Below, piece by piece: positions 1-64,000 of a DNA stretch of 64,000 bases (positions are counted from its first letter, which is position 1; every line of letters begins with the position of its first letter). This DNA comes from a virus. Taxonomy: Duplodnaviria; Caudoviricetes. The DNA lies in the IMG/VR virus record IMGVR_UViG_2935124990_000001, positions 1-64,000 of that record, one strand, 5' to 3'. Position numbers and translations under genes: made by a program. The notes beneath the pieces are model-generated. The model had not been told where the DNA came from. It saw nothing but the letters and a program-made list of their open reading frames with translations, and ran no database searches.

Positions 1-62
1 ACCGGCTGGCACGTGCCATATGTTGTGCAGACCACCGCCGCCCAGGCCTGCCGGAGGATGTC

Positions 63-1112
63 GTGCCCGCCTACATAGCCCAACCCGTCACCGTGTTCCC
101 CCAGCACCAGATCACCACGGCCGAGATCGCCGACGACATCCGCCACCACCACCCCGACCACCCCAAGCTCGGCGCGATCCTCCGCATGCTCACGAACACC
201 GGGGTGCAGACCCGCTACTTCACCCGCCCCCTCAACGCCCCCACCGTCGCCGGCACCGCCGGGGTCGACACCCGGGCGGCCACCGCGTTCAGCGACGCCC
301 TCGACCTCGCCACCGAAGCAGCCCGCCGTACCCTCACCCTCCACCGCCTGGCCCCGGTCGACGTCGACGCCATCATCACCACCCACTCCACCGGGTGGGC
401 CGTCCCCAACCTCGACATCCACCTCATCAACCGGCTCGGGCTGCGCCCCGACGTGCGGCGCATCGCACTGACCACCCTCGCCTGCGCCGGCGGCACCCAC
501 GCCCTGATTCGCGCCGTCGACATGGTCACCGCCCGGCCCGGCGCCACCGTCCTCGTCGTCGCCGCGGAGACCATCTCCGCCGTGTACAACCACGCCGACG
601 ACGCCGTGGAGCACATGATCTACAAAGCCCTGTTCGGCGACAGCGCCGCCGCCACCATCGTCACCAGCACCCCCCGCGGCCCCGGCCTCCACGTCACCGG
701 CCCCGACGACACGTACGAGCACGTCCTCCCGAACAGCCTCACCCGCTACAACGGCAGGGTCGACGCGACCGGCTTCCACTTCGACAGCACGAAGGCCGCG
801 CTCACCGCAGCCGACGACGTCCTCCCCGACCTCCTCAAGTGGCTCGGCCCCGAGCTCGTCGACTTCGGCGTCATCCACCCCGGGTCCCAGCGCATCATCA
901 ACGACACCGCCCGAGCGTTGGGCCTCGACGCGCACGACACCAGGCACAGCACCGACACCCTCGCCGAGGAGGGCAACCTCGGCGGGCCGTCCGTGCTGCG
1001 CATCCTCGAACGCACCCATGGCGAGCCGCCGGCCGCCGGGTCGCGCGGTGTGATGGTCGCCTACGGGCCCGGGTTCAACACCGCCGCGATCCGCGGCACC
1101 TGGCACGCCTGA
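63..1112 (+). CDS. Type III polyketide synthase (chalcone synthase-like, RppA/Gcs/PhlD-like)
   Basis: Catalytic triad contexts LACAGG (Cys), IHPG (His), EGNLGG (Asn); ALFGDSAAA and C-terminal YGPGF motifs; GGAGG RBS before GTG. Confidence 0.92.
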   Translation: MPAYIAQPVTVFPQHQITTAEIADDIRHHHPDHPKLGAILRMLTNTGVQTRYFTRPLNAPTVAGTAGVDTRAATAFSDALDLATEAARRTLTLHRLAPVDVDAIITTHSTGWAVPNLDIHLINRLGLRPDVRRIALTTLACAGGTHALIRAVDMVTARPGATVLVVAAETISAVYNHADDAVEHMIYKALFGDSAAATIVTSTPRGPGLHVTGPDDTYEHVLPNSLTRYNGRVDATGFHFDSTKAALTAADDVLPDLLKWLGPELVDFGVIHPGSQRIINDTARALGLDAHDTRHSTDTLAEEGNLGGPSVLRILERTHGEPPAAGSRGVMVAYGPGFNTAAIRGTWHA

Positions 1113-1168
1113 CCAGATGCTCTGGAGAAAGTCACCAAAGGAAGTGCTGCAGAAGAGATGATGGGCAC

Positions 1169-1462
1169 ATGGCGCAAGACCTGATCACCATTACCATCCC
1201 CGCGGCGGGTAAGCCCGACTGCCCCGACTGGGAAGGCGGGCGGAAGGTCACCGTCACCCCGAGGACCTTGACCCTGCACTACCGCCCTGGCCACCCCGAT
1301 GCCATACGGGCAGAGGTCACCGGCCCGTGGAAGCCAAGCCGTCCGGGCATCCTCTATGACCGGCCCGGTGACATGACGGTCTTCTACGACGAAGACGCCC
1401 CCGGCCAATGGCCCACCTGGATCCGCGACCTTGCAGCGCAGTTCCGGCCTGCTGCAACCTGA
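1169..1462 (+). CDS. Hypothetical protein (97 aa)
   Basis: Protein-like C-terminal part of ORF 20..1462, starting MAQDLITITIP. Confidence 0.55.
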   Translation: MAQDLITITIPAAGKPDCPDWEGGRKVTVTPRTLTLHYRPGHPDAIRAEVTGPWKPSRPGILYDRPGDMTVFYDEDAPGQWPTWIRDLAAQFRPAAT

Positions 1463-1538
1463 CCCGTTCCTGCGCCCCCGCGTCGGCCCGCACCCGACCG
1501 GGGGCAACAAACCGGGCTGACGGGCACAGCATGGAGGC

Positions 1539-1988
1539 ATGAGCCCTTCCCCTCGCTCCAGCGAGTCCAACCTCGTCGCCCACGCCCGCCACGAACTCCG
1601 CGTCCTCGGCGAAGACCCCGACACCATCCGCGGCCTCTGCAAGGTCGTCCAAGCGTTCGCCGACATGGGGCACAGCGGAGGCAGTGCACCCCACGCCATC
1701 GCCTACCTGGAGCGCCTCCTGCGATTCCAGCCCCTTACCGACCTCACCGACGACCCCGCCGAGTGGATCGACCGGTACGCCGAAGGCATGACCTCGACCC
1801 CTCTCTGGCAGTCCAACCGCAACAGCGAGGCGTTCTCCACCGATGGCGGGAAGACTTACTACCTCCTGTCCGAGCAGCAGGCCGCCGGGGACATCGCCAC
1901 CACCCCGCTCCACCGCTCTACCGAGCTTCCGCGAGCAGAGATGACCATCACCACCTGGCCTGATGAGGCCGCGGTGAAGGAATCATGA
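1539..1988 (+). CDS. Conserved phage hypothetical protein
   Basis: GHSGGSA...PLTDLTDDPAEW motif typical of phage proteins; GGAGG RBS; ATGA overlap with next gene. Confidence 0.75.
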   Translation: MSPSPRSSESNLVAHARHELRVLGEDPDTIRGLCKVVQAFADMGHSGGSAPHAIAYLERLLRFQPLTDLTDDPAEWIDRYAEGMTSTPLWQSNRNSEAFSTDGGKTYYLLSEQQAAGDIATTPLHRSTELPRAEMTITTWPDEAAVKES

Positions 1989-2674
1989 GCGTCGCCCCGG
2001 AACCTGACCAGTCGGGCCTGAACGACTGGCACAAGGCAGGCTGCTCCCGAACCGGCGCCAACCAGCACACCCTCCAGTGGGGGCGCTGCGCCCACGCCAA
2101 ATCACCCACTGAGGAATCCTTCATCGTCGCCAGAACCGCCCTCGCGACCCCAGAGTCTTGGCCCTACATCTGCGGCACCCCGCGCCACACCAAGCTCCTG
2201 GACTGGCTGCGCGCACACGGCATTGAGCCCAGCTTCGTCTCCTCCGACGATCCCGTCGGCCTCGCGACCGGATCTGACGGCACCCGCCTCATCGAGTACA
2301 CGCAGTACCTCGTCACTGCGGAAGGACACAAATACCTGGACCCGAAGAACCTCACGGTCGCCGCCAAGGAAACCCGCCGCACACCCGTGAAGACCGACCC
2401 CCCGCGGCCGAAGCGCGCCGACATCACCACCCTCGCGCTCCTCCAAGCAATCCACGACCACGCCACACGCCCCGTCCCGCCCGGGAAGCACCGGTGGGAG
2501 ATCCCGGGCGCCTGGTGGACGCTGTGCACGGTTTACCCGGAGAAGGTCGTCACCGCCGCCTACGTCCGGGAGGACGACCGCAGGCACCTGGAGTGCGGTG
2601 TCAGCCTCCGTACGAGCTGGCTCACCGACGAAGGGCGGGCCCGCCTTGTCGAACTGCGAGGCGCCCCGACCTGA
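1985..2674 (+). CDS. Hypothetical protein
   Basis: Translationally coupled to upstream gene; normal amino-acid composition. Confidence 0.7.
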   Translation: MSVAPEPDQSGLNDWHKAGCSRTGANQHTLQWGRCAHAKSPTEESFIVARTALATPESWPYICGTPRHTKLLDWLRAHGIEPSFVSSDDPVGLATGSDGTRLIEYTQYLVTAEGHKYLDPKNLTVAAKETRRTPVKTDPPRPKRADITTLALLQAIHDHATRPVPPGKHRWEIPGAWWTLCTVYPEKVVTAAYVREDDRRHLECGVSLRTSWLTDEGRARLVELRGAPT

Positions 2675-2689
2675 CCGGCAAGCTGCGCC

Positions 2690-3460
2690 CTACGGTGCGA
2701 CGCGCCCGTTGGTGTTGAACGCGGCGTGCGTGAGCGGCATCAGCCCCGCCCAGTGCGCCTCCATCAGCTCCCCCGCCATCTCAATCTCGCGCTGAGGAAA
2801 GGACGGGACCTTGGCGTCGGGGTGGGTGGTGCGGAGCCCCAGGAAGTGCATCAGCGACCTGGCGTTGCACGTCGCGTAGACCGACGAGTACAGGCCGACC
2901 GGGAGAACCGATCGGGCCACCTCCCGGGCCACACCCGCCGCCAGCATCCCCTGGTACGCCTCGTACGCCTGCCTGTACGACGCCTTCATCGCCGTCCGGG
3001 TCAAGTAGTGCTGCTCCGCCGAGCCCTCCACGAACCGGTACTGGCCGGGCCGGCCCTCCTGGACGAGCTGCCGGTCGTACCCCGGGATGTAGAACACAGG
3101 CTCCAGCTCCCGGTACCTCCCCGACTCCTCGTTGTACGACCAGCCGGCCCGGTGCCGCATGAACTCGCGGAACACGAAGATCGGGGCGCTGATGAAGAAC
3201 GTCATCGACGTGTGTTCCCAAGGTGATCCATGCCTGTCCCGCATCAGGTAGTTGATCAGCCCCCGGTCCCGGGCCGTCTGCGGGTGCTCCACCGCGGCGT
3301 GCTCCAGGTCGACCATGGCACGGGCCGGAAAGCTGCGCTCGCCCAGGGTGGACACCCGGGCCGCGAACAGCACGTCCGCATCGGACGCGGACGCCTTCAC
3401 CAGCTCCACGGTGACGTCGTCACGGAACTTCGGCTGGGCGGGCATAGGGGTGTCGGTCAC
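2690..3460 (-). CDS. thyX: FAD-dependent thymidylate synthase
   Basis: HGSPWEH, REFMRHRAGWSYNEESGRY (RHRX7S motif), AREVARSVLP, NARSLMHFLGLR, QREI. Confidence 0.95.
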   Translation of the reverse strand: MTDTPMPAQPKFRDDVTVELVKASASDADVLFAARVSTLGERSFPARAMVDLEHAAVEHPQTARDRGLINYLMRDRHGSPWEHTSMTFFISAPIFVFREFMRHRAGWSYNEESGRYRELEPVFYIPGYDRQLVQEGRPGQYRFVEGSAEQHYLTRTAMKASYRQAYEAYQGMLAAGVAREVARSVLPVGLYSSVYATCNARSLMHFLGLRTTHPDAKVPSFPQREIEMAGELMEAHWAGLMPLTHAAFNTNGRVAP

Positions 3461-3668
3461 CAGGGGCTCCAGGAAAGGGAAGGGTACTGCTCGGTGACAC
3501 CAATTTTACGGCGGTTCGAGCCGATATATCCCCCTGGTTCAGGCCCAGTTGTCCGACTCTGCACCGCGTTGTCAGTGCCCCGTGGCACGCTGACCTTCCG
3601 GTGGTGGTCCCGCCTCGAAGCCGATGCCACCACCGGGCCCCACCCGCACCAAGGCGAGGACCCTTCCC

Positions 3669-3929
3669 ATGGCACTGAACTGGCGCGACGCCGCCACCCT
3701 CGAACTCAACGACAAGCTGATCAACAACCCGAACGCCGGCCACAATCAGTTGGACCGGCTCCACGGTGTTCGGGTCGCGGTTGAGGGCGGCTTCCTCCAC
3801 ATCGACCCCCGCCGGGACGCGGGGAGCGGCCAGGACCTGTTCATGGTTCCGGCTGCCGCGGTACGCAGGGTGGTGTACCGGGAGCCGGTAGCCGCCGAGC
3901 CGTTCATGGTCGAAGTCCAGACCGGTTGA
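3669..3929 (+). CDS. Hypothetical protein (86 aa)
   Basis: GAGGA RBS before ATG at 3669; followed by a hairpin. Confidence 0.6.
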   Translation: MALNWRDAATLELNDKLINNPNAGHNQLDRLHGVRVAVEGGFLHIDPRRDAGSGQDLFMVPAAAVRRVVYREPVAAEPFMVEVQTG

Positions 3930-3943
3930 CCCCGGACACACCG

Positions 3944-3971
3944 CGGCCCCCACCCAGACGGGTGGGGGCTG
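3944..3971 (+). terminator. Stem-loop terminator
   Basis: cggcccccaccc-agac-gggtgggggctg just after the stop at 3929. Confidence 0.55.
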
Positions 3972-4138
3972 TCATCTTTCCCGAACCGTCCACGCACCGT
4001 GTGGGCGTGTGCCATGCTGGGGCCCTGCCCGCGAGAGCGGGCTGTGCCACCCTTCTCCGCACAAGCGGAGGTGGTCCCAGTCTTTCTAGACAATGGGTGG
4101 CAGAAGTTGCTTCCTGCCCCGCGTGAGCGGAGCACAGC

Positions 4139-4174
4139 ACGAAGGCCCCCGCCCGCTTGGGTGGGGGCCTTCGT
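4139..4174 (-). terminator. Stem-loop terminator
   Basis: acgaaggcccccgccc...gggtgggggccttcgt directly after the stop of the 4174..4395 gene. Confidence 0.6.
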
Positions 4175-4395
4175 CATGCCCGGTCGGTGCGGCGGCCAGG
4201 TTGCCGGTCGGTGGCGACAGCGCGTACTTCTTCGGCGTGCCACAGGGCGACGATGCGCCCGCTTTCCGGGTGGCGGGCTTCGCCGGCGCGCTTGATGCCG
4301 CGCCGGGAGAGGAGGCCGCTGGCGCTCTTCGGCTTGATCCCGAGGTGTTCGGCGGCTTTCTGGGTGGTCCACAGTTCGGGGGTAGGGTCGGGCAC
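4174..4395 (-). CDS. Small MerR/excisionase-like HTH DNA-binding protein
   Basis: LWTTQKAAEHLGIKPKSASGLLSRRG HTH; C-terminal PGRRTD. Confidence 0.7.
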   Translation of the reverse strand: MPDPTPELWTTQKAAEHLGIKPKSASGLLSRRGIKRAGEARHPESGRIVALWHAEEVRAVATDRQPGRRTDRA

Positions 4396-4468
4396 GTGCG
4401 GGCTCCTTCCGTGCCAGTACGGCCCGCGACCGGGGTGCATCCGGTGGCGGGCCGTGGCTGTGTGAGGG

Positions 4469-4924
4469 TCAGCGGTGGGTCCAGGCCCACATCGCATCGT
4501 CGTACAGTTTCTTGGGGATGCTATCCCCGGCCACCACAGCCATCTGTGCGGCCGTGTAGTGGTAGCGGATCTCCCAGAAGATCTCGGCCTGCCGGTACTT
4601 GAAGTCGACGGCGTAGTCTTCCGGGTCGGTCTCGCGGAAGATTTCGACCCAGTCTCCGGGAGCGGCAGCCTTGGCTTTCTCGTAGAGCTCGAAGTAGTCC
4701 TCTTCTGTCATGCGGTTGAGGGCGATGCGCTCCGCCTCTTCTTGGGTGAGGGTGGCCATCTGGCGGGTGAGGGCGTACACCGCCTCCCAGTTGTCCCCGT
4801 ACTTGGCTCGGCGCTCTTCGTCGGTGGGGGCGTCCAGGTCCTCGCGGGGGGTCTGGTAGTCCAGGGTTGCGTCGACCCAGTCCTCCCGGGTCCGGTAGTT
4901 GCTGATGTCCAGAAGGTCTTTCAT
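4469..4924 (-). CDS. Acidic hypothetical protein
   Basis: AAGGAG RBS; promoter with TTGACA upstream. Confidence 0.75.
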   Translation of the reverse strand: MKDLLDISNYRTREDWVDATLDYQTPREDLDAPTDEERRAKYGDNWEAVYALTRQMATLTQEEAERIALNRMTEEDYFELYEKAKAAAPGDWVEIFRETDPEDYAVDFKYRQAEIFWEIRYHYTAAQMAVVAGDSIPKKLYDDAMWAWTHR

Positions 4925-4971
4925 GGAGGCTCCTTCTCCGTGCCGGTGGCGGGTGCCCTTGGCGATGACCT

Positions 4972-4997
4972 AACCTTGCAGTACGTACTGCAAGGTT
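4972..4997. promoter_or_regulatory. Perfect 26-bp palindromic operator overlapping a leftward promoter
   Basis: AACCTTGCAGTAC|GTACTGCAAGGTT; a minus-strand TTGACA abuts it. Confidence 0.7.
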
Positions 4998-5085
4998 GTC
5001 AAGGGGGGTGCGGCCCCCACCGGACGGGTGGGGGCGTTTGCGCGTTCACGCCCAGCGGCCGGCGTCTACCCGGCAGAATCAGCCC

Positions 5086-5265
5086 ATGCCGCACACCACA
5101 GACACCACCATCCCGGCCGGGCGAGTCGCATGCTGGGACTGCCACAGCACCGGGCACATCGAAAACCCCTACGCCCACGACTGCGACGGGCCGCTCTGCC
5201 AGGACCCGGATGTCATCGAATGCACCACCTGCGACGGGGACGGACACCTACCGGACGAGGGCTAG
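5086..5265 (+). CDS. Small DnaJ-type zinc-finger protein
   Basis: CWDCHSTG and CTTCDGDG (CxxCxGxG-like) motifs. Confidence 0.6.
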   Translation: MPHTTDTTIPAGRVACWDCHSTGHIENPYAHDCDGPLCQDPDVIECTTCDGDGHLPDEG

Positions 5266-5275
5266 CCCGACTGCT

Positions 5276-6112
5276 TCACCTGTTCCGAAGAAGCCGGTCA
5301 ATCGTTGTGCGGGCGACACCGGACGCCCGCTGAATCGTGGTCTTCGGAAGGTCCCATTCCGTAGCCCACGTCAGAAGCGCGTCTCGACTGCTCGTGCCCG
5401 CCCTCGACCGCTTCTCGTTCTCGGGCAGCTCCCCCCAGCAGGCCAGCAGGCGATGAGGCAAGTCAGCAAGCCAGGGGCGCAGGGGGTCAACTCGGTCTTC
5501 GTCCTTGACTCGCCGGGCCTCTTGGGGCGTGTATGCGGCGATCCACCGGTTCGGGCGGGGCGTCACAGTGGGGTCGGGCATCTCTCGCACGGCGGTAACG
5601 CGCAGCTCGACCGCGCGGGCTCGGAGCCGTCGAATGTGCTCCTCGGTCGCCTCCGCCAATGGCATCTCAGCCTGGAGGTCGGCGGGGACGTGCTGAGCCA
5701 GGAGCCTCTTGGCGGCAAGCGCCGCGTCATGTGCGAACTGGTCCTGCTCGTCGTAGACGTGGTAGGTGTCGTGCCAGCTCTTCATCCGCCCGAGGTGCCC
5801 CGTGAAGGTGCTGGCCAGTCGGTCGGTTCGCAGAGCTTTCGACAGGGTGTGCAGGGTGGTGAACCAGGGCCAGTCCGCTGATGTGTCCAAGGAGATTTCG
5901 TCGGCGGTGTCCCGGGCGTCCCGGGGGCTTCCCAGCAGTTCGACCTGGGCCAGAAGGATCCCGCCGTTGCGCAGGTGGATGGTGTAGCCGGCCTGTTGGT
6001 TCCACTGGTCGATGTCTACGGTCTCGGTGAAGACGCCGGTCGTGTAGGTGATGTGGAGTCCGTCCTGCGGCTTGTAGTCGTTGTCCCGCAGTTGAACGTC
6101 GAGAGAGGTCAT
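5276..6112 (-). CDS. Hypothetical protein with C-terminal HTH (probably leaderless)
   Basis: KTTIQRASGVARTTIDRLL HTH; no RBS, -10-like TAGCGT 7 nt before the ATG. Confidence 0.7.
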   Translation of the reverse strand: MTSLDVQLRDNDYKPQDGLHITYTTGVFTETVDIDQWNQQAGYTIHLRNGGILLAQVELLGSPRDARDTADEISLDTSADWPWFTTLHTLSKALRTDRLASTFTGHLGRMKSWHDTYHVYDEQDQFAHDAALAAKRLLAQHVPADLQAEMPLAEATEEHIRRLRARAVELRVTAVREMPDPTVTPRPNRWIAAYTPQEARRVKDEDRVDPLRPWLADLPHRLLACWGELPENEKRSRAGTSSRDALLTWATEWDLPKTTIQRASGVARTTIDRLLRNR

Positions 6113-6143
6113 GCGCTACACGCTACACGTAGCGCGTAGCGCA
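6112..6143. promoter_or_regulatory. Imperfect 32-bp palindrome with four GCTAC/GTAGC boxes over the promoter of 5276..6112
   Basis: tgcGCTACacGCTACacGTAGCgcGTAGCgca. Confidence 0.55.
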
Positions 6144-6157
6144 CACAAGGGGTTGAC

Positions 6158-6634
6158 CTAGACGTCAAGCACCGCCCACACCCTGCGCCCGTCCTCCGCC
6201 GTATCCGTCCCGCACGACACCGCACCCAACTGGGACAGCTCCCGCAGGACCGCACCGTCCGCGACCGTGAGCCCCGGCCGGTGCGACAGGGCGACGATGA
6301 GGGCCTGCCGGTTCTGGTCCGCAAGGTGCACGGACACCCGCCGGCCGCCGTCCGCGACCGCGGTCCGCACCAGCAGCTCCGTCAGCCCTGCCGCCGCCTC
6401 GTCGGCCTCCCGATACCCCCACTCGTGCAACCGGCCCAGCGCGAACCCCGACGCCTTCCGTGCCGACCACGGGGCGACCTCCAGCGACCAGGCAGCCGTC
6501 CGCCGATTCCGCACCTGCATCCGGGCCCTCGGCGTAACCGCCAAGCCGGTCTCCGGGCGCGGTGGCGACAGGGGGCGCTTCGGCGGGGGCGGTGTCTTCG
6601 GCGGGTAGTCCGGAGTGTGCTCAACGGCAGCCAT
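6158..6634 (-). CDS. Anti-sigma-like HATPase-fold protein (degenerate)
   Basis: LHEWG...LTELLVRTAVADG...GRRVWAVL resembles Streptomyces RsbW-like ATP-binding proteins; N-box Asn and G boxes not evident. Confidence 0.55.
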   Translation of the reverse strand: MAAVEHTPDYPPKTPPPPKRPLSPPRPETGLAVTPRARMQVRNRRTAAWSLEVAPWSARKASGFALGRLHEWGYREADEAAAGLTELLVRTAVADGGRRVSVHLADQNRQALIVALSHRPGLTVADGAVLRELSQLGAVSCGTDTAEDGRRVWAVLDV

Positions 6635-6703
6635 CAGCGGCCTCCCAGCTCGGCGCGAGCACTCATCGTAGAACCCCGGGCTACGCCCGGTCAGCGACTC
6701 CGG

Positions 6704-6829
6704 TCAGGCTGCGGTCGGCTTCTTCGCGGGGAGCTTCGCCCGGCACGTGGCGCAGAGGGGGTTCCCGCCGTGCCCGTACCGGTGGGTGGGCTGACGGCAG
6801 GAGGCGCAGGGGCCGGTCTGGGTGCTCAT
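6704..6829 (-). CDS. Small Cys4 zinc-binding protein
   Basis: CASC...LCATC in 41 aa. Confidence 0.5.
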   Translation of the reverse strand: MSTQTGPCASCRQPTHRYGHGGNPLCATCRAKLPAKKPTAA

Positions 6830-6955
6830 AACCCCAGCGTACGACTGGTGCGAAACGATCCTGCGGAGGCCCCGACGAGCCCCCCGAAACGCACGAAAGT
6901 GGCCCACCACCCCAAGCGGGGCAGTGGGCCACGGTGCTGTGCAGCACCCTCACGG

Positions 6956-7624
6956 TCACCGTACGCGGCGCGGGCCCGGCACGTAAGGCAACAACACCCT
7001 GTCCACCCGCGCCACCACAGCGGCCGCCCGGGCCGGGTCGTGGGCTTTCGGGGCGGCGGCCAGGGTCGGTACGAGACGGGCCGGGCCGAGGACGTGCACC
7101 GCCCCGCCCCAGTCCGGTGCGGACGCTTCCAACCGGCCGCCGGCGATCGGGGAACCGTGGACAACGAGGAGCGGCCACACCACCACCCCCGGCAGATCCA
7201 GGGTGCGGGCGACACGGGCCGCATACCGGGCAACAGCATCAACCTGGGCCTGCCGGTCGTCCGCCCCGCAGTGCACCCGCCCGCCGACCAGCGTGGTGGT
7301 GCGCCCGCGGTGCCAGTGCTTCGAGTCCAGCACCACGACCGCCGTCCCGCACGGGCTGATCAGGAGGTGGTCGAGGTTGGCCCGGGACCCGGGCATCCGA
7401 AGGTCGTGCCGTATCGCCCACCCCTGCGACTCCAGGGCGGCCACCAGGCGGGCCGTCTCCGCTTCCCCGGCGGCACCGTGCTCCCACCGGGCCGCCACAG
7501 CGTCCGCGCGCCGCACACGGCCCGTACGAACCCCGAGGGCGGCGAGGAGCCGCTGCCACACCCCACGCCGGGCGTTCGCGCGCAGCTCGGCAGCCTGGGC
7601 GGCCGCACTATTCCGGATCGTCAC
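6956..7624 (-). CDS. NERD-domain nuclease
   Basis: GAAGEAET, HDLRMPGSRANLDHLLI, VLDSKHW. Confidence 0.85.
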   Translation of the reverse strand: MTIRNSAAAQAAELRANARRGVWQRLLAALGVRTGRVRRADAVAARWEHGAAGEAETARLVAALESQGWAIRHDLRMPGSRANLDHLLISPCGTAVVVLDSKHWHRGRTTTLVGGRVHCGADDRQAQVDAVARYAARVARTLDLPGVVVWPLLVVHGSPIAGGRLEASAPDWGGAVHVLGPARLVPTLAAAPKAHDPARAAAVVARVDRVLLPYVPGPRRVR

Positions 7625-8028
7625 AGCCCCTCCCCGTGTCGGCGCGCCCGCGCCTCCATGCCACACTGCTCGGCCGTCAGCCCGAAGTACTGCCCCAGCT
7701 CCACCCACACCGCCACCCACGTCCGCGCCTCCCGAATCCGGGCCAGGGTGCGCTGCGCAGCATCCGAAGTCTGACGTTGCAGGTTCAGGGCAGCGACCGT
7801 AGCGACTCGCGCCTGTTCCTTCGCCTCACGGGCCTGGTCGGCCAGCCGCCGGTTCTCGTTCTCCAGGTACACCGCCCACCGGCGGGCCCGGTCCCGCTCG
7901 TCCACGGCGGCCGCCAGGCGCTCCCGCAGTACGTCCAGGTCGTCGTCCTCCAGCCGGCACCCGGGCCCGGTCGACGCGATCAACCGGGCACGCTGCTCCC
8001 GCAACTCAGCGGGCGTCTTCTCGGTCAT
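7621..8028 (-). CDS. Coiled-coil hypothetical protein
   Basis: Coupled overlaps on both sides; heptad-rich. Confidence 0.65.
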   Translation of the reverse strand: MTEKTPAELREQRARLIASTGPGCRLEDDDLDVLRERLAAAVDERDRARRWAVYLENENRRLADQAREAKEQARVATVAALNLQRQTSDAAQRTLARIREARTWVAVWVELGQYFGLTAEQCGMEARARRHGEGL

Positions 8029-8297
8029 GCCGTGTCTCCCTTGGACTGCTCCAGAACGTATCCGGTGCGGCGGGGCGCCCCGTCGCGGGTGGTGGCGGTG
8101 GCGTGGAGTTGGGTGACTTCGATGGCGCGCCGGCGGATCTCTCGGCCGTCCGTGGTGACGGTGACGACGGCGACCTTCCCGAAGTGGTAGAGGCCAACGA
8201 TGCTGACCGGCTCGCCAACTACCTTGATGCGGGCTGGCCCGTCGGCGGGGTGGTGGCGGTTGCTGAGGCTGCGGTAGATCTGTCCGGGCTGGATCAT
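8025..8297 (-). CDS. Hypothetical phage protein
   Basis: MIQPGQIYRS start, AAGGAG RBS, ATGA overlaps. Confidence 0.7.
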   Translation of the reverse strand: MIQPGQIYRSLSNRHHPADGPARIKVVGEPVSIVGLYHFGKVAVVTVTTDGREIRRRAIEVTQLHATATTRDGAPRRTGYVLEQSKGDTA

Positions 8298-8518
8298 GCT
8301 GCGGTCTCCTTGGGGTTCCAGGTGTCGGGTCCGGGGATGGTGGTGACACGCCGCCCCCGGTGCCAGGTCGGCCAGTAGTGGCGTGGCGGGGTGTCGTACA
8401 GGGCGGGCAGGGTGTGGTTGCCCCGGCAGGATCGTGCGGGGCCGTGAGGCCAGAGGCCGGCCGCGGTGACAGCTATGTGCCGGTGGCAGTACGCGCACTG
8501 GCCACGGCGGGCGGGCAT
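8294..8518 (-). CDS. Small Cys/His hypothetical protein
   Basis: CAYC..H..C; fills the gap in the operon, stop overlaps next start. Confidence 0.45.
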   Translation of the reverse strand: MPARRGQCAYCHRHIAVTAAGLWPHGPARSCRGNHTLPALYDTPPRHYWPTWHRGRRVTTIPGPDTWNPKETAA

Positions 8519-9348
8519 GGGGTGTCGTCCAGGTCGCCGCCGCCGAGGACAAGGCGCATCCGCCCCTTCTTCACCACCGGGCCCTGACCGGGCTTCGGCC
8601 AGTCGTCCGCACACAGCCCATGCGTCGGCGGCTCCCAGAACCGCCCTGCGTAGTGCCGGTAGACCTTCTCCCAGTCCGCCTTGAAGTAGCAGGGCAGCAG
8701 CCCACCCTTGTTCGGCAACGGGTCCGGGGCGGACTCGTTCTGGGCGCGGAGCTGTTCGGTGACCCGCTCGGCATGGTTCTGGTGCCGCCGGCAGAACCAG
8801 TGCGCGGTTATCCAGCCGGTGACCGGGTCCTTCTCGAGAACCCGGTATCGGGAGTTCGCCCCGCACACCCCGTCCTCGGTGCGCCAGTCCCGGGGCGGCG
8901 TGTACGCGGCCATCGCCTCCGCCTTCAACGCGGCAAGGTCGGCCGGCAGCTGGTAGGGGCGGATCGGGGAAGGGGTGTGAGGATCGGGCTCGTACGGGCT
9001 GGCGGGCTTGGGCTGGTAGGGGCGGAGACGCGGGGCCTGGCATGCCACGGTGTGGGCGTGCACGTCCACGTCCCGGGGTGTCTTGTACCGGGGGACGTCG
9101 GCGGCCATCAGCCCGTCGTAGCGGGGCCTGCCTGCCGCGGTGCGACCCAGGACTCGGCGGGCCTCCCGGAGCGGGCTGACACCGCTCTCTCGGTCGTTGA
9201 GGTACACGGCGTACGCGATGGCGAGGAGCAGTTCGCGGGCCTCGGGGTTGGCGCGCTCGTCGTTGTAGATGGCGCGGACAATCTGCTCGTACGTGCGGGG
9301 CTTCTTCTCCTGCTGGGGGACGGTGGCGAGGCTGCGGGGTGCTCCCAT
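8473..9348 (-). CDS. Hypothetical protein, possible zinc-binding
   Basis: AGGAG RBS; C..CG..FCRRH pattern. Confidence 0.7.
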   Translation of the reverse strand: MGAPRSLATVPQQEKKPRTYEQIVRAIYNDERANPEARELLLAIAYAVYLNDRESGVSPLREARRVLGRTAAGRPRYDGLMAADVPRYKTPRDVDVHAHTVACQAPRLRPYQPKPASPYEPDPHTPSPIRPYQLPADLAALKAEAMAAYTPPRDWRTEDGVCGANSRYRVLEKDPVTGWITAHWFCRRHQNHAERVTEQLRAQNESAPDPLPNKGGLLPCYFKADWEKVYRHYAGRFWEPPTHGLCADDWPKPGQGPVVKKGRMRLVLGGGDLDDTPCPPAVASARTATGT

Positions 9349-9452
9349 GGCGTTCTCCTACGTGATGTGACGGTGGGTTACGGGCTGGGGCGGGGTGCCG
9401 GTCTCGGCCCGGTGGCGGTGTCGAAGATGTCCGATTCCAGGCACTCCAGGGG

Positions 9453-9809
9453 TCACGCTGCGTTGCCCCACCCCTGGTTTGCGCCCTCCGGCACCACCAC
9501 GTCGGACAGGTCCAGCAGCCCCAACCGCAGGGCGACCGCCACCGCCTGCGCCCGGTCACCGACCCGCAGCTTCCGGAACGCCGACTGCATCCGCGACGCC
9601 ACCGCCTCCGTGCCGATACCGAGGTGGTGGGCGATGTTCTGGTTGGTGGCCCCGTTCGCGGCGAGGCGCAGCACGTCGAGTTCGCGGGCGGTGACGTACG
9701 TACGGGCCTGCTTCGGCCGGCGCGGCAGGGCGCGTGCGGGGTGCGGAGAAACTGCGGGCCCGCCACCCGAAGGCGACGGGACCGTGGAGGCGGGAGCGGC
9801 GGCGGTCAC
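9453..9809 (-). CDS. Stand-alone LuxR-family HTH regulator
   Basis: TARELDVLRLAANGATNQNIAHHLGIGTEAV...KLRVGDRAQAVAVALRLG. Confidence 0.88.
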   Translation of the reverse strand: MTAAAPASTVPSPSGGGPAVSPHPARALPRRPKQARTYVTARELDVLRLAANGATNQNIAHHLGIGTEAVASRMQSAFRKLRVGDRAQAVAVALRLGLLDLSDVVVPEGANQGWGNAA

Positions 9810-10318
9810 GGGATGGCCTCCAGCATCGGAACGGGGAAGACCTCCGGGTGCTCGGCCTTCCACGCAGCCCAGTCCTTGCTCGGGTACTTGGTGTGCATGG
9901 AGTGGTCACGGTCCATGACCTGCACAAGGCTGAGCGGACCGACCTTCGCGTCGTCGTACTGACCGCCGCGCAGCCGGGGAGCAGCGGGAACCCAGTACGG
10001 GCCGTACTGCCACGTGTCGACGCGGTAGGACCAATCACCTTCCCCCCACTTGTGGAAGATGCGGGTCACCGCGTCGACGTCCAGGGCGCGCTCCATGAGC
10101 TTTGCCTTGTACCGCTCGTTGAACCATCGCTCCTTGTACGCCTCGATGTAGGAGGCGAGCTGCCGGGCTTCAAGGTCGGTGGGTCGGGCTTCGGAGTCAC
10201 GGTCGAAGGTGGCGATGTACCGCCACATCGGGTGGGTGCCGGTGACGGGGATGCGGAGCTCGGTCAGCGGGTCATCGCGGTCAGCGTCGGTACCGAACGG
10301 CCAGGCCTTGTCGCTCAT
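9806..10318 (-). CDS. Hypothetical protein
   Basis: Coupled ORF starting MSDKAWPFG. Confidence 0.7.
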   Translation of the reverse strand: MSDKAWPFGTDADRDDPLTELRIPVTGTHPMWRYIATFDRDSEARPTDLEARQLASYIEAYKERWFNERYKAKLMERALDVDAVTRIFHKWGEGDWSYRVDTWQYGPYWVPAAPRLRGGQYDDAKVGPLSLVQVMDRDHSMHTKYPSKDWAAWKAEHPEVFPVPMLEAIP

Positions 10319-10716
10319 GCGGCACCGTCCAGCAGCGGGTTGACCTTGGGGTGGGTGTAGCGGATCGACATACCCAGGGACGCCGCGTACCGGATCTCCG
10401 CCCGGGTGCTGTCGCCGATGTAGTCCCCCACCACCAGGACCTCGTCCGCCAACCGGATCTTCGCCCGGTGCAGGGCGTCGAGGCGGGCCTTGAGCGGCTC
10501 GGCCTGCGCCTCCGTCGCCCACAGGGCGTGGGGTTCCTTCATGTTGCAGCCCGGCGCGACCACGATGTGGCCGGCTGCGGTCTCCCGGAGGTTCGCCTCG
10601 TGCATGTCGGCCATGAACCGGGTGCTGCCGCAGATGACGACGATGCGGGGGATGTCGAGGGCCTGCTTGCCCTGTTCGAGCTTCTCTTCGGCGGTGAGGT
10701 ACTGCGGGTACGGCAT
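10315..10716 (-). CDS. Nucleoside deoxyribosyltransferase-like Rossmann-fold protein
   Basis: VICGSTRF...HRAKIRLADEVLVV..YIGDSTRAEIRYA. Confidence 0.65.
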   Translation of the reverse strand: MPYPQYLTAEEKLEQGKQALDIPRIVVICGSTRFMADMHEANLRETAAGHIVVAPGCNMKEPHALWATEAQAEPLKARLDALHRAKIRLADEVLVVGDYIGDSTRAEIRYAASLGMSIRYTHPKVNPLLDGAA

Positions 10717-10718
10717 GG

Positions 10719-11108
10719 TCAGTTCTCCTTCGGTGCATTGGCGATGGCCAGCAGCAGGTTGATGTGGCAGGGCAGGGTGTCGGCGCACCAGCACATGAGG
10801 TCCCGCCCCGCGAGGTCGCGTCGGGCGCGTTCGAGGAGCTGCGGGTGGGCGTGAACCCACATCTCGTACAGCTCGACGGCGAGGGCGTGGGCGTCGCGCT
10901 GGTCGTCCGCCGGGATGAAGTCGGCGAGGCCGAGGGGCCGATGCTGGTTGGCGTGCCCTGCCCACTGGACGGCCCATCCGGTGCCGCTGTTCGTCTGTAC
11001 GACGGCCCACGGGTTCCCGAACGGCGTGCCACGCCCGACGTAGGCGGCCCCCTCGGGAGCGCGCCAGCCCTTCGTGCGGCGACGCTGGATACGGGCAGGC
11101 ATGGCCAT
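10719..11108 (-). CDS. DUF4326-family protein
   Basis: YVGRGTPFGNPW and LAGRDLMCWC...CH. Confidence 0.85.
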   Translation of the reverse strand: MAMPARIQRRRTKGWRAPEGAAYVGRGTPFGNPWAVVQTNSGTGWAVQWAGHANQHRPLGLADFIPADDQRDAHALAVELYEMWVHAHPQLLERARRDLAGRDLMCWCADTLPCHINLLLAIANAPKEN

Positions 11109-11156
11109 CACTGCTCCTTCGGGGCAGCGGGCGGGAGCCCGTTGATGGTCATCGGT

Positions 11157-11279
11157 CTACTCCTCGTCGTCGAGAGCGGCTCCGCAGCGGCGGCACTCGT
11201 ACCCGGCCCCGTCGTCCCAGAAGTCGTGATCGACGTAGCTTCCGCTGCTGCTCTGGCATGCGGTCTCGGTCTCACCCAT
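11157..11279 (-). CDS. 40-aa zinc-ribbon microprotein (not in ORF track)
   Basis: MGETETACQSSSGSYVDHDFWDDGAGYECRRCGAALDDEE; GAGGAG RBS. Confidence 0.6.
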   Translation of the reverse strand: MGETETACQSSSGSYVDHDFWDDGAGYECRRCGAALDDEE

Positions 11280-11385
11280 CAGTCACTCCTCGCCTCGGTC
11301 GTATCGAGCGTCCCAGTACCGGTCGTCGGCCTGGGCTGTTTCGCGTGCGGTGTCCTCCCACGGCGGCAACGGGGCCGGTCAGGGG

Positions 11386-11490
11386 TCAGGCGGTGTAGTC
11401 GTCGGACGGGTCGGACGGGGTGCCCATCTGGCTGGTGCAGTTGGTGTCGTGTCCGCAGGTGTTGCAGCAGGTGCCGCAGTCGCAGTCCAT
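11386..11490 (-). CDS. 34-aa Cys-rich microprotein
   Basis: MDCDCGTCCNTCGHDTNC...; AAGGGG RBS; first gene after an operator-containing promoter. Confidence 0.55.
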   Translation of the reverse strand: MDCDCGTCCNTCGHDTNCTSQMGTPSDPSDDYTA

Positions 11491-11540
11491 GTGGGTCCCC
11501 TTTGGGGTGGTTGGTGCGGTGGTACCACCATACCCAGTTC

Positions 11541-11559
11541 CGTATTGCATAGCAATACG
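11541..11559 (-). promoter_or_regulatory. Operator CGTATTGC-N3-GCAATACG over the -35 of promoter TTGCTA-N17-TATGGT
   Basis: Perfect 8-bp arms; copies at 18051 and 32734. Confidence 0.85.
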
Positions 11560-11643
11560 TTTCAGGGTGCACGAGTGACCCCGGGCACGACAAAGGGCCC
11601 GACCCCCGAAGAGACCGGACCCTCGCCGTACGCTCAACACCCC

Positions 11644-12189
11644 CTAGAACGGCGGCTCATCCGAGTAACTCCCGCCCTGGGAACCACCCCACCCACCACC
11701 CGCCGGCGCACCGCCCGATGCCCCCGGGGTGCCCGACGCCCACGGATCCTCCGCCGACACCCGACCCTGCTCCTGCCGCGCCCGCTGAAACTCCTCCCGC
11801 CCCTGACCACCCGAGCCGTTCGAGCTGGCCCTCGTCACCACCGCCGTCGCGCTCTTCAAGCTCGGCCCGACCTCCTCCACATCCAGCTCGTACACCGTGC
11901 GCTTCACACCCTCACGGTCCTCGTACGACCGCTGCTTCAACCGACCCTGCACGATCACCCGCATGCCCTTCTGCAACGTCTCCGCGGCGTTCTCCGCCGC
12001 CTGCCGCCACACCGAGCACGACAGGAACAGGCCGTCCTTCGCGTCCTCCCACGCGTTCGTCTCCCGGTTGAACGTCCGCGGCACGGACGCCACCCGGAAC
12101 TTCGCCACCGCCGCACCGGACGGGGTGAACCGCAGCTCAGGGTCATCCACCAGGTTCCCCACCACAGTGATCACCGTCTCGCCTGCCAT
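11644..12189 (-). CDS. ssb: Single-stranded DNA-binding protein
   Basis: [25 protein letters not shown]; acidic tail DEPPF. Confidence 0.97.
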
Positions 12190-12250
12190 GCCGTACTCCT
12201 TCTCTGGGTAGAACGGGGCCCAGGCAGGCCCCGCCAAATGTGATTGACGC

Positions 12251-12805
12251 TCAGGACGCTTCACGGATGTCGCCGACGGCCACCGGAGGCAGCCACCGCC
12301 CCTCCGCCCGGGCCCGCGTCTTCGCCCTGTCCCACGCCCGCTTCACCGACCCCCGGTCCATCCCGAGGCGCTCCGCAACGTCGTCGTACGTCATGCCCCG
12401 CCGGATACCGGTCTCGATCGCGAGGCGCCGCTCGTCCCGGTTCAGCTCCACGGCCGGACCCGGGCCCAGGGCGCGCAGTACCGCAGACGTGTCGATGCCG
12501 TACCCCTTCGGCTTCACCACCGGGGCCGCATCCCGCACCGTGCGGACCACCGACAGCGGCGGGGCGGCCGGCTGCCCGTGCTCGTCGAACGTCACCCATG
12601 ACAGGGCGTCCTTCAAGCCGCGGTCCGGGTCCGCCAACGCGGCCAGGAGGACCGTGACCGCCTCCAGTTCGTGCCGGGTCAGGCCACGCAGCCGGGTCTT
12701 GATGTCGTCCGCCGATCCCTCGTGCACGTCCACCACTAGGCCGGCAGCTTCGGGCAGGAGCGCTTCGACCATGTCGCCACGCTGCTCTACGGTCAGGGCG
12801 GTCAT
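12251..12805 (-). CDS. HTH DNA-binding protein (sigma region 4-like)
   Basis: [26 protein letters not shown]. Confidence 0.7.
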
Positions 12806-13287
12806 GACGCCACCGCCTCGGACGCCGCGTCCAGCTGGGCCCGCTCGTCGAGGAGCGCGAGGACGGTGTTCACCGTCTGCACGTTCGTCCCCAACGCCCG
12901 CGCCACCTTCCCCTTACTCTCCCCCGACGCCATCGCCGCCTCGAACTCCGCCAAACGGTCCTTGATGATCCGCTCCGCCATCGGCGGGTCCTGCGTGTCA
13001 TACCGGCGAACCCGACGGTGCAGGAGACGCCGCTCGTTCTCCGACAGCCCACCCCACACCCCAGAGTCCTGCCGGGTCTCCAACGCCCAGTCCAGGCATT
13101 GCTGCGAAACGGGGCAGCCGGCGCACACCTTCTTCGCCTCGGCGACCTGGGCGAGCGGCCGGTTCTCGGCCCGGGCGGGAAAGAACAGTTCGGGGTCGAC
13201 TTCGGCGCAGGCGGCGCTGTATCGCCAGTCCCGGCCAGGCGCGGCGATTGTTGTGTCGCGGCGGGCTTCGAGGTTGAGGATCGTCAT
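12802..13287 (-). CDS. whiB: WhiB-family Fe-S transcription factor with C-terminal HTH
   Basis: AAC..DPELFF..AKKVCAGCPVSQQC..GVWGGLSENERR. Confidence 0.93.
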   Translation of the reverse strand: MTILNLEARRDTTIAAPGRDWRYSAACAEVDPELFFPARAENRPLAQVAEAKKVCAGCPVSQQCLDWALETRQDSGVWGGLSENERRLLHRRVRRYDTQDPPMAERIIKDRLAEFEAAMASGESKGKVARALGTNVQTVNTVLALLDERAQLDAASEAVAS

Positions 13288-13814
13288 GAGGGATCTCCGA
13301 GGGTGTAGAGGCGGATGGTGGCGCCGGGCTGGTCGAGGGCGTCGGGGTGTTCGCCGGGGAACGTCTTGGTGGCGGTGACGCGGATGATGCGGGAGTCGTC
13401 GGTGACGGCCCCGGCGTCGGCGATGCCGTCGAAGGTGGAGCGGATGAGCTTGTCGACGTCTCCGCTGTGCCGGGTGGTGGGCCAGGTGCGGCGGCGCTTG
13501 GGGGCGGACGCGGGCTTGAGGACGGTGAAGACGATTTCGGCTTCGAGGGGCCCGTCGAGGGGCTGCACGCCGCCCATGGGGTAGCCGCCGTACTGCTTGA
13601 TGTGGGCGGCGGTCATGGCGTTCGTGGTGGCGGTGGTGACGAGGTGGCGCCAGGGCTTGACGCGCTTGGACTGCTCGACGAGGACGGCGGACATGCGGCC
13701 GGAGGCGGCGTTGCGTCGGTGTCCGGCGTACTTCTTCGAGCCCTGAGGCGCTGGGCGGCCGTGAACGACAATGGTGAGGCGGAGGTGTCGTTCGAGGAGG
13801 GGCGCGGTGGTCAC
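13284..13814 (-). CDS. rusA: RusA-family Holliday junction resolvase
   Basis: PAPQGSK; GDVDKLIRSTFDGI..DDSRI. Confidence 0.9.
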   Translation of the reverse strand: MTTAPLLERHLRLTIVVHGRPAPQGSKKYAGHRRNAASGRMSAVLVEQSKRVKPWRHLVTTATTNAMTAAHIKQYGGYPMGGVQPLDGPLEAEIVFTVLKPASAPKRRRTWPTTRHSGDVDKLIRSTFDGIADAGAVTDDSRIIRVTATKTFPGEHPDALDQPGATIRLYTLGDPS

Positions 13815-14203
13815 GAGGTCACCGCCTGCTGAACGAGGACGACGTCCAGGACGTCGGCCGGTGGGGTCCAGAAGCCGAGGGCACCCTTGGCAGGTACGGG
13901 CTTGGGGAGGGCGGTGACGTCGGCGAGTTCCCAGTGGTAGATGTTGGCGAAGCCCCAGGAGCCGCAGCAGGTGCCGTCGTCGGACCAGTGGTATCCGATG
14001 ATCGTGGCGATGCCGATGATTGCGCCGTAGTCGCCGAGGTTCGGGCCGTAGACCTGGGCGTTCTTGTCGAGCTGGGTTCCGGCGTGGATGAGGATGCGGG
14101 TTCCGTGGTGGGCGGCGGGGAGTTTCCAGCTGCGGTTCTCGACGCGCTTGGTCTGGTGGACGATGGCGCCGGCCCAGGGCTGTCGGATGGTGAGGGCTTT
14201 CAT
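13811..14203 (-). CDS. ASCH-domain protein
   Basis: MKALTIRQPWA..KRVENRSW..ILIHAG..KGALGFW. Confidence 0.88.
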   Translation of the reverse strand: MKALTIRQPWAGAIVHQTKRVENRSWKLPAAHHGTRILIHAGTQLDKNAQVYGPNLGDYGAIIGIATIIGYHWSDDGTCCGSWGFANIYHWELADVTALPKPVPAKGALGFWTPPADVLDVVLVQQAVTS

Positions 14204-14421
14204 GTGGCGTACTCCTGGATGTGGATGGGGCCGTGGGGTCCGACGCGGAGGTAGGTGGCGTGGCCTGCGGTGTGGCCGACGTGGACGCCTAGGCAGTAGT
14301 CGCAGCGGTAGGTGTGGAAGCGGGGTCCGCCTTCGCCGCGTATCTGCCTGGCGCGTCGGCGGGCGGTGCGCCGGCTGGGGAAGCGTGTTTTGCCGAGGCA
14401 GGAGGCTTCGTACTCAGTCAT
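14200..14421 (-). CDS. Small zinc-binding phage protein
   Basis: CLGKTRF...YRCDYCLGVHVGH. Confidence 0.7.
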   Translation of the reverse strand: MTEYEASCLGKTRFPSRRTARRRARQIRGEGGPRFHTYRCDYCLGVHVGHTAGHATYLRVGPHGPIHIQEYAT

Positions 14422-14761
14422 CGCGGGTTTGGGTGATGGCGATGGTGAGGGGCACGGCGCCGTCGGCGTGGGGTGCGCAGGTGGTCCAGGTGCCGGCCAC
14501 GAGGTGGGCGTGCCAGTGGTGGGCGCGGTCGGCGTAGTAGCGGCCGGGGAGGATGGCGTCGGCTTCGAGGGCGAAGGCCTGGGGGTTGTGGTGGCCTACG
14601 CGGATGAGGTTGCCGTTCCAGATGCGCCATCCGGGGTGGTTGGGGTGGGGGCGGCCGAGCTGGTTGTCACCGTTCTCGGCGAGGACGAGGGCGTTGACGT
14701 TCTGCTGGGCGAGGGCTGCGCCGAGGATTACGAGGTAGGTCTGGTCGGGCCTCTTAGCCAC
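14414..14761 (-). CDS. Hypothetical protein
   Basis: GTG start after GGAGG; overlaps neighbours. Confidence 0.6.
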   Translation of the reverse strand: MAKRPDQTYLVILGAALAQQNVNALVLAENGDNQLGRPHPNHPGWRIWNGNLIRVGHHNPQAFALEADAILPGRYYADRAHHWHAHLVAGTWTTCAPHADGAVPLTIAITQTRDD

Positions 14762-15725
14762 GGGGTGCCTCCGTGGTGGGGTACTCGCGGACGCGGAGGT
14801 TGGCCGGCCAGTAGGTGGGGTCGCCGCCCTTGGTGTCGCCGTGTGCTGCGACGCTCTTGCCAGCCCAGTAGGTGTCGCGGGCCCAGACGGTGCCGAGCTG
14901 CTTGACGAAGGGGGCTGCTCCGGCAGCGCGGGAGTCCTCGATGAGGTTCGTGGCCCAGGCGGTCTGGAAGGGGCGGGCTCCGGGGCCGGATTCGCCGCCG
15001 ATGATGACCCAGTCGATGCCGAGCCGGGCGGGCCCGGTGGTGCGCCACGGGACGGTCTGCTCGTCGGTGGAGCAGTCGAGGCAGATCCAGTCTCCGTCCC
15101 AGTCCCGTGCGTGCTGGGAGTGGTCGGTGTCGAAGAACCTGACGGGTCCGAGGAGGGGTTCGCAGGAGAGGAACCGGACGGCGGCCGGAGTGTCGATGAG
15201 TGCGGGGATGCGGAGGTCGGCGCGCTTCTGGTCTTCGACGCTGACGCCGAGCCACACGTTGGGGAGCGGCCAAGTCCAGGCGGCTTCCGGGTTCCGGCCG
15301 AAGACGGTTTCGGCGCGGTGGCGGGCCATGTGGGCGAACAGGGGGTCGTTGAGGAGGCTGCGCATGCGGCCGTGGCGCTTGGTGAGGATCTGGTAGGTGT
15401 GCTGGGGGGTGGCGGCCATGACGCCGAAGATGAGGTGGAGGTCGGCGGTGGTGATTCCGGCGTGGAACAGGTCGGACATGCTGTTGACGAAGACCTTGCG
15501 GGGCTTCTTCCAGCGGAGGGGCTCGCGGTAGGCGTCGGGGTGGGTGGTGATGCCGAAGCCGGGGCCGCTGGTGCGGGAGTCACCGTCGGTCTGGTACTTG
15601 GCGGAGCCCATGCCCTTGAGGCGCTTGGCCATGGTGAGGGCGTAGCAGTTGTCGCAGCCGGGGCTGATGCGGTCGCACCCGGTAGTCGGATTCCAGGTCT
15701 GCTCGGTCCATTGGATGGCGGTCAC
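14754..15725 (-). CDS. Phage Gp37/Gp68 (DUF5131) radical-SAM-like protein
   Basis: IQWTEQTWNPTTGCDRISPGCDNCYA, VNSMSDLFH, LTKR, SCEPLL, WVIIGGESG, FVKQLG. Confidence 0.93.
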   Translation of the reverse strand: MTAIQWTEQTWNPTTGCDRISPGCDNCYALTMAKRLKGMGSAKYQTDGDSRTSGPGFGITTHPDAYREPLRWKKPRKVFVNSMSDLFHAGITTADLHLIFGVMAATPQHTYQILTKRHGRMRSLLNDPLFAHMARHRAETVFGRNPEAAWTWPLPNVWLGVSVEDQKRADLRIPALIDTPAAVRFLSCEPLLGPVRFFDTDHSQHARDWDGDWICLDCSTDEQTVPWRTTGPARLGIDWVIIGGESGPGARPFQTAWATNLIEDSRAAGAAPFVKQLGTVWARDTYWAGKSVAAHGDTKGGDPTYWPANLRVREYPTTEAPRG

Positions 15726-16264
15726 TGGTTCGTCTCCTGGTGTCGTGCGGCGGCGCGGCCGTGGGCTTCGGCGGCGGCGAGGGCGATGTCGTAGCCGGGG
15801 GTGGTCTCGGCGGGGTGGGGCTGCGGCTGGCCAAGGGCGGCGTCGAGGATGGTGATAAGCCCGGCCAGGCCGGGGCTGACGGCGGTTGTGGTGGCTCCGG
15901 GCCCGCAGTCCCTGCAGGGCTCCAGGGCGGGCGGCTCGCCCAGGCTGTGGTCGCTGGGGCCTGAGCCGGGGTGGGAGTCCTCGGGGTCGATGCCCGTGTC
16001 GTCGCATCGGGCGCAGTCCGGGGTGTGGAGTGCCCACTGGCCGTTCGGGTGGCGGACGATCCAGTCGCCGAACTTGGCGACGATCCGGGTCTCCCCGGTG
16101 CCGATACGGAGGCCGGTGACGGTGGTCTCGCCGTCGATGTTCTCCCAGTAGCCCTTGGCGTAGATGCCGTCCTTGTCGACGGCGTCGTCGATGATGCCGA
16201 TGTTGTGGGGGGTGAGCTTCCAGGTGCGGCATCCTGCGGCGGGCAGCTCGGGGAGGGTGCTCAT
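15722..16264 (-). CDS. Hypothetical protein
   Basis: Coupled ORF; GDWIVR motif and CxxC pairs. Confidence 0.65.
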   Translation of the reverse strand: MSTLPELPAAGCRTWKLTPHNIGIIDDAVDKDGIYAKGYWENIDGETTVTGLRIGTGETRIVAKFGDWIVRHPNGQWALHTPDCARCDDTGIDPEDSHPGSGPSDHSLGEPPALEPCRDCGPGATTTAVSPGLAGLITILDAALGQPQPHPAETTPGYDIALAAAEAHGRAAARHQETNQ

Positions 16265-16512
16265 GCTGCGGTCTCCCAGTAGGCGTCGACGGTGACGAGG
16301 TGGCGGGTCTCGGCTTGGATTTCGCGGACGCGGGCGGCGTAGCCGAGGACGTAGTGGGTGTTGGGGTGGTGGTCGGTGAGGTAGCTGAGGCGGACGGTGA
16401 GGATGGGGAGGGGTGTTCCGGTCTGGTGGTCGTCGTAGGCGTCGGCGCGGCCGGCGTAGTAGGCGGGGTCGTTGCCGTGGAGGAGTGTGGGGGTGTGGGT
16501 GGTGGTGGTCAT
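16261..16512 (-). CDS. Hypothetical protein
   Basis: Coupled ORF with RBS. Confidence 0.65.
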   Translation of the reverse strand: MTTTTHTPTLLHGNDPAYYAGRADAYDDHQTGTPLPILTVRLSYLTDHHPNTHYVLGYAARVREIQAETRHLVTVDAYWETAA

Positions 16513-16567
16513 GGCGGGTCCTGTTCCGGTGTGGGGCCCGGGGTGTGGTGGCCCCGGGCGTCGGGGG

Positions 16568-17032
16568 TCAGGTGGTGCGGCCGGTCTTCTCGCGGAGGGT
16601 GATCACGGCCATGTCGAACAGGCACCGGATGCCGGTTGCCAGTGCTTCGGCGGCCTGCTCGTCGCCGGACTCGATCAGTGCGCGGAAGAGGGCGTATGCC
16701 GTCTGCCGGTCGTTGTTGCCCCACGCGGTGCTGAACTGCATGGCGAACCGGATGCCGGGCGGGGCTTCGTTGATGTCGCCGCGCTTCCCGGTGTCCGTGT
16801 TGAGCACGAGGAGTCCGAAGTGGCCGTCCTTCGGTAGCGCCTTCCGGGCTTCGGCTGCGGAGACCTCGGCGAGCGCGGAGCACAGGCTGACGGAGGAGCG
16901 TTCACCACCGGCGATGATCGAGTTGAGGAGCGGGAGGGCCTTCTCGGGGTGGCCGGTCATGCCGTGGGCGAGGGCGGCGAGGATGGTCTCGCTCGGGTCG
17001 GCCTGCGGCGTGGTGGGGATCTCGTGGGTCAT
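16568..17032 (-). CDS. Hypothetical protein
   Basis: TGATG overlap with upstream gene. Confidence 0.7.
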   Translation of the reverse strand: MTHEIPTTPQADPSETILAALAHGMTGHPEKALPLLNSIIAGGERSSVSLCSALAEVSAAEARKALPKDGHFGLLVLNTDTGKRGDINEAPPGIRFAMQFSTAWGNNDRQTAYALFRALIESGDEQAAEALATGIRCLFDMAVITLREKTGRTT

Positions 17033-17481
17033 CAGGCGGCGCTCCGTTCGGTGTGGTGGGGGAAGGCGGTGGTGCTGTCGGCGGCGGTGGCGGCGCGGAG
17101 GAGTACGCCGATGACCTCGGAGGTGGCCGGGGGCTGGGTGCCGAAGATGGGGGTGGTCATGGCCCAGTGGCAGACGTGCTCGATGTAGTCGGGCACGTCG
17201 TGGTCGGGGGTGATCTCGGTGACGGGGGGCTCGGTGCCGATCGCGGCGGAGAGGGCGCGGATGGCGGCCATGGCGTCGGCGCTGGCGGCGATGATCTCCA
17301 GCGAGGTGGCCTCGTCGGTGTAGAACTCGTCCGGCCCGGTGCCCTCGGCGGCCACGTAGATGGCGGCGGCCACGTCGATGGCGTTCGTGTTCCGGTCGGC
17401 GAACTGCTCGCCGGTGTGGAGCCCGAGGTGGTTGATGAGGTGGGCAGCGCGTCGGAGGGTTCCGGCAACGGTCATGGGCAT
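17032..17481 (-). CDS. Hypothetical protein (DUF6197-like)
   Basis: LRRAAHLI..G...EVIGVLLRAA pattern. Confidence 0.6.
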   Translation of the reverse strand: MPMTVAGTLRRAAHLINHLGLHTGEQFADRNTNAIDVAAAIYVAAEGTGPDEFYTDEATSLEIIAASADAMAAIRALSAAIGTEPPVTEITPDHDVPDYIEHVCHWAMTTPIFGTQPPATSEVIGVLLRAATAADSTTAFPHHTERSAA

Positions 17482-17632
17482 GGGTGTCTCCCGGGTGGGG
17501 TGGTTCTGGTGGTGGAGGTCTGCACCCGGCCCCGGGAGCTACTGCGCACCCAGTAGGTGTGGTGCTCGACTCGGGGCCGGGGTTGGCCCGTTCCTGCCAC
17601 GTCGCGGTTGGCAGGTACGGGGGCCGGTGGGG

Positions 17633-17977
17633 TTACTCGTTGCCGGTGCGGGGGTGCTCGTCGGCGCAGCCGATGCACTGGACGAACTCGACCGAACCGT
17701 CCATGTAGGTGCGGGCCTTGGCGGCGTCGAAGATGCGGTCGCAGTAGCAGCCCTGGCAGGTGCAGCGGGTGAGTTCGCCGGAGGCCGGGGGGCGGATGCC
17801 GATGAGGTGGATGACCTGGGCGTGGATGAGGGCGCTGGCGGTGAGTTCGCGGTGGTCGGCGTAGTCGTTGGCCTGGTCGAGGAGTTCGTCGACGCGGGTG
17901 GCGAGGGTGGTGGTGAGGTGGTGGGCGTGGATTTCGGAGGGCTGTGTGGGGGCGTGCGTCATCACGGCGTGGCCCAT
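17633..17977 (-). CDS. Cys-rich hypothetical protein
   Basis: AGGAGG RBS; CTC..CYC..CIGC; first gene after an operator-containing promoter. Confidence 0.7.
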   Translation of the reverse strand: MGHAVMTHAPTQPSEIHAHHLTTTLATRVDELLDQANDYADHRELTASALIHAQVIHLIGIRPPASGELTRCTCQGCYCDRIFDAAKARTYMDGSVEFVQCIGCADEHPRTGNE

Positions 17978-18050
17978 GGCGGCCTCCTGGTTGGGGTGGT
18001 GGTCCGGTGGGGTGTGTTCTCCCTTCCGGTGGCACCACAGTACCCATTCT

Positions 18051-18069
18051 CGTATTGCTATGCAATACG
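18051..18069 (-). promoter_or_regulatory. Operator CGTATTGC-N3-GCAATACG over the -35 of promoter TTGCAT-N17-TACTGT
   Basis: Perfect arms; flanks also resemble those of the 11541 copy. Confidence 0.85.
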
Positions 18070-18155
18070 TTTCGGGTGATGACATGAGAAAGCCCCCACC
18101 CCCCGGGGGAAAGGGGTGAGGGCTGGCCTCAAGGCGGTGCAGGGCGAGCGCAAGG

Positions 18156-18407
18156 TCAGGGTTCGTCGAAGCCCCTGGCCAGCACCCAGTCCCGGTGCGC
18201 CATCAGGATGTCGGAGTACGACACGTAGTCGCGGCGCCACCCGCCGGCCGACCGGCGTCGCACGGTGGGGAGGTCCTCGGCGGCGATCCAGCGGCGGATC
18301 GTGGACACGGACGCGGGGTGGCCCGTCTGGCCGAGAAGCTCAGCTATGTCCTGGAGGGGCATCAGGTCGTTCGGTGCCGGCGCGGGGATGAGGTGCTCGA
18401 TGGCCAT
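18156..18407 (-). CDS. Excisionase-like winged HTH protein
   Basis: LMPLQDIAELL..SVSTIRRWI. Confidence 0.7.
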   Translation of the reverse strand: MAIEHLIPAPAPNDLMPLQDIAELLGQTGHPASVSTIRRWIAAEDLPTVRRRSAGGWRRDYVSYSDILMAHRDWVLARGFDEP

Positions 18408-18542
18408 GTGGTACTCCCGGTGAGCGGGCGGCCATCGTTCGCAGCTCCGGCGGCCGTCACGGGTGTTGGGGCCCTGGAGCCCCTGAGGGTGTGTGATGAA
18501 GGTGTTGCGTGGGGGGTACTGGTTTGACCGTCGAGGTGCCGG

Positions 18543-19082
18543 TCAGGTTGCGTTGGACTTCCGGGCGAATTGCCGGGCGATGTGGTGGTGGGCGAGCGTC
18601 GCGAGGGGCCAGGTGTTGGAGAGGCCCTTGTCGTCGACGCAGTACCGGTTGATGCAGGCGGCCCGGTTGGCGGCGGTGCTCCAGAGGAGGCCCCAGCATC
18701 CGCAGGCGGGGCAGGGGTGCTGGTTCACGACGGTGGTGTCGCCGAGGTCGATGGCGTGTTCCAGGCCCTGCCGGTAGATCAGGGTTTCGCGGGCCTGCTG
18801 GTATTCGGCGTCGAGGTGGGCGGTGTGCTGCCTCGCCCAGTCATAGACGCGGGTGGCGTCGGCCGGGGTGGGGCCGGCGGGCCGGGTCCAGTCGGCGGCC
18901 CTGGTGTGCTCGACGACCTCGGCGACCGCGGTGTGGATGCGGTCGAGGACGTTGAGGTTGAGGGGTGCGGGTGAGGTGGTGCGGGTGGCGGTGCGTCCGT
19001 CACCGGGTCCGCGGCGCTCGTGCTGGGTGAACTCCGCCTGGAGGAGCCGGAGCCTGCGTTCGGTTGTGTTGTCTCCCAGCAT
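18543..19082 (-). CDS. Hypothetical zinc-ribbon protein
   Basis: CPACGC...CINRYC. Confidence 0.7.
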   Translation of the reverse strand: MLGDNTTERRLRLLQAEFTQHERRGPGDGRTATRTTSPAPLNLNVLDRIHTAVAEVVEHTRAADWTRPAGPTPADATRVYDWARQHTAHLDAEYQQARETLIYRQGLEHAIDLGDTTVVNQHPCPACGCWGLLWSTAANRAACINRYCVDDKGLSNTWPLATLAHHHIARQFARKSNAT

Positions 19083-19300
19083 GGTGTCCCCGTCCCACTG
19101 AGCCGGCCGGGGGCGCGGGGCGTACGGTGTGGGGCCGGGGCGCGCGCCGGTGGCCGGAGGTTGTCACTCCGGGTAGTTCCGGACGCCCCATGATGCCACT
19201 GATTCGTCCCGTGTTGAACAGAACGTGCCAAGTGATCTACGGGCTGTGTGTGACTGTTGCCGACTCGTCACCAATCCGCCCGCATTGCCAGGTGGCATAT

Positions 19301-19708
19301 TCACAGAGCGTCAGGGGCGTCCCGGAGTACCTGCATCATGCCGGTCAGGTGCTGGTACTCGTCCGGGCTGAGACGCTCCTCGGCGTGGGAGCTGGTGAGC
19401 ATCAGTTGGAGGAAGTCGAGGGTGGTCCGGTACACGTGGGCGGCGGCCTCGTCGGTGAGGGTCGCCTGGTGCGCGATGAACCAGGCTTCGACGTCCAGGG
19501 CGAGGCGTTGCTGGGGGCTGTCCGGGGCGGCGGTGCGTTCCGGCTGCGGGGGCTGGGGGGTGCGGTGGCCGCGGCTGGTGCGGGTGGTGCGCCGGCCGAA
19601 GGGGATGACTCGGGACCCGTCGCCAACGGGGGGTGTGGCGGGGGCGGGGCCCGGGGGTCCCGGGGTGTGGTGGCCCGCGGGGCGTGCGGGCTCGACGGAT
19701 GAGGGCAT
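19301..19708 (-). CDS. Hypothetical protein
   Basis: GAGGAG upstream; helical C-terminal domain. Confidence 0.55.
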   Translation of the reverse strand: MPSSVEPARPAGHHTPGPPGPAPATPPVGDGSRVIPFGRRTTRTSRGHRTPQPPQPERTAAPDSPQQRLALDVEAWFIAHQATLTDEAAAHVYRTTLDFLQLMLTSSHAEERLSPDEYQHLTGMMQVLRDAPDAL

Positions 19709-20331
19709 GGGGCGTCTCCGCTCCTCGGCATTGGGAAGGGCGGCAACACGATCGCAGTCCGTGCGGCCTCCCCTGGCCGGCTGCCGGTGGCCGGTACCGG
19801 GGGACGTCCACTGTGACACTGATCAGGTCACATGGGTAAGCGTTGACCGGGTTTTGATACCTCTGTGATCACTTTGGGGGTAGGGTCCCGGCCATTTGTG
19901 GGGGTGGGGTGGGCATGAAAAAGCCCCCGGGGTGCGGGGGTTGGTGGGGTGGGCATGCCCATCCGGTGATGGGGATTGTAGACCGGGGGTCGCGTCAGGG
20001 GGTAGGGGTCGGCGGGGGTGGGTTGGGTTGGTGCTGGTGGGGTGTGGGGGCAGGGGCGGAGGCGCTGCGATACCCGGGGTGGGGAGTCGCCTCTGCCCCT
20101 GCTGCCGGACGCGTCAGGGCGTGCGGCATTCCCAGCCAAGGGCTTGGGGATGGTCGAGGGAAGGGGCTGGTCACAGGGTCACTCGTACGTGTGACCGATA
20201 AACCCCTGCAAGGTGCCGGAATCCGGCCGAAAACCCAACCGGCAAGCGGGGCACGCCCGTTGGGCTGACGACCGGCCTGTTCGGCCCCCGGGTCTTCGGG
20301 CCACACACAGGCCCCTGGTAATTTGCTCGCC

Positions 20332-21477
20332 ATGACCCATCCCAGCGCCGACGAAGCGCGCGAAAAGTTGCTCGTGAACCTGACGCCGGAGCTCCGCAGG
20401 GACCTGCGGATCCGGGCGGCGGAACACGGGCTCAACATGCAGGACGCGGCAGCCTCCGCACTGTCCCTCTGGTACGAGACCGCCGAGGCCCCCGAGGTGG
20501 AAACCCGCGGTGCGAAGTCGTGGGGTGTGTTCCTCCCTGCCGGCGGCCCGGAGCGGTTCACGCAGGAGTGCGAGTGCCGCGGCCTCACGAAAGTGCAGGG
20601 CATGGCGCAGGCCATCACCTTGTGGCTGGCCGCTCACCCCTCCCCCGACGAGCGTCTCGTTGCGCAGCCGACGAAGCGGATCCTGGTGGGCAACCAGAAA
20701 GGCGGCGTCGGCAAGACGTTCGTCGCGTCCGGGCTGGCCCAGGCGATGGCGGAGATGGGGCTGCGGGTTCTCCTCGTCGACTACGACCCGCAGGGACACC
20801 TGACGAGCCGCATGCAGATCGACGGCCTGCCCGAGGGCGGCGAGAGCCTGCTGACGCACATGCTGGGTGAGGCGACGAAGCACCTGGCCCGGTCCCTGGT
20901 CGCCCTGCCGCACGAGCGGTTCGGCGGTCGGCTCCACGTTCTGCCCGCGAGCAAGGATGCGTTCCTCATGGACGCCAAGCTGGCCCTGCTCCAGGTCGGC
21001 CGGGACACCTGCCTGGCCCGGGCGCTGGCGCCACTCGAGGACTCCTACGACGTGATCGTGCTGGACGGGCCTCCGAACCTGGGGCTGGCCATAGACCTCG
21101 CAATCAACTACGTGCAGCGCCGGCCGGGTGAGCTCATCGACCACTCAGGCCTGCTGATCCCGGTGTGGTCGGACCGGTCGTCGTTCGACGCGTACGAGAT
21201 GCTCCACTCGCAGATCGCCACGCACTCGAAGATGACGGGGGCGGTGGTCGACGAGCTGGGGTTCGTCGTGAACGCCTACGACGCGCGGAAGGGTGTCGGC
21301 ACCCGGAGCTTCTACGAGGGATGGAACCAGCTGACGGCGCCGGGTGTGCTGGGCACGCTGAAGGACTCGATCGAGGGCCGTGAAGCGTCGGACTACCAGA
21401 TCCCGTTGCTGGAGCATGCTCCGGACTCTCCGCAGGCGAACGTGATGCGGGCTCTGGCGAAGGAGTTGGCAGCGTGA
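20332..21477 (+). CDS. parA: ParA partition ATPase with N-terminal tandem RHH-like extension
   Basis: NQKGGVGKT deviant Walker A, VDYDPQG, DVIVLDGPPNLG. Confidence 0.93.
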   Translation: MTHPSADEAREKLLVNLTPELRRDLRIRAAEHGLNMQDAAASALSLWYETAEAPEVETRGAKSWGVFLPAGGPERFTQECECRGLTKVQGMAQAITLWLAAHPSPDERLVAQPTKRILVGNQKGGVGKTFVASGLAQAMAEMGLRVLLVDYDPQGHLTSRMQIDGLPEGGESLLTHMLGEATKHLARSLVALPHERFGGRLHVLPASKDAFLMDAKLALLQVGRDTCLARALAPLEDSYDVIVLDGPPNLGLAIDLAINYVQRRPGELIDHSGLLIPVWSDRSSFDAYEMLHSQIATHSKMTGAVVDELGFVVNAYDARKGVGTRSFYEGWNQLTAPGVLGTLKDSIEGREASDYQIPLLEHAPDSPQANVMRALAKELAA

Positions 21478-22397
21478 GCAGGAAGCAACCGCCGCCCATC
21501 CCGGTGATCGGGGCGTCGCAGGATTCGTCGCGGGAGGCGGAGCTGCTGGCGTGGGAAGAGAAGGAGCGTCTGCGCCGGCAGCAGCCGGAGGCGGAGCAGG
21601 CTGCTCCTGCGGCGCCGCTGGCGGTTGTCCCGGCCCCGGCAGCGGAACCGGCAGCGGCGGAACCGGCGGTGGGCCTTGAGCGCGACCCGGAGCCTGCCGC
21701 AGCGGTGACGCCGAGGTCCGCCCCTGGGTACCTTGAGATGCCAGCCTTTGCGGAGCCGGACACTGTCGTCCCGGCGGAGCGCCTGGAGTTCTACTCGCGG
21801 GGCATCTTCGCGGTGCAGTACGCGGCGAAGGCGAACCACGAGCGGGCGGAGCAGCAGAAGCTCATCGGGCTCGGGCTGCGGCTCCAGGCCATCAAGGATG
21901 AGGAGCTCCACAAGCACACCGGGTTCGAGACGTTCGGTGCGCTGACGGATGCCCGGTTCGGGATCAAGAAGCATCAGGCGAACAACATCCTGCGCGTTCT
22001 CGGAGTGGCCCAGGCGCTCGAGGACATCACCACCCAGGAGTTGAAGGAGCGCCCGTTGCGGGTGCTGGTGCCGATCCTCGAGACGCATGGCACGGATGCG
22101 GTGCGGGAGACGTGGGCGGAGGCTGCCCGGCACGGCAACGTCACCGACACGTCGTTGAGGGAGGCGGCGAACTTCTTGGGGTACGCGCCGCCGAAGACGC
22201 AGCAGGTTCTCGAGGTGGAGCCTCCGAAGCCGAAGCCGGCACTTGCTCCGGCGGGCAGCGAGCCGGAGCGGGTGGTGGAGCGGCTGCGGGCGCTGGCGGA
22301 GAAGGACCTGGCCGCAGCCCGGCGCGAGGCGGCCGCCCTGGAGGCGGCGGTGCGGGAGTTGGTGGAGGAGTTGGACGGCAACCTCGAGACGGGGTGA
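21474..22397 (+). CDS. Putative centromere-binding partition partner (non-ParB-CTPase type)
   Basis: GTGA overlap with parA; disordered N-terminus; GLRLQAIKDEELHKHTGFETF..RFGIKKHQANNILR HTH-like core; no GxxR CTPase motif evident. Confidence 0.7.
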   Translation: MSRKQPPPIPVIGASQDSSREAELLAWEEKERLRRQQPEAEQAAPAAPLAVVPAPAAEPAAAEPAVGLERDPEPAAAVTPRSAPGYLEMPAFAEPDTVVPAERLEFYSRGIFAVQYAAKANHERAEQQKLIGLGLRLQAIKDEELHKHTGFETFGALTDARFGIKKHQANNILRVLGVAQALEDITTQELKERPLRVLVPILETHGTDAVRETWAEAARHGNVTDTSLREAANFLGYAPPKTQQVLEVEPPKPKPALAPAGSEPERVVERLRALAEKDLAAARREAAALEAAVRELVEELDGNLETG

Positions 22398-22414
22398 GTT
22401 CGGCAGTCTCGTGA

Positions 22415-22486
22415 ACAAGGTGGTGACCAATGGTCACCACCTTGTCGTCGTTCTGACCCGAAGGTGGTAACCATTGGTCACCACTT
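22415..22486. promoter_or_regulatory. Two parS-like palindromes
   Basis: ACAAGGTGGTGACCA-A-TGGTCACCACCTTGT (22415-22445, perfect 15-bp arms) and AAGGTGGTAACCA-T-TGGTCACCACTT (22461-22486). Confidence 0.7.
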
Positions 22487-22517
22487 GCCGAGGGCCTCGC
22501 TTTACCGCGGTAAACGG

Positions 22518-23288
22518 TCACGCCACGTCGAAGATCTGCCGTACGGGCGCGGTCGTGCCGCCGGTGTGCTTGTAGGCGATAGCGGCTTGGCGGGCGCGCT
22601 CGGAGTCGGACAGCTGCGGGCCGGCGGCCTCTTCTTCCGCTGCTGCGACCACGTGGGCGAACTGCTCTTCGGGTTCGCGGGCCGCGGTGCGGATCTGCTC
22701 CTGGCGCGCGGCAGCAACCTTCGGGTCGGCCGGTGGAAGTTCGAGCCGCCGGATTCCGGCGAGGGTGGCCTTGTACCCGTCGCACGCGTTGTCCCGGGTG
22801 TTGACCGGCCGTTCCACAGCGGGCCGTCCGGGCGCGGCCGCCGACGGTGCGGGCTTCGCGGTGATGGGACCGACGGGCAGGACCCGGATGCTGCGCACGA
22901 AGGGCTGCCCGACCTTGTCGTTGATCTGCTTGCACAGCTGTCCACCGAGGAGCCGGAGCTGGGTGGCGTAAGCGGGTGAGGCGGGGCGGAGGTCGAGGCG
23001 CCCGGTTTGGGGGTCGTAGTGGGCGGGTTCGATGCGGCCGACGTACTGGGGGCACAGGGCGGGCCACTGCTCAAGGAGGTCGCCGCCGTTCATGCCGTTC
23101 TGCCAGCCAAGTTCGGTGGTGAGTTGGCCGATGACGTTACCGAGGCCGGCAGGGTCGCGGTGTTCGCCTCGGATGGGGCGTGCGGCGCGAAGGCGGGGCT
23201 TGTTGGCGGGCCGGGTCTTGGCGGCGGCGCGGGCGGCTTGGAGGGCGAGGCGGGCCAGGTCGGCACCGGACGCAGGCTGGGCGGTCAT
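22518..23288 (-). CDS. dciA: DciA (DUF721)-family protein
   Basis: SGADLARLALQAARAAA..RDPAGLG..GW..QW..SPAYATQLRLL..INDKVG..VRSIRV matches actinobacterial DciA. Confidence 0.85.
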   Translation of the reverse strand: MTAQPASGADLARLALQAARAAAKTRPANKPRLRAARPIRGEHRDPAGLGNVIGQLTTELGWQNGMNGGDLLEQWPALCPQYVGRIEPAHYDPQTGRLDLRPASPAYATQLRLLGGQLCKQINDKVGQPFVRSIRVLPVGPITAKPAPSAAAPGRPAVERPVNTRDNACDGYKATLAGIRRLELPPADPKVAAARQEQIRTAAREPEEQFAHVVAAAEEEAAGPQLSDSERARQAAIAYKHTGGTTAPVRQIFDVA

Positions 23289-23950
23289 GCGGTGAACCTC
23301 CTCACGGGAATGCCAGCGGCTGTTGCTCGGCGAATGCAGTCGGCTGTACCGCTGCTGTTGCCTCTCTGGAAGGCGACGAGGATGTCGGCCCCGAGCTGGA
23401 CCATCGCTTCGTTGCGGCGCGGGCCGGCCGTCGGGCAGTAGGACTGTCCGTTGCCCCGGATAGGGCGGTGGCTGTCCGGGCACTCTGGAGCGCAGGGCCC
23501 GGTCCAGTCCGCGGGGTACCGCTCCTGCCGGATGCCGTTCGCGACGGCCCAGTGCCTGGCGAAGAAGTCGGCGCCCTTGTAGCAGTCGCCGTGGACGATG
23601 ACGACGGGGTGTTCGGGGCTGAAGACCTGGGTGGCGTCGTTCCAGGTGTCGCGGAGGGCGTCGTCGAGCCCTTGGACGTCTTCCCATGAACGTGATCCGG
23701 TGACGAGGATGCGGATCTCTCGCAGGCGCGAAGCGACGGTGCGGATGATGTCGGCACCCAGTGCGGTGTTCACCCTCTTCGCCAGTACGCCGCCCGTGAG
23801 GCGGATCTGAAGCAGGTAGGCCCGGCTGGTGCATTCCACGACCAGGCGCCCCAGCTCGGGATCGAAAGCCACGGGCTTGACCTCGCCCTGCTCGTAGGCC
23901 TCGCGCCAGATGGCTGCGATCCACTGGACCATGCTGTCCGTCTCGGTCAT
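23285..23950 (-). CDS. DciA-like domain fused to a SLOG (DUF2493/YspA-like) domain
   Basis: N-term LVVECTSRAYLLQIRL..LAKRVNTALGADII; C-term ILVTGSRSW, IVHGDC.GAD, YPADW, AGPRRNEAM, GTADCIRRA. Confidence 0.8.
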   Translation of the reverse strand: MTETDSMVQWIAAIWREAYEQGEVKPVAFDPELGRLVVECTSRAYLLQIRLTGGVLAKRVNTALGADIIRTVASRLREIRILVTGSRSWEDVQGLDDALRDTWNDATQVFSPEHPVVIVHGDCYKGADFFARHWAVANGIRQERYPADWTGPCAPECPDSHRPIRGNGQSYCPTAGPRRNEAMVQLGADILVAFQRGNSSGTADCIRRATAAGIPVRRFTA

Positions 23951-25365
23951 GCCCACGCCTCCTGGCGGTTTCGGTTTGCGGCGTCCCGGCGTGCGGCGTA
24001 GCAGCAGAGCTTGGTGCCGTAGAGGTCGAGGGCGTCGTCGGGGTCTTCGGCGTAGTGGCGGGCGACCTCGGGCCAGGCGTTCCAGTCGAGGCGGGCGCGG
24101 AGCCGGTCGTCGTCGGTGTACCGGTCGGCGGGGATGTCGTCCGGGTGCGGGGACGGGTCGGACGGCTGGCCGAGGGCGAACAGCGCTTCGAGGGAGGCCC
24201 GGTCGCGGGCGGCGGTGGAGTCCTCGTACGCCACGGAGTGCGTCGGGTCGAAGGTGATGTCGTCGGCCTGGTTGGCGTCCGCGGTGCGAAGGGCGGCGGC
24301 GAGGACCCGGTGGGGGTGCTGGGGGTTCCAGGCGAAGCCTGCGGAGTGCTGGTGCCCGGTCTCGATGGCGAACCGGACGGCCTTGTCCTCGGTCCACTGC
24401 TGTTCGCCCATGTCGGCGCAGATCCACCGGAGCTGGTCGTGGGTGGCGCGGCGGGTCCAGGGGACTGCGCGGCGGATGGTGCGGGCGAGGCGGTCTCCGA
24501 GGCGCATGCCGGGGGCGGTGACCGTGTTGCCGAGGATCGTGGCCCGCTTCTTGCTGCCGCTGTTGGTCTTGGCCGTCTGGGAGGGGGAGCTGGGGGTGGT
24601 TGGCTGCCGCGTCGCGGTAGTAGTTACACCCCCCACCATCTGAGCCTGAACCGCATAGGTGGCTGAGGTAAGGGAAGGGGTCGCACAAGATCGTTTAGCG
24701 AGGTTATCCACAGGGTCCGAAGAGGAGTTGTCCACAGCCGATTCAGCCCGATTCGCACCCCCGGCGACGGAGGCCTCCCGGCGACTTGCGATGGCCCGCG
24801 CCTCATACCCCTCGCCGATGATCCGGTTGCCCATGGCGTGGTCGTAGGCGGCCGGGATCGTCGCGGCGTACACGGTGGCGGTCGCGGCGTACCCGGGGCG
24901 GTTGAGGATGCGCTTGATGTTGCTGCGGGACCCGTGCTGCGCCCACGCGAGCGAGCCGAGCTGGCGGAGGTACTTCACGTGCCGGGCGACGTTGGACCGG
25001 TCGAGGTCGAGCCGGTCGGCCATGTCCTCGAGTCCGTAGCGGACGTGCCCCGTCGAGTAGTCCATGCGCTTGGCGAGGTCCTGGGCGACGGCGAGGGTGG
25101 TCTGGTTGGCCTTGGGGTGGAGGCCGGCGGCGATGAGCCATTCGACGCTGCGGAGCCAGTTGCGGGGTGCGGTGTGCCGGGAGGTGGTGGTGTCGATCTC
25201 CATGGCGGTGGCACTGACGGGCGTCCACTGGGCGGTGGTGGGGCACTGGGTGCCCTGTTTGGGGGCAGACTTTTGCCGCGAATCGCCATCGTTTGCGCGC
25301 TCAAGCTGACAAGAGGGTACGTGGTGCTGCACTATGTAGCTGCCTTCCTGTGAAAGGGAATGCAT
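23947..25365 (-). CDS. Putative replication initiator (winged HTH); start may be at 25203
   Basis: LEDMADRLDLDRSNVARHVKYLRQLGSL wHTH; internal DnaA boxes; position next to dciA and par genes. Confidence 0.75.
   Translation of the reverse strand: MHSLSQEGSYIVQHHVPSCQLERANDGDSRQKSAPKQGTQCPTTAQWTPVSATAMEIDTTTSRHTAPRNWLRSVEWLIAAGLHPKANQTTLAVAQDLAKRMDYSTGHVRYGLEDMADRLDLDRSNVARHVKYLRQLGSLAWAQHGSRSNIKRILNRPGYAATATVYAATIPAAYDHAMGNRIIGEGYEARAIASRREASVAGGANRAESAVDNSSSDPVDNLAKRSCATPSLTSATYAVQAQMVGGVTTTATRQPTTPSSPSQTAKTNSGSKKRATILGNTVTAPGMRLGDRLARTIRRAVPWTRRATHDQLRWICADMGEQQWTEDKAVRFAIETGHQHSAGFAWNPQHPHRVLAAALRTADANQADDITFDPTHSVAYEDSTAARDRASLEALFALGQPSDPSPHPDDIPADRYTDDDRLRARLDWNAWPEVARHYAEDPDDALDLYGTKLCCYAARRDAANRNRQEAWA
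24704..24736 (+). promoter_or_regulatory. Two DnaA boxes inside the initiator gene; candidate replication origin
   Basis: TTATCCACA (24704-24712) and TTGTCCACA (24728-24736), same orientation, in a locally lower-GC linker. Confidence 0.7.
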
Positions 25366-25552
25366 GAAGCCCCGCTTGCGGGGTGTTGGTTCTGGCGAAC
25401 CTGTTAGGTCGCCCGTTCGGATTGGCGTCCGATGGGCCTTAGCTCGGCTTTGGCGAGTCGAGCAGTGGAAGTGGGCCGCAAGGCTCGGAAGGTATTGGCG
25501 TACCGACCGGGGAAGCGGCCAGGCGGTCGAGGAATCTCCCGCCGAGGAAGCG

Positions 25553-25822
25553 CTACGTCACCTGATCTCCTTGCTCGAGCGAGGCCTGCCCAGCGCCCGC
25601 GCGGGCGCTGGAAATCCATGGGATGTCCGGGTGCGGTGAGTACGGGATCCGGCGGGCGGCACGATCGACGGCCCATCCCCGTCCGTTGTTGACCATCGGC
25701 CAACCGCCGGGAATAGAAAGGTCAGCTTCGTGCCAGCTCGTCTCACGACCGGCGACGATCAGCGTCGCTCCGTTGGCCGTGCTGCGTCCGTACCACGGGG
25801 CTGCCTCGGTGGGGTTGTTCAC
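25553..25822 (-). CDS. Hypothetical protein
   Basis: GTGA overlap with upstream gene. Confidence 0.45.
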   Translation of the reverse strand: MNNPTEAAPWYGRSTANGATLIVAGRETSWHEADLSIPGGWPMVNNGRGWAVDRAARRIPYSPHPDIPWISSARAGAGQASLEQGDQVT

Positions 25823-26286
25823 CGCTCGCCCCCCGTCCGGCTCGCCTTGCCGGGCGAGGTCTGCTCCTGTGCCTGTCCGGCAAGGAAGTCGTTGCGGAAG
25901 CCGCCGCGTTCAGCGACCCGCATCATGTCCCGGGACCACCAGGTGGGTCCGTCGGGTCCGTCCACGGTTTCGTTCCAGCCGGGACGGTAGTCGGGGTGGT
26001 GCCGCCACATGCGCGTGAAGAACCGCATGGTGGAGCAGGGGAAGCCGTTGGAGCCGGAGCAGGTATAGCAGCACGCCCGGCTCTTGCCGTCGGGGTCGAC
26101 GTAGGTGGCGTGCAGGCTGACGGCCAGGCGCAGGGACTCGATACGGTCGACCTCCTGCTGCCGGGCGGGCTCCTCGATGCGGTCGGCAGCGGACAGTTCC
26201 TCGGCGAGGCGGGCGTAGACGAAGTCCTCGGCCCTGAATTCCCAGCCGAAGTCCGGGTCGGTCTCGGTGAGGTATCCGGCGCTCAT
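25819..26286 (-). CDS. Hypothetical protein (DUF6221-like)
   Basis: FVYARLAEE..C..C..FPCSTMR..W.HHPDYRPGW. Confidence 0.65.
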   Translation of the reverse strand: MSAGYLTETDPDFGWEFRAEDFVYARLAEELSAADRIEEPARQQEVDRIESLRLAVSLHATYVDPDGKSRACCYTCSGSNGFPCSTMRFFTRMWRHHPDYRPGWNETVDGPDGPTWWSRDMMRVAERGGFRNDFLAGQAQEQTSPGKASRTGGER

Positions 26287-26756
26287 CGCTCGCCCTCCGT
26301 CCAGCCGTAGCCCTCCGCGAGGAGGCGCAGCACGGGGCACGCGTCCTCGTAGCCGAACTGGGTCCACTCGTCGAGGTAGCCGGTGTCGTCCGTGGCAGGG
26401 CAAGAGTGCATGTTGCCGCCGTGGAGTCTCAGGAGCTTCTGATCAGCTTCGCACCGACGCAGCGCGGCCTTCGCCTCGCGGTGGATGGGGCCGTTCTCGG
26501 TCTCGTCATGAGGGCAGGCGGCGGGAAGGCAGTCGCCCCAGAAGGGGCACAGGGCATGGTGGAGTGAGTGCTCCGCATTCAGTTTGGCCCTGATGATGGC
26601 ATCGTTGAGCCAGGCGAGGATGCCCCCTTCCCGAGCGGGCACATCCTCGCCCTCCGTCCCGTCGGGTCCGGGGCACTGAAAGAGAACTTCCATGCGCATG
26701 AACGTGTGCGAGGAGTGCGGCTCCACATAACCGCAGGGCGGCGGTTCGATGGTCAT
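26283..26756 (-). CDS. Hypothetical protein (DUF6221-like)
   Basis: LRRCEADQKLL.LH..CPVLRLLAEGYG. Confidence 0.65.
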   Translation of the reverse strand: MTIEPPPCGYVEPHSSHTFMRMEVLFQCPGPDGTEGEDVPAREGGILAWLNDAIIRAKLNAEHSLHHALCPFWGDCLPAACPHDETENGPIHREAKAALRRCEADQKLLRLHGGNMHSCPATDDTGYLDEWTQFGYEDACPVLRLLAEGYGWTEGER

Positions 26757-27016
26757 GCGTCAGCCTCCAACTGCTCCCACATCCAGGGGGTATGCGTGGT
26801 ATGGCGACGGTGTCTGCCGCAGGTCTTGCAGTGCGGCGGCCAATACCGCTGCTGGGTGAAGGTATGGAGCGAATTCTTCCAATGTCCTTCGATCTGTACG
26901 TGGTCACCTCGGTGCTGGCCGCAGCGGTCGCAGATCCAGTAGCCGTCCGACCAGTCGGGCTGGACAGGGCCTTCGCGGAACCAGTGGTCGGTGATCAGGG
27001 TGCGGTGGGCTTTCAT
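26753..27016 (-). CDS. His/Cys-rich zinc-binding protein
   Basis: Two H..CxxCGxxxxxH units. Confidence 0.6.
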   Translation of the reverse strand: MKAHRTLITDHWFREGPVQPDWSDGYWICDRCGQHRGDHVQIEGHWKNSLHTFTQQRYWPPHCKTCGRHRRHTTHTPWMWEQLEADA

Positions 27017-27417
27017 TACTCGCCCTCCGTTCGGCTGGACACGTTCTCGTAGTGCTCCACCCAGAGCGCCTTGGTGTCCTCTGTCGACCACGCAAGGCGT
27101 GCGCCGCAGGAGCAGCCCACAGAGGACCCGCGCTCGCCCTCGTTGTCGGTCTGCGGCGTGTGGTTCCGCAGAGCGCCCACATGGGTGGGACACAGGTGGA
27201 GCCGGAAGCGGCCGAACGACCGACGGGACTTGACGTCGATTTCCCGGAGCCGTCGACGGCCCGCCTTCACGGACGGCAGCGGCGGGTGGGACTGGTGGGC
27301 GATGCTGTCGACCGTGGACCAGCCGTAAGGGGCCTCGTTGGTCTCGGAGAGGTCGGACACCGTGCAGTGGGCTGCGTCGCACCGGAAGCGGTACGTGCGC
27401 AGCACCTCGGCGGTCAC
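27016..27417 (-). CDS. Hypothetical protein
   Basis: CD..C..HLCPTH; TAATG overlap. Confidence 0.6.
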   Translation of the reverse strand: MTAEVLRTYRFRCDAAHCTVSDLSETNEAPYGWSTVDSIAHQSHPPLPSVKAGRRRLREIDVKSRRSFGRFRLHLCPTHVGALRNHTPQTDNEGERGSSVGCSCGARLAWSTEDTKALWVEHYENVSSRTEGE

Positions 27418-27771
27418 GCGGCGGTGTGGGTAGTGGTGACAGGGCCCGCGTTCGGCGGCGGTGTGATCTTCACGCCGGAACTGTGGGGCCTACTGTCTAC
27501 GGGGGCTCGACCCCGGGTACTCTGCTGCATGTCGGCACCTTCGTGATGGTTGAGTGTCGGCCCGGCCCCACGCCAGATGCGGCAAACATCTGGACCACCG
27601 TGGGGCCGTTCCTTTGTCTGGAGACTCCGTCCGGCCTGGCTCGTTTCTGAGTGGTCGTCTGGCGTCAAGCGCAGCTTACCCGTTCGTCTCGTCACTGTCT
27701 GCCTCCTCGCGGATCGTGTTCGCTCATCGGACTTGTCGTCAGATATGCAGCTCATCGCACAGCCGTACGGG

Positions 27772-27815
27772 CCTGCGGTGTTGTCCTATAGGTTTGCGAC
27801 TTAAATAACCGGATC
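27772..27815 (+). repeat. Left copy of a 44-bp inverted repeat (candidate recombination site)
   Basis: CCTGCGGTGTTGTCCTATAGGTTTGCGACTTAAATAACCGGATC; 42/44 identical to the reverse complement of 42584..42627. Confidence 0.9.
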
Positions 27816-27838
27816 CCGCAACTCCCGGCCAGCACCGC

Positions 27839-28273
27839 TCAAGACGCCCTGGCCAGCAAAAAGGAAGGAGAAGACTCGCCAACCTCGGCCCGCTCCACCC
27901 GGATCGGGTGGACGCCCCCGGTAGTGCCCGGGGGTGCGTCGTCGGGGGCGGTGGTGGTGTCGGTGCGGCGCCCGGTACGGGCCTTCCTTGCCGCACACGT
28001 ACACACCACGCACCGGCAGCCGAGCACGTTGTACCGGTACTCGTCGTGCGGCACCCCCTCCCGCCGCACCTTCGCCCCCACCGTCTTCGCCTCCTTCACA
28101 GCGGCCGCGAACTCCGGGTCCGTGCGCGTGTACCGGGTGGGGACTGCCCGGCTGATCTCCAACTCGTCGGCGGCGTCACCGAGGCGGGCCCCGTGGCGCA
28201 GCAGGTCGAGGTACGCGGCCTGGGCGGCCGGCCCGAACACGGTGGGGCGGCCTCGGCCCCGGGTGGCGGTCAC
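27839..28273 (-). CDS. HTH and CxCxxC zinc-motif protein
   Basis: GRPT..LGDAADELEISR..DPEFAAAV; H..Y..GCRCVVC. Confidence 0.65.
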   Translation of the reverse strand: MTATRGRGRPTVFGPAAQAAYLDLLRHGARLGDAADELEISRAVPTRYTRTDPEFAAAVKEAKTVGAKVRREGVPHDEYRYNVLGCRCVVCTCAARKARTGRRTDTTTAPDDAPPGTTGGVHPIRVERAEVGESSPSFLLARAS

Positions 28274-28731
28274 CAGGCGTCCTCGTTCCGGCTGATGGTG
28301 CCGGGCTCCTCGCCCCGGTACCAGGCGGACTGTTCGGCGTCGGCAGGGTGCCGGGGTGGGTGCACGGTGGCGGACCGGGCGGCGAGGCCGCCCATTGCTG
28401 TGTACCCGGCGTCGTCGAGGGCGGCCCGCAGCCGGTCCAGGGCGTCCCGTGTCCATGTTGGGCGGGCCGACAGTTTCCCGGCCTGGTAGCCGACGGGGAG
28501 GGCTGCGTCCCACACGGCCTGGACCATGACCGGGTCCCAGTCGGGGAACAGGTCGGCGGGGAGCTTGCGGACGGTCCCTGCGGCTTCGAGGTGGGCGGCG
28601 GCGAGGATTCCGGCGAGGTAGTCCCCGGAGGTCTGGCACCGGTCGGCGAGCACCTGGTCGACGTGGGCCGGTGACGGGGCGTCGGGGGCCAGTGCGGGGG
28701 CGGAGTCCGCGGTGGTGGTGGGCTGGTTCAT
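28270..28731 (-). CDS. Hypothetical protein
   Basis: Coupled ORF with GGAG RBS. Confidence 0.65.
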   Translation of the reverse strand: MNQPTTTADSAPALAPDAPSPAHVDQVLADRCQTSGDYLAGILAAAHLEAAGTVRKLPADLFPDWDPVMVQAVWDAALPVGYQAGKLSARPTWTRDALDRLRAALDDAGYTAMGGLAARSATVHPPRHPADAEQSAWYRGEEPGTISRNEDAW

Positions 28732-29597
28732 GCTGCGGTCTCCAGGATGCGGGTAGGGGCGGAGGCGACCATCGCCACCGGGAAGAGAGGCACCGCGACG
28801 TACCGCACCACCCGCAGCCGGGCACTGGCAGCAGCCAGCTTCCGGCGCCGGGTGCGCGGTCGCGGAATGAGAGCGGTCAGCGGCAAATCCGGGGCTATCC
28901 GGCGCTGCCGTACACCGTCCGTCGTCGGGGCGGCTGCGATGGGCCACAGCCCGTCCCACACCACCCCGGCCGCAGACGGGAGCAACCCCCGCAGGACGGC
29001 GGCCGTAAGGAGCTCGTCGCGGGTCGCGGTCTCCTTGTCCAGTTCGAGGAGCGAGCACAGGGCGGACCGGTGCCAGTTGCACGTCCGCAGGTCCATTCCC
29101 GCACGGCGTGCCACCCGCTCGTCCGCGACTTCGGCGGCCAGGGCGCGCAGCACCGCGACCTTCTGCGGGGTGCGGGCATCCACCAGGCCCTGGGCGGGTG
29201 CCACGAGCTCGGGCGCTTCCTTGACCTTCCGCTTCACCAGCGCCCGGTGTCGGGTCAGCGCCAGTTCCCCGCCGAGAATCCCTTCGGGTTCGACGAGCCG
29301 CTCGATCTGCCGGCCGTGCGCGTCGGCCTCGACCACCGTGGTGTTGCCGTAGGCGCGGCACAGGGCGAGGACCGGGCACCGCTTGCAGATGTCCTTGGCC
29401 GCCTTCTCGCGGTCCAGGCGTACCTTCTGGGGTTCCGGGCCGTCGTCGGTGTACGGGCCCCACGCGTCCAGCGGCACGTCCGGGTCCCCCGCGGACATGG
29501 TCGGCAGGTCGGGGTCGGGGGCGCATCCCCGGTACTTGTAGTGCCGGTCGTCCACCAGGCGCTGCCTCGCCGCAATCGCATCGACGGTCGTGGTCAT
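28728..29597 (-). CDS. Divergent WhiB-like protein fused to a LuxR-like HTH
   Basis: RGC..AAKDICKRCPVLALC..EGILGG, then QKVAVLRALA..VARRAGMDLRT. Confidence 0.75.
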   Translation of the reverse strand: MTTTVDAIAARQRLVDDRHYKYRGCAPDPDLPTMSAGDPDVPLDAWGPYTDDGPEPQKVRLDREKAAKDICKRCPVLALCRAYGNTTVVEADAHGRQIERLVEPEGILGGELALTRHRALVKRKVKEAPELVAPAQGLVDARTPQKVAVLRALAAEVADERVARRAGMDLRTCNWHRSALCSLLELDKETATRDELLTAAVLRGLLPSAAGVVWDGLWPIAAAPTTDGVRQRRIAPDLPLTALIPRPRTRRRKLAAASARLRVVRYVAVPLFPVAMVASAPTRILETAA

Positions 29598-29995
29598 GGG
29601 GTGTCCCCTTCCTGCGGGTTGTGGTGTGTGGCGCGGGCCAGCTCGGCAGTGACGACCGCGTCCGCGGCGGCCATCACCGCCAGCTCGGACGCGGCACGCC
29701 CGGTGAACTCCTCTGCGGCCCGCTGTTCGGCGACCGCAGCAGCGACCCGGGTACGGAACGCCTCCAGGTCCCGGTGATGCACCGCGTCCGCCAGCAGGGC
29801 GGCAGCGCGCTCCGCCCGCAGCACACGGCGTAGGCGGTGCAACTGCCACCACACCCGGCTAGCGCCCGCCACGACGACGAGCACCGCGGCCGCGGCGGCG
29901 TACTGCTGGGTGGTGGTCGTGGGCTTCGCCTCCTCTCCGGGGCGCCGGAACAACACGGGCACGGGCTTGGGTCTCGGGCTGGCCTTCGGGGTCAC
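29594..29995 (-). CDS. Putative membrane-anchored protein
   Basis: Hydrophobic AAAAAVLVVVAGA segment; coupled. Confidence 0.5.
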   Translation of the reverse strand: MTPKASPRPKPVPVLFRRPGEEAKPTTTTQQYAAAAAVLVVVAGASRVWWQLHRLRRVLRAERAAALLADAVHHRDLEAFRTRVAAAVAEQRAAEEFTGRAASELAVMAAADAVVTAELARATHHNPQEGDTP

Positions 29996-30138
29996 CGCGG
30001 CACACCCCCGGTGGGGTTGGGCGGCAGGGGCATCCGGCCCGACCGGTACCGCCACACCGCCACCAAGAACGGCGAGGCCACCAGCAAGGACAGGACGACG
30101 TAGACCAGGGCGATGAGCACGGGGTGCCTCCAGGGCAT
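29992..30138 (-). CDS. Small single-pass membrane protein
   Basis: VLIALVYVVLSLLVASPFLVAVW. Confidence 0.5.
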   Translation of the reverse strand: MPWRHPVLIALVYVVLSLLVASPFLVAVWRYRSGRMPLPPNPTGGVPR

Positions 30139-30206
30139 GGGGAACGGAACGGCCGGCCCCAGAGCGGGACCGGCCGGTGGTTTGCAGCAGGTTGGCAGTA
30201 GCCGGT

Positions 30207-30989
30207 TCAAGCAGCAGCGAACAGGGCGGACGCCGGAGCCGGCGTTGCGGAGAGCGCATCGTGCAGAACCCTTGCCAGCCGTGGGGGGCAGGCGTTCCCG
30301 ATCTGCTGGGCAACGTCCTTGCCCGACCACGGGTAGTCCGCAGGGAACGACTGCAACAACCCGGCCTCCGCATGGGAGAACCGCGGCAACTCCGCACCGC
30401 CCGGACCGACGACCCGGGACCGGGACACCTTGCCCGTGACCGTTGCTGCCGGCTCGAAGCTCGTACGCCGGCCACGGTTCTTCGGGTCGCCGCCAGTGCC
30501 GTAGTTCGAGATCACCTCGAAGGGTCCGGGCCGGTCCAGCGCCTCGCCCATCGACACCCACGGCAACAACCCCGGATCACCTGCCGAGCGGGCCACACCC
30601 TTCCGGTACGGGCGGCGTGTTGGCGCTGGCAACTCAACGGGACCGTCGAGACGGGCCAGGAGCACCGACCGGCGCCGCGTCTGCGGCACCCCGTACTGCT
30701 CCGTCCGCAACACCCCGGTAGCCACGTGATACCCCTCCGCAGTCAACAGCACCGCGTACTCGTCCCACACCTGCTGCACCTGCTGCACCTGCTCCAGCAG
30801 GATCGTCTCGTACGGGCGGCCCATGTCCACCGCGGTCAGCGCCCACCGCAACGGCTCCAACACCAACCCGGTTCGGTCGTCGTCGAAGACGTGCGACACC
30901 TTGCGGCGGGCCGCCATGTCCCGTGCAGCCACCAGGATCCCGTCCAGGGCAGCCCGGCCGGAGCCGGCGAAGAGGTCCACAGAGGTCAT
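30207..30989 (-). pseudogene. C5 cytosine DNA methyltransferase with in-frame deletion of motifs II-IV
   Basis: DLFAG joined directly to SGRAALD; has EQV, YGVPQTRRR, LQSFPADY, QQIGNAC but no PCQ catalytic motif. Confidence 0.75.
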
Positions 30990-31987
30990 CAGGCGGCGCT
31001 CCTCTCGCGGGTGTCGGCGTGCCCGTTCCGCTCGGCCTGCCGCGCCTGCTCCTTCAGCTCCTGGATGCGGGCGGTCACCATGTCGCCGAACTGGACGACC
31101 GTGCCGCTGACCGGGCCGTCGACCTGGCGGAGCAGCTGGTTACGGCGGCTGGCCTCGGCCATGACCTTCGTGAGCTCCGTGACGTCGTTCCACCCGCGCT
31201 GCATCTGGCCGATCAGGTTGTCGATCGGGTCCGGGCCGGCGCCGTGCTCGGCAGCCACCTGCGCGGCCGCCGCCGGGGCCTCCTGCGCCTGGCGCTCCTC
31301 GCGGGCCGCCAACTCGTCCTTGAGGTGCCGACCGCGGGACACAATCAGCTCCCCGAGCGTCGTCTCCCCATCCGGGCCCTGCACCGCCGAGCCCAGAAGG
31401 CCGTCACCCTTCGCCTCCGCGTGCATCGCGGTTAGCGCCGTCACGTTGTTCCACACCGCGGGCTTCCGCAGCCGCTCCATGTAGACGTCGGCCGGCGACC
31501 GCTGCCCCACCGGGTGGTCCCGGTCCCCGTCGTCCAGCGACCCGGCATCCACCGGGATCATGAACGTCTGCATCAGGGCGTACTTCAGCGCCGCGGACAT
31601 TGCTTTGTTCGACGCCTTGTCCGCCGTGTCGGATGCCTCGCCGAGCGTGCTGGTGGTGACCTTGTCGCCGGCCGGGCCGTGGAAGTGGAACGCGACCCGC
31701 ATGTGGACGGCGTTCATCTTCCCGCGGACGGAGGTCTGGAAGTCGAGGATCTCCGTCATCATGAACACGCCGTGGTCGCGGAGCGGCTGGGCGAGGGCGC
31801 CGATGAAGTCGTCGACACCACGGAACTTGTAGCCCTGGTGCTTGTTCTCTCCGTTCTTGCCGACGTCTCGGACGTCGCGCATGACTAGGGCCATCAGCTC
31901 GTAGATGGTGGGAACAGCCTGGTTTTGGGTGTGCGAGGTGGGGCCCTCCGCCGTGACGCTGGCGGGGGCCTCGGTGGCCGTGGCCAT
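30989..31987 (-). CDS. erf: ERF-family single-strand annealing protein
   Basis: VGKNGENKHQGYKFRGVDD..GEASDTADKASNKAMSAALKYAL..DDGD. Confidence 0.88.
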   Translation of the reverse strand: MATATEAPASVTAEGPTSHTQNQAVPTIYELMALVMRDVRDVGKNGENKHQGYKFRGVDDFIGALAQPLRDHGVFMMTEILDFQTSVRGKMNAVHMRVAFHFHGPAGDKVTTSTLGEASDTADKASNKAMSAALKYALMQTFMIPVDAGSLDDGDRDHPVGQRSPADVYMERLRKPAVWNNVTALTAMHAEAKGDGLLGSAVQGPDGETTLGELIVSRGRHLKDELAAREERQAQEAPAAAAQVAAEHGAGPDPIDNLIGQMQRGWNDVTELTKVMAEASRRNQLLRQVDGPVSGTVVQFGDMVTARIQELKEQARQAERNGHADTRERSAA

Positions 31988-32062
31988 GAGGTCTCCTATG
32001 GGGTTATCGCCGCCGGTCGGCGGGCCCGGGTGTGCTCACCGGCGCCCGCCCCGGGCGGAGGG

Positions 32063-32566
32063 CTACTCGGGGTCGGACTGTTCCGTGAAGTTGTCGATGA
32101 GCCAGGACCGCAGAACCTGCGACGTGATCGGAGCCCAGTCCAGCTCCCCGTCCGCCAGCAGCTTCTGCCCGTACTCGTCGACCCGGCGGCGCAGATCTGC
32201 GTTCACCCGGATGTTCAGGTTCGCGACCGGGCCTTCGTGCTCGCCGCGGACGGGGCGCAGCGGCGTGTACTCGTCGGCGAGGAACGCGTTCAGCGCGGCC
32301 GCCGCCTCCGCAGGGAGGGACGTGCCCTTCTGCTGCACCGTGGTCTTGATCTCGTCGCGCAGGGCGCTGGGCATGCGGACCGCGAGGTTCGGGCTCTCCT
32401 GCTCCAGGTCCTTCCACCGCAGCCGGCTGACGAAGCGGGCCCCTTCGTCGGTGAGGACGAAGTCGACGGTGTCGGACAGCTCTGTGGGGGCGCCCGAACT
32501 CCTCAGGTGTGCGGAGGCCTTCTTGAGCAGGTCGACGCGGTGCTGGTCCTGGCGGCTGAGTGCCAC
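32063..32566 (-). CDS. Tandem ribbon-helix-helix regulator (candidate repressor)
   Basis: NLAVRMPSALRDEIK and NLNIRVNADLRRRVD; GAGGA RBS before GTG; divergent from an operator-containing promoter. Confidence 0.7.
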   Translation of the reverse strand: MALSRQDQHRVDLLKKASAHLRSSGAPTELSDTVDFVLTDEGARFVSRLRWKDLEQESPNLAVRMPSALRDEIKTTVQQKGTSLPAEAAAALNAFLADEYTPLRPVRGEHEGPVANLNIRVNADLRRRVDEYGQKLLADGELDWAPITSQVLRSWLIDNFTEQSDPE

Positions 32567-32655
32567 GGGGCGGGGTCCTCTCGGCGGGCGCCGCCCGTGC
32601 CGAGGGTGGCCGGGCGGGCGTGCATGGGCGTGTACCACGTCATCGTCCTCCATTT

Positions 32656-32674
32656 CGTATTGCTACGCCATGCC
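32656..32674. promoter_or_regulatory. Degenerate operator upstream of the RHH gene
   Basis: CGTATTGC-TAC-GCCATGCC, one perfect half-site. Confidence 0.55.
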
Positions 32675-32733
32675 CGACGGGTACGGCGGCCGGGAAGCGG
32701 GTGTTCCTGGCTGATGCCAACCCTACGCGCTTT

Positions 32734-32752
32734 CGTATTGCATTGCAATGCG
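32734..32752 (+). promoter_or_regulatory. Operator over the -35 of promoter TTGCAT-N17-CATTGT
   Basis: CGTATTGC-ATT-GCAATGCG (one mismatch). Confidence 0.8.
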
Positions 32753-32797
32753 TTCTGTGTCATTGTGGTCGCACACCACAACACGCGGGGGCACCAG

Positions 32798-33244
32798 ATG
32801 CGACACACCAACCAGCAGACCAGCACCAAGACCCTCGCCGACCTCTACCGCGCCCTGGACCGCGCTAACGCCGTGACCATCACCTACCTCAAGCCCGGCG
32901 AGACCGAGCCCACTGTGAGGACCATCGAGATCACCGAACTCCGCACCACCAGCGTGCGCATCCGCAAGGACGGCGCCGTCAAGGGCGGCGGCATCATCGT
33001 CATCGCCATGTGCCGGCTTCGGGGAGAAGCCCGGGAATTCCACCTGTCGGGCATTCTCAGCTACACCGTCCACCGCATGGCCTACGTCCTGGACCGCCCG
33101 ACCCCCACCAAGTACGTCCGGCCCACCCCCGCGCCCGTCTCCGACGCGCAGGCCCTGTTCTTCTACGAGCTGGCCCGCGACCAGGACGACGCCGACTACA
33201 CCCCGCGCACCCTGATCCCGTCCGACACCAGCCTCGCCGCCTAA
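32798..33244 (+). CDS. Stand-alone WYL-domain protein
   Basis: VTITY..RTIE..AMCRLRGEAREFHLSGI. Confidence 0.75.
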   Translation: MRHTNQQTSTKTLADLYRALDRANAVTITYLKPGETEPTVRTIEITELRTTSVRIRKDGAVKGGGIIVIAMCRLRGEAREFHLSGILSYTVHRMAYVLDRPTPTKYVRPTPAPVSDAQALFFYELARDQDDADYTPRTLIPSDTSLAA

Positions 33245-33258
33245 CCCGAAGGAACCCC

Positions 33259-33408
33259 ATGAACGACTGCCGCACCTGTAAAGGCGAAGGCGCCCACCCC
33301 CAGTGCGACGGGGCCGGCTGCTTCGACTGCGACCCGGACACGGGCAACTGCCCGACCTGCTGCGGAACCGGCAACGACCCCAAGCACTGGATGCGCGCCC
33401 GCGCCTGA
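33259..33408 (+). CDS. DnaJ-type zinc-finger microprotein
   Basis: CRTCKGEG..CDGAGCFDC..CPTCCGTG; AAGGA RBS. Confidence 0.7.
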   Translation: MNDCRTCKGEGAHPQCDGAGCFDCDPDTGNCPTCCGTGNDPKHWMRARA

Positions 33409-33498
33409 CCTCCGCGAACTCGACCGGGACTACCTGCCGGCCCGCCGCATCGACCAGACTCACACCAGCCTCGCCGCCTGACCCCGAAAGGACCGACC

Positions 33499-33600
33499 AT
33501 GTGGACCTGCGAGAACTGCGGTACCGAAAACCAGCAGGACGACGAGCACTGCCAGAACTGTGACACCTGGCGCAGCGAGCAGGAAGACGACAAGGAGTAG
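33499..33600 (+). CDS. 33-aa RanBP2-type zinc-finger microprotein (not in ORF track)
   Basis: MWTCENCGTENQQDDEHCQNCDTWRSEQEDDKE = W-x-C-x2-C-x3-N-x6-C-x2-C; AAAGGA RBS. Confidence 0.75.
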   Translation: MWTCENCGTENQQDDEHCQNCDTWRSEQEDDKE

Positions 33601-33604
33601 ACCG

Positions 33605-33814
33605 ATGCGATCCCTTCCCGAGCCCCGCTACCCGCTGCTCGTAGCCCTCCCTGACGGTCGGGTCCAGCACGCCGCCCGACTCGTCGGCGACGGGCCCGCC
33701 GTGAACACCCTGTGCCGGAAGCGCGGCACCCCCACCGGAGACGGCGACGGGCTCCCGTACTGCGCGGGCTGCCGCAACCGGCCCAACCCAATCAGCCAGC
33801 AGAGCCATCTCTGA
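33605..33814 (+). CDS. Small zinc-binding protein
   Basis: H..TLC..CAGC; AAGGAG RBS. Confidence 0.6.
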   Translation: MRSLPEPRYPLLVALPDGRVQHAARLVGDGPAVNTLCRKRGTPTGDGDGLPYCAGCRNRPNPISQQSHL

Positions 33815-33879
33815 CCGTCCCCTGGGCTGCTGTGTATGGCTGTGTACGGCACGGCAGCCCACAACCCGAGGAGAACACC

Positions 33880-34053
33880 ATGAGTGGCATCTACGACGAC
33901 GGCGCCACCTACGGCCCGGACCCCACCAATACCGTCAACGAACCCCAGACCGACCCCATCTACGACGACGGAGACGTCTACGGGCAGCCCACCACCCGCG
34001 ACGGGGCGATCGAGGTCATCGAGATCGCCGAAGCCCGCCGGGAGGCGCCGTGA
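33880..34053 (+). CDS. Acidic microprotein with IYDDGxxYG repeat
   Basis: GAGGAG RBS; GTGA overlap with next gene. Confidence 0.6.
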   Translation: MSGIYDDGATYGPDPTNTVNEPQTDPIYDDGDVYGQPTTRDGAIEVIEIAEARREAP

Positions 34054-34250
34054 GGGACACCGCCGCCCGCATCCTCAACCGGCTCCACCAAGAAGCCCTC
34101 GACGAGAACGAGGAACGCGACTGGTACCGCACCGGGCGCATCCCCTGCCACGACTGCGGTACCAACGTCCGCACCAAGACGCTGGAGTCCCTCCCGCCGC
34201 ACAACTGCACGCAACGTCAACAGGAAGCGCGAACCGGCCTGAACGGGTGA
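34050..34250 (+). CDS. Small zinc-binding protein
   Basis: CHDC..HNC; coupled. Confidence 0.6.
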   Translation: MRDTAARILNRLHQEALDENEERDWYRTGRIPCHDCGTNVRTKTLESLPPHNCTQRQQEARTGLNG

Positions 34251-34269
34251 GAGCAGCCCAGGCATACCG

Positions 34270-34300
34270 AAGGCCACCGCCCCGTCCGGGTGGTGGCCTT
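34270..34300 (+). terminator. Stem-loop terminator
   Basis: aaggccacc...ggtggcctt after the microprotein operon. Confidence 0.55.
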
Positions 34301-34380
34301 GCTCACGGGCACAACCGTGAGATCACGGCGATTGTAGACCGCCCCTCGCACCAGCCGCCACCAAACCGGACACTAACCCC

Positions 34381-34588
34381 ATGGCCCGCGACAACCGGAA
34401 CTCCCAAGCCCACCCTCATCGACGACCCCAACACCGGCTACCGGCACCGGTACTGCCGACGCTGCGGACGCCCCCTGACCGTGCTCAGCTCACGGTTGAA
34501 TGGGTACGGCCCGGCCTGCGACCCCAACCGGCACCCCGGTGCGGCAGCACCCCACGAAGTCGACCAAGATGCTATCCCCGGCACCTGA
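34381..34588 (+). pseudogene. DUF6011-like zinc-finger gene with an apparent 1-nt frameshift
   Basis: CRRCGRPLT..SRLNGYGPAC lacks a nearby in-frame start; ATG 34381 joins it if one base near 34405 is removed. Confidence 0.45.
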
Positions 34589-34594
34589 CCGGCC

Positions 34595-35740
34595 TCACAC
34601 GCCCGCAGGCGGCCCGTCCAGCGGCACCACCGTCACCGACCGGCGAACCTGCTCCATCCGCACCGGCAACGGCTCCCACCCCCGCGACCCCGCCATCACC
34701 CAGTTCAAGGCCGCAATGCCCTTCGTGTACGACCGGCGCAACCCATCCGGCAACAACCGCACCCCCGCCGGGCCCGCCTTCGACGCCTGCAACGTCACCC
34801 ACAACCCCCGCCGCGACCCCGTCAACGGCAGGTCCTCGACCACCTGCTCCCGCACCTCCAGCCAGCGGCGCACCGCCACCCGCGACCCCTCCCGCAGCGC
34901 ATACCACTCCACCTCCGGTGCCGGCCCCAACTCCTCAACCGCCGCCAGCACCCGCTGCCTCGTCGCCTCCGACCGGGCCTCCAAGCGCCCGCCGAGCACC
35001 GCCTTCACCGACTCCGGATGCACCTCGGCGAGGGCGGCGATCTCCTCCACCCGGTTCGCCGGCCCCTTCTGCTGCCGCCGCCGCACCCCCACCGCCGACA
35101 AGTCCTCCGCCAGGTCGTCCACGTTCACCGAAGCCAGCTCACCCGACCTCGGCCCCGCATCCAGCACCACCGCCACCATCGCCAACAGCCGGGCACGCTG
35201 CTCGAACGACATGCCCACACCATCCCGCGACAACGGGCCCCGGGCGGCCAGGTCCACCATCCCCCGGTACAGCGCCTCCAACGACCGGGCCTCGACCATC
35301 GGCTTCAACTCGGGCTGCGGCAGCACCGGCAACACCAACCCCACCCCAGGGGCTACCACCGGGCCGAGCAGGGCCACACAGTCCAGGAACACCCGCTGCG
35401 ACGCCAACGGCACAGCCCGGCCCCGGTCCTCCGCCCGGTAACGCAACTCCCCGGCCGCCACCAGGTCGAACACCGCCCCCAACACCTCCGGGGCGAACAG
35501 CCGGCCCGCCGACCGCAACACCCGCCCGCCGGCCACCTCCGGGCGGCCCACCGCACGGTCGAACATCCCCACCACCGCCCACAACTGGTGGGCCCGCTGC
35601 TGTGACACCTGCACCGGAACACCACCAGCCCCCGGCACCCGCAACCGCCCCTCCCACCGGCCGGCATCACGCGGCGCGACCCGCTCCACCACCGCGGCGA
35701 GCTGCCGCACCGCCGGGGAACCGTACTGCCTGGGCGTCAC
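34595..35740 (-). CDS. Truncated tyrosine-recombinase-fold protein with LacI-like HTH insertion
   Basis: Box I LDAGPRSGELASVNVDDL; insert IAALAEVHPESVKAVLGG..SEATRQRVLAAVEELG; ends just after EQVRRS with no downstream Tyr. Confidence 0.75.
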   Translation of the reverse strand: MTPRQYGSPAVRQLAAVVERVAPRDAGRWEGRLRVPGAGGVPVQVSQQRAHQLWAVVGMFDRAVGRPEVAGGRVLRSAGRLFAPEVLGAVFDLVAAGELRYRAEDRGRAVPLASQRVFLDCVALLGPVVAPGVGLVLPVLPQPELKPMVEARSLEALYRGMVDLAARGPLSRDGVGMSFEQRARLLAMVAVVLDAGPRSGELASVNVDDLAEDLSAVGVRRRQQKGPANRVEEIAALAEVHPESVKAVLGGRLEARSEATRQRVLAAVEELGPAPEVEWYALREGSRVAVRRWLEVREQVVEDLPLTGSRRGLWVTLQASKAGPAGVRLLPDGLRRSYTKGIAALNWVMAGSRGWEPLPVRMEQVRRSVTVVPLDGPPAGV

Positions 35741-36885
35741 GAGGGCTCCTCAGTCCGGGCGGCCGCCTTCTTCGCGATCTGAGACAGCGGGTTGCGGTCC
35801 CCGGTGCTGTCCTCCTCGTCGATGTACCCAATCAGGGCCTTCGATCGGTCGTCCCACCCGCCGTGCCGGCCGATGTCGACGATGTCCACCCCCGCCGCCC
35901 GGGCGCTTTTGACCAGGCCGCGGCGCAGCGAGTGCGACGTCCACTTCCCTGGCAGGCCGGTGCGGTGGATGGAGCGGCTGACGATGTCGGAGGCCCCGTT
36001 GATGCTGATCCGCCCGTCTGGGTCCCCGATCGGCTCGCCCTTGCGGGTCATCTCGGCGCCCATGTATCCCCACTGGTCGATCCGCATGAACAGCGGCCCC
36101 TTCGTGTGCCCTTCGTGTGCGAGGGCGTCCACCAGGTCCCGTACAGCGGTGACGGTACACAGAGCCGGGTCCGGGTCGGGCTGCACTTCGACGTTCTGCC
36201 ACTTCTTCCGCTTCTTGCGGTACACCCGCACGGTGAACCCGCCTTCGGGCAGGTCGGTGAAGCTGCCCGGCCAGTTCAGGGGGGCGAGTTCGCTGCCTCG
36301 GGAGGCGATGGCGTGCCCGAGGAGCATGAGGGCGGCGTCCCGTTTCCCGACGAGGGTGTTCCGGTCGAGGTGGGAGAGGGCTTCTGCGAGGACGGCACGG
36401 TCGGCGGCCGCCGCCTTGCGCGGGGTCGCGGCCGGGTCCTGGGCCTCGGACAGCTCCCGCCGGTACCCGGCGACGACCTTGCGGGCCCCCATGGTGTCCG
36501 GCGGCTTGAACCCGGCGGCCCGGTGGGAGGAGCGAATCGACGCGATGATCCGGTCCATCGACGCCGGACCGTACGGCCGCCCGGTTCGCTTCCGGGGGGT
36601 GCGCTTCAGGTACGACAGGTACGCGGTGACGGTCTGCGGGGCAGCAGGGAGGACCCGGCGGCCGACCGTGTCGCACCAGGCGGCGAACTGCTTCATGTCG
36701 CCGTCGTACGCGTCGCTGGTGTCCTTCGGGATGCCCGCCCGGACGTCCGCCTCGGCCTCTGGCGGCAGCCACGCGTCGGGGTCCTCCTCGGCCAGCGGAA
36801 CAGCCGGGGCCCGGTCCTCCGGGATCGCGGGGAGCAGGCCCTCCTCGACCAACTCCCCGTCCACCACGCCGTCGCGCTCGCTCAC
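35737..36885 (-). CDS. Cre-like tyrosine recombinase/resolvase
   Basis: SAM-like N-domain; RDAALMLLG..RGSEL, HSLRRG, HGGW, GYI catalytic set. Confidence 0.93.
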   Translation of the reverse strand: MSERDGVVDGELVEEGLLPAIPEDRAPAVPLAEEDPDAWLPPEAEADVRAGIPKDTSDAYDGDMKQFAAWCDTVGRRVLPAAPQTVTAYLSYLKRTPRKRTGRPYGPASMDRIIASIRSSHRAAGFKPPDTMGARKVVAGYRRELSEAQDPAATPRKAAAADRAVLAEALSHLDRNTLVGKRDAALMLLGHAIASRGSELAPLNWPGSFTDLPEGGFTVRVYRKKRKKWQNVEVQPDPDPALCTVTAVRDLVDALAHEGHTKGPLFMRIDQWGYMGAEMTRKGEPIGDPDGRISINGASDIVSRSIHRTGLPGKWTSHSLRRGLVKSARAAGVDIVDIGRHGGWDDRSKALIGYIDEEDSTGDRNPLSQIAKKAAARTEEPS

Positions 36886-37133
36886 GGCCCGGTCACCTCA
36901 GCGATCCAACGCCGCAGTGCGCCCACCTCGTCCGGGGATGCGTGCTCCTGGGCGTACTTCATGACGACCGCGTACAGCGCTCCTTCGAGGTGTTGACGTT
37001 CCTCGAACTGCCGGAGGACAGCTCTGGAGAAGTCCCCAATGCTGGAGTCGCCCCGCTCATCTGCGCTGGCAGCCGCGTCATGGAAGGCCGCCGTTACCAG
37101 GAGGTGCGCAGTCGCCTCATCATCCGGGCTCAC
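36882..37133 (-). CDS. Hypothetical protein
   Basis: GTGA overlaps on both sides. Confidence 0.6.
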   Translation of the reverse strand: MSPDDEATAHLLVTAAFHDAAASADERGDSSIGDFSRAVLRQFEERQHLEGALYAVVMKYAQEHASPDEVGALRRWIAEVTGP

Positions 37134-37633
37134 GGCCGCCACCCTTCCTGGTAGTCCTGGTGGTCCGCGTACGGCACGGCCAGGGCGCACAGGGTCGGGC
37201 ACGGCATCTCCGGCCAGTCGGCGTCGGTCGTATTCGCGTCGCACGCATGGCACACCTCCACCGGATCGGCGGGGGAACCGTCCTGGTGAACCAGAGTCGT
37301 TGTCCGTACCGCGCGGTGCAGGACGACGACGCGGCGCTTCGCTGCGACCTCGGCAAGCACGCGAGCCGGATCGTGGAGGGCGATGTGCAGTGCATCCTCT
37401 GTCGACTCGAAGACGGATGCCTCCCCGCCCCAGCGTCCACCCCCGACCACAGTGCTGCCGTCGGCGCCGTAGATCGCCTCAGCGAATCCCTTGTTGTCCA
37501 CTCTCCACGGACCATCGGTGGCTGCCCGCGCGGCCCTCTCCTCTTCGTCCAGCCTGGCCGACAGGAACGCCGCCACACCACTCTGTGCGGACGCTTTCCA
37601 CGCTCTCCATGCCGCTTCGCTCTGTGGCTCCAT
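37130..37633 (-). CDS. DUF6221-family protein
   Basis: FLSARLDEEE..HIALHDPARVLAEVAAKRR..LAVPYADHQDYQEGWRP. Confidence 0.8.
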   Translation of the reverse strand: MEPQSEAAWRAWKASAQSGVAAFLSARLDEEERAARAATDGPWRVDNKGFAEAIYGADGSTVVGGGRWGGEASVFESTEDALHIALHDPARVLAEVAAKRRVVVLHRAVRTTTLVHQDGSPADPVEVCHACDANTTDADWPEMPCPTLCALAVPYADHQDYQEGWRP

Positions 37634-37654
37634 AGAAGGAACATTATCTGGAGT
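37627..37654. other. dif/lox-like 11-6-11 site (candidate resolution site)
   Basis: GCTCCATAGAA-GGAACA-TTATCTGGAGT, imperfect inverted arms around a 6-bp spacer, at the head of the recombinase operon. Confidence 0.45.
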
Positions 37655-38001
37655 GATGCACGCCGATGCCTCCGCCAAGCCGTTCTGCGGCAGCGCTACA
37701 CCTTGATCGAGTGGCGCACGGGAGACCAGCGGGCGGGGAGCTGCACATCGCAGTCCGGGCATAGGTGCGCGACCAACTCGCCGACGGGCTGGGCGTGTAC
37801 GGGTACAGCCCCAGGGTGTGCGCAGCCGAAGCCCTCCGCGCGAGCGGCCTGGGCCAGTCGATCTCCGAGCGCACGCCAGGCGTCACGCTCTCTTCGGACA
37901 GCCCGCCGGATCATGAGCGCCTCCTGGTAGCTGCACCTCGGGTAAGGAGAGGTTATCCGAGGTGAGACGCAGCGTTCCGCCTGGCGCGGTGGGCCGGAGC
38001 G

Positions 38002-38370
38002 TCAGCGGTTCCCCTCGGGGCCAAGCAACTCGCACTGCTCACACAGTGCTCCGTACGCCAGGTTGTTGCAGTCCGGGGTAGCACAGCGCGAGGCGATTGC
38101 CCTCGTCGGCCTGACCGGCACCTTCGCAGACCCGCGCATGAGCTGCTCCAGGATCACGCGTGCGTGGTTGATCTCCCGGCTCACGGCCTCATCGCCGACC
38201 AAGTCGTCCAACGGGAGGGGAGGGTTCTCGGAAAGGTAGCTGGCGTGGGTTTCCCGGAGCACCTCCCACAGTGGTCCCTCTTCGCCGTCGACAACCTTGA
38301 CTTCGAATGCGTGCACAAGAGCCAGGAGCCGAGCGTAGTCATGGCTACCTATAGGGCGTTCATCAGGCAT
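38002..38370 (-). CDS. Hypothetical protein with C-terminal Cys4
   Basis: CATPDC..LCEQC. Confidence 0.6.
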   Translation of the reverse strand: MPDERPIGSHDYARLLALVHAFEVKVVDGEEGPLWEVLRETHASYLSENPPLPLDDLVGDEAVSREINHARVILEQLMRGSAKVPVRPTRAIASRCATPDCNNLAYGALCEQCELLGPEGNR

Positions 38371-38408
38371 GACATGTGAGCTTATCGCGGGTCAGAATCC
38401 GGAGGATG

Positions 38409-38444
38409 CCGCCGTTTCTGCTCTGTGCGCCATCCTAAGGATCA
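38409..38444 (-). repeat. 36-bp direct repeat copy 1 (contains minus-strand TAGGAT -10)
   Basis: 33/36 identical to 39442..39477. Confidence 0.8.
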
Positions 38445-38463
38445 CCCCGGTTCGCGGTCGGGA

Positions 38464-39363
38464 TCAGCGAGAGCGAGGAAAGCGGAACCCGCCTTCCCGG
38501 AGAACGCGCCGGAGGGTCGGGTCGGTGATGCCGTACGCCTTGGTCAGATCGGTCAGCTTCTCGCCAGACTTGGCCCTCTCAAGGATTTCGCGCTCCGGCA
38601 GGTCCTTCCGAGGAGCACCCTGTCCACGGAGCGCCACGCCTGCGTCTTGCAGCACCTTGGAGATGGTGCGCCATGCCATGCCGTTCTGACGCGCGAGCTC
38701 CTGGATGCCAACCCCGCCCTCGTAAGCGGCAATGATCTCGGCGTTTGACTGGCGCGCCTTCTGGTGTGAGTCCGGACCCCGGACCCCTCGAACGGCATCC
38801 TTCATGACGCCTTGTGACACGCTGAACCGCTTGGCCAGTTCAGGGGTGCTGACGCCTTGCCCGCGCAGCCTCCGGGCTTCCTCTTTCTGCTCGTCGCTGA
38901 GCGCAGGGGCATACCCGGTCGACCTCATCTCCACGCCCTGCTCGGCAAGTACGCGCCTGATTGGACCATCGGAGACGCCGTAGGTGGCGGCGAGCGCGCG
39001 GATGGTCTCGCCCGAGCGGTAAGCGGCAGCGATCTCTTCCGCTGGCAGGTCCAGCGGCGGTTGCTTGGCGGGCCGCCTCTCGACCCCCGCGTCTACCAGA
39101 ATCCGGCGGATCTTCGTCGTGTCGACGCCGTAAGCCTCGGCAAGCTCAATGATGGTCTGCCCGCCTCGGTACTTCTCGACCACTTCCCCGGATTCCGCGA
39201 ACGGCTTCCAAGGGCCTCGTGGCCGTCGTTCCTCCGCAGGAACGGCCTTGAGGACAGTCGGGCGGGAAACGCCGTACCGCTCGGCGATCACGGCAGTTTT
39301 GACCCCATCGGCATACAGGGCGCGGATCTCCTTGACCTGCTCATCAGTAAGCGCTCGCGGCAT
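38464..39363 (-). CDS. Protein made of six tandem HTH domains
   Basis: Six units of type EI...Y..G.T...LA..YGVS...IRRVL...GV. Confidence 0.85.
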   Translation of the reverse strand: MPRALTDEQVKEIRALYADGVKTAVIAERYGVSRPTVLKAVPAEERRPRGPWKPFAESGEVVEKYRGGQTIIELAEAYGVDTTKIRRILVDAGVERRPAKQPPLDLPAEEIAAAYRSGETIRALAATYGVSDGPIRRVLAEQGVEMRSTGYAPALSDEQKEEARRLRGQGVSTPELAKRFSVSQGVMKDAVRGVRGPDSHQKARQSNAEIIAAYEGGVGIQELARQNGMAWRTISKVLQDAGVALRGQGAPRKDLPEREILERAKSGEKLTDLTKAYGITDPTLRRVLREGGFRFPRSR

Positions 39364-39441
39364 CACACCGTGCCTCACCCTCTGCTTATCGTCGGTCTTT
39401 ATAGTATAGAGGGTGAATTAACAAACTTTCCGTCGCCAGCC

Positions 39442-39477
39442 CCGCCGTTTCTTTGCTGTGCGCCATCCTAAGGATCA
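39442..39477 (-). repeat. 36-bp direct repeat copy 2
   Basis: ccgccgtttct-NNN-ctgtgcgccatcctaaggatca. Confidence 0.8.
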
Positions 39478-39576
39478 GGCCGGATACAGGCCGAGCCGCT
39501 GGAGCAGCACCGTGATCCCGTAGATCACGACGGATCCCGCGACCCAGACCGTCACGGCGAGCACCCGGTACTTCAC
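39475..39576 (-). CDS. 33-aa transmembrane peptide (not in ORF track)
   Basis: MKYRVLAVTVWVAGSVVIYGITVLLQRLGLYPA; GAGGAG RBS; GTGA overlap. Confidence 0.5.
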   Translation of the reverse strand: MKYRVLAVTVWVAGSVVIYGITVLLQRLGLYPA

Positions 39577-40262
39577 CGTGACTCCTCTATGTCCCACGTA
39601 CGGTCGGCACCACATACAACGCTCACAAGCTCGCCCAGCTCTCCGGCGTCCGGGGTTAGCGCCCCGGTGCGGTGATTGAACAGGGCCACCTTGAGCCTGT
39701 CCCGCACGCTGATCTCCTGGTCAGGCACCGTCGTGCGCAGCTCACCCTCGCCTGACGTCCGGACGACTTCGTCCGCCCACACGTTGCGCCACACCACCGC
39801 CGGACGACGCATCACCCGGTAGGTGGTGGCCGACACTCCGACGAGGTCCCCCAGGTCCGCGCGGCCCAGATCCTCCAGGTCCGCCACCTCAAAGCGGGAG
39901 AAGCAGTCGGCACCACGCAAGTTGGGCTTGCAGTGCACGACCCAGCCCCGCTCGTGGTCCGCGTAGATCCTGCTGTGACCGGCAGGGATCTCCTGACTCG
40001 CCTCGCGCAGTCGGTCCGCAGAAGGTGCGAGTTCTTGCTGCCTGCCCATCTCTCGCAACATCGCCCGGACGACCCAGATGTAGGGGATCCCCAGGGCGAC
40101 CGAGAGCGCTGACATGGTCCAGAGCACCGGACCCCAGGCTTCGGGCGTTACGTAGATGGATGCCGCGAGATAGGCGAAGCTCAGGGCGATCGAGACGGCA
40201 GTGACGATGACGGTTCTGTGTGCTCTGCGGAGCTGGCTGGAGAATGCGCAGGAAGAGGCCAT
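39573..40262 (-). CDS. Two-TM membrane protein
   Basis: Two hydrophobic helices near the N-terminus. Confidence 0.7.
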   Translation of the reverse strand: MASSCAFSSQLRRAHRTVIVTAVSIALSFAYLAASIYVTPEAWGPVLWTMSALSVALGIPYIWVVRAMLREMGRQQELAPSADRLREASQEIPAGHSRIYADHERGWVVHCKPNLRGADCFSRFEVADLEDLGRADLGDLVGVSATTYRVMRRPAVVWRNVWADEVVRTSGEGELRTTVPDQEISVRDRLKVALFNHRTGALTPDAGELGELVSVVCGADRTWDIEESR

Positions 40263-40553
40263 GCGTCCAACGTCGCACGCGTCAGGCGAAACGCTCCCCC
40301 TGCTCCGTCATGGGTACAGCAGCCGGGACAGTGGCATGGGTCGGGCACCGGGCTCGTGCGGGCGTTCCGGCGGGTCGGGTGGTTCGCCGGGGTGTGGGGT
40401 GTCGTCGGGGCCGGCCGCCTCGGCCTCGCGGGGGTTCGGGTCGGTGCTCATGGTTCAAGGGTGCGCCTGGTGGGCGGAGTTGCTGCCCCAGGCCACGCGG
40501 CTTTCTTGAAAAGAGACTATGAATGCCAACCAAGAAGCGCTACCTTGGTCTGT

Positions 40554-40859
40554 ATGACGAAGAACCTCCCCCGACTCATTCCCACCGGCAAGTGCTTCTG
40601 CGGCTGCGGAACCGACATCGGCCTCGGCAGCTTCTTCGCGCGCGGCCACGACAAGGTCGCCGAAGCCGCCCTCATCGCCGTCGAATACGGCGGCTCCGTC
40701 GCCCAGATGCTCCACGCCAAGGGCTTCGGCCCCAGCCACTCCGTCACCCACAAGGCCATCACAGACGCAGGCTGGGAGGAGTGCGAGCGGTGCGGCTACA
40801 TCGGCGCACCGGCCAGCATGCGCAACCACGAGAAGAAGCCCCACCAGAGCGACCAGTGA
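40554..40859 (+). CDS. Zinc-binding hypothetical protein
   Basis: CFCGCG..FARGHD and CERC..H..H. Confidence 0.75.
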   Translation: MTKNLPRLIPTGKCFCGCGTDIGLGSFFARGHDKVAEAALIAVEYGGSVAQMLHAKGFGPSHSVTHKAITDAGWEECERCGYIGAPASMRNHEKKPHQSDQ

Positions 40860-40870
40860 GGACCGCAACC

Positions 40871-41134
40871 ATGGCCATCTCCGCCGAAGACCAGATCATT
40901 CACCACCTCAAGGACAGCGTCGGCCTTGCCGAAGCCGACCGGCTCGTAGCCGAGCTGCAGAGGCAGCGCGAAACGATGTACGAGGCCGGCGAGAACAGCG
41001 GATACGCCGACTGGGACAACGCCCTCGACGGCCTCCTCCCCGACAACGTCGAACCGCTCCCCACCCAGGTAGCGGAGTACGTACGGAAGCTCCAGCAGGA
41101 GATCGCCCGCCTCCGCACCACCACCGAGCAGTGA
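40871..41134 (+). CDS. Hypothetical protein (array gene)
   Basis: Bounded by stop-RBS-start repeats; ends TTTEQ. Confidence 0.7.
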   Translation: MAISAEDQIIHHLKDSVGLAEADRLVAELQRQRETMYEAGENSGYADWDNALDGLLPDNVEPLPTQVAEYVRKLQQEIARLRTTTEQ

Positions 41135-41145
41135 GGACCACGACC

Positions 41146-41331
41146 ATGGCGCCCACCGATTACGGGATTGCGTCCCCGTCCCGCCCCGACGACATCGAGC
41201 CCCTCGGCCGGCTGAACCGTCAGGCCGCCGAGGCCCGCATCGCGGACAGCCGCATCGCCTGGCCTGACGTCTACCTCGTCCAGCGCACCAACCGCGCCTG
41301 GACGCCCGTCACCGACACCAAGGAGAGCTGA
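41146..41331 (+). CDS. Hypothetical microprotein (array gene)
   Basis: ATG supplied by the repeat. Confidence 0.65.
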   Translation: MAPTDYGIASPSRPDDIEPLGRLNRQAAEARIADSRIAWPDVYLVQRTNRAWTPVTDTKES

Positions 41332-41333
41332 CC

Positions 41334-41510
41334 ATGTCGACCTACATGCCACCCGTTGGTGGGGAGAAGCGTGACTACTTCCCGCTGGAGGACGACTGCG
41401 TTGGCCCGGACGGTGAGGCGTACCCGGAGCACGACTACCCCCCGGTCGGGGAAGGTGACGAGTGCCGCCGCTGCGGGGCCGAAGCCGACGACACCACCAC
41501 CGATCAGTGA
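41334..41510 (+). CDS. 58-aa zinc-ribbon microprotein (not in ORF track)
   Basis: C..EHDY..ECRRCGAE; ends TTTDQ inside the repeat; AAGGAG RBS. Confidence 0.65.
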   Translation: MSTYMPPVGGEKRDYFPLEDDCVGPDGEAYPEHDYPPVGEGDECRRCGAEADDTTTDQ

Positions 41511-41521
41511 GGAGTGATCGC

Positions 41522-42229
41522 ATGAGCAAGGCAGGCGAGGCATTGGCCGCAGATCGCATCGCCGCCGCCGGTTACCGCGCCTTGGAACCGTTTCCCGGCA
41601 AGGTCAATCAGCGGTGGCTCATGGAGTGCACTGAGTGCGGCGAGCAGCAGCGACTCCGCCCGGACACCAAGCTGAAGCCCTGCCAGCACAAGAAGCGGGA
41701 ACAACAGCACCAGGAGGCCGTCGCCAGTGAGCAGCGCCTCTATGACGCCCTCGTGGCGGTCCGAACGCGGGCACTGAGCACGAAGAATCTCCGTGCACTG
41801 GAGCCCCACCCGGGCATTGAGGGCACCCTCTGGTGGGTCGAGTGCAAGCACTGCGGCCGTAAGTGGCACATGAAGGAAGACCACCTGCGCGCCTGCCCGC
41901 ACAAGGGTTCCGGTGACGCGGGGGCGCCGCTACCGCCAGCGAAGCCCGTGCCGAAGAAGCGGACGAGGAAGCCGAAGGATGGGGACCCGTCCTTCGAGCG
42001 CTTCTGGGAGCCGTTGCCTGTGTGGTGGACGGTGCGGGGCCTGCCTGAGGGCAGCAACCGGTACGAAACCGCGATCATGCGAGGCTGGTGGGACAAGGCG
42101 ACCGCACGGGAACGCGAGGATCGTCTGGCCGAGCAGCGCGACCACATCGTGGCGACTGTGGCCAAGGCGAGGGGCGTGGTCGTCGACCCCGCCAAGGTCA
42201 CGTACACCATGGGCGAAGAGCCCCGATGA
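41522..42229 (+). CDS. Protein with two zinc-ribbon repeats
   Basis: RALEPFPG..W.MECTECG..CQH and RALEPHPG..W.VECKHCG..CPH. Confidence 0.75.
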   Translation: MSKAGEALAADRIAAAGYRALEPFPGKVNQRWLMECTECGEQQRLRPDTKLKPCQHKKREQQHQEAVASEQRLYDALVAVRTRALSTKNLRALEPHPGIEGTLWWVECKHCGRKWHMKEDHLRACPHKGSGDAGAPLPPAKPVPKKRTRKPKDGDPSFERFWEPLPVWWTVRGLPEGSNRYETAIMRGWWDKATAREREDRLAEQRDHIVATVAKARGVVVDPAKVTYTMGEEPR

Positions 42230-42288
42230 CCGAACTGACCCAGTCACCTTCGGCACCAGCCCACCACCGAGCAGTGAGGACCACGACC

Positions 42289-42444
42289 ATGAGCACCCCC
42301 GACGAACTTCGGGCACGCGCTGACGAGCTGGAGAACCGTGTCCCTCCCGTAACCGCCGGACCCCGCACCGACGACGAACGCATGTGGCTGGAGAAGGCTG
42401 CCGCCCTCCGAGCTGAAGCCGACAACCTCGATACCGACGTGTAG
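42289..42444 (+). CDS. Hypothetical microprotein (array gene)
   Basis: ATG supplied by the repeat; followed by a terminator. Confidence 0.65.
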   Translation: MSTPDELRARADELENRVPPVTAGPRTDDERMWLEKAAALRAEADNLDTDV

Positions 42445-42456
42445 GACCCGCACAGC

Positions 42457-42493
42457 GCGACGCCCCGACCAGGACAAGTGGCCGGGGCGTCGC
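42457..42493 (+). terminator. Stem-loop terminator
   Basis: gcgacgccccgacca...tggccggggcgtcgc. Confidence 0.65.
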
Positions 42494-42583
42494 CGTGTCA
42501 GCCTACGTGCTGCTGCTTGTTTGTTGAGACGAGCCAAGGAAGACCGCCCAGAGGGGACCGGCAAGGCCGGGAGAGGCGTGCAA

Positions 42584-42627
42584 GATCCGGTTATTTAAGT
42601 CGCAAAACTATAGGACAACGCCGCAGG
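42584..42627 (-). repeat. Right copy of the 44-bp inverted repeat
   Basis: GATCCGGTTATTTAAGTCGCAAAACTATAGGACAACGCCGCAGG. Confidence 0.9.
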
Positions 42628-42650
42628 TCCAAGGCCCGGAACCGTCCTCC

Positions 42651-44822
42651 CTACAACTGAGTGATCACCAGGTTCCGCCAGAACGGTCGCGTCGCCAGGT
42701 CCGTAATCGACCCGTTCGACAGCCCGGCGTAGCCGCCCCGGTAGGTCGTGTCCGCAATGGCCCCTGTGGTCCAGCCAGTACTGTCCGTACGGCGCAGCTC
42801 GACCGTCGTCGGGGTGACGTTGATCTGGAACGACATAGGGCTGTCCGCAACCGGCGCCGTGGTGGCGATGGTGCTGCCGACCTGCGTTCCTGCCGTAACC
42901 CCAGCGGTGTGCCGGTACAACTGCATGTCCCCCGACGCGCGCATCACCACGTGGTAGCCCCCGGTGGTGTTCGCCGTACCGAACCGGTACGGGTCGTCGG
43001 CCGTCTTCCCGAAGTAGAACCCGCCGTGAACCGTGGCCCCTGGCAGGACCTTGTACTTCATGTCGAACACGATCCGGTAGCCGGCCGCGCTGCCCTGGAT
43101 CGGCGAGTAGGTGCCGAGCCCGTAGGACTGGTTCGGCAGGGCGTTGATGCTGACCCAGCCGGCGTCCGCTCCTTCGCCGAAGACAAGGGCGTAGGCGGTG
43201 TCGTAGTCCAGGGTGGGCGTGCCACCGGACTCCTTCACGGCGAGCCCCCACCGGCTGAACGTGCGCTGCGGCAGGTTCGTGGACACGTACCGGGGGTCGG
43301 ACGACATCATGCCGACCACACCCAGCCCGGTCAGCCGGGCCACCTGCGACCTGCGGTAGACGGGCCAGGCGAAGACCGGCTTACCGCGGGCGACAACTTC
43401 ACTGATGCGCTGGTCGGTGAAGGTGGTGGCGACGCCCCAGTAGTCGACGTTGGTGTCCTTGCCGTCCATGGTGGCGTTGGTGGTGCCGGGGTCGAGGTAC
43501 ACCCACGTGCGGTAGCCGCGTGTCTTCGCCCACGGCAGGGACAGCGTCCCGATGTGAGCTTTCCAGATCACCGACCTGGGGGCGTGCGGGTAGTACGTGT
43601 CGAGCAACGTTTGGGTCGGCACGACGGCGTCGTTGCCCTTCGGCTCCAGCAGAATCGGGATGCGACCGAGGAACTCGTCGAGGACCTGCCGCAGGGGCAC
43701 CATCCGCTGGTCGGTCCACCCGGGGCCGAGCAGCGTCCGCCCGTTCGTGAGGACGGCCTGCCCGACCTCCTCAGTTGTGTACGTGTTCAGGCTTCCGGTC
43801 TGGTACGTGGTCCGGTCCAGGGTGAGGTCGTGGAGACACCACAATTCACCGCTGGCGTCCACGTTCACGGACACCTCAAGGGCGAAGCCCATGGCCGCGC
43901 ACGCCCGGTAGCCAACCAGGGTGTGCTCGGGCCGGACCATTCCGCCGCCGCGGTGACCGAAGAACCGCGGGGACGACGGGGAAGCGCCAGCCAGGTAGGC
44001 GTCCACGGTCTGAACGGCGCTCGGAAGGTACAGAGCCGCCGCCGAAGCGACCGCGGTGTCACGGGCGGCGTTGGCCTTTGTGGTGGCGTCCGAGGCGGCG
44101 GTCGCGATGGCAGCGGACTGCGCGGCCGACGCCTTGGACGCAGCATCCGACGCGGCGGCGCTCACTGCCGCCGTACGAGCAGCGTCCGCCTTCGCCGTGG
44201 CGTCGGATGCCGCTGCGGTGACAGCAGCCGACTGGGCTGCCGCCGCAGCCCCGGACGGGTCGTACGCCCCGTCCGCGCGCACTACCTCCGCCGCGACCAC
44301 GGTGTCCGTGTACTCCTGGGCCTCCGCCGCACCCGATGGGCCGACCAGCGACGCCAGGTAGTCGGCCTCCGTGCCGGTGTTCCCCGCCTCCAGCCACACC
44401 TCGTACGCCGACAGGCCGTCCGCACCGTCCTGCCCGTCGTCCCCCGGCGGGCCCGGCACGTACACGACGGTGCTGCCCCCGGTCGGGGCGTCCCCCAGAT
44501 CGACCCGCAGGTTCCCCACCCAGTGCGGGCCGCCGGTCTCTGGAACCACGATGTGCGTCATCACCGGAGTGCCGTCGTACGAGCGGCCCTCCATCACCGC
44601 CCACACCGTGTCCCCCGCATCCGCTTGGATCAGGGCGTTCGGGATCAGGTCCGCGGACCAGGTGCCGTCCGTCTGCGGCTTCACCAGGACGGGGCGGACG
44701 ACCTCGGCCTCCTTGCTGCCGGCGTACCCGATCGCCCGGGCGCCGGTGACGTCGACCAGCTCGATCTCGATCCGGGTCTGCGACGGGTTCCCGCCGACCA
44801 GCTTGCCCGTCACCGTGGTCAT
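42651..44822 (-). CDS. Tail fibre-like protein with glycerophosphodiester phosphodiesterase (GDPD) domain
   Basis: Collagen-like GPPGDDGQDGADG-SAYEVW, Ala-rich repeats, GHRGG..PEHT, LHDLTLDRTT, LEPK. Confidence 0.85.
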   Translation of the reverse strand: MTTVTGKLVGGNPSQTRIEIELVDVTGARAIGYAGSKEAEVVRPVLVKPQTDGTWSADLIPNALIQADAGDTVWAVMEGRSYDGTPVMTHIVVPETGGPHWVGNLRVDLGDAPTGGSTVVYVPGPPGDDGQDGADGLSAYEVWLEAGNTGTEADYLASLVGPSGAAEAQEYTDTVVAAEVVRADGAYDPSGAAAAAQSAAVTAAASDATAKADAARTAAVSAAASDAASKASAAQSAAIATAASDATTKANAARDTAVASAAALYLPSAVQTVDAYLAGASPSSPRFFGHRGGGMVRPEHTLVGYRACAAMGFALEVSVNVDASGELWCLHDLTLDRTTYQTGSLNTYTTEEVGQAVLTNGRTLLGPGWTDQRMVPLRQVLDEFLGRIPILLEPKGNDAVVPTQTLLDTYYPHAPRSVIWKAHIGTLSLPWAKTRGYRTWVYLDPGTTNATMDGKDTNVDYWGVATTFTDQRISEVVARGKPVFAWPVYRRSQVARLTGLGVVGMMSSDPRYVSTNLPQRTFSRWGLAVKESGGTPTLDYDTAYALVFGEGADAGWVSINALPNQSYGLGTYSPIQGSAAGYRIVFDMKYKVLPGATVHGGFYFGKTADDPYRFGTANTTGGYHVVMRASGDMQLYRHTAGVTAGTQVGSTIATTAPVADSPMSFQINVTPTTVELRRTDSTGWTTGAIADTTYRGGYAGLSNGSITDLATRPFWRNLVITQL

Positions 44823-45166
44823 GAGGTGTCTCCCGTACGACTGTCGGAGGTGGGTGCGTGCCGGGCTGGCTGGTGTTGGGCGGTCCACACCATCCAGGTG
44901 CGCTGCACGATCAGCACCGCGACGAAAGCGAGCAGAGCGGACCGTACGTACCGCAGGACCATGGCCGGGGTGCCGTCGAGGCCGGTGATGGTGACGACGA
45001 CGGTGTAAAGGCCGAGCAGGCCGATCGTCGCGGTGAACAGCATCAGGTGCCATCCCATGGGTGTCCGCCGCCACGGGGCCATCACGTGGTACGTGAGGAC
45101 GAACACCAGGGAGCACAGAAATACGAGGGCGCTGACCGCCAGGTTGAGGATCTGCGCGAAGCTCAC
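44819..45166 (-). CDS. Putative holin (3 TM)
   Basis: Three hydrophobic segments, PWRRTPMG; in the lysis cassette. Confidence 0.7.
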   Translation of the reverse strand: MSFAQILNLAVSALVFLCSLVFVLTYHVMAPWRRTPMGWHLMLFTATIGLLGLYTVVVTITGLDGTPAMVLRYVRSALLAFVAVLIVQRTWMVWTAQHQPARHAPTSDSRTGDTS

Positions 45167-45372
45167 GCCGATCTCCCCTCTATGGATGCGCGGAAGCGCG
45201 CTGCGAAGTGGTTCTCTTGCCGGGCGCGCCGTAGCGCCCCGGCGGCCTCGGTCACGGCGGGCTGCCGGTCCTCGGCTTCCTTGCGTGCCGCCTCGGCCCG
45301 TCGCAGCGCGGACTCGGCGGCCTTCTGCCCGTCGGAGGTGGACGGCCAGCGCAAGCGCTTGAACCACTTCAC
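45163..45372 (-). CDS. Small lysis-region protein
   Basis: RQENHFA motif; coupled. Confidence 0.65.
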   Translation of the reverse strand: MKWFKRLRWPSTSDGQKAAESALRRAEAARKEAEDRQPAVTEAAGALRRARQENHFAARFRASIEGRSA

Positions 45373-45659
45373 CGGGCGTCCACCTCCGAATCCTCCTCAA
45401 GCCCCATGCGCGGCAGCGCCTGCAGCGCATGCGCCGACGTGCGGGACAGTTCCAGTAGTTCCTTGGTCTGGTCGCGCTCCGACGTCCGTGCAGCCTCGGA
45501 CACGGTGTGCGCTTCCCTCCAGGTGTCGCGCTCTTTCAGCAGGTCGTCGTAGGTCCTGCGGGGCACCAGGCGCCCGGTGAGGACCATGAGAACGACGAGG
45601 GTGAGGAGAGCGACTGCCCCGCCTTGGGCGATGTCGATGCCCATCAGGTCGGCGGTCAC
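45369..45659 (-). CDS. Single-TM lysis-region protein
   Basis: TM segment followed by GRLVPRRT..ERDTWREA. Confidence 0.7.
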   Translation of the reverse strand: MTADLMGIDIAQGGAVALLTLVVLMVLTGRLVPRRTYDDLLKERDTWREAHTVSEAARTSERDQTKELLELSRTSAHALQALPRMGLEEDSEVDAR

Positions 45660-45697
45660 GGGCGGCCCCCTCTAGGTGTCTGCACGGGTGGGTCTGC

Positions 45698-46066
45698 TCA
45701 GGGCGCGGTGACGGTCCTGGGCGGGCTGGCGGCAACGGGTGCGGTGACCTGGGTGCGATCCCACATGGCGACGACAGCGGCGGCGACCGACAGGACAACA
45801 GCCTGCTGCTCGGCGGACCAGTCGAGGCCGAAGCCGACCGCCAAGGCGATGGCAGCCTGTATGAAGCCGAGGAGTGCGGCACCGACGCCGTCGCTGGCCA
45901 TGACGGCGAGTGCGACACCGACCGCGGCGGCGGCGGCGGCGTTGATGACGGCCTGCTGCTCGCCGGATACCTCGACGCCGAACGCGGCGACGAGCTTGGC
46001 GAGGACAGCGACGAGGCCGAGGAGTACAGCGGGCTCTCTGCCGAAGATCTTCACGGGGTTCTCCAT
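45698..46066 (-). CDS. Holin-like membrane protein
   Basis: FGREPA..RTQVTAP; four hydrophobic segments; directly after the endolysin. Confidence 0.75.
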   Translation of the reverse strand: MENPVKIFGREPAVLLGLVAVLAKLVAAFGVEVSGEQQAVINAAAAAAVGVALAVMASDGVGAALLGFIQAAIALAVGFGLDWSAEQQAVVLSVAAAVVAMWDRTQVTAPVAASPPRTVTAP

Positions 46067-46087
46067 GATGCGGTTAGGGGTGGGTGG

Positions 46088-47482
46088 TCAGGACTTGGGG
46101 ACGCGGAGCTTTTCCCAGGAGGACTCGCCGGGGATGCCATCGGCGTCCGCTCCGGAGTAGCCGAGCTTCCGCTGGAAGGCGGCGTAGGACGCCTTGTCGG
46201 CGTTGGTCCAGTTCGGACCGGGCCCGGATTTGTACTTGCCGCAGCCCTCGGCGACGAGCCGGCGGCCCATGGCGGTGATGATCGGGCTGTGGCGTCCGCC
46301 GTGGAAGAACGCAGCCCCGGGGAACGGCTCGTACTGCGGGGCGGACGGCTTCGGCGCGGCCGTGCCGGACATCTTGAGCTTCTGGCCGACGGCGATCTGG
46401 TTCGGGTCCTTGAGCCCGTTCAGCTTCGCCAGGGCGTCCGGCGTCGTCTTGTGCGCGGCCGCGATGCTGGTGAGCGTGTCGCCCTGCTTCACGGTGTACG
46501 TGCCCGTCGGCGTACTGCTGCCGGACCCGGTGCCACCGCCGCTGGAGGACGGCTTGCCCGGGACGATGCTGGTGTCGATCGCCCCCGGGTCCCAGTGGTC
46601 GTTGCCGGGAACCTGGGAATGCCCGTAGTGGCCGCCCTTCGACTGCCAGGTGGACCGGTTGCGGCCCGCCTTCGCCGCGGCGGCCGCCGACGCCGGGGGC
46701 TTTCCTGCCGGCCACGTGTCGGGGATCCCGTGGGCGCGCCCGGCGGCGAGGAGCTTCCGGAAGTTCGGCTTCTTCGCGGGGTCGAAGCCCTTGGTCCACG
46801 GGGAGGCGGCCTTGCCGAGGACCTCGACCTGGATGTTGACCTTGCCTTCGCGGTTCGTGCGGCGGGCGCCGTCGTTGCGGAGGGCGCGCCCGGACTTGGT
46901 GAGCGGGCCGAACTGGCCGAGCTCGTCCGTGATGGGGTCGTAGATGACCTGGGGTTCGGCGCCCACGCGGATGAGGTAGGCGGCGATCGATCGAAAGTAG
47001 TTCCCGCCGGCCGGGGATTCGGTGGTGTGCCAGGTGAAGCGGGGCGGGTTGCCGGGGGTGTCCATGGCGCCACCGATGGACTGGCCGCCGAAGCGAACCA
47101 CACCGTCGATGTACGCCGGGCCGTACGTCGGGCCGGACGCCCCGCGCGGCGGAAGAGCGTACGACTCCATGATGGTCTCGGTCAGAGATCTCGTGGCGTC
47201 ATCGGCGTATCCGCCCTTCGGGGCCGGGTCGGGTTCGTAGACGCGGTAGTCGGCGGCGTTCGTCGGTACGTACACGTCGAGGTCGCCGTCGTCCCGCAGC
47301 ACGCAGAACGCCCCGTCGAGCCGCGGGTGGTCCTTCACCCACCGCTCGGAGCCCGGAAGCTCGGCGATCGCACGGACCTCGTCGGCGTGGGCCTGGTCGA
47401 CGGTGCCGAGGTAGGTGGTGGTCGGGGTGAGGGTGCTGTCGCCGGGGTCGATGTGGTCGACCGCGACGTGGAAGGTGTTCAC
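46088..47482 (-). CDS. Endolysin: N-terminal unknown domain, amidase, LysM, peptidoglycan-binding domain
   Basis: WHTTE, IQVEV, HYGHSQVPGNDHWDPG; YTVKQGDTL LysM; ADGIPG. Confidence 0.9.
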   Translation of the reverse strand: MNTFHVAVDHIDPGDSTLTPTTTYLGTVDQAHADEVRAIAELPGSERWVKDHPRLDGAFCVLRDDGDLDVYVPTNAADYRVYEPDPAPKGGYADDATRSLTETIMESYALPPRGASGPTYGPAYIDGVVRFGGQSIGGAMDTPGNPPRFTWHTTESPAGGNYFRSIAAYLIRVGAEPQVIYDPITDELGQFGPLTKSGRALRNDGARRTNREGKVNIQVEVLGKAASPWTKGFDPAKKPNFRKLLAAGRAHGIPDTWPAGKPPASAAAAAKAGRNRSTWQSKGGHYGHSQVPGNDHWDPGAIDTSIVPGKPSSSGGGTGSGSSTPTGTYTVKQGDTLTSIAAAHKTTPDALAKLNGLKDPNQIAVGQKLKMSGTAAPKPSAPQYEPFPGAAFFHGGRHSPIITAMGRRLVAEGCGKYKSGPGPNWTNADKASYAAFQRKLGYSGADADGIPGESSWEKLRVPKS

Positions 47483-47522
47483 AGGAGGGCTCCGTCCAGG
47501 TGGCGAGATGCAGGGAGGTGGC

Positions 47523-47897
47523 TCATGCGGGCGGCAGTTCCAGGAACCCGGTGATCCAGAGATTTCCGGAGGTTGCGACGAGGGTTGCCGGGTCGACCGG
47601 GGTGGTTGAGGTGCCGGAGTGCAGGTAGATCCGGGACAGGGCCAGGCCAACTGATGCCCCGCACCGCAGGCCGCGAGCCGCGTACCACTCGTCCGGCGTG
47701 ACCTGCATCGACGACACCCGCACCGCCCCTACGGGGTGCTTGATCTCCAGGTGATCCGGATGCTGCACCACTGCGGTGACCCCGGACGGGGTGTGTGCAC
47801 TGTCGGCGATCAGTTCCCAGCCCGTGCCCCTGTTCCGGATGGCGCACGAGATCAGCGCCAGGCGGGCGGTTGCCGGGGTCAGGATGTGCGTGGCCAC
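47523..47897 (-). CDS. Hypothetical protein
   Basis: Coupled ORF in the late operon. Confidence 0.65.
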   Translation of the reverse strand: MATHILTPATARLALISCAIRNRGTGWELIADSAHTPSGVTAVVQHPDHLEIKHPVGAVRVSSMQVTPDEWYAARGLRCGASVGLALSRIYLHSGTSTTPVDPATLVATSGNLWITGFLELPPA

Positions 47898-47898
47898 T

Positions 47899-48723
47899 TC
47901 AGATGCTCCAGGAGTCGATACGGGGCTGGATGACGTCGGCCTGGGTACGGAGGGCCAGGTAGGTGGAGAGGCGGAGCCGGCCGTCGCCGTGGTCCCCCCA
48001 GGCGGTTCCGTGGGAGTTCCGGAACCGGAGGATGGTGTGGTCAGGCATGAGGGTGCCGTCGTCGAGGGCGACGGCTTCGAGGGCGGTGACGCACACTTCG
48101 TGGCCGCCCTCCAGAGGCGAGTCCGCCCACGCCGGGTCGGCGTCGATGAAGCCGTCCGGGTCCGGGCTGCTGAAAGCTGCGTGCCACGGCATTCCGAGGA
48201 GAACCGGCCCGGTCTGCAGGAGAGTGCATAGCTCTTCGGCGGTGGTGGCGTGCCCGTACTGGTCGATCAGGCCCCGGTTCCGTAGGGCCTTGGAGACGCC
48301 GAGGCCGGACGAGCCGACGTCCTGGGTGGGCCACGTGTGCTGAGACCACTGGTCGCAGGCGGTGGCATCCGCGTACAGGCCGATCGCGAAGTGCTGCGCC
48401 ATCGCCGCATCCGCCAGGTTGAGGGCGGCTGCGTGCGCCTGCTCGGGGGTGAGGAGGATCGACAGCAGGGCGGTCGCGGCGTTGCCGGTGCAGGACGCGA
48501 GTGCGTCGGCGTTCGACTCGAGTCCGTAGGCGTCTGCGGTGTGGATGCCCTGGGCGATCAGGTTGCGCTGGTCGAGGACGGGCAGGCGGGGCTCCCACGC
48601 GGTCGCGCGCAAAGGCTGACCGTCGTACGGGCGCCGGTAGGCCAGGCTCCGCGGGTCCAGAACCATTTGGCGGCCGAGCCCGGGGGCTGGGTCGTATGTG
48701 CGGATTGTGAGATCGGTGGGCAC
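47899..48723 (-). CDS. Papain-like (C1) cysteine peptidase
   Basis: VLDQ..SCTGNA, GGHEV, RNSHGTAWG. Confidence 0.8.
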   Translation of the reverse strand: MPTDLTIRTYDPAPGLGRQMVLDPRSLAYRRPYDGQPLRATAWEPRLPVLDQRNLIAQGIHTADAYGLESNADALASCTGNAATALLSILLTPEQAHAAALNLADAAMAQHFAIGLYADATACDQWSQHTWPTQDVGSSGLGVSKALRNRGLIDQYGHATTAEELCTLLQTGPVLLGMPWHAAFSSPDPDGFIDADPAWADSPLEGGHEVCVTALEAVALDDGTLMPDHTILRFRNSHGTAWGDHGDGRLRLSTYLALRTQADVIQPRIDSWSI

Positions 48724-48875
48724 CGTGCCCGTGCTCCTGCACTCCCCGCGCCCAGAGCAAGTGGTTGGCGTGCTGCGCCGGCCGGGGCCGGGTGGCAGTC
48801 CCTCGGGGATGGTGCGGGGCGGAGGGTCGCCCTATGGGTCAGCGTACGGGTGTACGGCCGGGTTGCTGCCCCTGG

Positions 48876-50486
48876 TCAGTCGAGGAAGTAGGAGTAGTTG
48901 TTGAGGCTGATGTAGCCGGATCCGGTGGAGAGGTAGCTGATGGCGCCGGAGGTGAGGTTGGTCAGGGTGATGGTGCCGTCGGGGTTGATGTTCAGGGCGC
49001 AGGAGCCGCCGGTGGTCCCGCCGACCCAGGCGGTCTGCTGCCACCAGGTGGTGGGCCGGTATGCGGCGGGGAGGGTGGCGATGGTGTTGCCGTTGGCGAT
49101 GGTGGTGGTGGCGGTTCGGCGCATGAGGTCACGAAGGACGATGCTGCCGTCGGGCATGAGGCGGAACCGTCCGGGACCGTAGTTGCCTCCGTATCCGGAC
49201 CATCCGGATGCTGGGGTGAGGGTGGACCAGTCCGAGTCGGTGAAGATGCGGCCCTGGATGTTGATTCCGGCCGGCCGGATGTACATCGACAGGTCGGAGG
49301 TGCTGTTCCGGGCTCGCAGCCTGATCTCGCTGCCCGACATGGTGACGTAGGTCCGGGGGCCCAGGAGACCTGTTCCGCCGGGGGCGCTTACCCCGTCTGC
49401 GCAGTACAGCTCGAGAGAGGACGTGCCTGTGGTTCCGTTGGCGGTGTAGCCGTATGCGCGGGAAGCGCCGGATTCGCTGTTGTACGGGTTGGGGTTGGCG
49501 TCGACAGAGAAGCTTCCACCGCGAATGCCGGGCTGGCTCGACAGGAGGCGCAGTTCGGAGTTGACGGGCTGCCCGCCGGGGCCGATGTTGGCCACGGACG
49601 GTGATCGGAGAGAGGCGTACGGGTAGGCGGATGAGTCGTCAGTGACCTGTGCCGACAGGACCCCGGGGGCCGTTTGGGCTGCGGCACCGGAGTGCAGCTC
49701 GACGGCCGGTACGGTCGACGCCGGATCGCTGGGGTCGGCCGCTTGGGGGTTGAGGACGATGCGCTGCCCGGAGGTTCCGGTTCGGACGATGCCTCCGGTG
49801 ACGACCGCACCGTTGACCTGCCCCCCGGTAATGATCTTCCCGGTGATGGCGTCGGCCCTGAGGGCGGTGGCGTCAACAGACCCAGCGGCCAGCTTCGGAG
49901 TCGTGACGGCGTTCGCGAAGACCTTCGGTGTGGTGACCGCCCCGTCGGCGATCAGCGTCTCGGTGATCTCCCCGATGCCGATCTCCCCGGCCACCGGCTT
50001 CGGTGTGTACGGGCCGACCTGCGCGGTGGCGGGCGACGCGCTGCCGGAGGTGTTGCGGGCCACGAGACGCACGTACTGAGGTGTGGTGGCGGGGATGTAG
50101 ACGATGCCGCCCTGTGCCGTCTCAATCGTCGCGACGAGAGACTCCGAGTCCGGGGTGAACCCGTCGGCGGGTGAGGCATGAACCTCGACGCGCGCCCAGT
50201 CCAGAGGGATGACTGCCCCGTTGGCGAACGTGCCGCCCCACCCTACGGAGATGCCACCGAGCGCCGGGGCAGCGGTGGGCGTGGCCGGGGCTGGTGGGGG
50301 TGCCCCGTTGACGATAGTGACCGCGGTGGTGCCGTCGCCCTGCTGGCCGACGATGCCCCGAAGCGAACCTGTTCCGTCCCTGACGAGGAGCGCGGTGTCG
50401 TCGAGGGCTGCGGAGGACAGGCGGGCGGAGCGCTGAAGCTCCTGTACCGCTTTCTCCAGCGCGGCGATCTTCAGTCCGATGTCCAT
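48876..50486 (-). CDS. Minor tail/receptor-binding protein
   Basis: FN3-like segment, IADGAVTTPK repeats, C-terminal fibre-tip (IATLPAAYRP). Confidence 0.8.
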   Translation of the reverse strand: MDIGLKIAALEKAVQELQRSARLSSAALDDTALLVRDGTGSLRGIVGQQGDGTTAVTIVNGAPPPAPATPTAAPALGGISVGWGGTFANGAVIPLDWARVEVHASPADGFTPDSESLVATIETAQGGIVYIPATTPQYVRLVARNTSGSASPATAQVGPYTPKPVAGEIGIGEITETLIADGAVTTPKVFANAVTTPKLAAGSVDATALRADAITGKIITGGQVNGAVVTGGIVRTGTSGQRIVLNPQAADPSDPASTVPAVELHSGAAAQTAPGVLSAQVTDDSSAYPYASLRSPSVANIGPGGQPVNSELRLLSSQPGIRGGSFSVDANPNPYNSESGASRAYGYTANGTTGTSSLELYCADGVSAPGGTGLLGPRTYVTMSGSEIRLRARNSTSDLSMYIRPAGINIQGRIFTDSDWSTLTPASGWSGYGGNYGPGRFRLMPDGSIVLRDLMRRTATTTIANGNTIATLPAAYRPTTWWQQTAWVGGTTGGSCALNINPDGTITLTNLTSGAISYLSTGSGYISLNNYSYFLD

Positions 50487-51586
50487 CAGATTCCTCCGTA
50501 CTTGTAGGTGTCGGCCGGCTTGAGGCCGATGACGGCCTGCGGGCCGCCCTCGGCGGCGGGGCGGATCGTCCACCCGGTGATGCGCCGCCACCCGGTGTAG
50601 TCCACCCACGGGTTGCGGACCCGGGTGTACACGTCATCGCCGACCTGCCAGCTACCGAACGGGGCGGAGCTGGTGTTGCGGATGGTGATCTGGTCGACCG
50701 ATCCGAGGACCATGCGCCGCGAGTGCTCGGCCGCGGTCAGCTTGGCGAGGGTGTCGTTGGTCTTGACCTGCGCGAAGTCCTGGGTGTGCTCCAGGCGCAG
50801 CCGGCCGTTGCGGACTGCGGATACCTGGCGCTTCCTCGCGGACCCGTCGCCGTCACCGAGGCCGACGACCACTTGGGCGTACTCGTCCCCGGAGAACGGG
50901 ACCTCCGGGTCGTCCAGGATGTTGACCCCGGACTCGAAGGTGATGTCGGTGCGGCGGGCGCCGAGACGTGGCCACCCCAGGCGGATGCGGCGCACCGGGG
51001 CGGTGCGTGCGGGGTTCCAGGCGGTGGTGCAGGTGTAGTCGGGGCTGGCCTCGGCGGACACCAGCTCGTCCACCATGTCCCCGAGCGGCTTCCCGTCCCA
51101 CCAGTAGCTGTTGAAGCGTTCGGCGGGGGTGCCGATCGTGGAAGTGGAGGTTGTCGCGTCAACGGCGACACCGAGGTCGCCGTCGGGGATGGACTGGGCG
51201 TAGGCCCAGATGTCGCGGACGACCTGGCACCGGTCCGTGTAGGTCCAGGGGCCGCGACCGCCGCACTGCCCGTCGAGGTCGAACCGCTTCATCAGGTACG
51301 ACGACCAGCCAGCCGCCTCGATCGTGAACTCGTTCCCTTTCGGCCGGGCGTCCCAGACGAGGCCGCCCCATCGGATCTGGTCATCGACCTCGACGTAGAT
51401 GAGGGTGGTGCCCGGGTCGAGGAGGGTGGGGCTCTGGGACACCAGGCGCGGGGACAGGGTTCCGGTCAGGCTGCCGGGGCCGTTGAGTTCGTCCCCGTAC
51501 TCCAGGTCCCCGACGGGCAGGGCATGGGACAGCCACTCTCCCGTCAGGGCGTGCTGGGTCAGGACCCGTGTGGGTGCGGGGCTCAC
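50486..51586 (-). CDS. Minor tail (hub/Tal-like) protein
   Basis: ELNGPGSL, WGGLVW, PRLGARR; position in tail operon. Confidence 0.75.
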   Translation of the reverse strand: MSPAPTRVLTQHALTGEWLSHALPVGDLEYGDELNGPGSLTGTLSPRLVSQSPTLLDPGTTLIYVEVDDQIRWGGLVWDARPKGNEFTIEAAGWSSYLMKRFDLDGQCGGRGPWTYTDRCQVVRDIWAYAQSIPDGDLGVAVDATTSTSTIGTPAERFNSYWWDGKPLGDMVDELVSAEASPDYTCTTAWNPARTAPVRRIRLGWPRLGARRTDITFESGVNILDDPEVPFSGDEYAQVVVGLGDGDGSARKRQVSAVRNGRLRLEHTQDFAQVKTNDTLAKLTAAEHSRRMVLGSVDQITIRNTSSAPFGSWQVGDDVYTRVRNPWVDYTGWRRITGWTIRPAAEGGPQAVIGLKPADTYKYGGI

Positions 51587-52518
51587 CGGGGGGCCTCGAA
51601 GAACTCGACGTCAGCCTTGAGGGTGGTGGAGGAGTCAACGGCGACGGTTCCGGTGTTCCCGGTTGTGCCGGTGGCTTGCGCGCGAAGGGTCTGGGTGGTG
51701 CCGCGGTAGGCGTCGGGGATGGTGAGGGTGTCGGCGACGAACACGGTTGCGCGCCGGATCGCGGTCTGGTTGTCGTCGAGGATGACGGGCTGCAAGGTCA
51801 GGGACGCGCCGAAGGTGGCCCGGAGGGCGCCGATGAACTGGGCGACGCTGTACTTGAGCTGGGCGATGTCGACGCTGATGACGGCGGTACTGGCCCACGT
51901 GGGGATGGGGATGCTCCAGCCGATAGCGGTGGAGAAGTTGGCGTAGGTGCCGTTGCTGTTGCTGATGCTGGTTGAGGTGCCGGAGGGTGACTGGATCCAC
52001 TGGCGGCGTTCGCGGCGGGGGTTCGCGATCTGCCGCAGGTCCTTGATCATGGCGTTGGTGATCGTGGACGTGGACGCCGGAATGTCAATCCGGGCGAGAG
52101 GGATGCCAGTGCGCCCGTCGGGGATCGTCGTGGCGGACGAGGACACGTTCGAGATGATCTGGAAGTAGTTGATCTGGTCGACGGCAGGGTTGAGGCTGCC
52201 CTCGTACTCGGGGTCCTCGACCCGCAGGATCAGCATGTCGGAGCGCGGCGACCCGCCCGTCGAGGAGATTCCCACGGTGGCCGACCCGATGTTGCACACC
52301 GAGTACGTGCCCTGGAACGCGGACACCCGCCCGCGAACCACCCCGGACCCGTCACCGACCTGGACGCTGGCACCGGGGGTGGAGAGCTGGGTGACCTTGA
52401 GGTCGGTGCCCTGGGTGATGCCCTCGGCACCGGACACCAGGTCACGGACCATCATGCGGAACTGCTGTGCGGAGTGGGTGGCGCCGTTCGTGAGGATCGG
52501 CACGGGGAAAAGGGCCAT
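51583..52518 (-). CDS. Minor tail protein
   Basis: PRSDMLILRVED..PLARIDIPA..IKDLR. Confidence 0.75.
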   Translation of the reverse strand: MALFPVPILTNGATHSAQQFRMMVRDLVSGAEGITQGTDLKVTQLSTPGASVQVGDGSGVVRGRVSAFQGTYSVCNIGSATVGISSTGGSPRSDMLILRVEDPEYEGSLNPAVDQINYFQIISNVSSSATTIPDGRTGIPLARIDIPASTSTITNAMIKDLRQIANPRRERRQWIQSPSGTSTSISNSNGTYANFSTAIGWSIPIPTWASTAVISVDIAQLKYSVAQFIGALRATFGASLTLQPVILDDNQTAIRRATVFVADTLTIPDAYRGTTQTLRAQATGTTGNTGTVAVDSSTTLKADVEFFEAPR

Positions 52519-52530
52519 GGTGTGCGCTCC

Positions 52531-53427
52531 TCAGAGGGCGGTGTAGGCGTCGCGCCAGGTCAGGCGGAGCCGGGACGTGTTGGTGTTGTCGAAGCCGGTC
52601 CACCGGAATTCGCTGGGGCCGGGCGGCAGGGAGAACAGGTCGATACGGGAAGCAGGGCTGAGCAGAGTGGAGGCGTTGCCGCCGTTCTCCCGGGTCACGG
52701 TGCGGTAGCCGGGGCGGGTGTCGATCTCCACCCACTGGCCGGCAGTCAGGTTGAGGGTGGGCAGGTCGAGGCGGCGCCCGGACGTGGAGTGAATGACGCT
52801 GACGTTGGCGACCGGGCCGGTGATCCGGATGACGGGCCAGGCGTGCCCGGTCCCGTTGTTGTGGGCCCAGCCCGGCCGGTCGGCGGCCGTGGTCCCGGAC
52901 TGCACGTAGATCGGGGCGACGATCGGGGCGGCGAACCCTCCGCCGGTGAGCCACCCGAGGGGGATCTCGGTGGTGGTCTCCTCGTCGGCGTAGAAACCCG
53001 GGTCGGTGGCGATGAACTCCAGGTCAAGGGGCACGTAGCCGTGAATGACCTGCTTGTACTCGGGCTCCTCCATGCGCAGCCGCCCATTCAGGCGCTTCAC
53101 AGGCCGACCCGGGCGCTTCAGGCGGAAGGGCATGGTGACGCCGCCGGCGAGCCGGACCGCAGGGTCGTCTGCGGCTGCCTGGAGGGCGGCCACCACGTCG
53201 TGGCAGGCGGCCGGGTCACCGGGGATACGGATTGCAGCGTCGATCTGCACCTGGCGGGCCGCGTAGTAGTCCGGGCCGGCGAACACTCCGTCCATGGACG
53301 GCTGGTCGACGTCGGCGTCGCGGACCGGCGGACGGCCGAGGCCGGTGGTCTCGATGACCTGGATGGGTGTTCCGGCGCCCATGAGGACGCCGCCGAGTTC
53401 GTACTGCCAGTCCTCAAGCGGTGGCAC
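52531..53427 (-). CDS. Distal tail protein (Dit-like)
   Basis: Follows tape measure; FIATDP, WPVIRITGP, LTWRDAY. Confidence 0.8.
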   Translation of the reverse strand: MPPLEDWQYELGGVLMGAGTPIQVIETTGLGRPPVRDADVDQPSMDGVFAGPDYYAARQVQIDAAIRIPGDPAACHDVVAALQAAADDPAVRLAGGVTMPFRLKRPGRPVKRLNGRLRMEEPEYKQVIHGYVPLDLEFIATDPGFYADEETTTEIPLGWLTGGGFAAPIVAPIYVQSGTTAADRPGWAHNNGTGHAWPVIRITGPVANVSVIHSTSGRRLDLPTLNLTAGQWVEIDTRPGYRTVTRENGGNASTLLSPASRIDLFSLPPGPSEFRWTGFDNTNTSRLRLTWRDAYTAL

Positions 53428-56400
53428 GGGCGTTCACCCCTCCCCTGCGAGCCCGGCGGACCTGGCGCCCGACCTGGGAAGCGATGTCCGATGCCGTTGC
53501 CCCGGTGCGGACGGTACTGACGGTGACGTTGGTGTCGCCGCCCTCGCGGACGATGACGAGGGGGCGGCTGCCGGAGACGTCCGTGAGGCCGACCCCGAAG
53601 CGCGCGGCGACGTCGCGGAGGACGTTCGTGGCGGGGCCCCGCTTGTTCGCACCGAGGGGGATGTACGCCTCGCCGCCGCTGGCAGGCTCGGCGAACGTCA
53701 CGGCGCCGCCGCGGGTGGAGTAGATGCCCTCCCGGATCCCGCCGTTCTCGTAAGACAACCCCTTGTTCGCCCGGGCGAGGTCGGCGATGAACTTCGACGC
53801 CCTCGAGCCGAGGGAAGACTTGATCTGCGACTGGGCCTTGGTGGCGGTGGCGATGATGACGTCCTCGCCAAGCCCGGTGGTGTCAGCGACGTTGTGGATG
53901 CCGGTCTTGTTCGTCTTGATCGCCGCGATGATGGCAATGAGCTGGTCGACCTCGTCGTTCGTGAGGGCGGTGTTCGCCTTCTTCACTGCGGTGTTCGCAC
54001 TGCCGGCCCTCTTGTTGTCCTTCACCGCGGCGGCGGCGAGCTGCTGTGCGGCGGTGTCGCCCTGGGCGGCGAGCTGTTTGGCGAGGTCCCCGTACCCGCG
54101 GGCCGCCAAAGTGGCAAGGTTCTTCGTGAACGCACTGTCGGCGCCGGTGGCCTTGTCGAGTTGCCGGGTGTAGTCCGTCAGCGACGCCTTCGCCGTTGCG
54201 GACAGGTTCCTGAGCGCGGCCGCCATCTCGTTGATGTACTTCGTCGACCCGTTCGCCATCTTCTTCGCGAGGGCCACACCGTCCTTGCCCATCGCAGCCA
54301 GGGCGTCAGCAACGTCACCACCGACCCGGTCGGCGACCTTCTCCAGGTCCGCGTTCCAGACCCGGGTGGCCTTGCTGTTGGCCTTGAGCTGCTTTTCGAC
54401 CGCAGCCAGGGAGAAGTACTCGACGTCCTTATTGGTGACCTTCCCCTTCTTGCCCTTGACCTTGACCTTCTTGGTCTTGTGCCCGGCCTGCCCGGCGTCG
54501 GTCGGCGAGTACAGGGAGCCGCTGTTCGGGTCGTACCGCCAGTCGGTGACGTTGCCCTCGGCGTTCCACTGGATCGTGTTGGGATCGCCGCCGAGGCGCC
54601 GGACGATCTCCTCGGTGATGGCACGGGAGCGGGGGCGTTTCGACGGGGCGAACGGGACGTACCCCTCCCCCATCGTCTCGGGCTCGGCCCACACCCGCAT
54701 GGCGCCGGCGGGGGCGATCTGCGCGATGTGGTTCTCGGACCCGGCGGCGAAGTGCTGGACGGCTCGGCCTCGGATCCCGCCGTTGGCGTAGGACGCGGCA
54801 ACGATGCCGCCGTCGGCGTAGTGGCCGGCCTTTCCAGGCCGCTTGGCTTCCCCGGTGTTGATGACGACGTGCCGGGTGGTGACGGTGGCGGTGCGGCCGT
54901 CGAGGTCAGCAAGGCGGGCGGCGACGTTACCGATGCCGCTGATGGCAGCACCTGTTGCCGCGGTGACGGTGACCTTGCCGTTCGGGAGGCGCTTGACCTT
55001 GTACCCGAACGCTTTCAGGGCTTCCTCGCCAGCCTTGGACAGCGTCTTGAGGGTGACGGACTTCGCCCCGGGGGACGCCTTGACCTTGGCATTGAAGGCG
55101 TTGAGGTCTGCGGTGGCGTCCTCCGTCCGCATCTTGACCTTGAAGTCTTTGCTGTCCGGGATGTCCAGGAGGGTCTTGGCGAGGGCCTCGGCTTGGGGCC
55201 TGGTGAGTCCCATGGCCTGGCCGGCCTTGATGATGGCCTGTTCGCCGCGCTGGTAGATCCCGTTGACGTACTCCCAGGAGCGGCCCTGTTCCCGGGCGGA
55301 GGCTGCCGCTTCGTCGGTCTTCGCCCCGAGGTCCTGGAGCGCGGTGGCGGCGGCCTGTGCCTTCGGGGAGTTCAGGTCCAGCTCGCCGTTGATCATCCTG
55401 AGTGATCCGGCGTTCTTCTTCGCGGCCTTGTCGGCGGCGTCGATGGCCGCCTCGAAGCCGATCATCCCGCCCAACGCGGCCCGGTTGACGTCGTTCAGCG
55501 CCTGGATCGCGCCGCGGAGTCCGTCCGCGCTGGCCTTCTGCGCGTCGAGCTTCGTCTTCACGTCCAGGGCCTGCTGCCCAAACAGGCCCATCCCGGCGAC
55601 CGCGAGCTCCTGCTCGGCCGCCGCCGCGGCGACAGCTGCCTGGTAGTCGGGGAAGAGAGCGGCGATCTCCTTGGTGGAGTACCCGGCCTTCTTCGCGGCT
55701 GCCTCGATCGTGCTGAAGTCGGCGGCGGCCTGCTTGCCGTACCCGGACTGGACCATGCCCGCCATGGCCTGGTCGAGGCCCTTGAAGTCGTCCTCCAGGG
55801 CGGTGAGCGACTTCTCGCCCTTGGTGAGGTCCTGCCAGAGGTCGTTGGCACCACTGCGCAGGTCATCAAGCGGTTTGATGCCGGAGTTCCCGAACGACTT
55901 GACGTAGTCCTCGTTCTCCTTCGCGGCGTCGCCGAGTTCGCCGATCTTCTTCACGAGGCCGTCGACGTCACCAAAGGTGCTCTTCAGCTCGCCGGTGAAC
56001 TTCCCGGTCTCGGCGAGCCGCTTGAGGCTGGTGGTGAGCCGGTCGATGTCCGGGGGTGCGCCGCGGGCGTTCTCTGCGAGCTTGGCGACGCCGATCGCTG
56101 CGACGGTGAGGACTCCGAGGCCGATCGACGCCTTGGTCATGGCGGTCATGCTGGCGGCGGTGGCCCGCAGGGTGGTGCTGACGCCGGCGGCACGCATGAT
56201 GGCGAAGTAGGCGCCGAGGCGGGCCACTGCGGCAGACCCGGTGACCGCGCCGAACGCGGCGGCGCCAAGGGTGATGAGCTTGAACCCGGCGTAGAGCTGC
56301 AGCAGTGTCGACAGGAAGCTGGTGGGGATCGCGTTGACGAGCTGGGCGAACACGTTGACGGCCGTGAGGACGCTGACGCCGACGTCGGACATGGCGACCA

Positions 56401-57946
56401 GCAGGGTGGTGACCGCCCGGGCGAGGTTCATGAGGGTGTCGCCGACCAGCGGCCCGTTCGCGCGGGCGTAGTCGAGGAACTCTCGCAGGTCTGCCCCGAC
56501 CTCCCCGCTGTTGAGGGCGCGGGTGAAGTTGACCAGGTGGGTGGTGCCGCGGGCGAGGGACTCGGTGGCGAAGCGGGTGAAGCTGGCCATGAACCGGTCG
56601 AAGCCGGGGGTACTCATGCCGCCTGCGGCAACGTTGAGGAGGCGGTCGAGCTCCTTCGATGTGCCGCGGACCAGAGGGGACAGCTTCGGGAGCATCGCCC
56701 CGAACAGGCCCATGGACTTGGTGAGGACCGGCATGGTGTCGTTGGCGAGCGCGTCGGACCAGTCGGTGTAGTCCTCTTTCAGGACGGCGAACGCGGCAGC
56801 GGTCTCCCGGGCCGCTGGCGGCATCTCCTTGAGGACCCGCAGGTAGGCGGCCTCGGCCTCGACTGCCTGCTGGGATGCTTTGCCGTGCTCGTCGATCGCG
56901 TCCTGGTACTTCGTCTCCGCCTCTACTGCTTCGGTCAATGCGACGATCTGCCCGGCCACCGCGGCGCCGAACGCGCCGATGGCTACACCGGAGGCGGTGA
57001 GGCCTGCGGCGATCGGGACGGTCGCGGCGGCGATCGGGATGAGCGCGGTGCCGAGGGCGACCGCGGCCACGATGAGGTTTTGGGTGTTGTCCGCGGCACC
57101 GTTCGTGGAGTTGCTGACCGTGCCGAGGCTGCCGTTGAGCCCGCCGAGGCGCCCGGTGACCCGGGTGAGGGTGCCGTCGAGGTCGTCCAGGTCGCCGCGC
57201 AGGGTTCGGGTGCTGCCGGACAGGTCGCCGATGTTGGTGTGTGCGGTGCGGGCACTGCTGCCAACGGAGCGGATCCCGGTTGCCGCATGGCGGGCCCGGT
57301 CTCCGATCTCGTCCAAGGCGGCGGCCGCCGCGACGGCTCTTCCTCGGAGTGTGCGCAGTTCCCTGGAGAGATCGGCGGCGGCTTCCTCTGCTGCGCGGAG
57401 CGCTACTGCTGCTGCCGCACCCCGGGTGGCGAGGGCGCTGAGCGACCCTTCGGCCCGGCCGGCGTTGGTACGGAGGTCCCGTACGGCTGCGGCGGTCGCT
57501 GCGAGGCGGGCGGGGTCGCCGTCGAAGTCGACGCGGATCCGAACCGGGGACAGGGCTTGGATTTCTGCCAGTGCGGTCCGGAGTGAGGCGCGGGCGGCGG
57601 TGGTGTTGTCGTCGAGGCGGGCGGTGATGCGGATGTCGCGGACGGCCCGGTTGAGGTTGCGTTCGGCGTCGGCGGCGGCCCGGGCGAGGTCGCGGAGGTC
57701 TCGGGCCCCGTTCTGGGCTTGGCGGGCCATGCGCTGGAGGCGGCCGCGGGCGGCGTCGGAGGCGCGGCCGAGACCGGCGATGGCTCCCTGCGCGGTTCGG
57801 GAGGTGGTGCCGAGGCGGCGTACTTCCCGCTCGGCGTCGGAGGTGGCACGGGCGAGGGTGCGGGCGTGGCCGGCGTTGGCCCGCAGGGTTCTGGCCAGGC
57901 TGGTGCCCTGCCCGCGCAGGGACACGTCCAGATTCCAGTGGGCCAC
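53414..57946 (-). CDS. Tape measure protein
   Basis: 1510 aa, Ala-rich helical, ADGG and AEPETMGEGYVP motifs; follows chaperones. Confidence 0.93.
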   Translation of the reverse strand: MAHWNLDVSLRGQGTSLARTLRANAGHARTLARATSDAEREVRRLGTTSRTAQGAIAGLGRASDAARGRLQRMARQAQNGARDLRDLARAAADAERNLNRAVRDIRITARLDDNTTAARASLRTALAEIQALSPVRIRVDFDGDPARLAATAAAVRDLRTNAGRAEGSLSALATRGAAAAVALRAAEEAAADLSRELRTLRGRAVAAAAALDEIGDRARHAATGIRSVGSSARTAHTNIGDLSGSTRTLRGDLDDLDGTLTRVTGRLGGLNGSLGTVSNSTNGAADNTQNLIVAAVALGTALIPIAAATVPIAAGLTASGVAIGAFGAAVAGQIVALTEAVEAETKYQDAIDEHGKASQQAVEAEAAYLRVLKEMPPAARETAAAFAVLKEDYTDWSDALANDTMPVLTKSMGLFGAMLPKLSPLVRGTSKELDRLLNVAAGGMSTPGFDRFMASFTRFATESLARGTTHLVNFTRALNSGEVGADLREFLDYARANGPLVGDTLMNLARAVTTLLVAMSDVGVSVLTAVNVFAQLVNAIPTSFLSTLLQLYAGFKLITLGAAAFGAVTGSAAVARLGAYFAIMRAAGVSTTLRATAASMTAMTKASIGLGVLTVAAIGVAKLAENARGAPPDIDRLTTSLKRLAETGKFTGELKSTFGDVDGLVKKIGELGDAAKENEDYVKSFGNSGIKPLDDLRSGANDLWQDLTKGEKSLTALEDDFKGLDQAMAGMVQSGYGKQAAADFSTIEAAAKKAGYSTKEIAALFPDYQAAVAAAAAEQELAVAGMGLFGQQALDVKTKLDAQKASADGLRGAIQALNDVNRAALGGMIGFEAAIDAADKAAKKNAGSLRMINGELDLNSPKAQAAATALQDLGAKTDEAAASAREQGRSWEYVNGIYQRGEQAIIKAGQAMGLTRPQAEALAKTLLDIPDSKDFKVKMRTEDATADLNAFNAKVKASPGAKSVTLKTLSKAGEEALKAFGYKVKRLPNGKVTVTAATGAAISGIGNVAARLADLDGRTATVTTRHVVINTGEAKRPGKAGHYADGGIVAASYANGGIRGRAVQHFAAGSENHIAQIAPAGAMRVWAEPETMGEGYVPFAPSKRPRSRAITEEIVRRLGGDPNTIQWNAEGNVTDWRYDPNSGSLYSPTDAGQAGHKTKKVKVKGKKGKVTNKDVEYFSLAAVEKQLKANSKATRVWNADLEKVADRVGGDVADALAAMGKDGVALAKKMANGSTKYINEMAAALRNLSATAKASLTDYTRQLDKATGADSAFTKNLATLAARGYGDLAKQLAAQGDTAAQQLAAAAVKDNKRAGSANTAVKKANTALTNDEVDQLIAIIAAIKTNKTGIHNVADTTGLGEDVIIATATKAQSQIKSSLGSRASKFIADLARANKGLSYENGGIREGIYSTRGGAVTFAEPASGGEAYIPLGANKRGPATNVLRDVAARFGVGLTDVSGSRPLVIVREGGDTNVTVSTVRTGATASDIASQVGRQVRRARRGGVNARATA

Positions 57947-57979
57947 CGGTCGCCCTCCTCTCCATTAGTGCGCGGTTGG

Positions 57980-58890
57980 TCAGGTCTTGAGTGCGTCGGC
58001 AACTTCCATCGCGGCAGCCACCGACGCGGGAAGCAGGACGACTTTCATGCCGGCCCCGGCCTGCCCGCCGGGGATGTCCTGCTGCACGCGCTGGATCTCC
58101 TCGCAGCCGAAGCAGCGGCGGGCGGATGCGACGTAGGCGTAGGGGTCGCCGCCGAGGTCGGGGTCCCACTCGTCTTCGCGTGTCCCGCACGTGCAGACGG
58201 TCCGCAGGTACGCCTGGTAGGCCAGGGCCTTGGCCCGGTCGAGGGGAGTCCACGTGCCGGTGCCGACGCCCCGGAATTGGGAGTGGGGCATGCCGTGGTG
58301 GTGGCAGAGCTCCAGCTCGGCACGTAGCTGCTCATCCTCGATCAGCCTTTTCCCAGGTCCATGCGGTCCGCCTGCTGGACGCGGAGGGCGGCGGCGTAGA
58401 GGCGCTCGCCTTCGGCCTGCGACCAGTTGTCGAGGAACTCGGTGGCGTCCTCTTCGGTGAGCGGGTCCAGGGACGCGGCGGCGATGAGGACCGGGGCCAT
58501 CGTGTCGGGGTTGTAGTCGTAGCCCTTCCCGGCCTGGTCCTCGGTCGGCGGGTGCGCGGCAAGGAGTTCCCTGAACTCGTTGCGGGGCAGCGCCTGGAAG
58601 CGCAGCTCGATGGACGCCTCGTCGAGTGCCGCCTGCGCGGACGCCAGATGGTCAGCGGCAGCCTTGGCGGCGGCCTGGGCGGTCTTGTCGCCCGGGTTCT
58701 TCTCCGCGGTCTCCTGGGCCTGCTCCTCCAGGAGCTGGGCGGTCGCGGCCGCCTTCTTGAGGTCGTCGTCGTCGCAGATCGTCAGGGTCACGGTGGGGCG
58801 GGTGCGGGCGCGGAGCTTGGCGCGCTTCGCTTCCCAGTGCGCGTCGGCGGCAACGGCTTCGGCCGGGGGTGCGGGCTTGCGTGCGGTCAT
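57980..58890 (-). CDS. Tail assembly chaperone G-T fusion via programmed -1 frameshift
   Basis: Slippery GGGAAAA (minus strand, 58348-58354) just before the stop; -1 frame reads RLIEDEQLRAELELCHHHG into MPHSQFRG. Confidence 0.85.
58342..58890 (-). CDS. Tail assembly chaperone (G)
   Basis: Between tail tube and tape measure; FQALP..LLAAHPPT. Confidence 0.85.
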   Translation of the reverse strand: MTARKPAPPAEAVAADAHWEAKRAKLRARTRPTVTLTICDDDDLKKAAATAQLLEEQAQETAEKNPGDKTAQAAAKAAADHLASAQAALDEASIELRFQALPRNEFRELLAAHPPTEDQAGKGYDYNPDTMAPVLIAAASLDPLTEEDATEFLDNWSQAEGERLYAAALRVQQADRMDLGKG

Positions 58891-58995
58891 GGGGTGGTTC
58901 CTCCGTCAGGGGAAGGGGGGCCCGGCCGGGCGCGCGTGCGGCGCCCCTTCCCAAGACACTGCTCGGGCCCGGCCGGGAGCTGAGGGGGTGGTGGA

Positions 58996-59478
58996 TCAGG
59001 GGCCGGCGGCGGGCACGGGGGCGCCCTGGACCGGCCGGGAGGTGATGGAGCAGGTGACGACGAACTTCGCGGCCTCGTTGTCCGCGGTGTACTGCGGGGA
59101 CTGGGAGGCGACGCGGATCGGGAAGACGTCCATGCTCGCGTTCGCGGGTACGTCGCCCTTGCGGAGGATGACGACGTACCCGGTGGTGCCCTTGGCGAGC
59201 ATCTCCTCGATGTCGGCGTCGACCTCGTCCTCGTAGAACGTGAAGCTGGAGGAGTCGGCCTTGTCGCTGCCGGGGATCGTCGAGTCGTAGGTGTCCGCCA
59301 TGTCCGGCGTTTCGATCTCGTTGTTTGCGACGGTCCAGCCGTCCATCGATGCGATGAACTCGCTGAACTCCGTGCCGGCGGTGAGCTCGGTACGGGTCGG
59401 GATCATCGTTCCGGCGGCGATCGTCTCGAGGAAGTAGAACTTCGACGTTCCGCGCCGCATGTACTTCTTGACCGGCAT
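58996..59478 (-). CDS. Major tail tube protein
   Basis: PTRTELTAGT..STIPG..GTTGYVVILRKG..DVFP. Confidence 0.85.
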   Translation of the reverse strand: MPVKKYMRRGTSKFYFLETIAAGTMIPTRTELTAGTEFSEFIASMDGWTVANNEIETPDMADTYDSTIPGSDKADSSSFTFYEDEVDADIEEMLAKGTTGYVVILRKGDVPANASMDVFPIRVASQSPQYTADNEAAKFVVTCSITSRPVQGAPVPAAGP

Positions 59479-59612
59479 GAGTGGGCCCCTTGTCCCGGGG
59501 CCGCCTTTCAGGCTCGGGCCCCTTTTACACGTGGTGTGTGGGTGCGGCCACCTGCGTGGTGGCGTCCGCGTGGGGTCCCGCCGCGGTGCGGTGAAGCGTG
59601 CCTGACCAGAGG

Positions 59613-60062
59613 TCAGGTGGAGGTCAGGTCGAACCTGAACCGCTGTACGTAACTCATGATGGCATCGGCCGGGTCAGATGATCCCCCCGGTTCGGTGTCG
59701 AGGCTCCGCCCGATGACCTTGACGCCGGGCACGACGAGCGGGTGAAGCCAGAGCCCGGTTTCCGGGTCGCGGCCGAGGATGGCCCTACGAACCTTGTCGG
59801 CCATCCACTCGACCTGGTCGGCGACACCGTGCGAGTCGGGCCGGTTCGGGTCGGGGCCGGAGATCGAAGTGACCTGGTAGACGAGGGTGATGTCCTCGTT
59901 GAGGTCGGTGAACGGCGCTCCGCTGGTCTGGGCGCTCACCGCCTGCAGCAGGTGGTACGGCGGGTTCGTGTTCACCGGCTTGCGGCCCCGGCCGACGGGG
60001 GTGTTGGTCGCGGAGGCCAGCAGCGCGGACAGGGCCATCGTGACGGGCAGACGGGCGATCAT
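59613..60062 (-). CDS. Tail terminator-like protein
   Basis: Position; YQVTSI..QVEWMADKVR. Confidence 0.7.
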   Translation of the reverse strand: MIARLPVTMALSALLASATNTPVGRGRKPVNTNPPYHLLQAVSAQTSGAPFTDLNEDITLVYQVTSISGPDPNRPDSHGVADQVEWMADKVRRAILGRDPETGLWLHPLVVPGVKVIGRSLDTEPGGSSDPADAIMSYVQRFRFDLTST

Positions 60063-60238
60063 CCTGACTCCCCTTCAGTCAGCTCGCGGCCGTCCAGGGA
60101 GGCGTGCGTGACGACCCAGCCGACCGAACCGTCGTCGCCCTTTACCGGCCTGCTGCTCGGTCCGCACACGCAGTCGTTCTCTCCGCTGGTGTCGTGCTCT
60201 ATGAGATCCCCGACCGGTGCCACGTGGACACTGCTCAA
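60059..60238 (-). CDS. 59-aa metal-binding phage protein (not in ORF track)
   Basis: HVAPVGDLIEH..CVCGP..HASLDGRE; 4-nt overlaps at both ends. Confidence 0.65.
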   Translation of the reverse strand: MSSVHVAPVGDLIEHDTSGENDCVCGPSSRPVKGDDGSVGWVVTHASLDGRELTEGESG

Positions 60239-60624
60239 CCCAGCACCTCCTCAACAGCTCCGAGCATCTGCTCACGCAGGACGGCCTCCATACGGGGAAC
60301 GGCGGGCCCGACGTGCGGGTACGGCGGCTGGTAGAAGTGCCGGCCGATGCTATCGGTCATGTCCCAGAACCCGTACTCCAGGCGCCTGCCCTGTGGGGCG
60401 TTGGTGCCGATGGTGCACTGAGCCCCGTGCGGGATGCCCCGGCCGACGACCTCCCAGGACGACCGGTACTTGCCGGTGATGACGTTGGGGCCGGGGCGTC
60501 CGGTGGCGTTGGCACGGATCATGCCGCGTCCGAGTTCGGCGGTGTGGACGACGCGGCGGGCGACGGCGTCGCCGAGGTTGTCGGCGGCGGCGTCGAGACG
60601 GTCGGCCATTTCGTCGGGGGTCAT
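60235..60624 (-). CDS. HK97 gp10-like neck protein
   Basis: TGKYRSSW..GTNAPQGRRLEYG..PHVGPA. Confidence 0.85.
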   Translation of the reverse strand: MTPDEMADRLDAAADNLGDAVARRVVHTAELGRGMIRANATGRPGPNVITGKYRSSWEVVGRGIPHGAQCTIGTNAPQGRRLEYGFWDMTDSIGRHFYQPPYPHVGPAVPRMEAVLREQMLGAVEEVLG

Positions 60625-61082
60625 GGGCCGCCGCCGTTCACGCCGGACGGGATGGTGTTCTGGTCCAGCGGCGTTTTGCGGACAACCTCGACGGTGCTGG
60701 CCAGTCCGGGGCTGGCGCACAGCCAGCTCCTCCCGAGGAGCGACGTGCGAGCCGGGTCGTGGACCTGCACCACGGTGACGCTGGCACCCTCCGGCGGGAT
60801 CGGTGCCGGCAGCGGGGTGAGGAGAGTGAACTTGGCCCGGGTCTGCTGAGTCCACGGCGCCGCAGCTTCGGGCACGGAGATTCCCTCGGTTGTAGAGGCT
60901 CCTGTCACGACCGCGCCTGGCCCCTCGTAGAGGACGTCCCCGTCCGGGTACTCCAGCTCGCCAGTGCTGGTGTTCAGGACGGGCTCACCGCCGCCGGGCC
61001 GCGTGACGCGAACGGTGTCGATGAGGAGGTTGGTGCCGATCCACCGGGTGACACCGGCGAGCGCACTGTCCAGCCCGGCCAT
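60621..61082 (-). CDS. Head-tail stopper (DUF6093-like)
   Basis: DTVRVTR..TGE..LYEGPG. Confidence 0.75.
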   Translation of the reverse strand: MAGLDSALAGVTRWIGTNLLIDTVRVTRPGGGEPVLNTSTGELEYPDGDVLYEGPGAVVTGASTTEGISVPEAAAPWTQQTRAKFTLLTPLPAPIPPEGASVTVVQVHDPARTSLLGRSWLCASPGLASTVEVVRKTPLDQNTIPSGVNGGGP

Positions 61083-61465
61083 CAGGCGCCTGCCTTACCG
61101 AGGGCCATGTCGGCGAGCTGCATGAGCATGGCCCGGGTGAGTTCATGGGGTGTGCCGTCGAGGTCATCGCGGTTCAGGGCGGCGCGGCTGAGGGCGGCGG
61201 GGTCGATGTTGGCAAGGAACGCTGCGACGGCGTCGCCCGGGTCCTGCTGGTCGCCGACCGCAACGTGCGCAAGGCCGTCGAACTGGACGCCGGTCTGGGG
61301 TGCGGCGTAGAGGACGAGGAGCGGTGCGGAGCCGAGGCGGGCCTCCAGGTTGAAGCCCTGGACGCTGCTGCTGACATCGGTTCCGTCGATCTCGACGCTG
61401 CCGGTGAGACCGTTGGAGGTGAGGCGGACCTGGTGCGGCCGGTCGGCCATGCTCGGGGCGGTCAC
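61082..61465 (-). CDS. Hypothetical protein
   Basis: GSVEIDGTDVS; coupled. Confidence 0.65.
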   Translation of the reverse strand: MTAPSMADRPHQVRLTSNGLTGSVEIDGTDVSSSVQGFNLEARLGSAPLLVLYAAPQTGVQFDGLAHVAVGDQQDPGDAVAAFLANIDPAALSRAALNRDDLDGTPHELTRAMLMQLADMALGKAGA

Positions 61466-61947
61466 GGCTTGACCTCCGGGTCCTCGTTGAGGGGCACGGT
61501 TTGCAGGACGCATCGCTCGACTGTCACGGCCTCGTTGAGGCCCGGGTCCGCGAACCTCTGTCCGTCCTCGCCTCTGCAGAACTCGGTGTACCTGATCCGG
61601 TAGCCGCCCTCGTTGCCGTTCACCGCGCGTGAGTGCACGGTGATCGGTCCTGCTGCGGACACCCACTTCGGGTCGATGCCGTTCGCCTCTAGCCAGGCGC
61701 GAACGCGCCGCTTCTGCCCTTCGCTGAGCAGTTGGTTGACCTCCATGACGGTGACGACGCGGCGCTGCACAGGGTGGGGAACCGGCTTGAACTGGGGAGG
61801 GACGTGCACCGGCTGGTGGTGCATGAACGCGCCCTCGCCTTGCTGCGTCACAACGGTGACGACCGCTTCGGCGACACGGTCACCTTCCTCCATGCCGATG
61901 ACGAGGCCGAGGTCGTCAAGCTGCGCGCCGATCTTCTGGTCGCTCAT
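61462..61947 (-). CDS. Hypothetical protein
   Basis: WLEANGIDP segment resembles the 1985..2674 protein (WLRAHGIEP). Confidence 0.65.
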   Translation of the reverse strand: MSDQKIGAQLDDLGLVIGMEEGDRVAEAVVTVVTQQGEGAFMHHQPVHVPPQFKPVPHPVQRRVVTVMEVNQLLSEGQKRRVRAWLEANGIDPKWVSAAGPITVHSRAVNGNEGGYRIRYTEFCRGEDGQRFADPGLNEAVTVERCVLQTVPLNEDPEVKP

Positions 61948-62318
61948 GCGGCACTCTCCGTCAGCAGCGCGCCGTCATCGACGCGGAGCAGGTGCTGGAC
62001 GAGGTGGTACTCGGCCCGGTGGCCACGGGTGCGCTCCGTGTCCTCGTCGGCTTCCGGCGGGCATCCACGCTCGGCTTCGAACGCCGAGCCCGGGCCGAGC
62101 AGCCGTTCCGGGAGAGTCAGCCAGGCGTAGTAGTCGGCGAAGGTCTTAGACTCAAGCGCCTTGCGGACCTTGACGAGGTAGATGTCCTGATGGTGCTCCG
62201 TCAGTTGCTCCCACGGCTCCCCCACGGGGCGGCCGGACTGGATGTGGAGGAAGGGGCGCATCGTCGCCTCGTACATGGCGCGGGCGGCCATGGTCAGAGT
62301 CTCAGCAGGGATCGTCAC
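61944..62318 (-). CDS. Hypothetical protein
   Basis: AARAMYE..PWEQL; coupled. Confidence 0.65.
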   Translation of the reverse strand: MTIPAETLTMAARAMYEATMRPFLHIQSGRPVGEPWEQLTEHHQDIYLVKVRKALESKTFADYYAWLTLPERLLGPGSAFEAERGCPPEADEDTERTRGHRAEYHLVQHLLRVDDGALLTESAA

Positions 62319-63148
62319 GAGAGGGCTCCTAGGGCGTTGGGGCGGTCGAAGTGCGGGAGGAACTCCCGGATGCAGTGGGCGTGAGCGGTGGGGTGGGCGA
62401 GTGCGTCGTCGATGCTGCGATACGTGCCGTCTGCCAGGTCCGAGTCCTGGTGCGAGGCCCAGCCGCATTCCGCGCCGTCACGGACCTGGACGCGGGTGCA
62501 GCCGAGCTGCTCGTACGCCGTGGTGACGGCCCCGGCGTTGGCGGTCGTGACGGCCTGCCACGACAAGGCAGCCCCCGCCCACGTCTCGACGGGGTGCCGG
62601 GCGTCGTTGACGTAGATGACGGTGCCGAGCGGGTGCTGCTGGCGCAGGGCGTCGGGGTCGAAGCTCCCGGCGTCGAACTGGGTGACCCGGGCGCGGGCGG
62701 CGTCCTGGGCAGCGCGGAGGAACGCCTGGGCGCGGCGGATGGCTTCCTGGAGGCGGCCCATGAGGTCGGCGTAATACTGGGCGGTCAGGGTGGTGACGGT
62801 GCTCTGGTGCCGCCGGGTCCAGGACCACAGGCTGTGAGGCCGGTTGCCCCGGTCGAGCATGGCGAGGGACCCGTCCCGGTAGGCGGTGGGCAGGTCGGTG
62901 GCGGCCCACCGTTCGATGAACGCTCCGGTGTCCCGGCTGAACGTGGCGAGAGCCTGTTGGAAGGCGAGGACGGCGGCGCGGATGCGGGTGATGGCAGCCC
63001 GCCCGGGCCGGATCGCAGCAAGGGCGGCGAGGAGCCGGTCCTGGGCGACGGTGAGGATCCGCCACGCGCTCGTGAGGCGGCTGACCCCACCGCGGATGAA
63101 GTCGAGGAGGCGGGCGCGGAGGGTGCGGCGCCGGGTGGGGGTGGTCAT
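62315..63148 (-). CDS. MuF-like minor capsid protein
   Basis: C-terminal DGAECGW..HPTAHAHCIREF. Confidence 0.7.
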   Translation of the reverse strand: MTTPTRRRTLRARLLDFIRGGVSRLTSAWRILTVAQDRLLAALAAIRPGRAAITRIRAAVLAFQQALATFSRDTGAFIERWAATDLPTAYRDGSLAMLDRGNRPHSLWSWTRRHQSTVTTLTAQYYADLMGRLQEAIRRAQAFLRAAQDAARARVTQFDAGSFDPDALRQQHPLGTVIYVNDARHPVETWAGAALSWQAVTTANAGAVTTAYEQLGCTRVQVRDGAECGWASHQDSDLADGTYRSIDDALAHPTAHAHCIREFLPHFDRPNALGALS

Positions 63149-63480
63149 CGGCGGGGCCGTTCCACGAGCTGGATCAGGCCGAAGCTGCTGGTGTCCTCGT
63201 CGTCCGGGGCCGGCGGGTCGTCAGGGGCCGGGGGCTGCCCGGACTCCAGGGCTGCCAGTTGCCGTTCGTAGGCGGCAATGTTCGCGGACGTGTTGATGGA
63301 CACAACACCGGACACGGACACAGACCCGGGTGAGGCGAGGAGGTCGGCGAGGCGTTCGCGGACGACCTCGATGGCGACCGCGCGCCCGGTGCCGAGCCGG
63401 GTGTAGCGGGTGGTGAGGTCTGTGACGTCCGTGCTCCGGCCCAGCTGGGAGAGCAGCCACTCTCGTACGGCTGTGTCCAC
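63145..63480 (-). CDS. Head-tail adaptor-like protein
   Basis: Position after the capsid gene; GGAGG RBS. Confidence 0.6.
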   Translation of the reverse strand: MDTAVREWLLSQLGRSTDVTDLTTRYTRLGTGRAVAIEVVRERLADLLASPGSVSVSGVVSINTSANIAAYERQLAALESGQPPAPDDPPAPDDEDTSSFGLIQLVERPRR

Positions 63481-63569
63481 CGGGTCCTCCAGTCTGGGGA
63501 TGGGCTGGGAAAGGGGTGCAGGTGCGGGCCCGGCCTGGCGCCCCACCAGGGGGCGGGCCCGCACACCGC

Positions 63570-63947
63570 TTACTGGCCGCCGGTGCCCTCAGCGGCGGCC
63601 GTCCGGCCCCGGGCCGGCTTACGGGCCGCACGGGTGGCGGCCGGCTTGGTGTCGTCGGAGGCGTCCCCGCTGGCGGGGGTGGTCTCGTCGGACTGGGTGT
63701 CAGCGCTGCCGGTGGCGTCCGAGTCGTCGCCAGAGGCGCCGCCCGGGTCGCTTCCGGAAGAGCCGTTGTCGCCCGCCGTCTCCGCCTTGGCCTTCGGGAG
63801 GCGAGGGAGCTTCCCGTCGACCCAGGCGGCCGGGTTCGTCACCAGGGCCGCCAAGCGGGGCTCCGGGCTGGTGCCCGGGTGCAGAAGCACCGTCTGGTGG
63901 GTCTCCGGGTCGTTGACGTATACGGGCCTGCTCAGCTGGGTGCCCAT
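63570..63947 (-). CDS. Hypothetical capsid-adjacent protein
   Basis: LVTNPAAW motif and low-complexity tail. Confidence 0.65.
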   Translation of the reverse strand: MGTQLSRPVYVNDPETHQTVLLHPGTSPEPRLAALVTNPAAWVDGKLPRLPKAKAETAGDNGSSGSDPGGASGDDSDATGSADTQSDETTPASGDASDDTKPAATRAARKPARGRTAAAEGTGGQ

Positions 63948-63950
63948 GGG

Positions 63951-64000
63951 TCACCACACCGTCGCGGCGATGTGGATGTCCGAGGTGTACAGCACCGGCA
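63951..64000 (-). CDS. C-terminus of probable major capsid protein (partial)
   Basis: ..PVLYTSDIHIAATVW-stop resembles lambda gpE-type capsid ends; position. Confidence 0.5.
   Translation of the reverse strand, partial: PVLYTSDIHIAATVW

Follow-up and report, generated by a model that had tools for sequence, protein, structure and literature searches.

Type III polyketide synthases (T3PKSs) encoded by pZL12, by pSLE1 and by plasmid prophages are already in print. The closest described system is pZL12/phiZL12 (GQ919031), an element of the same kind as the one analysed here. It is reportedly able to cycle between a plasmid and an infectious virion, as Zhong et al. 2010 (J Bacteriol) are said to have described. 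Its gene pZL12.100 is annotated in GenBank as a type III PKS, and homologous genes are also found on pSLE1 (S. leeuwenhoekii) and on the W9 and W75 plasmids. The pSLE1 enzyme is 59% identical to pZL12-100 and lies outside any cluster, according to the part of the pSLE1 report that deals with it (PMC4487206), and the pertinent passage of a survey of actinobacterial prophages (Sci Rep 2023; PMC10023795) places T3PKS clusters only in plasmid-located prophages, i.e. the class to which the present element belongs; regulator pairing, phylogeny and function are absent from that passage. The annotation of pZL12.100 and the relevant parts of both papers predate the present analysis, and the novelty that the original prediction attached to a T3PKS on a phage-plasmid was thus overestimated. 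What is new here is the conserved pairing of the synthase with an upstream MmyB-like regulator.

Among characterised enzymes, RppA, the 1,3,6,8-tetrahydroxynaphthalene (THN) synthase (THNS; 1u0m), and Gcs (3v7i), both of S. coelicolor, have fold and catalytic triad in common with the synthase of the element; to our knowledge neither has an MmyB-like regulator as a partner. As to the regulator, the methylenomycin activator MmyB and MltR (Caur_2278, 3pxp) have the same two-domain build, MltR at ~20% identity. In the parts of PMC3406030 that bear on them, the structure of MltR contains myristic acid as a bound ligand and MmyB has the role of an activator, which the introduction places below the furan signals in the control of methylenomycin; mmyB is also stated there to have a TTA codon, whereas the regulator gene of the element has none. 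In the literature library searched, no paper linking the MmyB/MltR family with type III PKS genes was found.

The element and the surroundings of the synthase gene

The window, i.e. the whole stretch of 64,000 nt that was analysed, belongs to a circular, 91.8-kb, pZL12-like element of Streptomyces. The overlap of the contig ends (table 1) shows that the record is circular and that the start of the window joins the upstream regulator gene. The upstream context, lying outside the window, had left membership of the element likely but unproven in the original prediction; on inspection, it contains neither an att site nor chromosomal sequence, and the synthase is instead preceded by the regulator of the element and by genes of its replication region, in a record that closes on itself, so that the gene is part of the element. 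Virion and packaging genes lie together with maintenance genes on one circular replicon, and this gene content supports the assignment to the pZL12-type phage-plasmids, in keeping with what had been proposed. In particular, matches to the S. californicus plasmid include its terminase, its portal-position protein (unnamed in that plasmid's annotation), its major capsid protein and a protein of tape-measure size; the element also has a ParA-like ATPase, an ERF recombinase and a weak match to an integrase, and its relatives have been deposited as plasmids of 85-100 kb.

In the structural module, positions 40000-64000 of the window are matched over 66% by phiZL12 at 84.7% identity, phiZL12, filed under two records, being the only phage matched by this part; it is also the only close relative of the synthase among 50,697 phage records, again in two records. 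The synthase and pZL12.100 are 89.4% identical at the amino-acid level, pZL12.99, the 'transcriptional regulator' upstream of pZL12.100, is the same regulator as here, and palindrome and promoter of phiZL12 are the same as those of this element. The element is a mosaic: the S. californicus plasmid has the closest synthase (95.7%), but the terminases of the two share only 56% identity.

Regulator and synthase are found at the end of a plus-strand regulatory/replication block, away from the virion genes. Tailoring enzymes had been noted as missing downstream, and this holds: the synthase is followed by a small ORF, a Tad3-family protein, a hypothetical protein and ThyX, with no tailoring genes near the cassette. 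The small ORF, extra in comparison with pZL12, pSLE1 and the W9 and W75 plasmids, gave no tblastn match in related loci and no Pfam, PHROG or PADLOC match; in the closest plasmid a Tad3-like gene follows 78 nt after the synthase. The ThyX gene, which shares 90% identity with the thyX gene on the S. californicus plasmid, opens a converging minus-strand block. A NERD-domain protein is encoded ~6 kb from the cassette.

Table 1. Features at and near the synthase gene, in window positions unless contig positions are given.
Feature	Position	Strand	Basis or remark
End-overlap copy, 95 bp	1..95	.	identical to contig 91793-91887
12-bp palindrome TGGCACGTGCCA	7..18	.	in promoter spacer just before TATGTT
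-10-like box TATGTT	19..24	+	~40 nt upstream of start; by eye
Ribosome-binding site GGAGGA	53..58	+	4 nt before GTG, read from sequence
Type III polyketide synthase gene	63..1112	+	Pfam halves, triad, fold
Small ORF, 97 aa	1169..1462	+	no relatives; may not be a gene
Tad3-family protein (type I Thoeris inhibitor family), 149 aa	1539..1988	+	PF25185 3.4e-33; phrog_14697 1e-33
Hypothetical protein, 229 aa	1985-2674		
ThyX thymidylate synthase	2690..3460	-	Pfam Thy1 6.4e-43
MmyB-like regulator, 278 aa	contig 90759-91595, outside window	+	Pfam, fold match
Hairpin, 15-bp stem	contig 91616-91657		after regulator gene; fold prediction

The synthase and its product class

The identification of the gene as an intact type III PKS with a Cys-His-Asn triad is confirmed, its catalytic activity being predicted from sequence and model. 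The open reading frame starts with GTG, encodes 349 aa and has a GC3 of 0.96. Both Pfam halves are recognized, Chal_sti_synt_N with 82.1 bits and Chal_sti_synt_C with 27.5 bits, barely above the cut-off of 27 that applies to each. Alignment to the THN synthase 1u0m identifies the triad as Cys141/His272/Asn305, residues that are invariant in all 53 synthase relatives, as are Phe191, which we take to be the gatekeeper Phe of the LFGD motif, and G335-P336-G337-F338 (GPGF loop), presumably the G-P-G loop near the C-terminus. The AF2 model (pLDDT 96.4, pTM 0.95) has a complete thiolase-like fold, which superposes on solved type III PKSs with TM values of 0.93 to 1u0m, 0.93 to 3v7i and 0.89 to Pks11.

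Purifying selection on the gene is supported by dN/dS values below 1 in all 78 synthase pairs (median 0.34), the values of 0.14-0.55 of this synthase against 12 relatives amounting to moderate constraint only. The relatives are 346-350 aa long, and the frame is full-length in 52 of the 53 copies, the remaining one ending at a contig end. The same frame is open further upstream, across the circular junction, but the resulting 455-aa form is unlikely because it would cross the 3' end of the regulator gene, the hairpin with its 15-bp stem and the promoter-like region. The phiZL12 homologue is annotated in such a long form (pZL12.100, 447 aa), which is considered to be over-extended.

The subtype of the enzyme was approached through its distance to characterised synthases, judged for RppA, Gcs, SrsA and PhlD from PDB and NCBIfam scores only, the tree being built without them. 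No characterised enzyme was found, by the names checked, among the ten nearest 50%-identity clusters or the chromosomal members. An assignment as DpgA was rejected on the score against the corresponding equivalog model (NF042429, 102.8 bits versus a cut-off of 425), and orthology with Gcs was rejected likewise (29% identity; 384 modelled residues versus 349; TM normalised to the target, 0.85). A production of 1,3,6,8-tetrahydroxynaphthalene by an RppA-type enzyme, leading to flaviolin or a melanin-like pigment, might be suspected, the GenBank note on pZL12.100 reading 'similar to RppA' and the THN synthase 1u0m being the best match to the synthase in both sequence (8e-47) and fold. However, Gcs matches nearly as well (3v7i, 6e-44, with an equal TM), the 163 bits of 1u0m are exceeded by 54 library representatives, identity to THNS is only 32%, and the residues that we assume to be THNS hallmarks (Cys106, Cys168, Cys171, Cys184 and Tyr224) are replaced, in the alignment with 1u0m, by Ser109, Ile171, Val174, Tyr187 and Gly231, of which Tyr187 and Gly231 are invariant in all 53 relatives. 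An RppA orthologue was rejected on this basis, and the pigment reading is very improbable. It is on the absence of this presumed set of residues that our guess at the product class (pyrone, resorcinol or phloroglucinol type) is based.

Pairing with an MmyB-like regulator

The protein encoded upstream of the synthase consists of an N-terminal XRE-type HTH (HTH_31, PF13560; 4e-8, 33.8 bits versus a cut-off of 27) and a C-terminal MLTR ligand-binding domain (MLTR_LBD, PF17765; 1.6e-17, 64.5 bits versus a cut-off of 26.3), and its homologues carry the name 'MmyB family regulators'. At the sequence level no PDB match to the regulator was found; the best fold match of its model is MltR 3pxp, which covers the full length (8.6e-10 over 277 columns). 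Domains and model thus point to an MmyB-like protein of the ligand-binding class, for which both ligand and DNA binding are predicted.

The pairing is conserved. Of 53 related loci, 51 have the regulator in front of the synthase and in the same orientation; in the remaining two the locus is truncated by the end of the contig, the C-terminus of the regulator still being visible in one. The gap between the two genes in relatives is 76-300 nt, with a single case of 561 nt. MLTR_LBD was detected in all eight further upstream HTH proteins tested, three of which adjoin synthases only 49-51% identical, and over the 51 loci the pairwise identities of regulator and synthase are correlated (r = 0.84; the pairs are non-independent). 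Among 34 plasmids with a terminase at least 55% identical, 26 carry a T3PKS; any T3PKS is absent from the remaining eight related phage-plasmids, so that an element of this kind can do without the cassette, and the MLTR gene is also missing in each of the five synthase-less relatives tested.

The cassette is not confined to phage-plasmids, being found also in linear plasmids of 238-939 kb and in chromosomes, at sites with no phage genes around (ChrB and ChrC classes). The chromosomal copies are nested among phage-plasmid copies in the synthase tree, where the latter take both basal and derived places, and an exclusive phage-plasmid clade, for which the original prediction had asked the phylogeny to be checked, is rejected (p-AU 1e-34). 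The cassette has, therefore, been exchanged between phage-plasmids and chromosomes; a search for flanking repeats around the chromosomal cassette L022 gave nothing convincing. The pair has additional neighbours in some chromosomal relatives, namely an SDR, an Acyl_transf_3 protein, FabG or an MBL-fold hydrolase, and the bare two-gene form may, therefore, rely on host enzymes.

With respect to the signals preceding the synthase, the ribosome-binding site of its own that had been predicted is present: GGAGGA or GGGAG occurs at the same position in the upstream stretches of the relatives compared, and the CCGGAGGATGTCGTG ending of this region is common to the closest relatives. The TATGTT box may be part of a promoter; by eye, a family consensus TAnGTT within GTGnCnTAnGTTG is recognizable in nearly all upstream stretches compared. 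Neither of the two stretches scanned contains a consensus sigma-70 promoter, and the terminator scan found none on the consensus and a single terminator-like site on the minus strand, within shuffle expectation. The palindrome noticed in the original prediction is real, but it is not conserved: it occurs once in the window, where it is one of 25 perfect 12-bp palindromes, and 25 of 100 shuffles yield at least one match to it with at most one mismatch. Among the loci compared, exact copies are confined to this element, phiZL12 (L005) and L018; L009 has a copy with one mismatch, and the others have none. The palindrome is, thus, specific to this lineage and not beyond chance, and its role as a conserved operator was rejected.

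The regulator's own promoter region (contig ~90629-90758) contains a strongly conserved, AT-rich symmetric element, TTTT-N5-6-AAAA (here with N6, at contig 90679-94), which is no more than suggestive of a DNA site of the regulator and would fit autoregulation; the promoter region of the synthase comprises contig 91658-91792 and window positions 1-62. In phiZL12 and L018 the synthase promoter (CACGTGCC..ATA) weakly resembles the regulator leader, but this is inconsistent across loci, and a regulator-binding site common to the two promoters could not be defined. The hairpin after the regulator gene is stable, yet the whole intergenic region is not unusual (z = -1.3). Two further candidates were discarded: (i) a 37-codon upstream ORF that overlaps the regulator ATG (ATGA), the frame of which is open, ATG included, across the conserved stretch in 24 of the 51 loci and is exactly 37 codons long in 18, is not considered to be coding because it is broken in close relatives of loci with an intact frame; and (ii) a riboswitch upstream of the regulator, suspected from a B12-box-like CCCGCCACTG, found no backing in Rfam, the E-value scan of six loci returning a single sub-threshold sul1 match inside the synthase gene of L022.

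Possible roles of the cassette

The reading that we favour, with a probability of roughly 0.55, is that a working T3PKS and an MmyB-like regulator form a two-gene cassette of accessory cargo, the product of which serves the carrier or the element. In such a cassette, the regulator would bind a small hydrophobic, lipid-like ligand in a PAS-like pocket and, in the ligand-bound state, would activate the synthase's own promoter with its weak -35 region, while it probably acts also at its own promoter with the conserved AT-rich symmetric element. From an acyl starter and malonyl units the synthase would make, by condensation and with no tailoring enzymes dedicated to it, a small product of the pyrone, resorcinol or phloroglucinol type, which may benefit the carrier cell or the element in the plasmid-prophage state. 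None of the 23 RNA runs listed contains the stretch. The three roles named in the original prediction (modulation of host development, a change of the envelope, a lysis-lysogeny signal) are hypothetical readings of what the product might do.

A specific form of this explanation is chemical protection, by which the product modifies the envelope or is active against phages or microbes, so as to provide the lysogen with superinfection exclusion or a competitive edge, as classical lysogenic-conversion cargo does. Streptomyces metabolites can block phages, the alkylresorcinols of SrsA reportedly alter beta-lactam tolerance in S. griseus, and the absence of tailoring genes fits simple alkyl-pyrone or resorcinol lipids; furthermore, the cassette is in an accessory stretch, with the adjoining Tad3-family anti-defence gene and the NERD-domain protein at ~6 kb. 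Since, however, synthase and regulator have neither a PADLOC match nor a PHROG family, and no export or self-resistance gene accompanies them, protection in this precise form is unlikely.

Somewhat less likely again is a signal circuit, in which the synthase makes a diffusible molecule and the MmyB-like protein is its receptor, element density or host state being sensed and the plasmid-versus-lytic decision or transfer being the output, as in a non-peptide counterpart of arbitrium or LuxI/LuxR. The presence of a ligand-binding regulator, strictly paired with the synthase, keeps a signalling reading alive, and so do the joint loss of both genes from all five synthase-less relatives tested, their retention in 26 of 34 relatives, the fit of the conserved AT-rich symmetric element in the regulator promoter with autoregulation, and the place of MmyB below furan signals, as given in the introduction of PMC3406030. 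On the other side, the same cassette in the chromosomal ChrB/ChrC neighbourhoods, which are free of phage genes, speaks against a role that is confined to decisions in the life cycle of a phage; its occurrence in the large linear plasmids indicates a function that needs no such decision, no operator common to the cassette and other genes of the element was found, the palindrome being present once in the window, and eight of 34 relatives do without the cassette. The narrower claim that regulator and synthase are the receptor-synthase pair of a polyketide autoinducer, setting the plasmid-versus-lytic or transfer decision of pZL12-type elements, is very doubtful.

That the cassette is a neutral hitch-hiker, i.e. 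a piece of chromosome, captured recently and perhaps decaying, that does nothing for the element, might be read from its absence in eight of 34 relatives, its movement among replicon types and the only moderate constraint on the synthase, but is scarcely credible given 52 of 53 frames open at full length, a triad invariant in 53 of 53, dN/dS below 1 in all 78 pairs, phage-plasmid copies in basal as well as derived positions of the tree, and the retention of the cassette while terminases diverged to 56% and synthases to 48% identity.

Biosynthetic enzymes are very rare in phages, and approximately three quarters of the pZL12-type phage-plasmid family keep this synthase together with a dedicated ligand-sensing regulator. 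If the product is an ordinary pyrone or resorcinol lipid of benefit to the host, the accessory-cargo reading would amount to routine lysogenic conversion; if, instead, the autoinducer reading were true, a temperate actinophage would have in the pair a means of communication by a small molecule other than a peptide, and the copies in chromosomes would be versions of it that have been captured or that eavesdrop. For the MmyB-like family, of which little is understood, the pairing offers a way in, since a candidate source of the ligand adjoins the receptor. With a cassette of two genes and natural carriers available in culture collections (e.g. S. californicus FDAARGOS_1210 with its plasmid, and plasmids of S. 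anulatus and S. albidoflavus), the family is, therefore, a tractable case for the role of a virus-borne secondary-metabolite gene in the virus or its host.

The circular element and its synthase

The first 95 bases of the 91,887-base virus record are identical to the last 95, so that the replicon is a circle of 91,792 unique bases. The phage-plasmid phiZL12 is the sole phage with a close relative of the synthase (89.4% identity; two records among 50,697), and a single human-faecal phage contig matches at 28%. In addition, phiZL12 aligns with 66% of window 40000-64000, at 84.7% identity. The nearest synthase (95.7% identical) lies on an 85-kb plasmid of S. californicus annotated with terminase, major capsid, tail genes, amidase, ParA/ParB, integrase and DnaB-like helicase, several proteins of which match the element (see table); its SSB and ThyX also map onto the record, and the Pfam integrase match in the element is weak. 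On the basis of the circular closure and of these phage-plasmid genes, the membership of the synthase in the element, held in the original prediction to be likely but unproven, is settled, with the upstream context supplied by the circular record and a regulator found there on the same strand. The synthase closes a plus-strand regulatory/replication block, directly before a converging minus-strand block.

Features of the element discussed in the text (window, bases 1-64000; contig, whole record)
Feature	Coordinates	Strand	Basis or remark
GGAGGA, 4 bases ahead of synthase GTG	window 53-58	+	sequence reading
Synthase, 349 codons, GTG start	window 63-1112	+	GC3 0.96
-10-like TAnGTT box, conserved family-wide	window 19-24		read by eye
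97-codon ORF between synthase and Tad3-like gene	window 1169-1462	+	no family match
Tad3-family protein (type I Thoeris inhibitor family)	window 1539-1988	+	Pfam PF25185, 3.4e-33; phrog_14697
NERD nuclease-related protein	window 6956-7720	-	Pfam
ParA-like ATPase, then 307-aa protein without family	window 20323-21477	+	Pfam
ERF recombinase	window 30989-31987	-	Pfam
821-aa protein with GDPD domain, tail region	window 42651-45116	-	Pfam
LysM-domain protein	window 46088-47650	-	Pfam
Tape-measure-sized protein	contig 53417-57946		match to S. californicus plasmid protein
Capsid	contig 63957-65000		match to S. californicus plasmid protein
Portal-position protein	contig 66785-68641		match to S. californicus plasmid protein
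Terminase	contig 69197-70702		match to S. californicus plasmid protein
GntR	contig 79664-80407		match to S. californicus plasmid protein
AT-rich symmetric TTTT-N5-6-AAAA element, regulator upstream region	contig 90679-90694
TAGGCT/TAGACT -10 box, regulator upstream region	contig 90709-90714
Regulator, 278 aa, directly upstream of synthase	contig 90759-91595	+	read across circular junction
Perfect 15-bp-stem hairpin between regulator stop and synthase	contig 91616-91657

Downstream, the Tad3-family gene is 97% identical to the gene directly after the synthase in the S. californicus plasmid, and a gene of anti-defence type is thus found beside the regulator-synthase cassette. No related locus has a match to the intervening 97-codon ORF, which is either an insertion or no gene at all, because the corresponding gap in this closest plasmid measures only 78 nt.

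The enzyme

The synthase frame has the GC3 typical of a Streptomyces coding sequence. In Pfam, the N and C halves of the chalcone/stilbene synthase family score 82.1 and 27.5 bits, respectively, each above its cut-off of 27. The NCBIfam scan yielded sub-threshold matches only, the top one being DpgA (102.8 bits versus a cut-off of 425). The nearest solved structures are those of 1,3,6,8-tetrahydroxynaphthalene (THN) synthase (THNS, 1u0m; 8e-47) and germicidin synthase (Gcs, 3v7i; 6e-44), with M. tuberculosis Pks11 next. On alignment to 1u0m, the catalytic triad falls at Cys141, His272 and Asn305, and an AlphaFold model built on an alignment of 60 sequences (pLDDT 96.4, pTM 0.95) superposes on 1u0m and 3v7i with a TM of 0.93 in both cases, at 32% and 29% identity, respectively. 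The frame is open in all 52 complete copies of the family. The triad, Phe191 and the GPGF loop are among 63 positions that never vary in the family. The intact type III polyketide synthase (T3PKS) originally predicted at this locus is confirmed by the Pfam halves, the triad, the model and the open frames. Values of dN/dS against 12 relatives (0.14-0.55; median 0.34 over 78 pairs, maximum 0.55) point to purifying but moderate constraint, the strong GC3 bias probably deflating dS in this comparison. A search for RNA runs covering the locus retrieved none.

The synthase frame is open back to contig 91537, which would give a 455-aa form, and the phiZL12 homologue is annotated in the corresponding long form (447 aa). 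Such a form was rejected as it would cross the end of the regulator, the hairpin and the promoter-like region; furthermore, the regulator-to-synthase gaps in relatives are only 76-300 nt (once 561 nt), the 52 complete homologues are all 346-350 aa long and the similarity to THNS begins at residue 4.

With regard to the product, what we take to be the hallmark residues of THNS align with Ser109, Ile171, Val174, Tyr187 and Gly231 of the synthase and are thus replaced, so that a product other than THN is expected; Tyr187, Gly231 and Gly307 are invariant across the family. Representatives of 54 clusters at 50% identity score above the 163 bits of THNS against the synthase, and the ten nearest clusters bear generic names only. 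Judged from PDB and NCBIfam scores, the synthase is not an orthologue of a characterised enzyme.

The regulator and the DNA around the pair

The regulator combines an XRE-type HTH domain (PF13560, 4e-8) with an MmyB-like ligand-binding domain (PF17765, 1.6e-17), and its database homologues are named MmyB family regulators. A PDB sequence search gave no match, and the sole strong fold match of its model (pLDDT 88.6) is MltR (3pxp; 8.6e-10 over 277 columns). Passages of the MltR work (PMC3406030) describe myristic acid in the pocket of the crystal structure, and MmyB as an activator of the methylenomycin genes that recognises pseudo-palindromic B-boxes.

Synthase copies with their flanks were collected from the element, phiZL12, 10 IMG/VR contigs, 37 genome contigs and four divergent plasmids of 88-99 kb (53 in all), a 38th genome locus, from Myxococcales and 30% identical, being excluded. 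In 51 of the 53, the regulator precedes the synthase on the same strand; the other two end at a contig edge, one of them with the regulator C-terminus visible, and in one plasmid a DUF6221 gene separates the pair. All eight further upstream HTH proteins are of the MLTR type, including three that adjoin synthases only 49-51% identical, two of these plasmid-borne (linear plasmids, 238 and 939 kb). Pairwise identities of regulator and synthase are correlated (r = 0.84; 1275 pairs, which are not independent), and on comparison of the collected loci no further gene of the element's neighbourhood travels with the pair. The two distant copies on linear plasmids (L073, 939 kb, and L074, 238 kb; about 50% identity) retain the MLTR regulator and add a divergent FabG reductase, with an MBL-fold hydrolase between regulator and synthase in one case; the host strain of the 939-kb plasmid harbours a pZL12-like plasmid too (88.6 kb), which is devoid of the cassette.

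About 200 nt of non-coding sequence, besides the hairpin, separate the regulator stop from the synthase. As read by eye, the CTGATCAGGGGCAAT block (contig 91778-91792) is kept at the -35 position in the phage-plasmid clades and in ChrB, one of two classes of chromosomal context, while the other, ChrC, has a good TTCAAC-N17-TAGGTT promoter instead. The palindrome at window 7-18 (the window has 25 perfect ones of 12 bp) is exact solely in the element, phiZL12 and one further locus (L018). Ahead of the regulator, about 130 nt (contig 90629-90758; 337-466 of locus L002) are strikingly conserved as DNA in phage-plasmid and chromosomal contexts alike. This stretch, with an AT-rich element unusual for DNA of 70% G+C, looks like a candidate autoregulatory, operator-like site. 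An overlapping upstream ORF of 37 codons was rejected as the cause of the conservation, not being consistently open, as was a known RNA family; no operator common to the regulator and synthase promoters could be defined on comparison. A G+C-rich inverted repeat of about 60 nt (CGGTGCCGTG...ACGGCACCG) lies some 400 nt ahead of the regulator in loci L031-L055, L011, L019, L020 and L058, near-identical in chromosomal and some phage-plasmid copies where the proteins are just about 60-65% identical. The repeat matches no Rfam family and may be a terminator or structured element at the left edge of the cassette.

Distribution, exchange and significance of the cassette

The element's terminase matches 34 plasmid records among the matches listed (55.9-95.3% identity, all of 85-152 kb), 25 of which recur among the 35 plasmids whose synthase match reaches E <= 1e-90. 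When the remaining nine records were scanned in full with Pfam, one proved to have a divergent T3PKS and eight to have none, so that 26 of 34 carry a T3PKS among the matches listed; no MLTR domain was found in the five synthase-less records scanned out of these eight. Five more plasmids of about 88-102 kb, outside the best 60 of 77 terminase rows, also carry the synthase, the database clusters of which are rich in 82-94-kb contigs of S. anulatus, S. globisporus, S. albidoflavus and others. As to the terminase itself, the match is split in two pieces in seven of the 34 (H34, H36, H48, H52, H56, H62 and H65; among the matches listed), with homing-endonuclease genes (HNH or LAGLIDADG) annotated beneath the pieces or in between in five; that of the element is a single uninterrupted 510-aa frame.

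On chromosomes, the nine ChrB loci (74-77% identical) have the pair amid unrelated genes, e.g. alpha-lytic protease and carboxylesterase. The 21 ChrC loci (within L031-L054; 56-68% identical) share a conserved neighbourhood, with a DUF4032/Kdo-kinase-like gene upstream of the pair and, in order downstream, TetR, a short-chain dehydrogenase (SDR), an Acyl_transf_3 membrane acyltransferase, DUF2470 and a glutamate-synthase-like gene, which could be a fuller pathway or mere local synteny. In a quick IQ-TREE analysis of 89 rows (52 loci, the partial L050 being excluded, and 37 representatives from a library of 1.84 billion proteins), 50 of the 52 locus rows form a single clade (SH-aLRT 97), the other two lying directly outside. 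Phage-plasmid rows are both basal and derived; ChrB (support 94) is nested in a 22-row clade (support 100) otherwise made up of phage-plasmids, and 20 of the 21 ChrC rows fall in two clades beside it. An exclusive phage-plasmid clade, for which the original prediction had proposed a phylogenetic check, is contradicted: with context groups fixed before the tree was seen, a tree constrained to unite the 19 phage-plasmid rows is worse by 346 log-likelihood units (p-AU 1e-34). The tree rather points to one family-specific radiation with repeated exchange among phage-plasmids, large plasmids and chromosomes, and ChrB, at least, seems to have been captured from a phage-plasmid.

That Streptomyces phage-plasmids can carry an intact T3PKS had already been documented in close relatives. 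The phiZL12 GenBank record lists pZL12.100 as a type III PKS 'similar to RppA' and pZL12.99 as a transcriptional regulator; a passage of the pSLE1 paper (PMC4487206) records a homologue, the neighbouring genes there suggesting no cluster, and part of an actinobacterial prophage survey (PMC10023795) places T3PKSs solely in plasmid-borne prophages. A bioRxiv preprint names pZL12 merely as a prophage signature. Within the literature library searched, there was no paper on the function of polyketide or type III genes in Streptomyces phage-plasmids, nor any linking MmyB-like regulators with T3PKSs (MmyB and type III retrieved one unrelated paper). What is new here is the pairing with an MmyB-like ligand-binding regulator in every copy not cut short by a contig edge, the high but incomplete retention of the T3PKS among terminase-related plasmids (among the matches listed), the movement of a two-gene cassette among phage-plasmids, large plasmids and chromosomes, and an enzyme distinct from RppA, Gcs and DpgA. 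A signalling role of the cassette in the life cycle of the element is possible but unlikely; the best-supported reading is that of a ligand-gated, self-contained metabolite cassette, carried by the element as accessory cargo.

Follow-up and report, generated by a model that had tools for sequence, protein, structure and literature searches.

What is the role of a protein that has the fold of a tyrosine recombinase, lacks the catalytic tyrosine, and is encoded immediately downstream of a complete recombinase? The question is raised by two minus-strand genes, here called A and B, in a pZL12-like Streptomyces phage-plasmid (Table 1; "the window" is the 64,000-nucleotide stretch of this element that was analyzed). 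The first-pass annotation of the window described A as an active Cre-like recombinase and B as its apparently dead paralog, interrupted by a LacI-type helix-turn-helix (HTH) and retained as a directionality or specificity subunit. As that annotation had noted, the two genes appear to be coupled: the stop codon of A overlaps the GTG start codon of B, and the sequence GAGGAG lies 6 to 11 nt upstream of the GTG. The annotations of two distant plasmids, L067 and L068, likewise show a 4-nt overlap between recombinase and B genes; their B proteins are only 40 to 48% identical to that of the window by local alignment (31 to 39% by tblastn). The ORF whose end overlaps the start of A found no family match in Pfam or PHROG searches, and the overlapping ORFs at the recombinase start of L001, L067, and L068 are small and unrelated.

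Table 1. Features of the A/B locus (positions in the window; protein domains are those of the model of B)
Feature	Position	Strand	Description
Gene A	35737..36885	-	ORF, 382 aa, Cre-type tyrosine recombinase
Gene B	34595..35740	-	ORF, 381 aa, tyrosine-less protein of the tyrosine-recombinase fold
A stop/B GTG start overlap	35737..35740	-	GTGA, read from the sequence; putative translational coupling
Upstream ORF	36882..37253	-	Up to 123 aa; its stop overlaps the A start
B residues 1-145	35306..35740	-	Predicted helical, core-binding-like N-terminal domain; from the secondary structure of the model
B residues 146-226	35063..35305	-	First part of predicted catalytic-type domain: box I (R198, E201), strand beta2
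B residues 227-273	34922..35062	-	LacI-type HTH headpiece (47 residues) between strands 216-220 and 277-281
B residues 274-381	34598..34921	-	Remainder of predicted catalytic-type domain, to the protein end
Inverted repeat	37933..37965	.	Single copy; 13-nt arms, 7-nt spacer, 2 mismatches; before a 72-aa ORF of the A/B gene string
42-nt element	38409..38450	.	Contains palindrome GATCCTTAGGAT; head of the minus-strand gene string ending in A and B
42-nt element, second copy	39442..39483	.	2 matches versus 0.01 expected

A is a Cre-type tyrosine recombinase

The catalytic residues R196, K225, H318, R321, W344, and Y354 of A are invariant among 40 aligned homologs, bearing out the full R, HxxR, W, Y set ascribed to it earlier. 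In phmmer searches of the PDB, A matched only Cre and Tre (17 distinct sequences; E values of 7e-7 to 2e-5), and H318, R321, W344, and Y354 aligned with the HxxR, W, and Y of Cre; W344 is the Trp at the second-His position that is a trait of the Cre subfamily. A matched an integrase in PHROG (E = 6.6e-8) and scored 22.5 bits against Pfam PF00589, under the curated cut-off of 27.1 (24.1 bits in a genome-wide scan), and a precomputed PF00589 match is present in many of its homologs. The AlphaFold2 (AF2) model of A (pLDDT 75.5), in which residues 1 to 40 are disordered and an extra (arm-binding) domain is absent, matched Cre with Z scores of 18.9 to 20.5 and other recombinases with at most 14.7 (VIA). 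A thus has these fold and sequence features of the Cre subfamily and is a Cre-type tyrosine recombinase. Cre of phage P1 is its best match in both sequence and structure, and both have the Trp at the second-His position, but the two are only 18 to 20% identical. P1 is a phage-plasmid with a ParA-type partition gene, and so is the element that carries A. By analogy with Cre, A would most likely resolve plasmid multimers or circularize the genome. To our knowledge, Cre has no tyrosine-less neighbor gene.

B has a recombinase clamp that ends after the second arginine

The AF2 model of B is confident (pLDDT 93.6, pTM 0.84), and all of its top Foldseek matches are tyrosine recombinases. Z scores were 12.6 for XerA, 11.9 for XerH (root mean square deviation [rmsd] of 4.2 Å over 251 residues), and 11.7 for Cre (VIA), and the N-terminal domain aligned with those of XerH, Cre, and Tn1549 Int (the aligned model ranges begin at residues 5 to 20). 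Superposed over both domains on DNA-bound XerH and Cre (rmsd of 3.9 to 4.5 Å over 242 to 251 residues), the model fits the closed clamp. B is therefore predicted with confidence to be a two-domain tyrosine-recombinase clamp (CB plus CAT). Structural modeling, which had been put forward as a check on the initial reading, thus yielded a Cre-like A and a B with a recombinase fold and an HTH insert.

As the first-pass annotation had observed, B retains box I (GPRSGEL, residues 196 to 202) and ends shortly after EQVRRS (residues 363 to 368), with no Tyr beyond this motif; the His/Trp segment is missing as well, and the protein stops at residue 381, 14 residues beyond E363-Q-V-R366-R367. R198 of B pairs with R196 of A in an hhalign alignment, E363 occupies the position expected of the first catalytic His, and R366 that of the second Arg (the alignment with Cre [1crx] ends at residue 370 of B, opposite Cre 296). 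Scored against the features of an active tyrosine recombinase, B has the two-domain fold and both arginines, and the lysine (K225 is at its position and is retained in only 25 of 92 relatives), the first His, the second His/Trp, and the tyrosine count as absent. Because B stops right after the second arginine, the His/Trp segment and the tyrosine nucleophile are gone, which would make DNA cutting impossible. From these missing residues we infer that B has no cleavage activity, and the epithet "dead" is to be taken in that sense. With its fold, its missing tyrosine, and its LacI-type module, B probably binds DNA without cutting it.

Two ways of deriving such a protein were examined and set aside. 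B might be one part of a split gene, but a search of the 91,887-bp genome found no further PF00589-like piece, and the end point of B is conserved. The term "paralog" also had to be dropped, as the best BLASTP hit between A and B had an E value of 0.16 and hhalign gave a probability of 1.3%; the two share a fold alone.

B belongs to a conserved family under purifying selection

Searches with B found 204 homologs at E <= 1e-3, and the family comprises 113 clusters at 50% identity; it is dominated by Streptomyces and is found mainly on plasmid-sized contigs. Among 92 aligned relatives, 78 end no more than 41 residues from the RR motif and 77 have no Tyr after it, the rest having Tyr residues in unrelated tails. 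R198 is kept in 56/56 and E201 in 55/56 of the homologs encoded at the loci described below (80/92 and 78/92 among the wider relatives). E363, R366, and R367 are retained in all 56; in the wider set, the R366 position is kept in 86/92, and Glu stands at the catalytic-His position in 79/92. Overall dN/dS values for B were 0.20 and 0.26, with purifying selection in all four of its regions (0.15 to 0.38). The suggestion that B is a conserved pseudo-recombinase is supported by this family-wide truncation, and the shared end point contradicts the scenario of full-length homologs and a recent frameshift in this copy. On the comparative sequence evidence, B is a conserved recombinase-fold protein with no recent frameshift. 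That it might instead be a decaying pseudogene or a miscalled ORF without function is scarcely credible: the missing catalytic residues, and nothing more, point that way, and against it stand the low overall dN/dS, the conservation of length and end point over the 113 clusters, the confident fold, and the GC3-rich coding frames conserved in 56 loci.

B relatives have repeatedly gained other additions, namely, Cys-rich or helical C-terminal tails, as would be expected of a DNA-binding scaffold. Some family members carry the NCBI names "LacI family regulator" or "site-specific integrase," both of which are misleading. We found no description of the family in article searches on pZL12, YopR, SroF, inactive tyrosine recombinases, and Streptomyces phage-plasmids.

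A LacI-type headpiece is inserted in the catalytic-type domain

In the AF2 model, the insert lies in the beta2-beta3 hairpin, the loop that bears the catalytic lysine in active enzymes. The stretch from IAALAEVHPESVKAVLGG to SEATRQRVLAAVEELG (residues 234 to 272) matched Pfam LacI (PF00356) with an E value of 1.5e-3 and 18.7 bits, below the curated cut-off of 27, and a family profile searched against the PDB found the headpieces of Cra/FruR, CytR, and LacI, with Cra the best (E = 3.4e-4). Residues 229 to 273 superposed on the headpieces of CcpA, PurR, and CelR at 1.4 to 1.8 Å over 43 to 44 residues (30 to 41% identity; Z scores of 7.7 to 8.1), in agreement with the earlier identification of a LacI-type HTH within the catalytic domain of B. 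A precomputed PF00356 match was present in 17 among the 120 B homologs listed. The insert is present in 36 of the 92 relatives and absent (0 to 5 residues) in the other 56; judged from this alignment, it is specific to one clade, that of the phage-plasmids, and its dN/dS is 0.15 to 0.21.

B shares only this headpiece (45 residues) with the LacI/GalR regulators, in which it is N-terminal rather than internal. Their sugar-binding effector domain, of the periplasmic-binding-protein type, is absent from B, as judged from a Pfam search and from the recombinase fold of the remainder. The LacI headpiece is followed by a hinge helix, whereas the chain of B returns to a beta strand.

B follows recombinases of several lineages

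Recombinase genes near B were counted with an iterated HMM built from A homologs and with Pfam searches of the genomes, the matches being placed by their coordinates. The recombinases of L009, L013, L038, L042, and pCQ4 were found by Pfam and missed by the HMM; one coincident match (G009:C67) was left out because its 592-aa frame is absent from L027. A separate Pfam tally of 62 neighboring ORFs, in which 2 matched PF00589, was not relied on, because genuine genes were lost when its ORFs were filtered by length and GC3.

In 24 of 34 close loci, B is immediately preceded by a recombinase gene on the same strand and within about 1.3 kb, with a gap within about 50 nt in 15 of those 24. Three plasmids with distant B genes, pCQ4, L067, and L068, also have a recombinase upstream. 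In the other 10 close loci, no recombinase was present within 4 kb of B. The upstream recombinases belong to several lineages only 30 to 35% identical to A, and the upstream gene has been swapped between close relatives. The closest relatives of B (97 and 87% identical) follow recombinases that are 34% identical to A, and the closest relative of A (91%) precedes a B that is only 55% identical to that of the window. Across 23 pairs, recombinase and B identities were uncorrelated (Spearman coefficient of 0.15, P = 0.49). The gene pairing is thus conserved in part: a recombinase upstream is the usual arrangement, but it is drawn from several lineages and is missing in 10 of the 34 loci. A C-terminal peptide shared by the gene products preceding B was considered as a possible docking motif and discarded: it derives from a DNA leader, about 45 nt long, that precedes B and is conserved among L001, L031, and pZL12.

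In more distant B loci, the upstream gene is often parA, found in 10 of 14 at a distance of about 0.3 to 1.1 kb (320 to 1,115 nt) and on the same strand in 6; 2 of these ParA ORFs were checked with Pfam. A zeta-toxin gene lies near the B-like gene in one distant locus. Sorted by neighbor, the 56 B loci comprise 28 with a recombinase, 10 with ParA, and 18 with neither. R198, E363, R366, and R367 are kept in all 56 whatever the neighbor, which indicates that they serve a function of B itself.

These patterns bear on three ways in which B might work with its neighbors. In the first, B is a dedicated noncatalytic partner of the upstream recombinase and, either within the synaptic complex or from accessory sites to which it binds, determines specificity or direction (for instance, whether resolution or inversion takes place), much as the first-pass annotation had envisaged. 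The translational coupling of A and B, the frequency of an upstream recombinase in close loci and its recurrence in pCQ4, L067, and L068, the retention of the recombinase clamp with both arginines, and the presence of an endonuclease VII gene in this gene group of several relatives all favor such a partnership. We nevertheless consider it rather unlikely, since B persists as one recombinase lineage replaces another, identities do not correlate, 10 of the 34 close loci have no recombinase within 4 kb, and distant relatives are linked to ParA; these findings speak against a subunit dedicated to one enzyme.

A second possibility is that A and B bind opposite arms of a single site, where A would exchange one pair of strands and B could not exchange the second, leaving a Holliday junction to be resolved by endonuclease VII, host enzymes, or replication. 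Such a scheme resembles Xer recombination at cer or CTX-phage integration. The retention of R198 and R366 without a Tyr would suit this role, and an endonuclease VII gene is often a member of B's gene group among relatives: pZL12 has the order recombinase-EndoVII-B, L067 and L068 have EndoVII-x-recombinase-B, and in L009 and L013 an EndoVII ORF lies upstream of B together with a PF00589 match about 1.1 to 1.2 kb upstream. However, tblastn with five relatives found no endonuclease VII match in the window's own genome at E <= 1e-2, A and B do not covary, some copies of B have no recombinase nearby, and no asymmetric site was found. We regard the scheme as highly improbable, and hold the same strong doubt about its molecular core, a mixed A-B synapse in which only A cleaves and an obligately tyrosine-less half-site subunit reads its arm with the inserted LacI headpiece. 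If true, the mixed synapse would represent a hybrid pathway of site-specific recombination in which the junction is passed to a structure-specific nuclease, host enzymes, or replication.

Third, B might bind a centromere-like or pairing site and support segregation or copy control, its place after a recombinase reflecting no more than conserved gene order. The ParA genes upstream of distant relatives, the nearby zeta-toxin gene, and the prevalence of plasmid-sized contigs are all compatible with a partition-linked factor. Yet the ParA-like ORF of the window (positions 20269 to 21474) is 13 kb from B, and an ORF in the gap between ParA and the B-like gene has a C-terminal stretch that, read by eye, resembles a ribbon-helix-helix motif, so that centromere binding need not fall to B. 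A role in partition therefore seems quite improbable.

Candidate DNA sites

A lox-like site, with two 13-bp inverted arms and a spacer of 6 to 8 bp as for Cre, was sought for A in the sequence, and this search gave candidates only. The single-copy inverted repeat (Table 1) is a candidate protein-binding or recombination site. It is conserved ahead of the recombinase genes of L001, L031, and L022, where the 14-nt arms are perfect, and so also occurs beside recombinase lineages other than that of A. In the two copies of the 42-nt element, the palindrome spans positions 38427 to 38444 and 39460 to 39477, and a related palindrome precedes the module in L001, L007, L023, L031, L034, and L068. Neither the inverted repeat nor the palindrome tracks the clade of B, and among the repeated motifs listed for the genome none was tied to B as an operator.

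Noncatalytic recombinase folds as precedents for B

Several proteins are known that have the recombinase fold and use it to bind DNA. MrpR (YopR) of SPbeta has lost recombinase function and acts as a repressor (PMC10516654), and SroF of phi3T, as a monomer, encircles a 26-bp box (bioRxiv 10.1101/2025.11.27.690993). Both are master repressors of temperate Bacillus phages that, like B, have a two-domain recombinase fold without activity, and they close around DNA as a C-shaped clamp. Their operon also holds a XerC-like gene, yopP. No sequence relation to B was found among the PDB sequence matches. MrpR keeps its C-terminal helices with Tyr304, as well as Lys169, and has lost both catalytic arginines (PMC10516654). 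In B, the two arginines are retained, the Tyr segment is missing altogether, and the LacI-type HTH has been inserted; the arginines count against reading B as a clamp of the MrpR kind. SroF (Z scores of 10.1 to 10.4) and Ndc10 (8.2 to 8.4), two noncatalytic recombinase folds, appear among the structures that match B and would fit an autonomous clamp; against that reading, B matches SroF no better than it matches active recombinases. Repressors of this type act on lytic genes through repeated operators, and a repressor role for B would be by analogy only.

TnsF of Tn6022-like Tn7 transposons is an inactivated recombinase that serves as a target selector and is described as being without the chamber for the catalytic Tyr and used purely for DNA recognition, as proposed for B (PMC10293859). 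An active TnsF relative in Tsy elements has a tyrosine recombinase gene upstream in the same gene group. TnsF itself combines zinc fingers at its N terminus with CB-like domains in tandem, resides in transposons of Proteobacteria, and targets comM (PMC10293859); the zinc fingers and transposase neighbors are absent from B. Ndc10, of the budding-yeast kinetochore complex CBF3, likewise uses a recombinase fold for DNA binding only, but it is eukaryotic, is a weaker match to B (rmsd of about 16 Å), and has an unrelated context.

Conclusions

The explanation that we tentatively prefer, with a probability of roughly 45%, is that B is an autonomous, noncatalytic, sequence-specific DNA clamp that acts as a regulatory or architectural factor. 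The B family keeps the C-shaped clamp and both phosphate-contacting arginines, and B is not a broken copy of A. B would clamp DNA in the manner of MrpR and SroF, both repressors of the integrase fold, and the HTH would supply a second read-out; as such a factor, B would act in a region devoted to plasmid maintenance and recombination. It would be coexpressed with any recombinase that happens to precede it and would not be a subunit dedicated to that enzyme. The tight placement of B behind recombinases (24/34 loci, with overlapping genes in L067 and L068) argues for a shared job and against an autonomous clamp, and the endonuclease VII gene that often joins the gene group also sits awkwardly with that reading.

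Recognition that noncatalytic proteins derived from tyrosine recombinases serve as DNA-binding factors is recent, with MrpR/SroF, TnsF, and Ndc10 as examples. The B family adds a large branch, borne on plasmids and phage-plasmids and almost entirely from Streptomyces, that is built differently: the helices bearing the tyrosine have been removed, the two arginines that bind phosphate remain, and one clade has acquired a LacI headpiece as a graft. B may thus be a natural case of an enzyme scaffold turned into a DNA reader through domain insertion. If its link with the Cre-like A is functional, B would show how phage-plasmids control multimer resolution.

Host element and the overlapping gene pair

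The 91,887-bp record, which has terminal repeats and is rated complete in IMG/VR, contains the window (G+C content of 65-74%) as its first 64 kb. Gene B, a recombinase-fold gene (see the table of features), encodes a protein that shares 87% identity with pZL12.34c of Streptomyces phage ZL12, the record of which is circular, is 90,435 bp long, and encodes ParA and ParB. An 85-kb S. californicus plasmid carries a gene with 97% identity to B, among whose neighbors are genes for an amidase, a collagen-like protein, and ParA. Since the window also carries a ParA-like ORF, these similarities identify the element as a pZL12-like phage-plasmid. A paper on S. leeuwenhoekii describes pZL12 as a well-characterized plasmid with phage-particle genes and assigns two "putative integrases" to pSLE1, which is syntenic with it (PMC4487206).

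Both ORFs called in the first-pass annotation are real; they overlap as GTGA, with GAGGAG lying 5' of the GTG of B. The upstream gene, A, scored 22.5 bits against Pfam PF00589, under the 27.1-bit cut-off, and its only matches among PDB sequences were Cre and the engineered variant Tre (17 distinct sequences, E 7e-7 to 2e-5), with which its HxxR, W, and Y align. The full R, HxxR, W, and Y set claimed for A was borne out, R196, K225, H318, R321, W344, and Y354 being invariant among 40 homologs (57-94% identity). An AF2 model of A (pLDDT 75.5) matched Cre with Z of 18.9-20.5 (e.g., rmsd 3.8 Å over 270 residues) and other recombinases with Z of at most 14.7, and dN/dS of A is 0.18-0.20. We conclude that A is an intact Cre-type enzyme.

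Features of the window and its genome
Feature	Position	Strand	Remarks
A, Cre-like tyrosine recombinase gene	35737..36885	-	ORF, 382 aa
B, recombinase-fold gene	34595..35740	-	ORF, 381 aa
ParA-like ORF	20269-21474	+	
Inverted repeat, single-copy, 13-nt arms, 7-nt spacer	37933-37965		Candidate site
72-aa ORF	37696..37914	-	Inverted repeat 37933-37965 just upstream of its ribosome site
42-nt direct repeats, 88% alike	38409-38450 and 39442-39483		Each with palindrome GATCCTTAGGAT
304-aa protein of repeated HTH_58/HTH_7-type motifs	38464..39378	-	Flanked by the 42-nt repeats
Perfect 13-nt inverted repeat, 5-nt spacer, ACAAGGTGGTGAC-CAATG-GTCACCACCTTGT	22415-22445		~1 kb downstream of the ParA-like ORF
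Repeated GCAATACGAAA motifs in a 144-bp gap	32654-32797		Between divergent ORFs, one with its end at 32653 and the other with its start near 32798
TCATGCTGCGGTCTCC, 3 copies	8294, 16261, 28728	one strand	
CGTATTGCATAGC, 3 copies	11541, 18057, 87157		

B has a recombinase fold with an inserted LacI-type headpiece

The AF2 model of B, built on a 92-sequence alignment, has a pLDDT of 93.6 and a pTM of 0.84, and its top Foldseek matches are all tyrosine recombinases: XerA (E 4e-4), XerH, and Cre. VIA-align matches to such enzymes span residues 5-375 (XerA, Z 12.6; XerH, Z 11.9, rmsd 4.2 Å over 251 residues; Cre, Z 11.7; Tn1549 Int, Z 11.6). DNA-bound XerH and Cre superpose on both domains of the model, which accordingly has the shape of a closed clamp. 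The LacI-type HTH insert that had been claimed for B was confirmed: residues 229-273 superpose on the CcpA, CelR, and PurR headpieces (rmsd 1.4-1.8 Å over 43-44 residues, 30-41% identity), and the family profile matched the Cra/FruR, CytR, and LacI headpieces in the PDB (best E 3.4e-4). In the model the insert is flanked by strands 216-220 and 277-281, which a weak hhalign alignment (probability 1.3%) places onto the RKKRKK hairpin of A, with R198 of B onto R196 of A. The HTH thus occupies the hairpin that bears the catalytic lysine in active enzymes. An insert of 46-52 residues is present in 36 of the 92 aligned relatives; the other 56 have 0-5 residues there.

Within the same alignment, R198 (the first Arg in active enzymes) is kept in 80/92 sequences, E201 (the box I Glu) in 78/92, K225 (the catalytic Lys position) in 25/92, E363 (a Glu at the first-His position) in 79/92, and R366 (the second Arg) in 86/92. 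B terminates 14 residues past R367, 78/92 relatives end no more than 41 residues past the RR motif, and 77/92 have no Tyr beyond it; in the other 15, Tyr occurs within unrelated Cys-rich or helical extensions, at no common position (tails read by eye). No further PF00589-like piece was found in the whole 91,887-bp genome. B thus lacks the Lys, both His positions, and the Tyr, while retaining both arginines. Some relatives (P0131, P0134, P0150, P0165, and P0169 and P0155, P0158, P0173, P0179, P0181, P0188, and P0194) carry add-on tails past the RR motif, either Cys-rich "CRCxxC" tails or ~120-residue helical tails ending in a conserved "AAGW/Y..LL..L" motif, and for the members scanned Pfam gave no match to either tail.

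B has 204 homologs at E<=1e-3; of 120 listed, all but three are 339-401 aa long, those three being 320 aa or marked partial, and the named homologs among the matches listed are all from Streptomyces or an unnamed actinomycete. Matches occur in 57 Streptomyces plasmid records, with coverage of at least 80% in 41, and HMMER, run in full against 1.84 billion cluster representatives, returned 113 clusters, 63 of them at E<=1e-10. B falls in the function-unknown family phrog_6657 (PHROGs, E 8.7e-24), and its protein-atlas neighbors are actinobacterial "hypothetical" and "LacI family" clusters and tyrosine recombinases. dN/dS is 0.20 against the 97%-identical relative and 0.26 against pZL12, and values for four separate regions, HTH included, range from 0.15 to 0.38. 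The number of clusters, the common end point, and these dN/dS values rule out a recent accident, and the earlier proposal of a conserved pseudo-recombinase, not a recent frameshift, therefore stands. At two loci (L037 and L038) the gene for B is split in two or shortened, which shows that some copies are in decay. We found no description of the B family in the article texts searched, which did not include the primary pZL12 paper.

Recombinase adjacency is frequent yet non-specific

The first-pass annotation viewed B as a dedicated partner of the recombinase. Of 59 genome loci, we used the 34 in which B identity was 49% or higher and the upstream flank extended for ~4 kb, and in 24 of these a same-strand tyrosine recombinase (20 detected with an HMM built in this analysis, four with Pfam) lies within ~1.3 kb upstream, its ORF ending no more than ~50 nt from B in 15. 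The other 10 gave no PF00589 match inside the locus (matches placed by coordinates), nor did the entire contig in one case (L028); nine are on contigs not of phage-plasmid size, and B is adjoined by a D5-type primase in one and by a methylmalonyl-CoA mutase in another. The upstream recombinases belong to several lineages, 30-35% identical to A. The S. californicus plasmid (L001) and pZL12 combine a B of 97% and 87% identity, respectively, with a recombinase only 34% identical to A; in L034 the figures are 55% for B and 91% for the recombinase. Across 23 loci, B identity shows no correlation with recombinase identity (Spearman 0.15, p 0.49); A and B do not evolve together. A ~45-nt leader (…GCAGGACTSAYSTGATG…CAGGAGA.CCCG) just 5' of B, conserved in L001, L031, and L064, precedes B despite differing upstream genes, to which it gives similar last few codons, and marks a recombination or mosaic joint.

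All 56 locus-encoded B proteins have R198, E363, R366, and R367, and all but one, which has Asp instead, have E201 (55 of 56); 28 of the 56 are beside a recombinase, 10 are beside ParA, and 18 are beside neither (in distant loci recombinases were detected with our HMM, L045 excepted). Kept whatever the neighbor, the arginines thus serve a function of B itself and not a partnership. We regard a dedicated partner of the recombinase as unlikely.

Gene order also bears on a role for B as a half-site partner, with junctions fed to endonuclease VII. The order is recombinase-EndoVII-B in pZL12, EndoVII-x-recombinase-B with the identical 4-nt overlap in two annotated plasmids (B identity only 40-48% in local alignments and 31-39% in tblastn), EndoVII-B only in one 127-kb plasmid, and recombinase-x-B in the annotated plasmid pCQ4. 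No endonuclease VII was found in the genome of the window itself. We consider this role improbable.

Among 14 distant loci (L044-L057), whose B-like proteins are 36-44% identical and have no insert, 10 have a ParA-type ATPase gene 0.3-1.1 kb upstream (two of the ParA ORFs confirmed with Pfam), on the strand of B in six. A partition-linked role for B, which would fit this arrangement, seems improbable. In L045-L057 a short ORF between ParA and B reads by eye like a ribbon-helix-helix protein. A HIT-domain gene lies 3' of B in two distant loci, and a zeta-toxin gene lies near B in L050.

Candidate sites

The inverted repeat at the 72-aa ORF is conserved 5' of recombinase genes in L001, L022 (perfect 14-nt arms), and L031, and the palindrome GATCCTTAGGATC of the 42-nt element is also found 5' of the module at six further loci, whose recombinases represent three different lineages; neither follows the clade of B. 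L001 has one copy of the 42-nt element and neither the 304-aa-protein gene nor a 122-aa gene, so the region looks like an inserted cassette. The repeat near the ParA-like ORF is a possible centromere-like site, and the TCATGCTGCGGTCTCC and CGTATTGCATAGC motifs are possible promoters or operators. Palindromes that resemble lox, their AT-rich 12-nt arms enclosing an 8-nt GC spacer (e.g., CCATAACCTATT-GCGCGCGC-AATAGGTTATGG), occur ~0.5-2 kb downstream of B in L008, L010, L011, L013, L014, L018, L039, and L066; none was found in the window.

Function of B

Recombinase-fold proteins with other roles have been described. MrpR of SPbeta does not recombine and is a master repressor (PMC10516654), encoded in an operon that includes a XerC-like gene (PMC8612738); SroF of phi3T is a monomer that encircles a 26-bp box (preprint 10.1101/2025.11.27.690993); and TnsF is an inactivated recombinase that selects targets, with active relatives that sit behind a recombinase gene (PMC10293859). 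B differs from all three in being cut off before the Tyr helices, in retaining both arginines, and in its HTH insert. We infer that B clamps onto DNA but performs no chemistry on it. At a probability of about 0.45, our preferred reading is that B may bind DNA autonomously, in a regulatory or architectural capacity.
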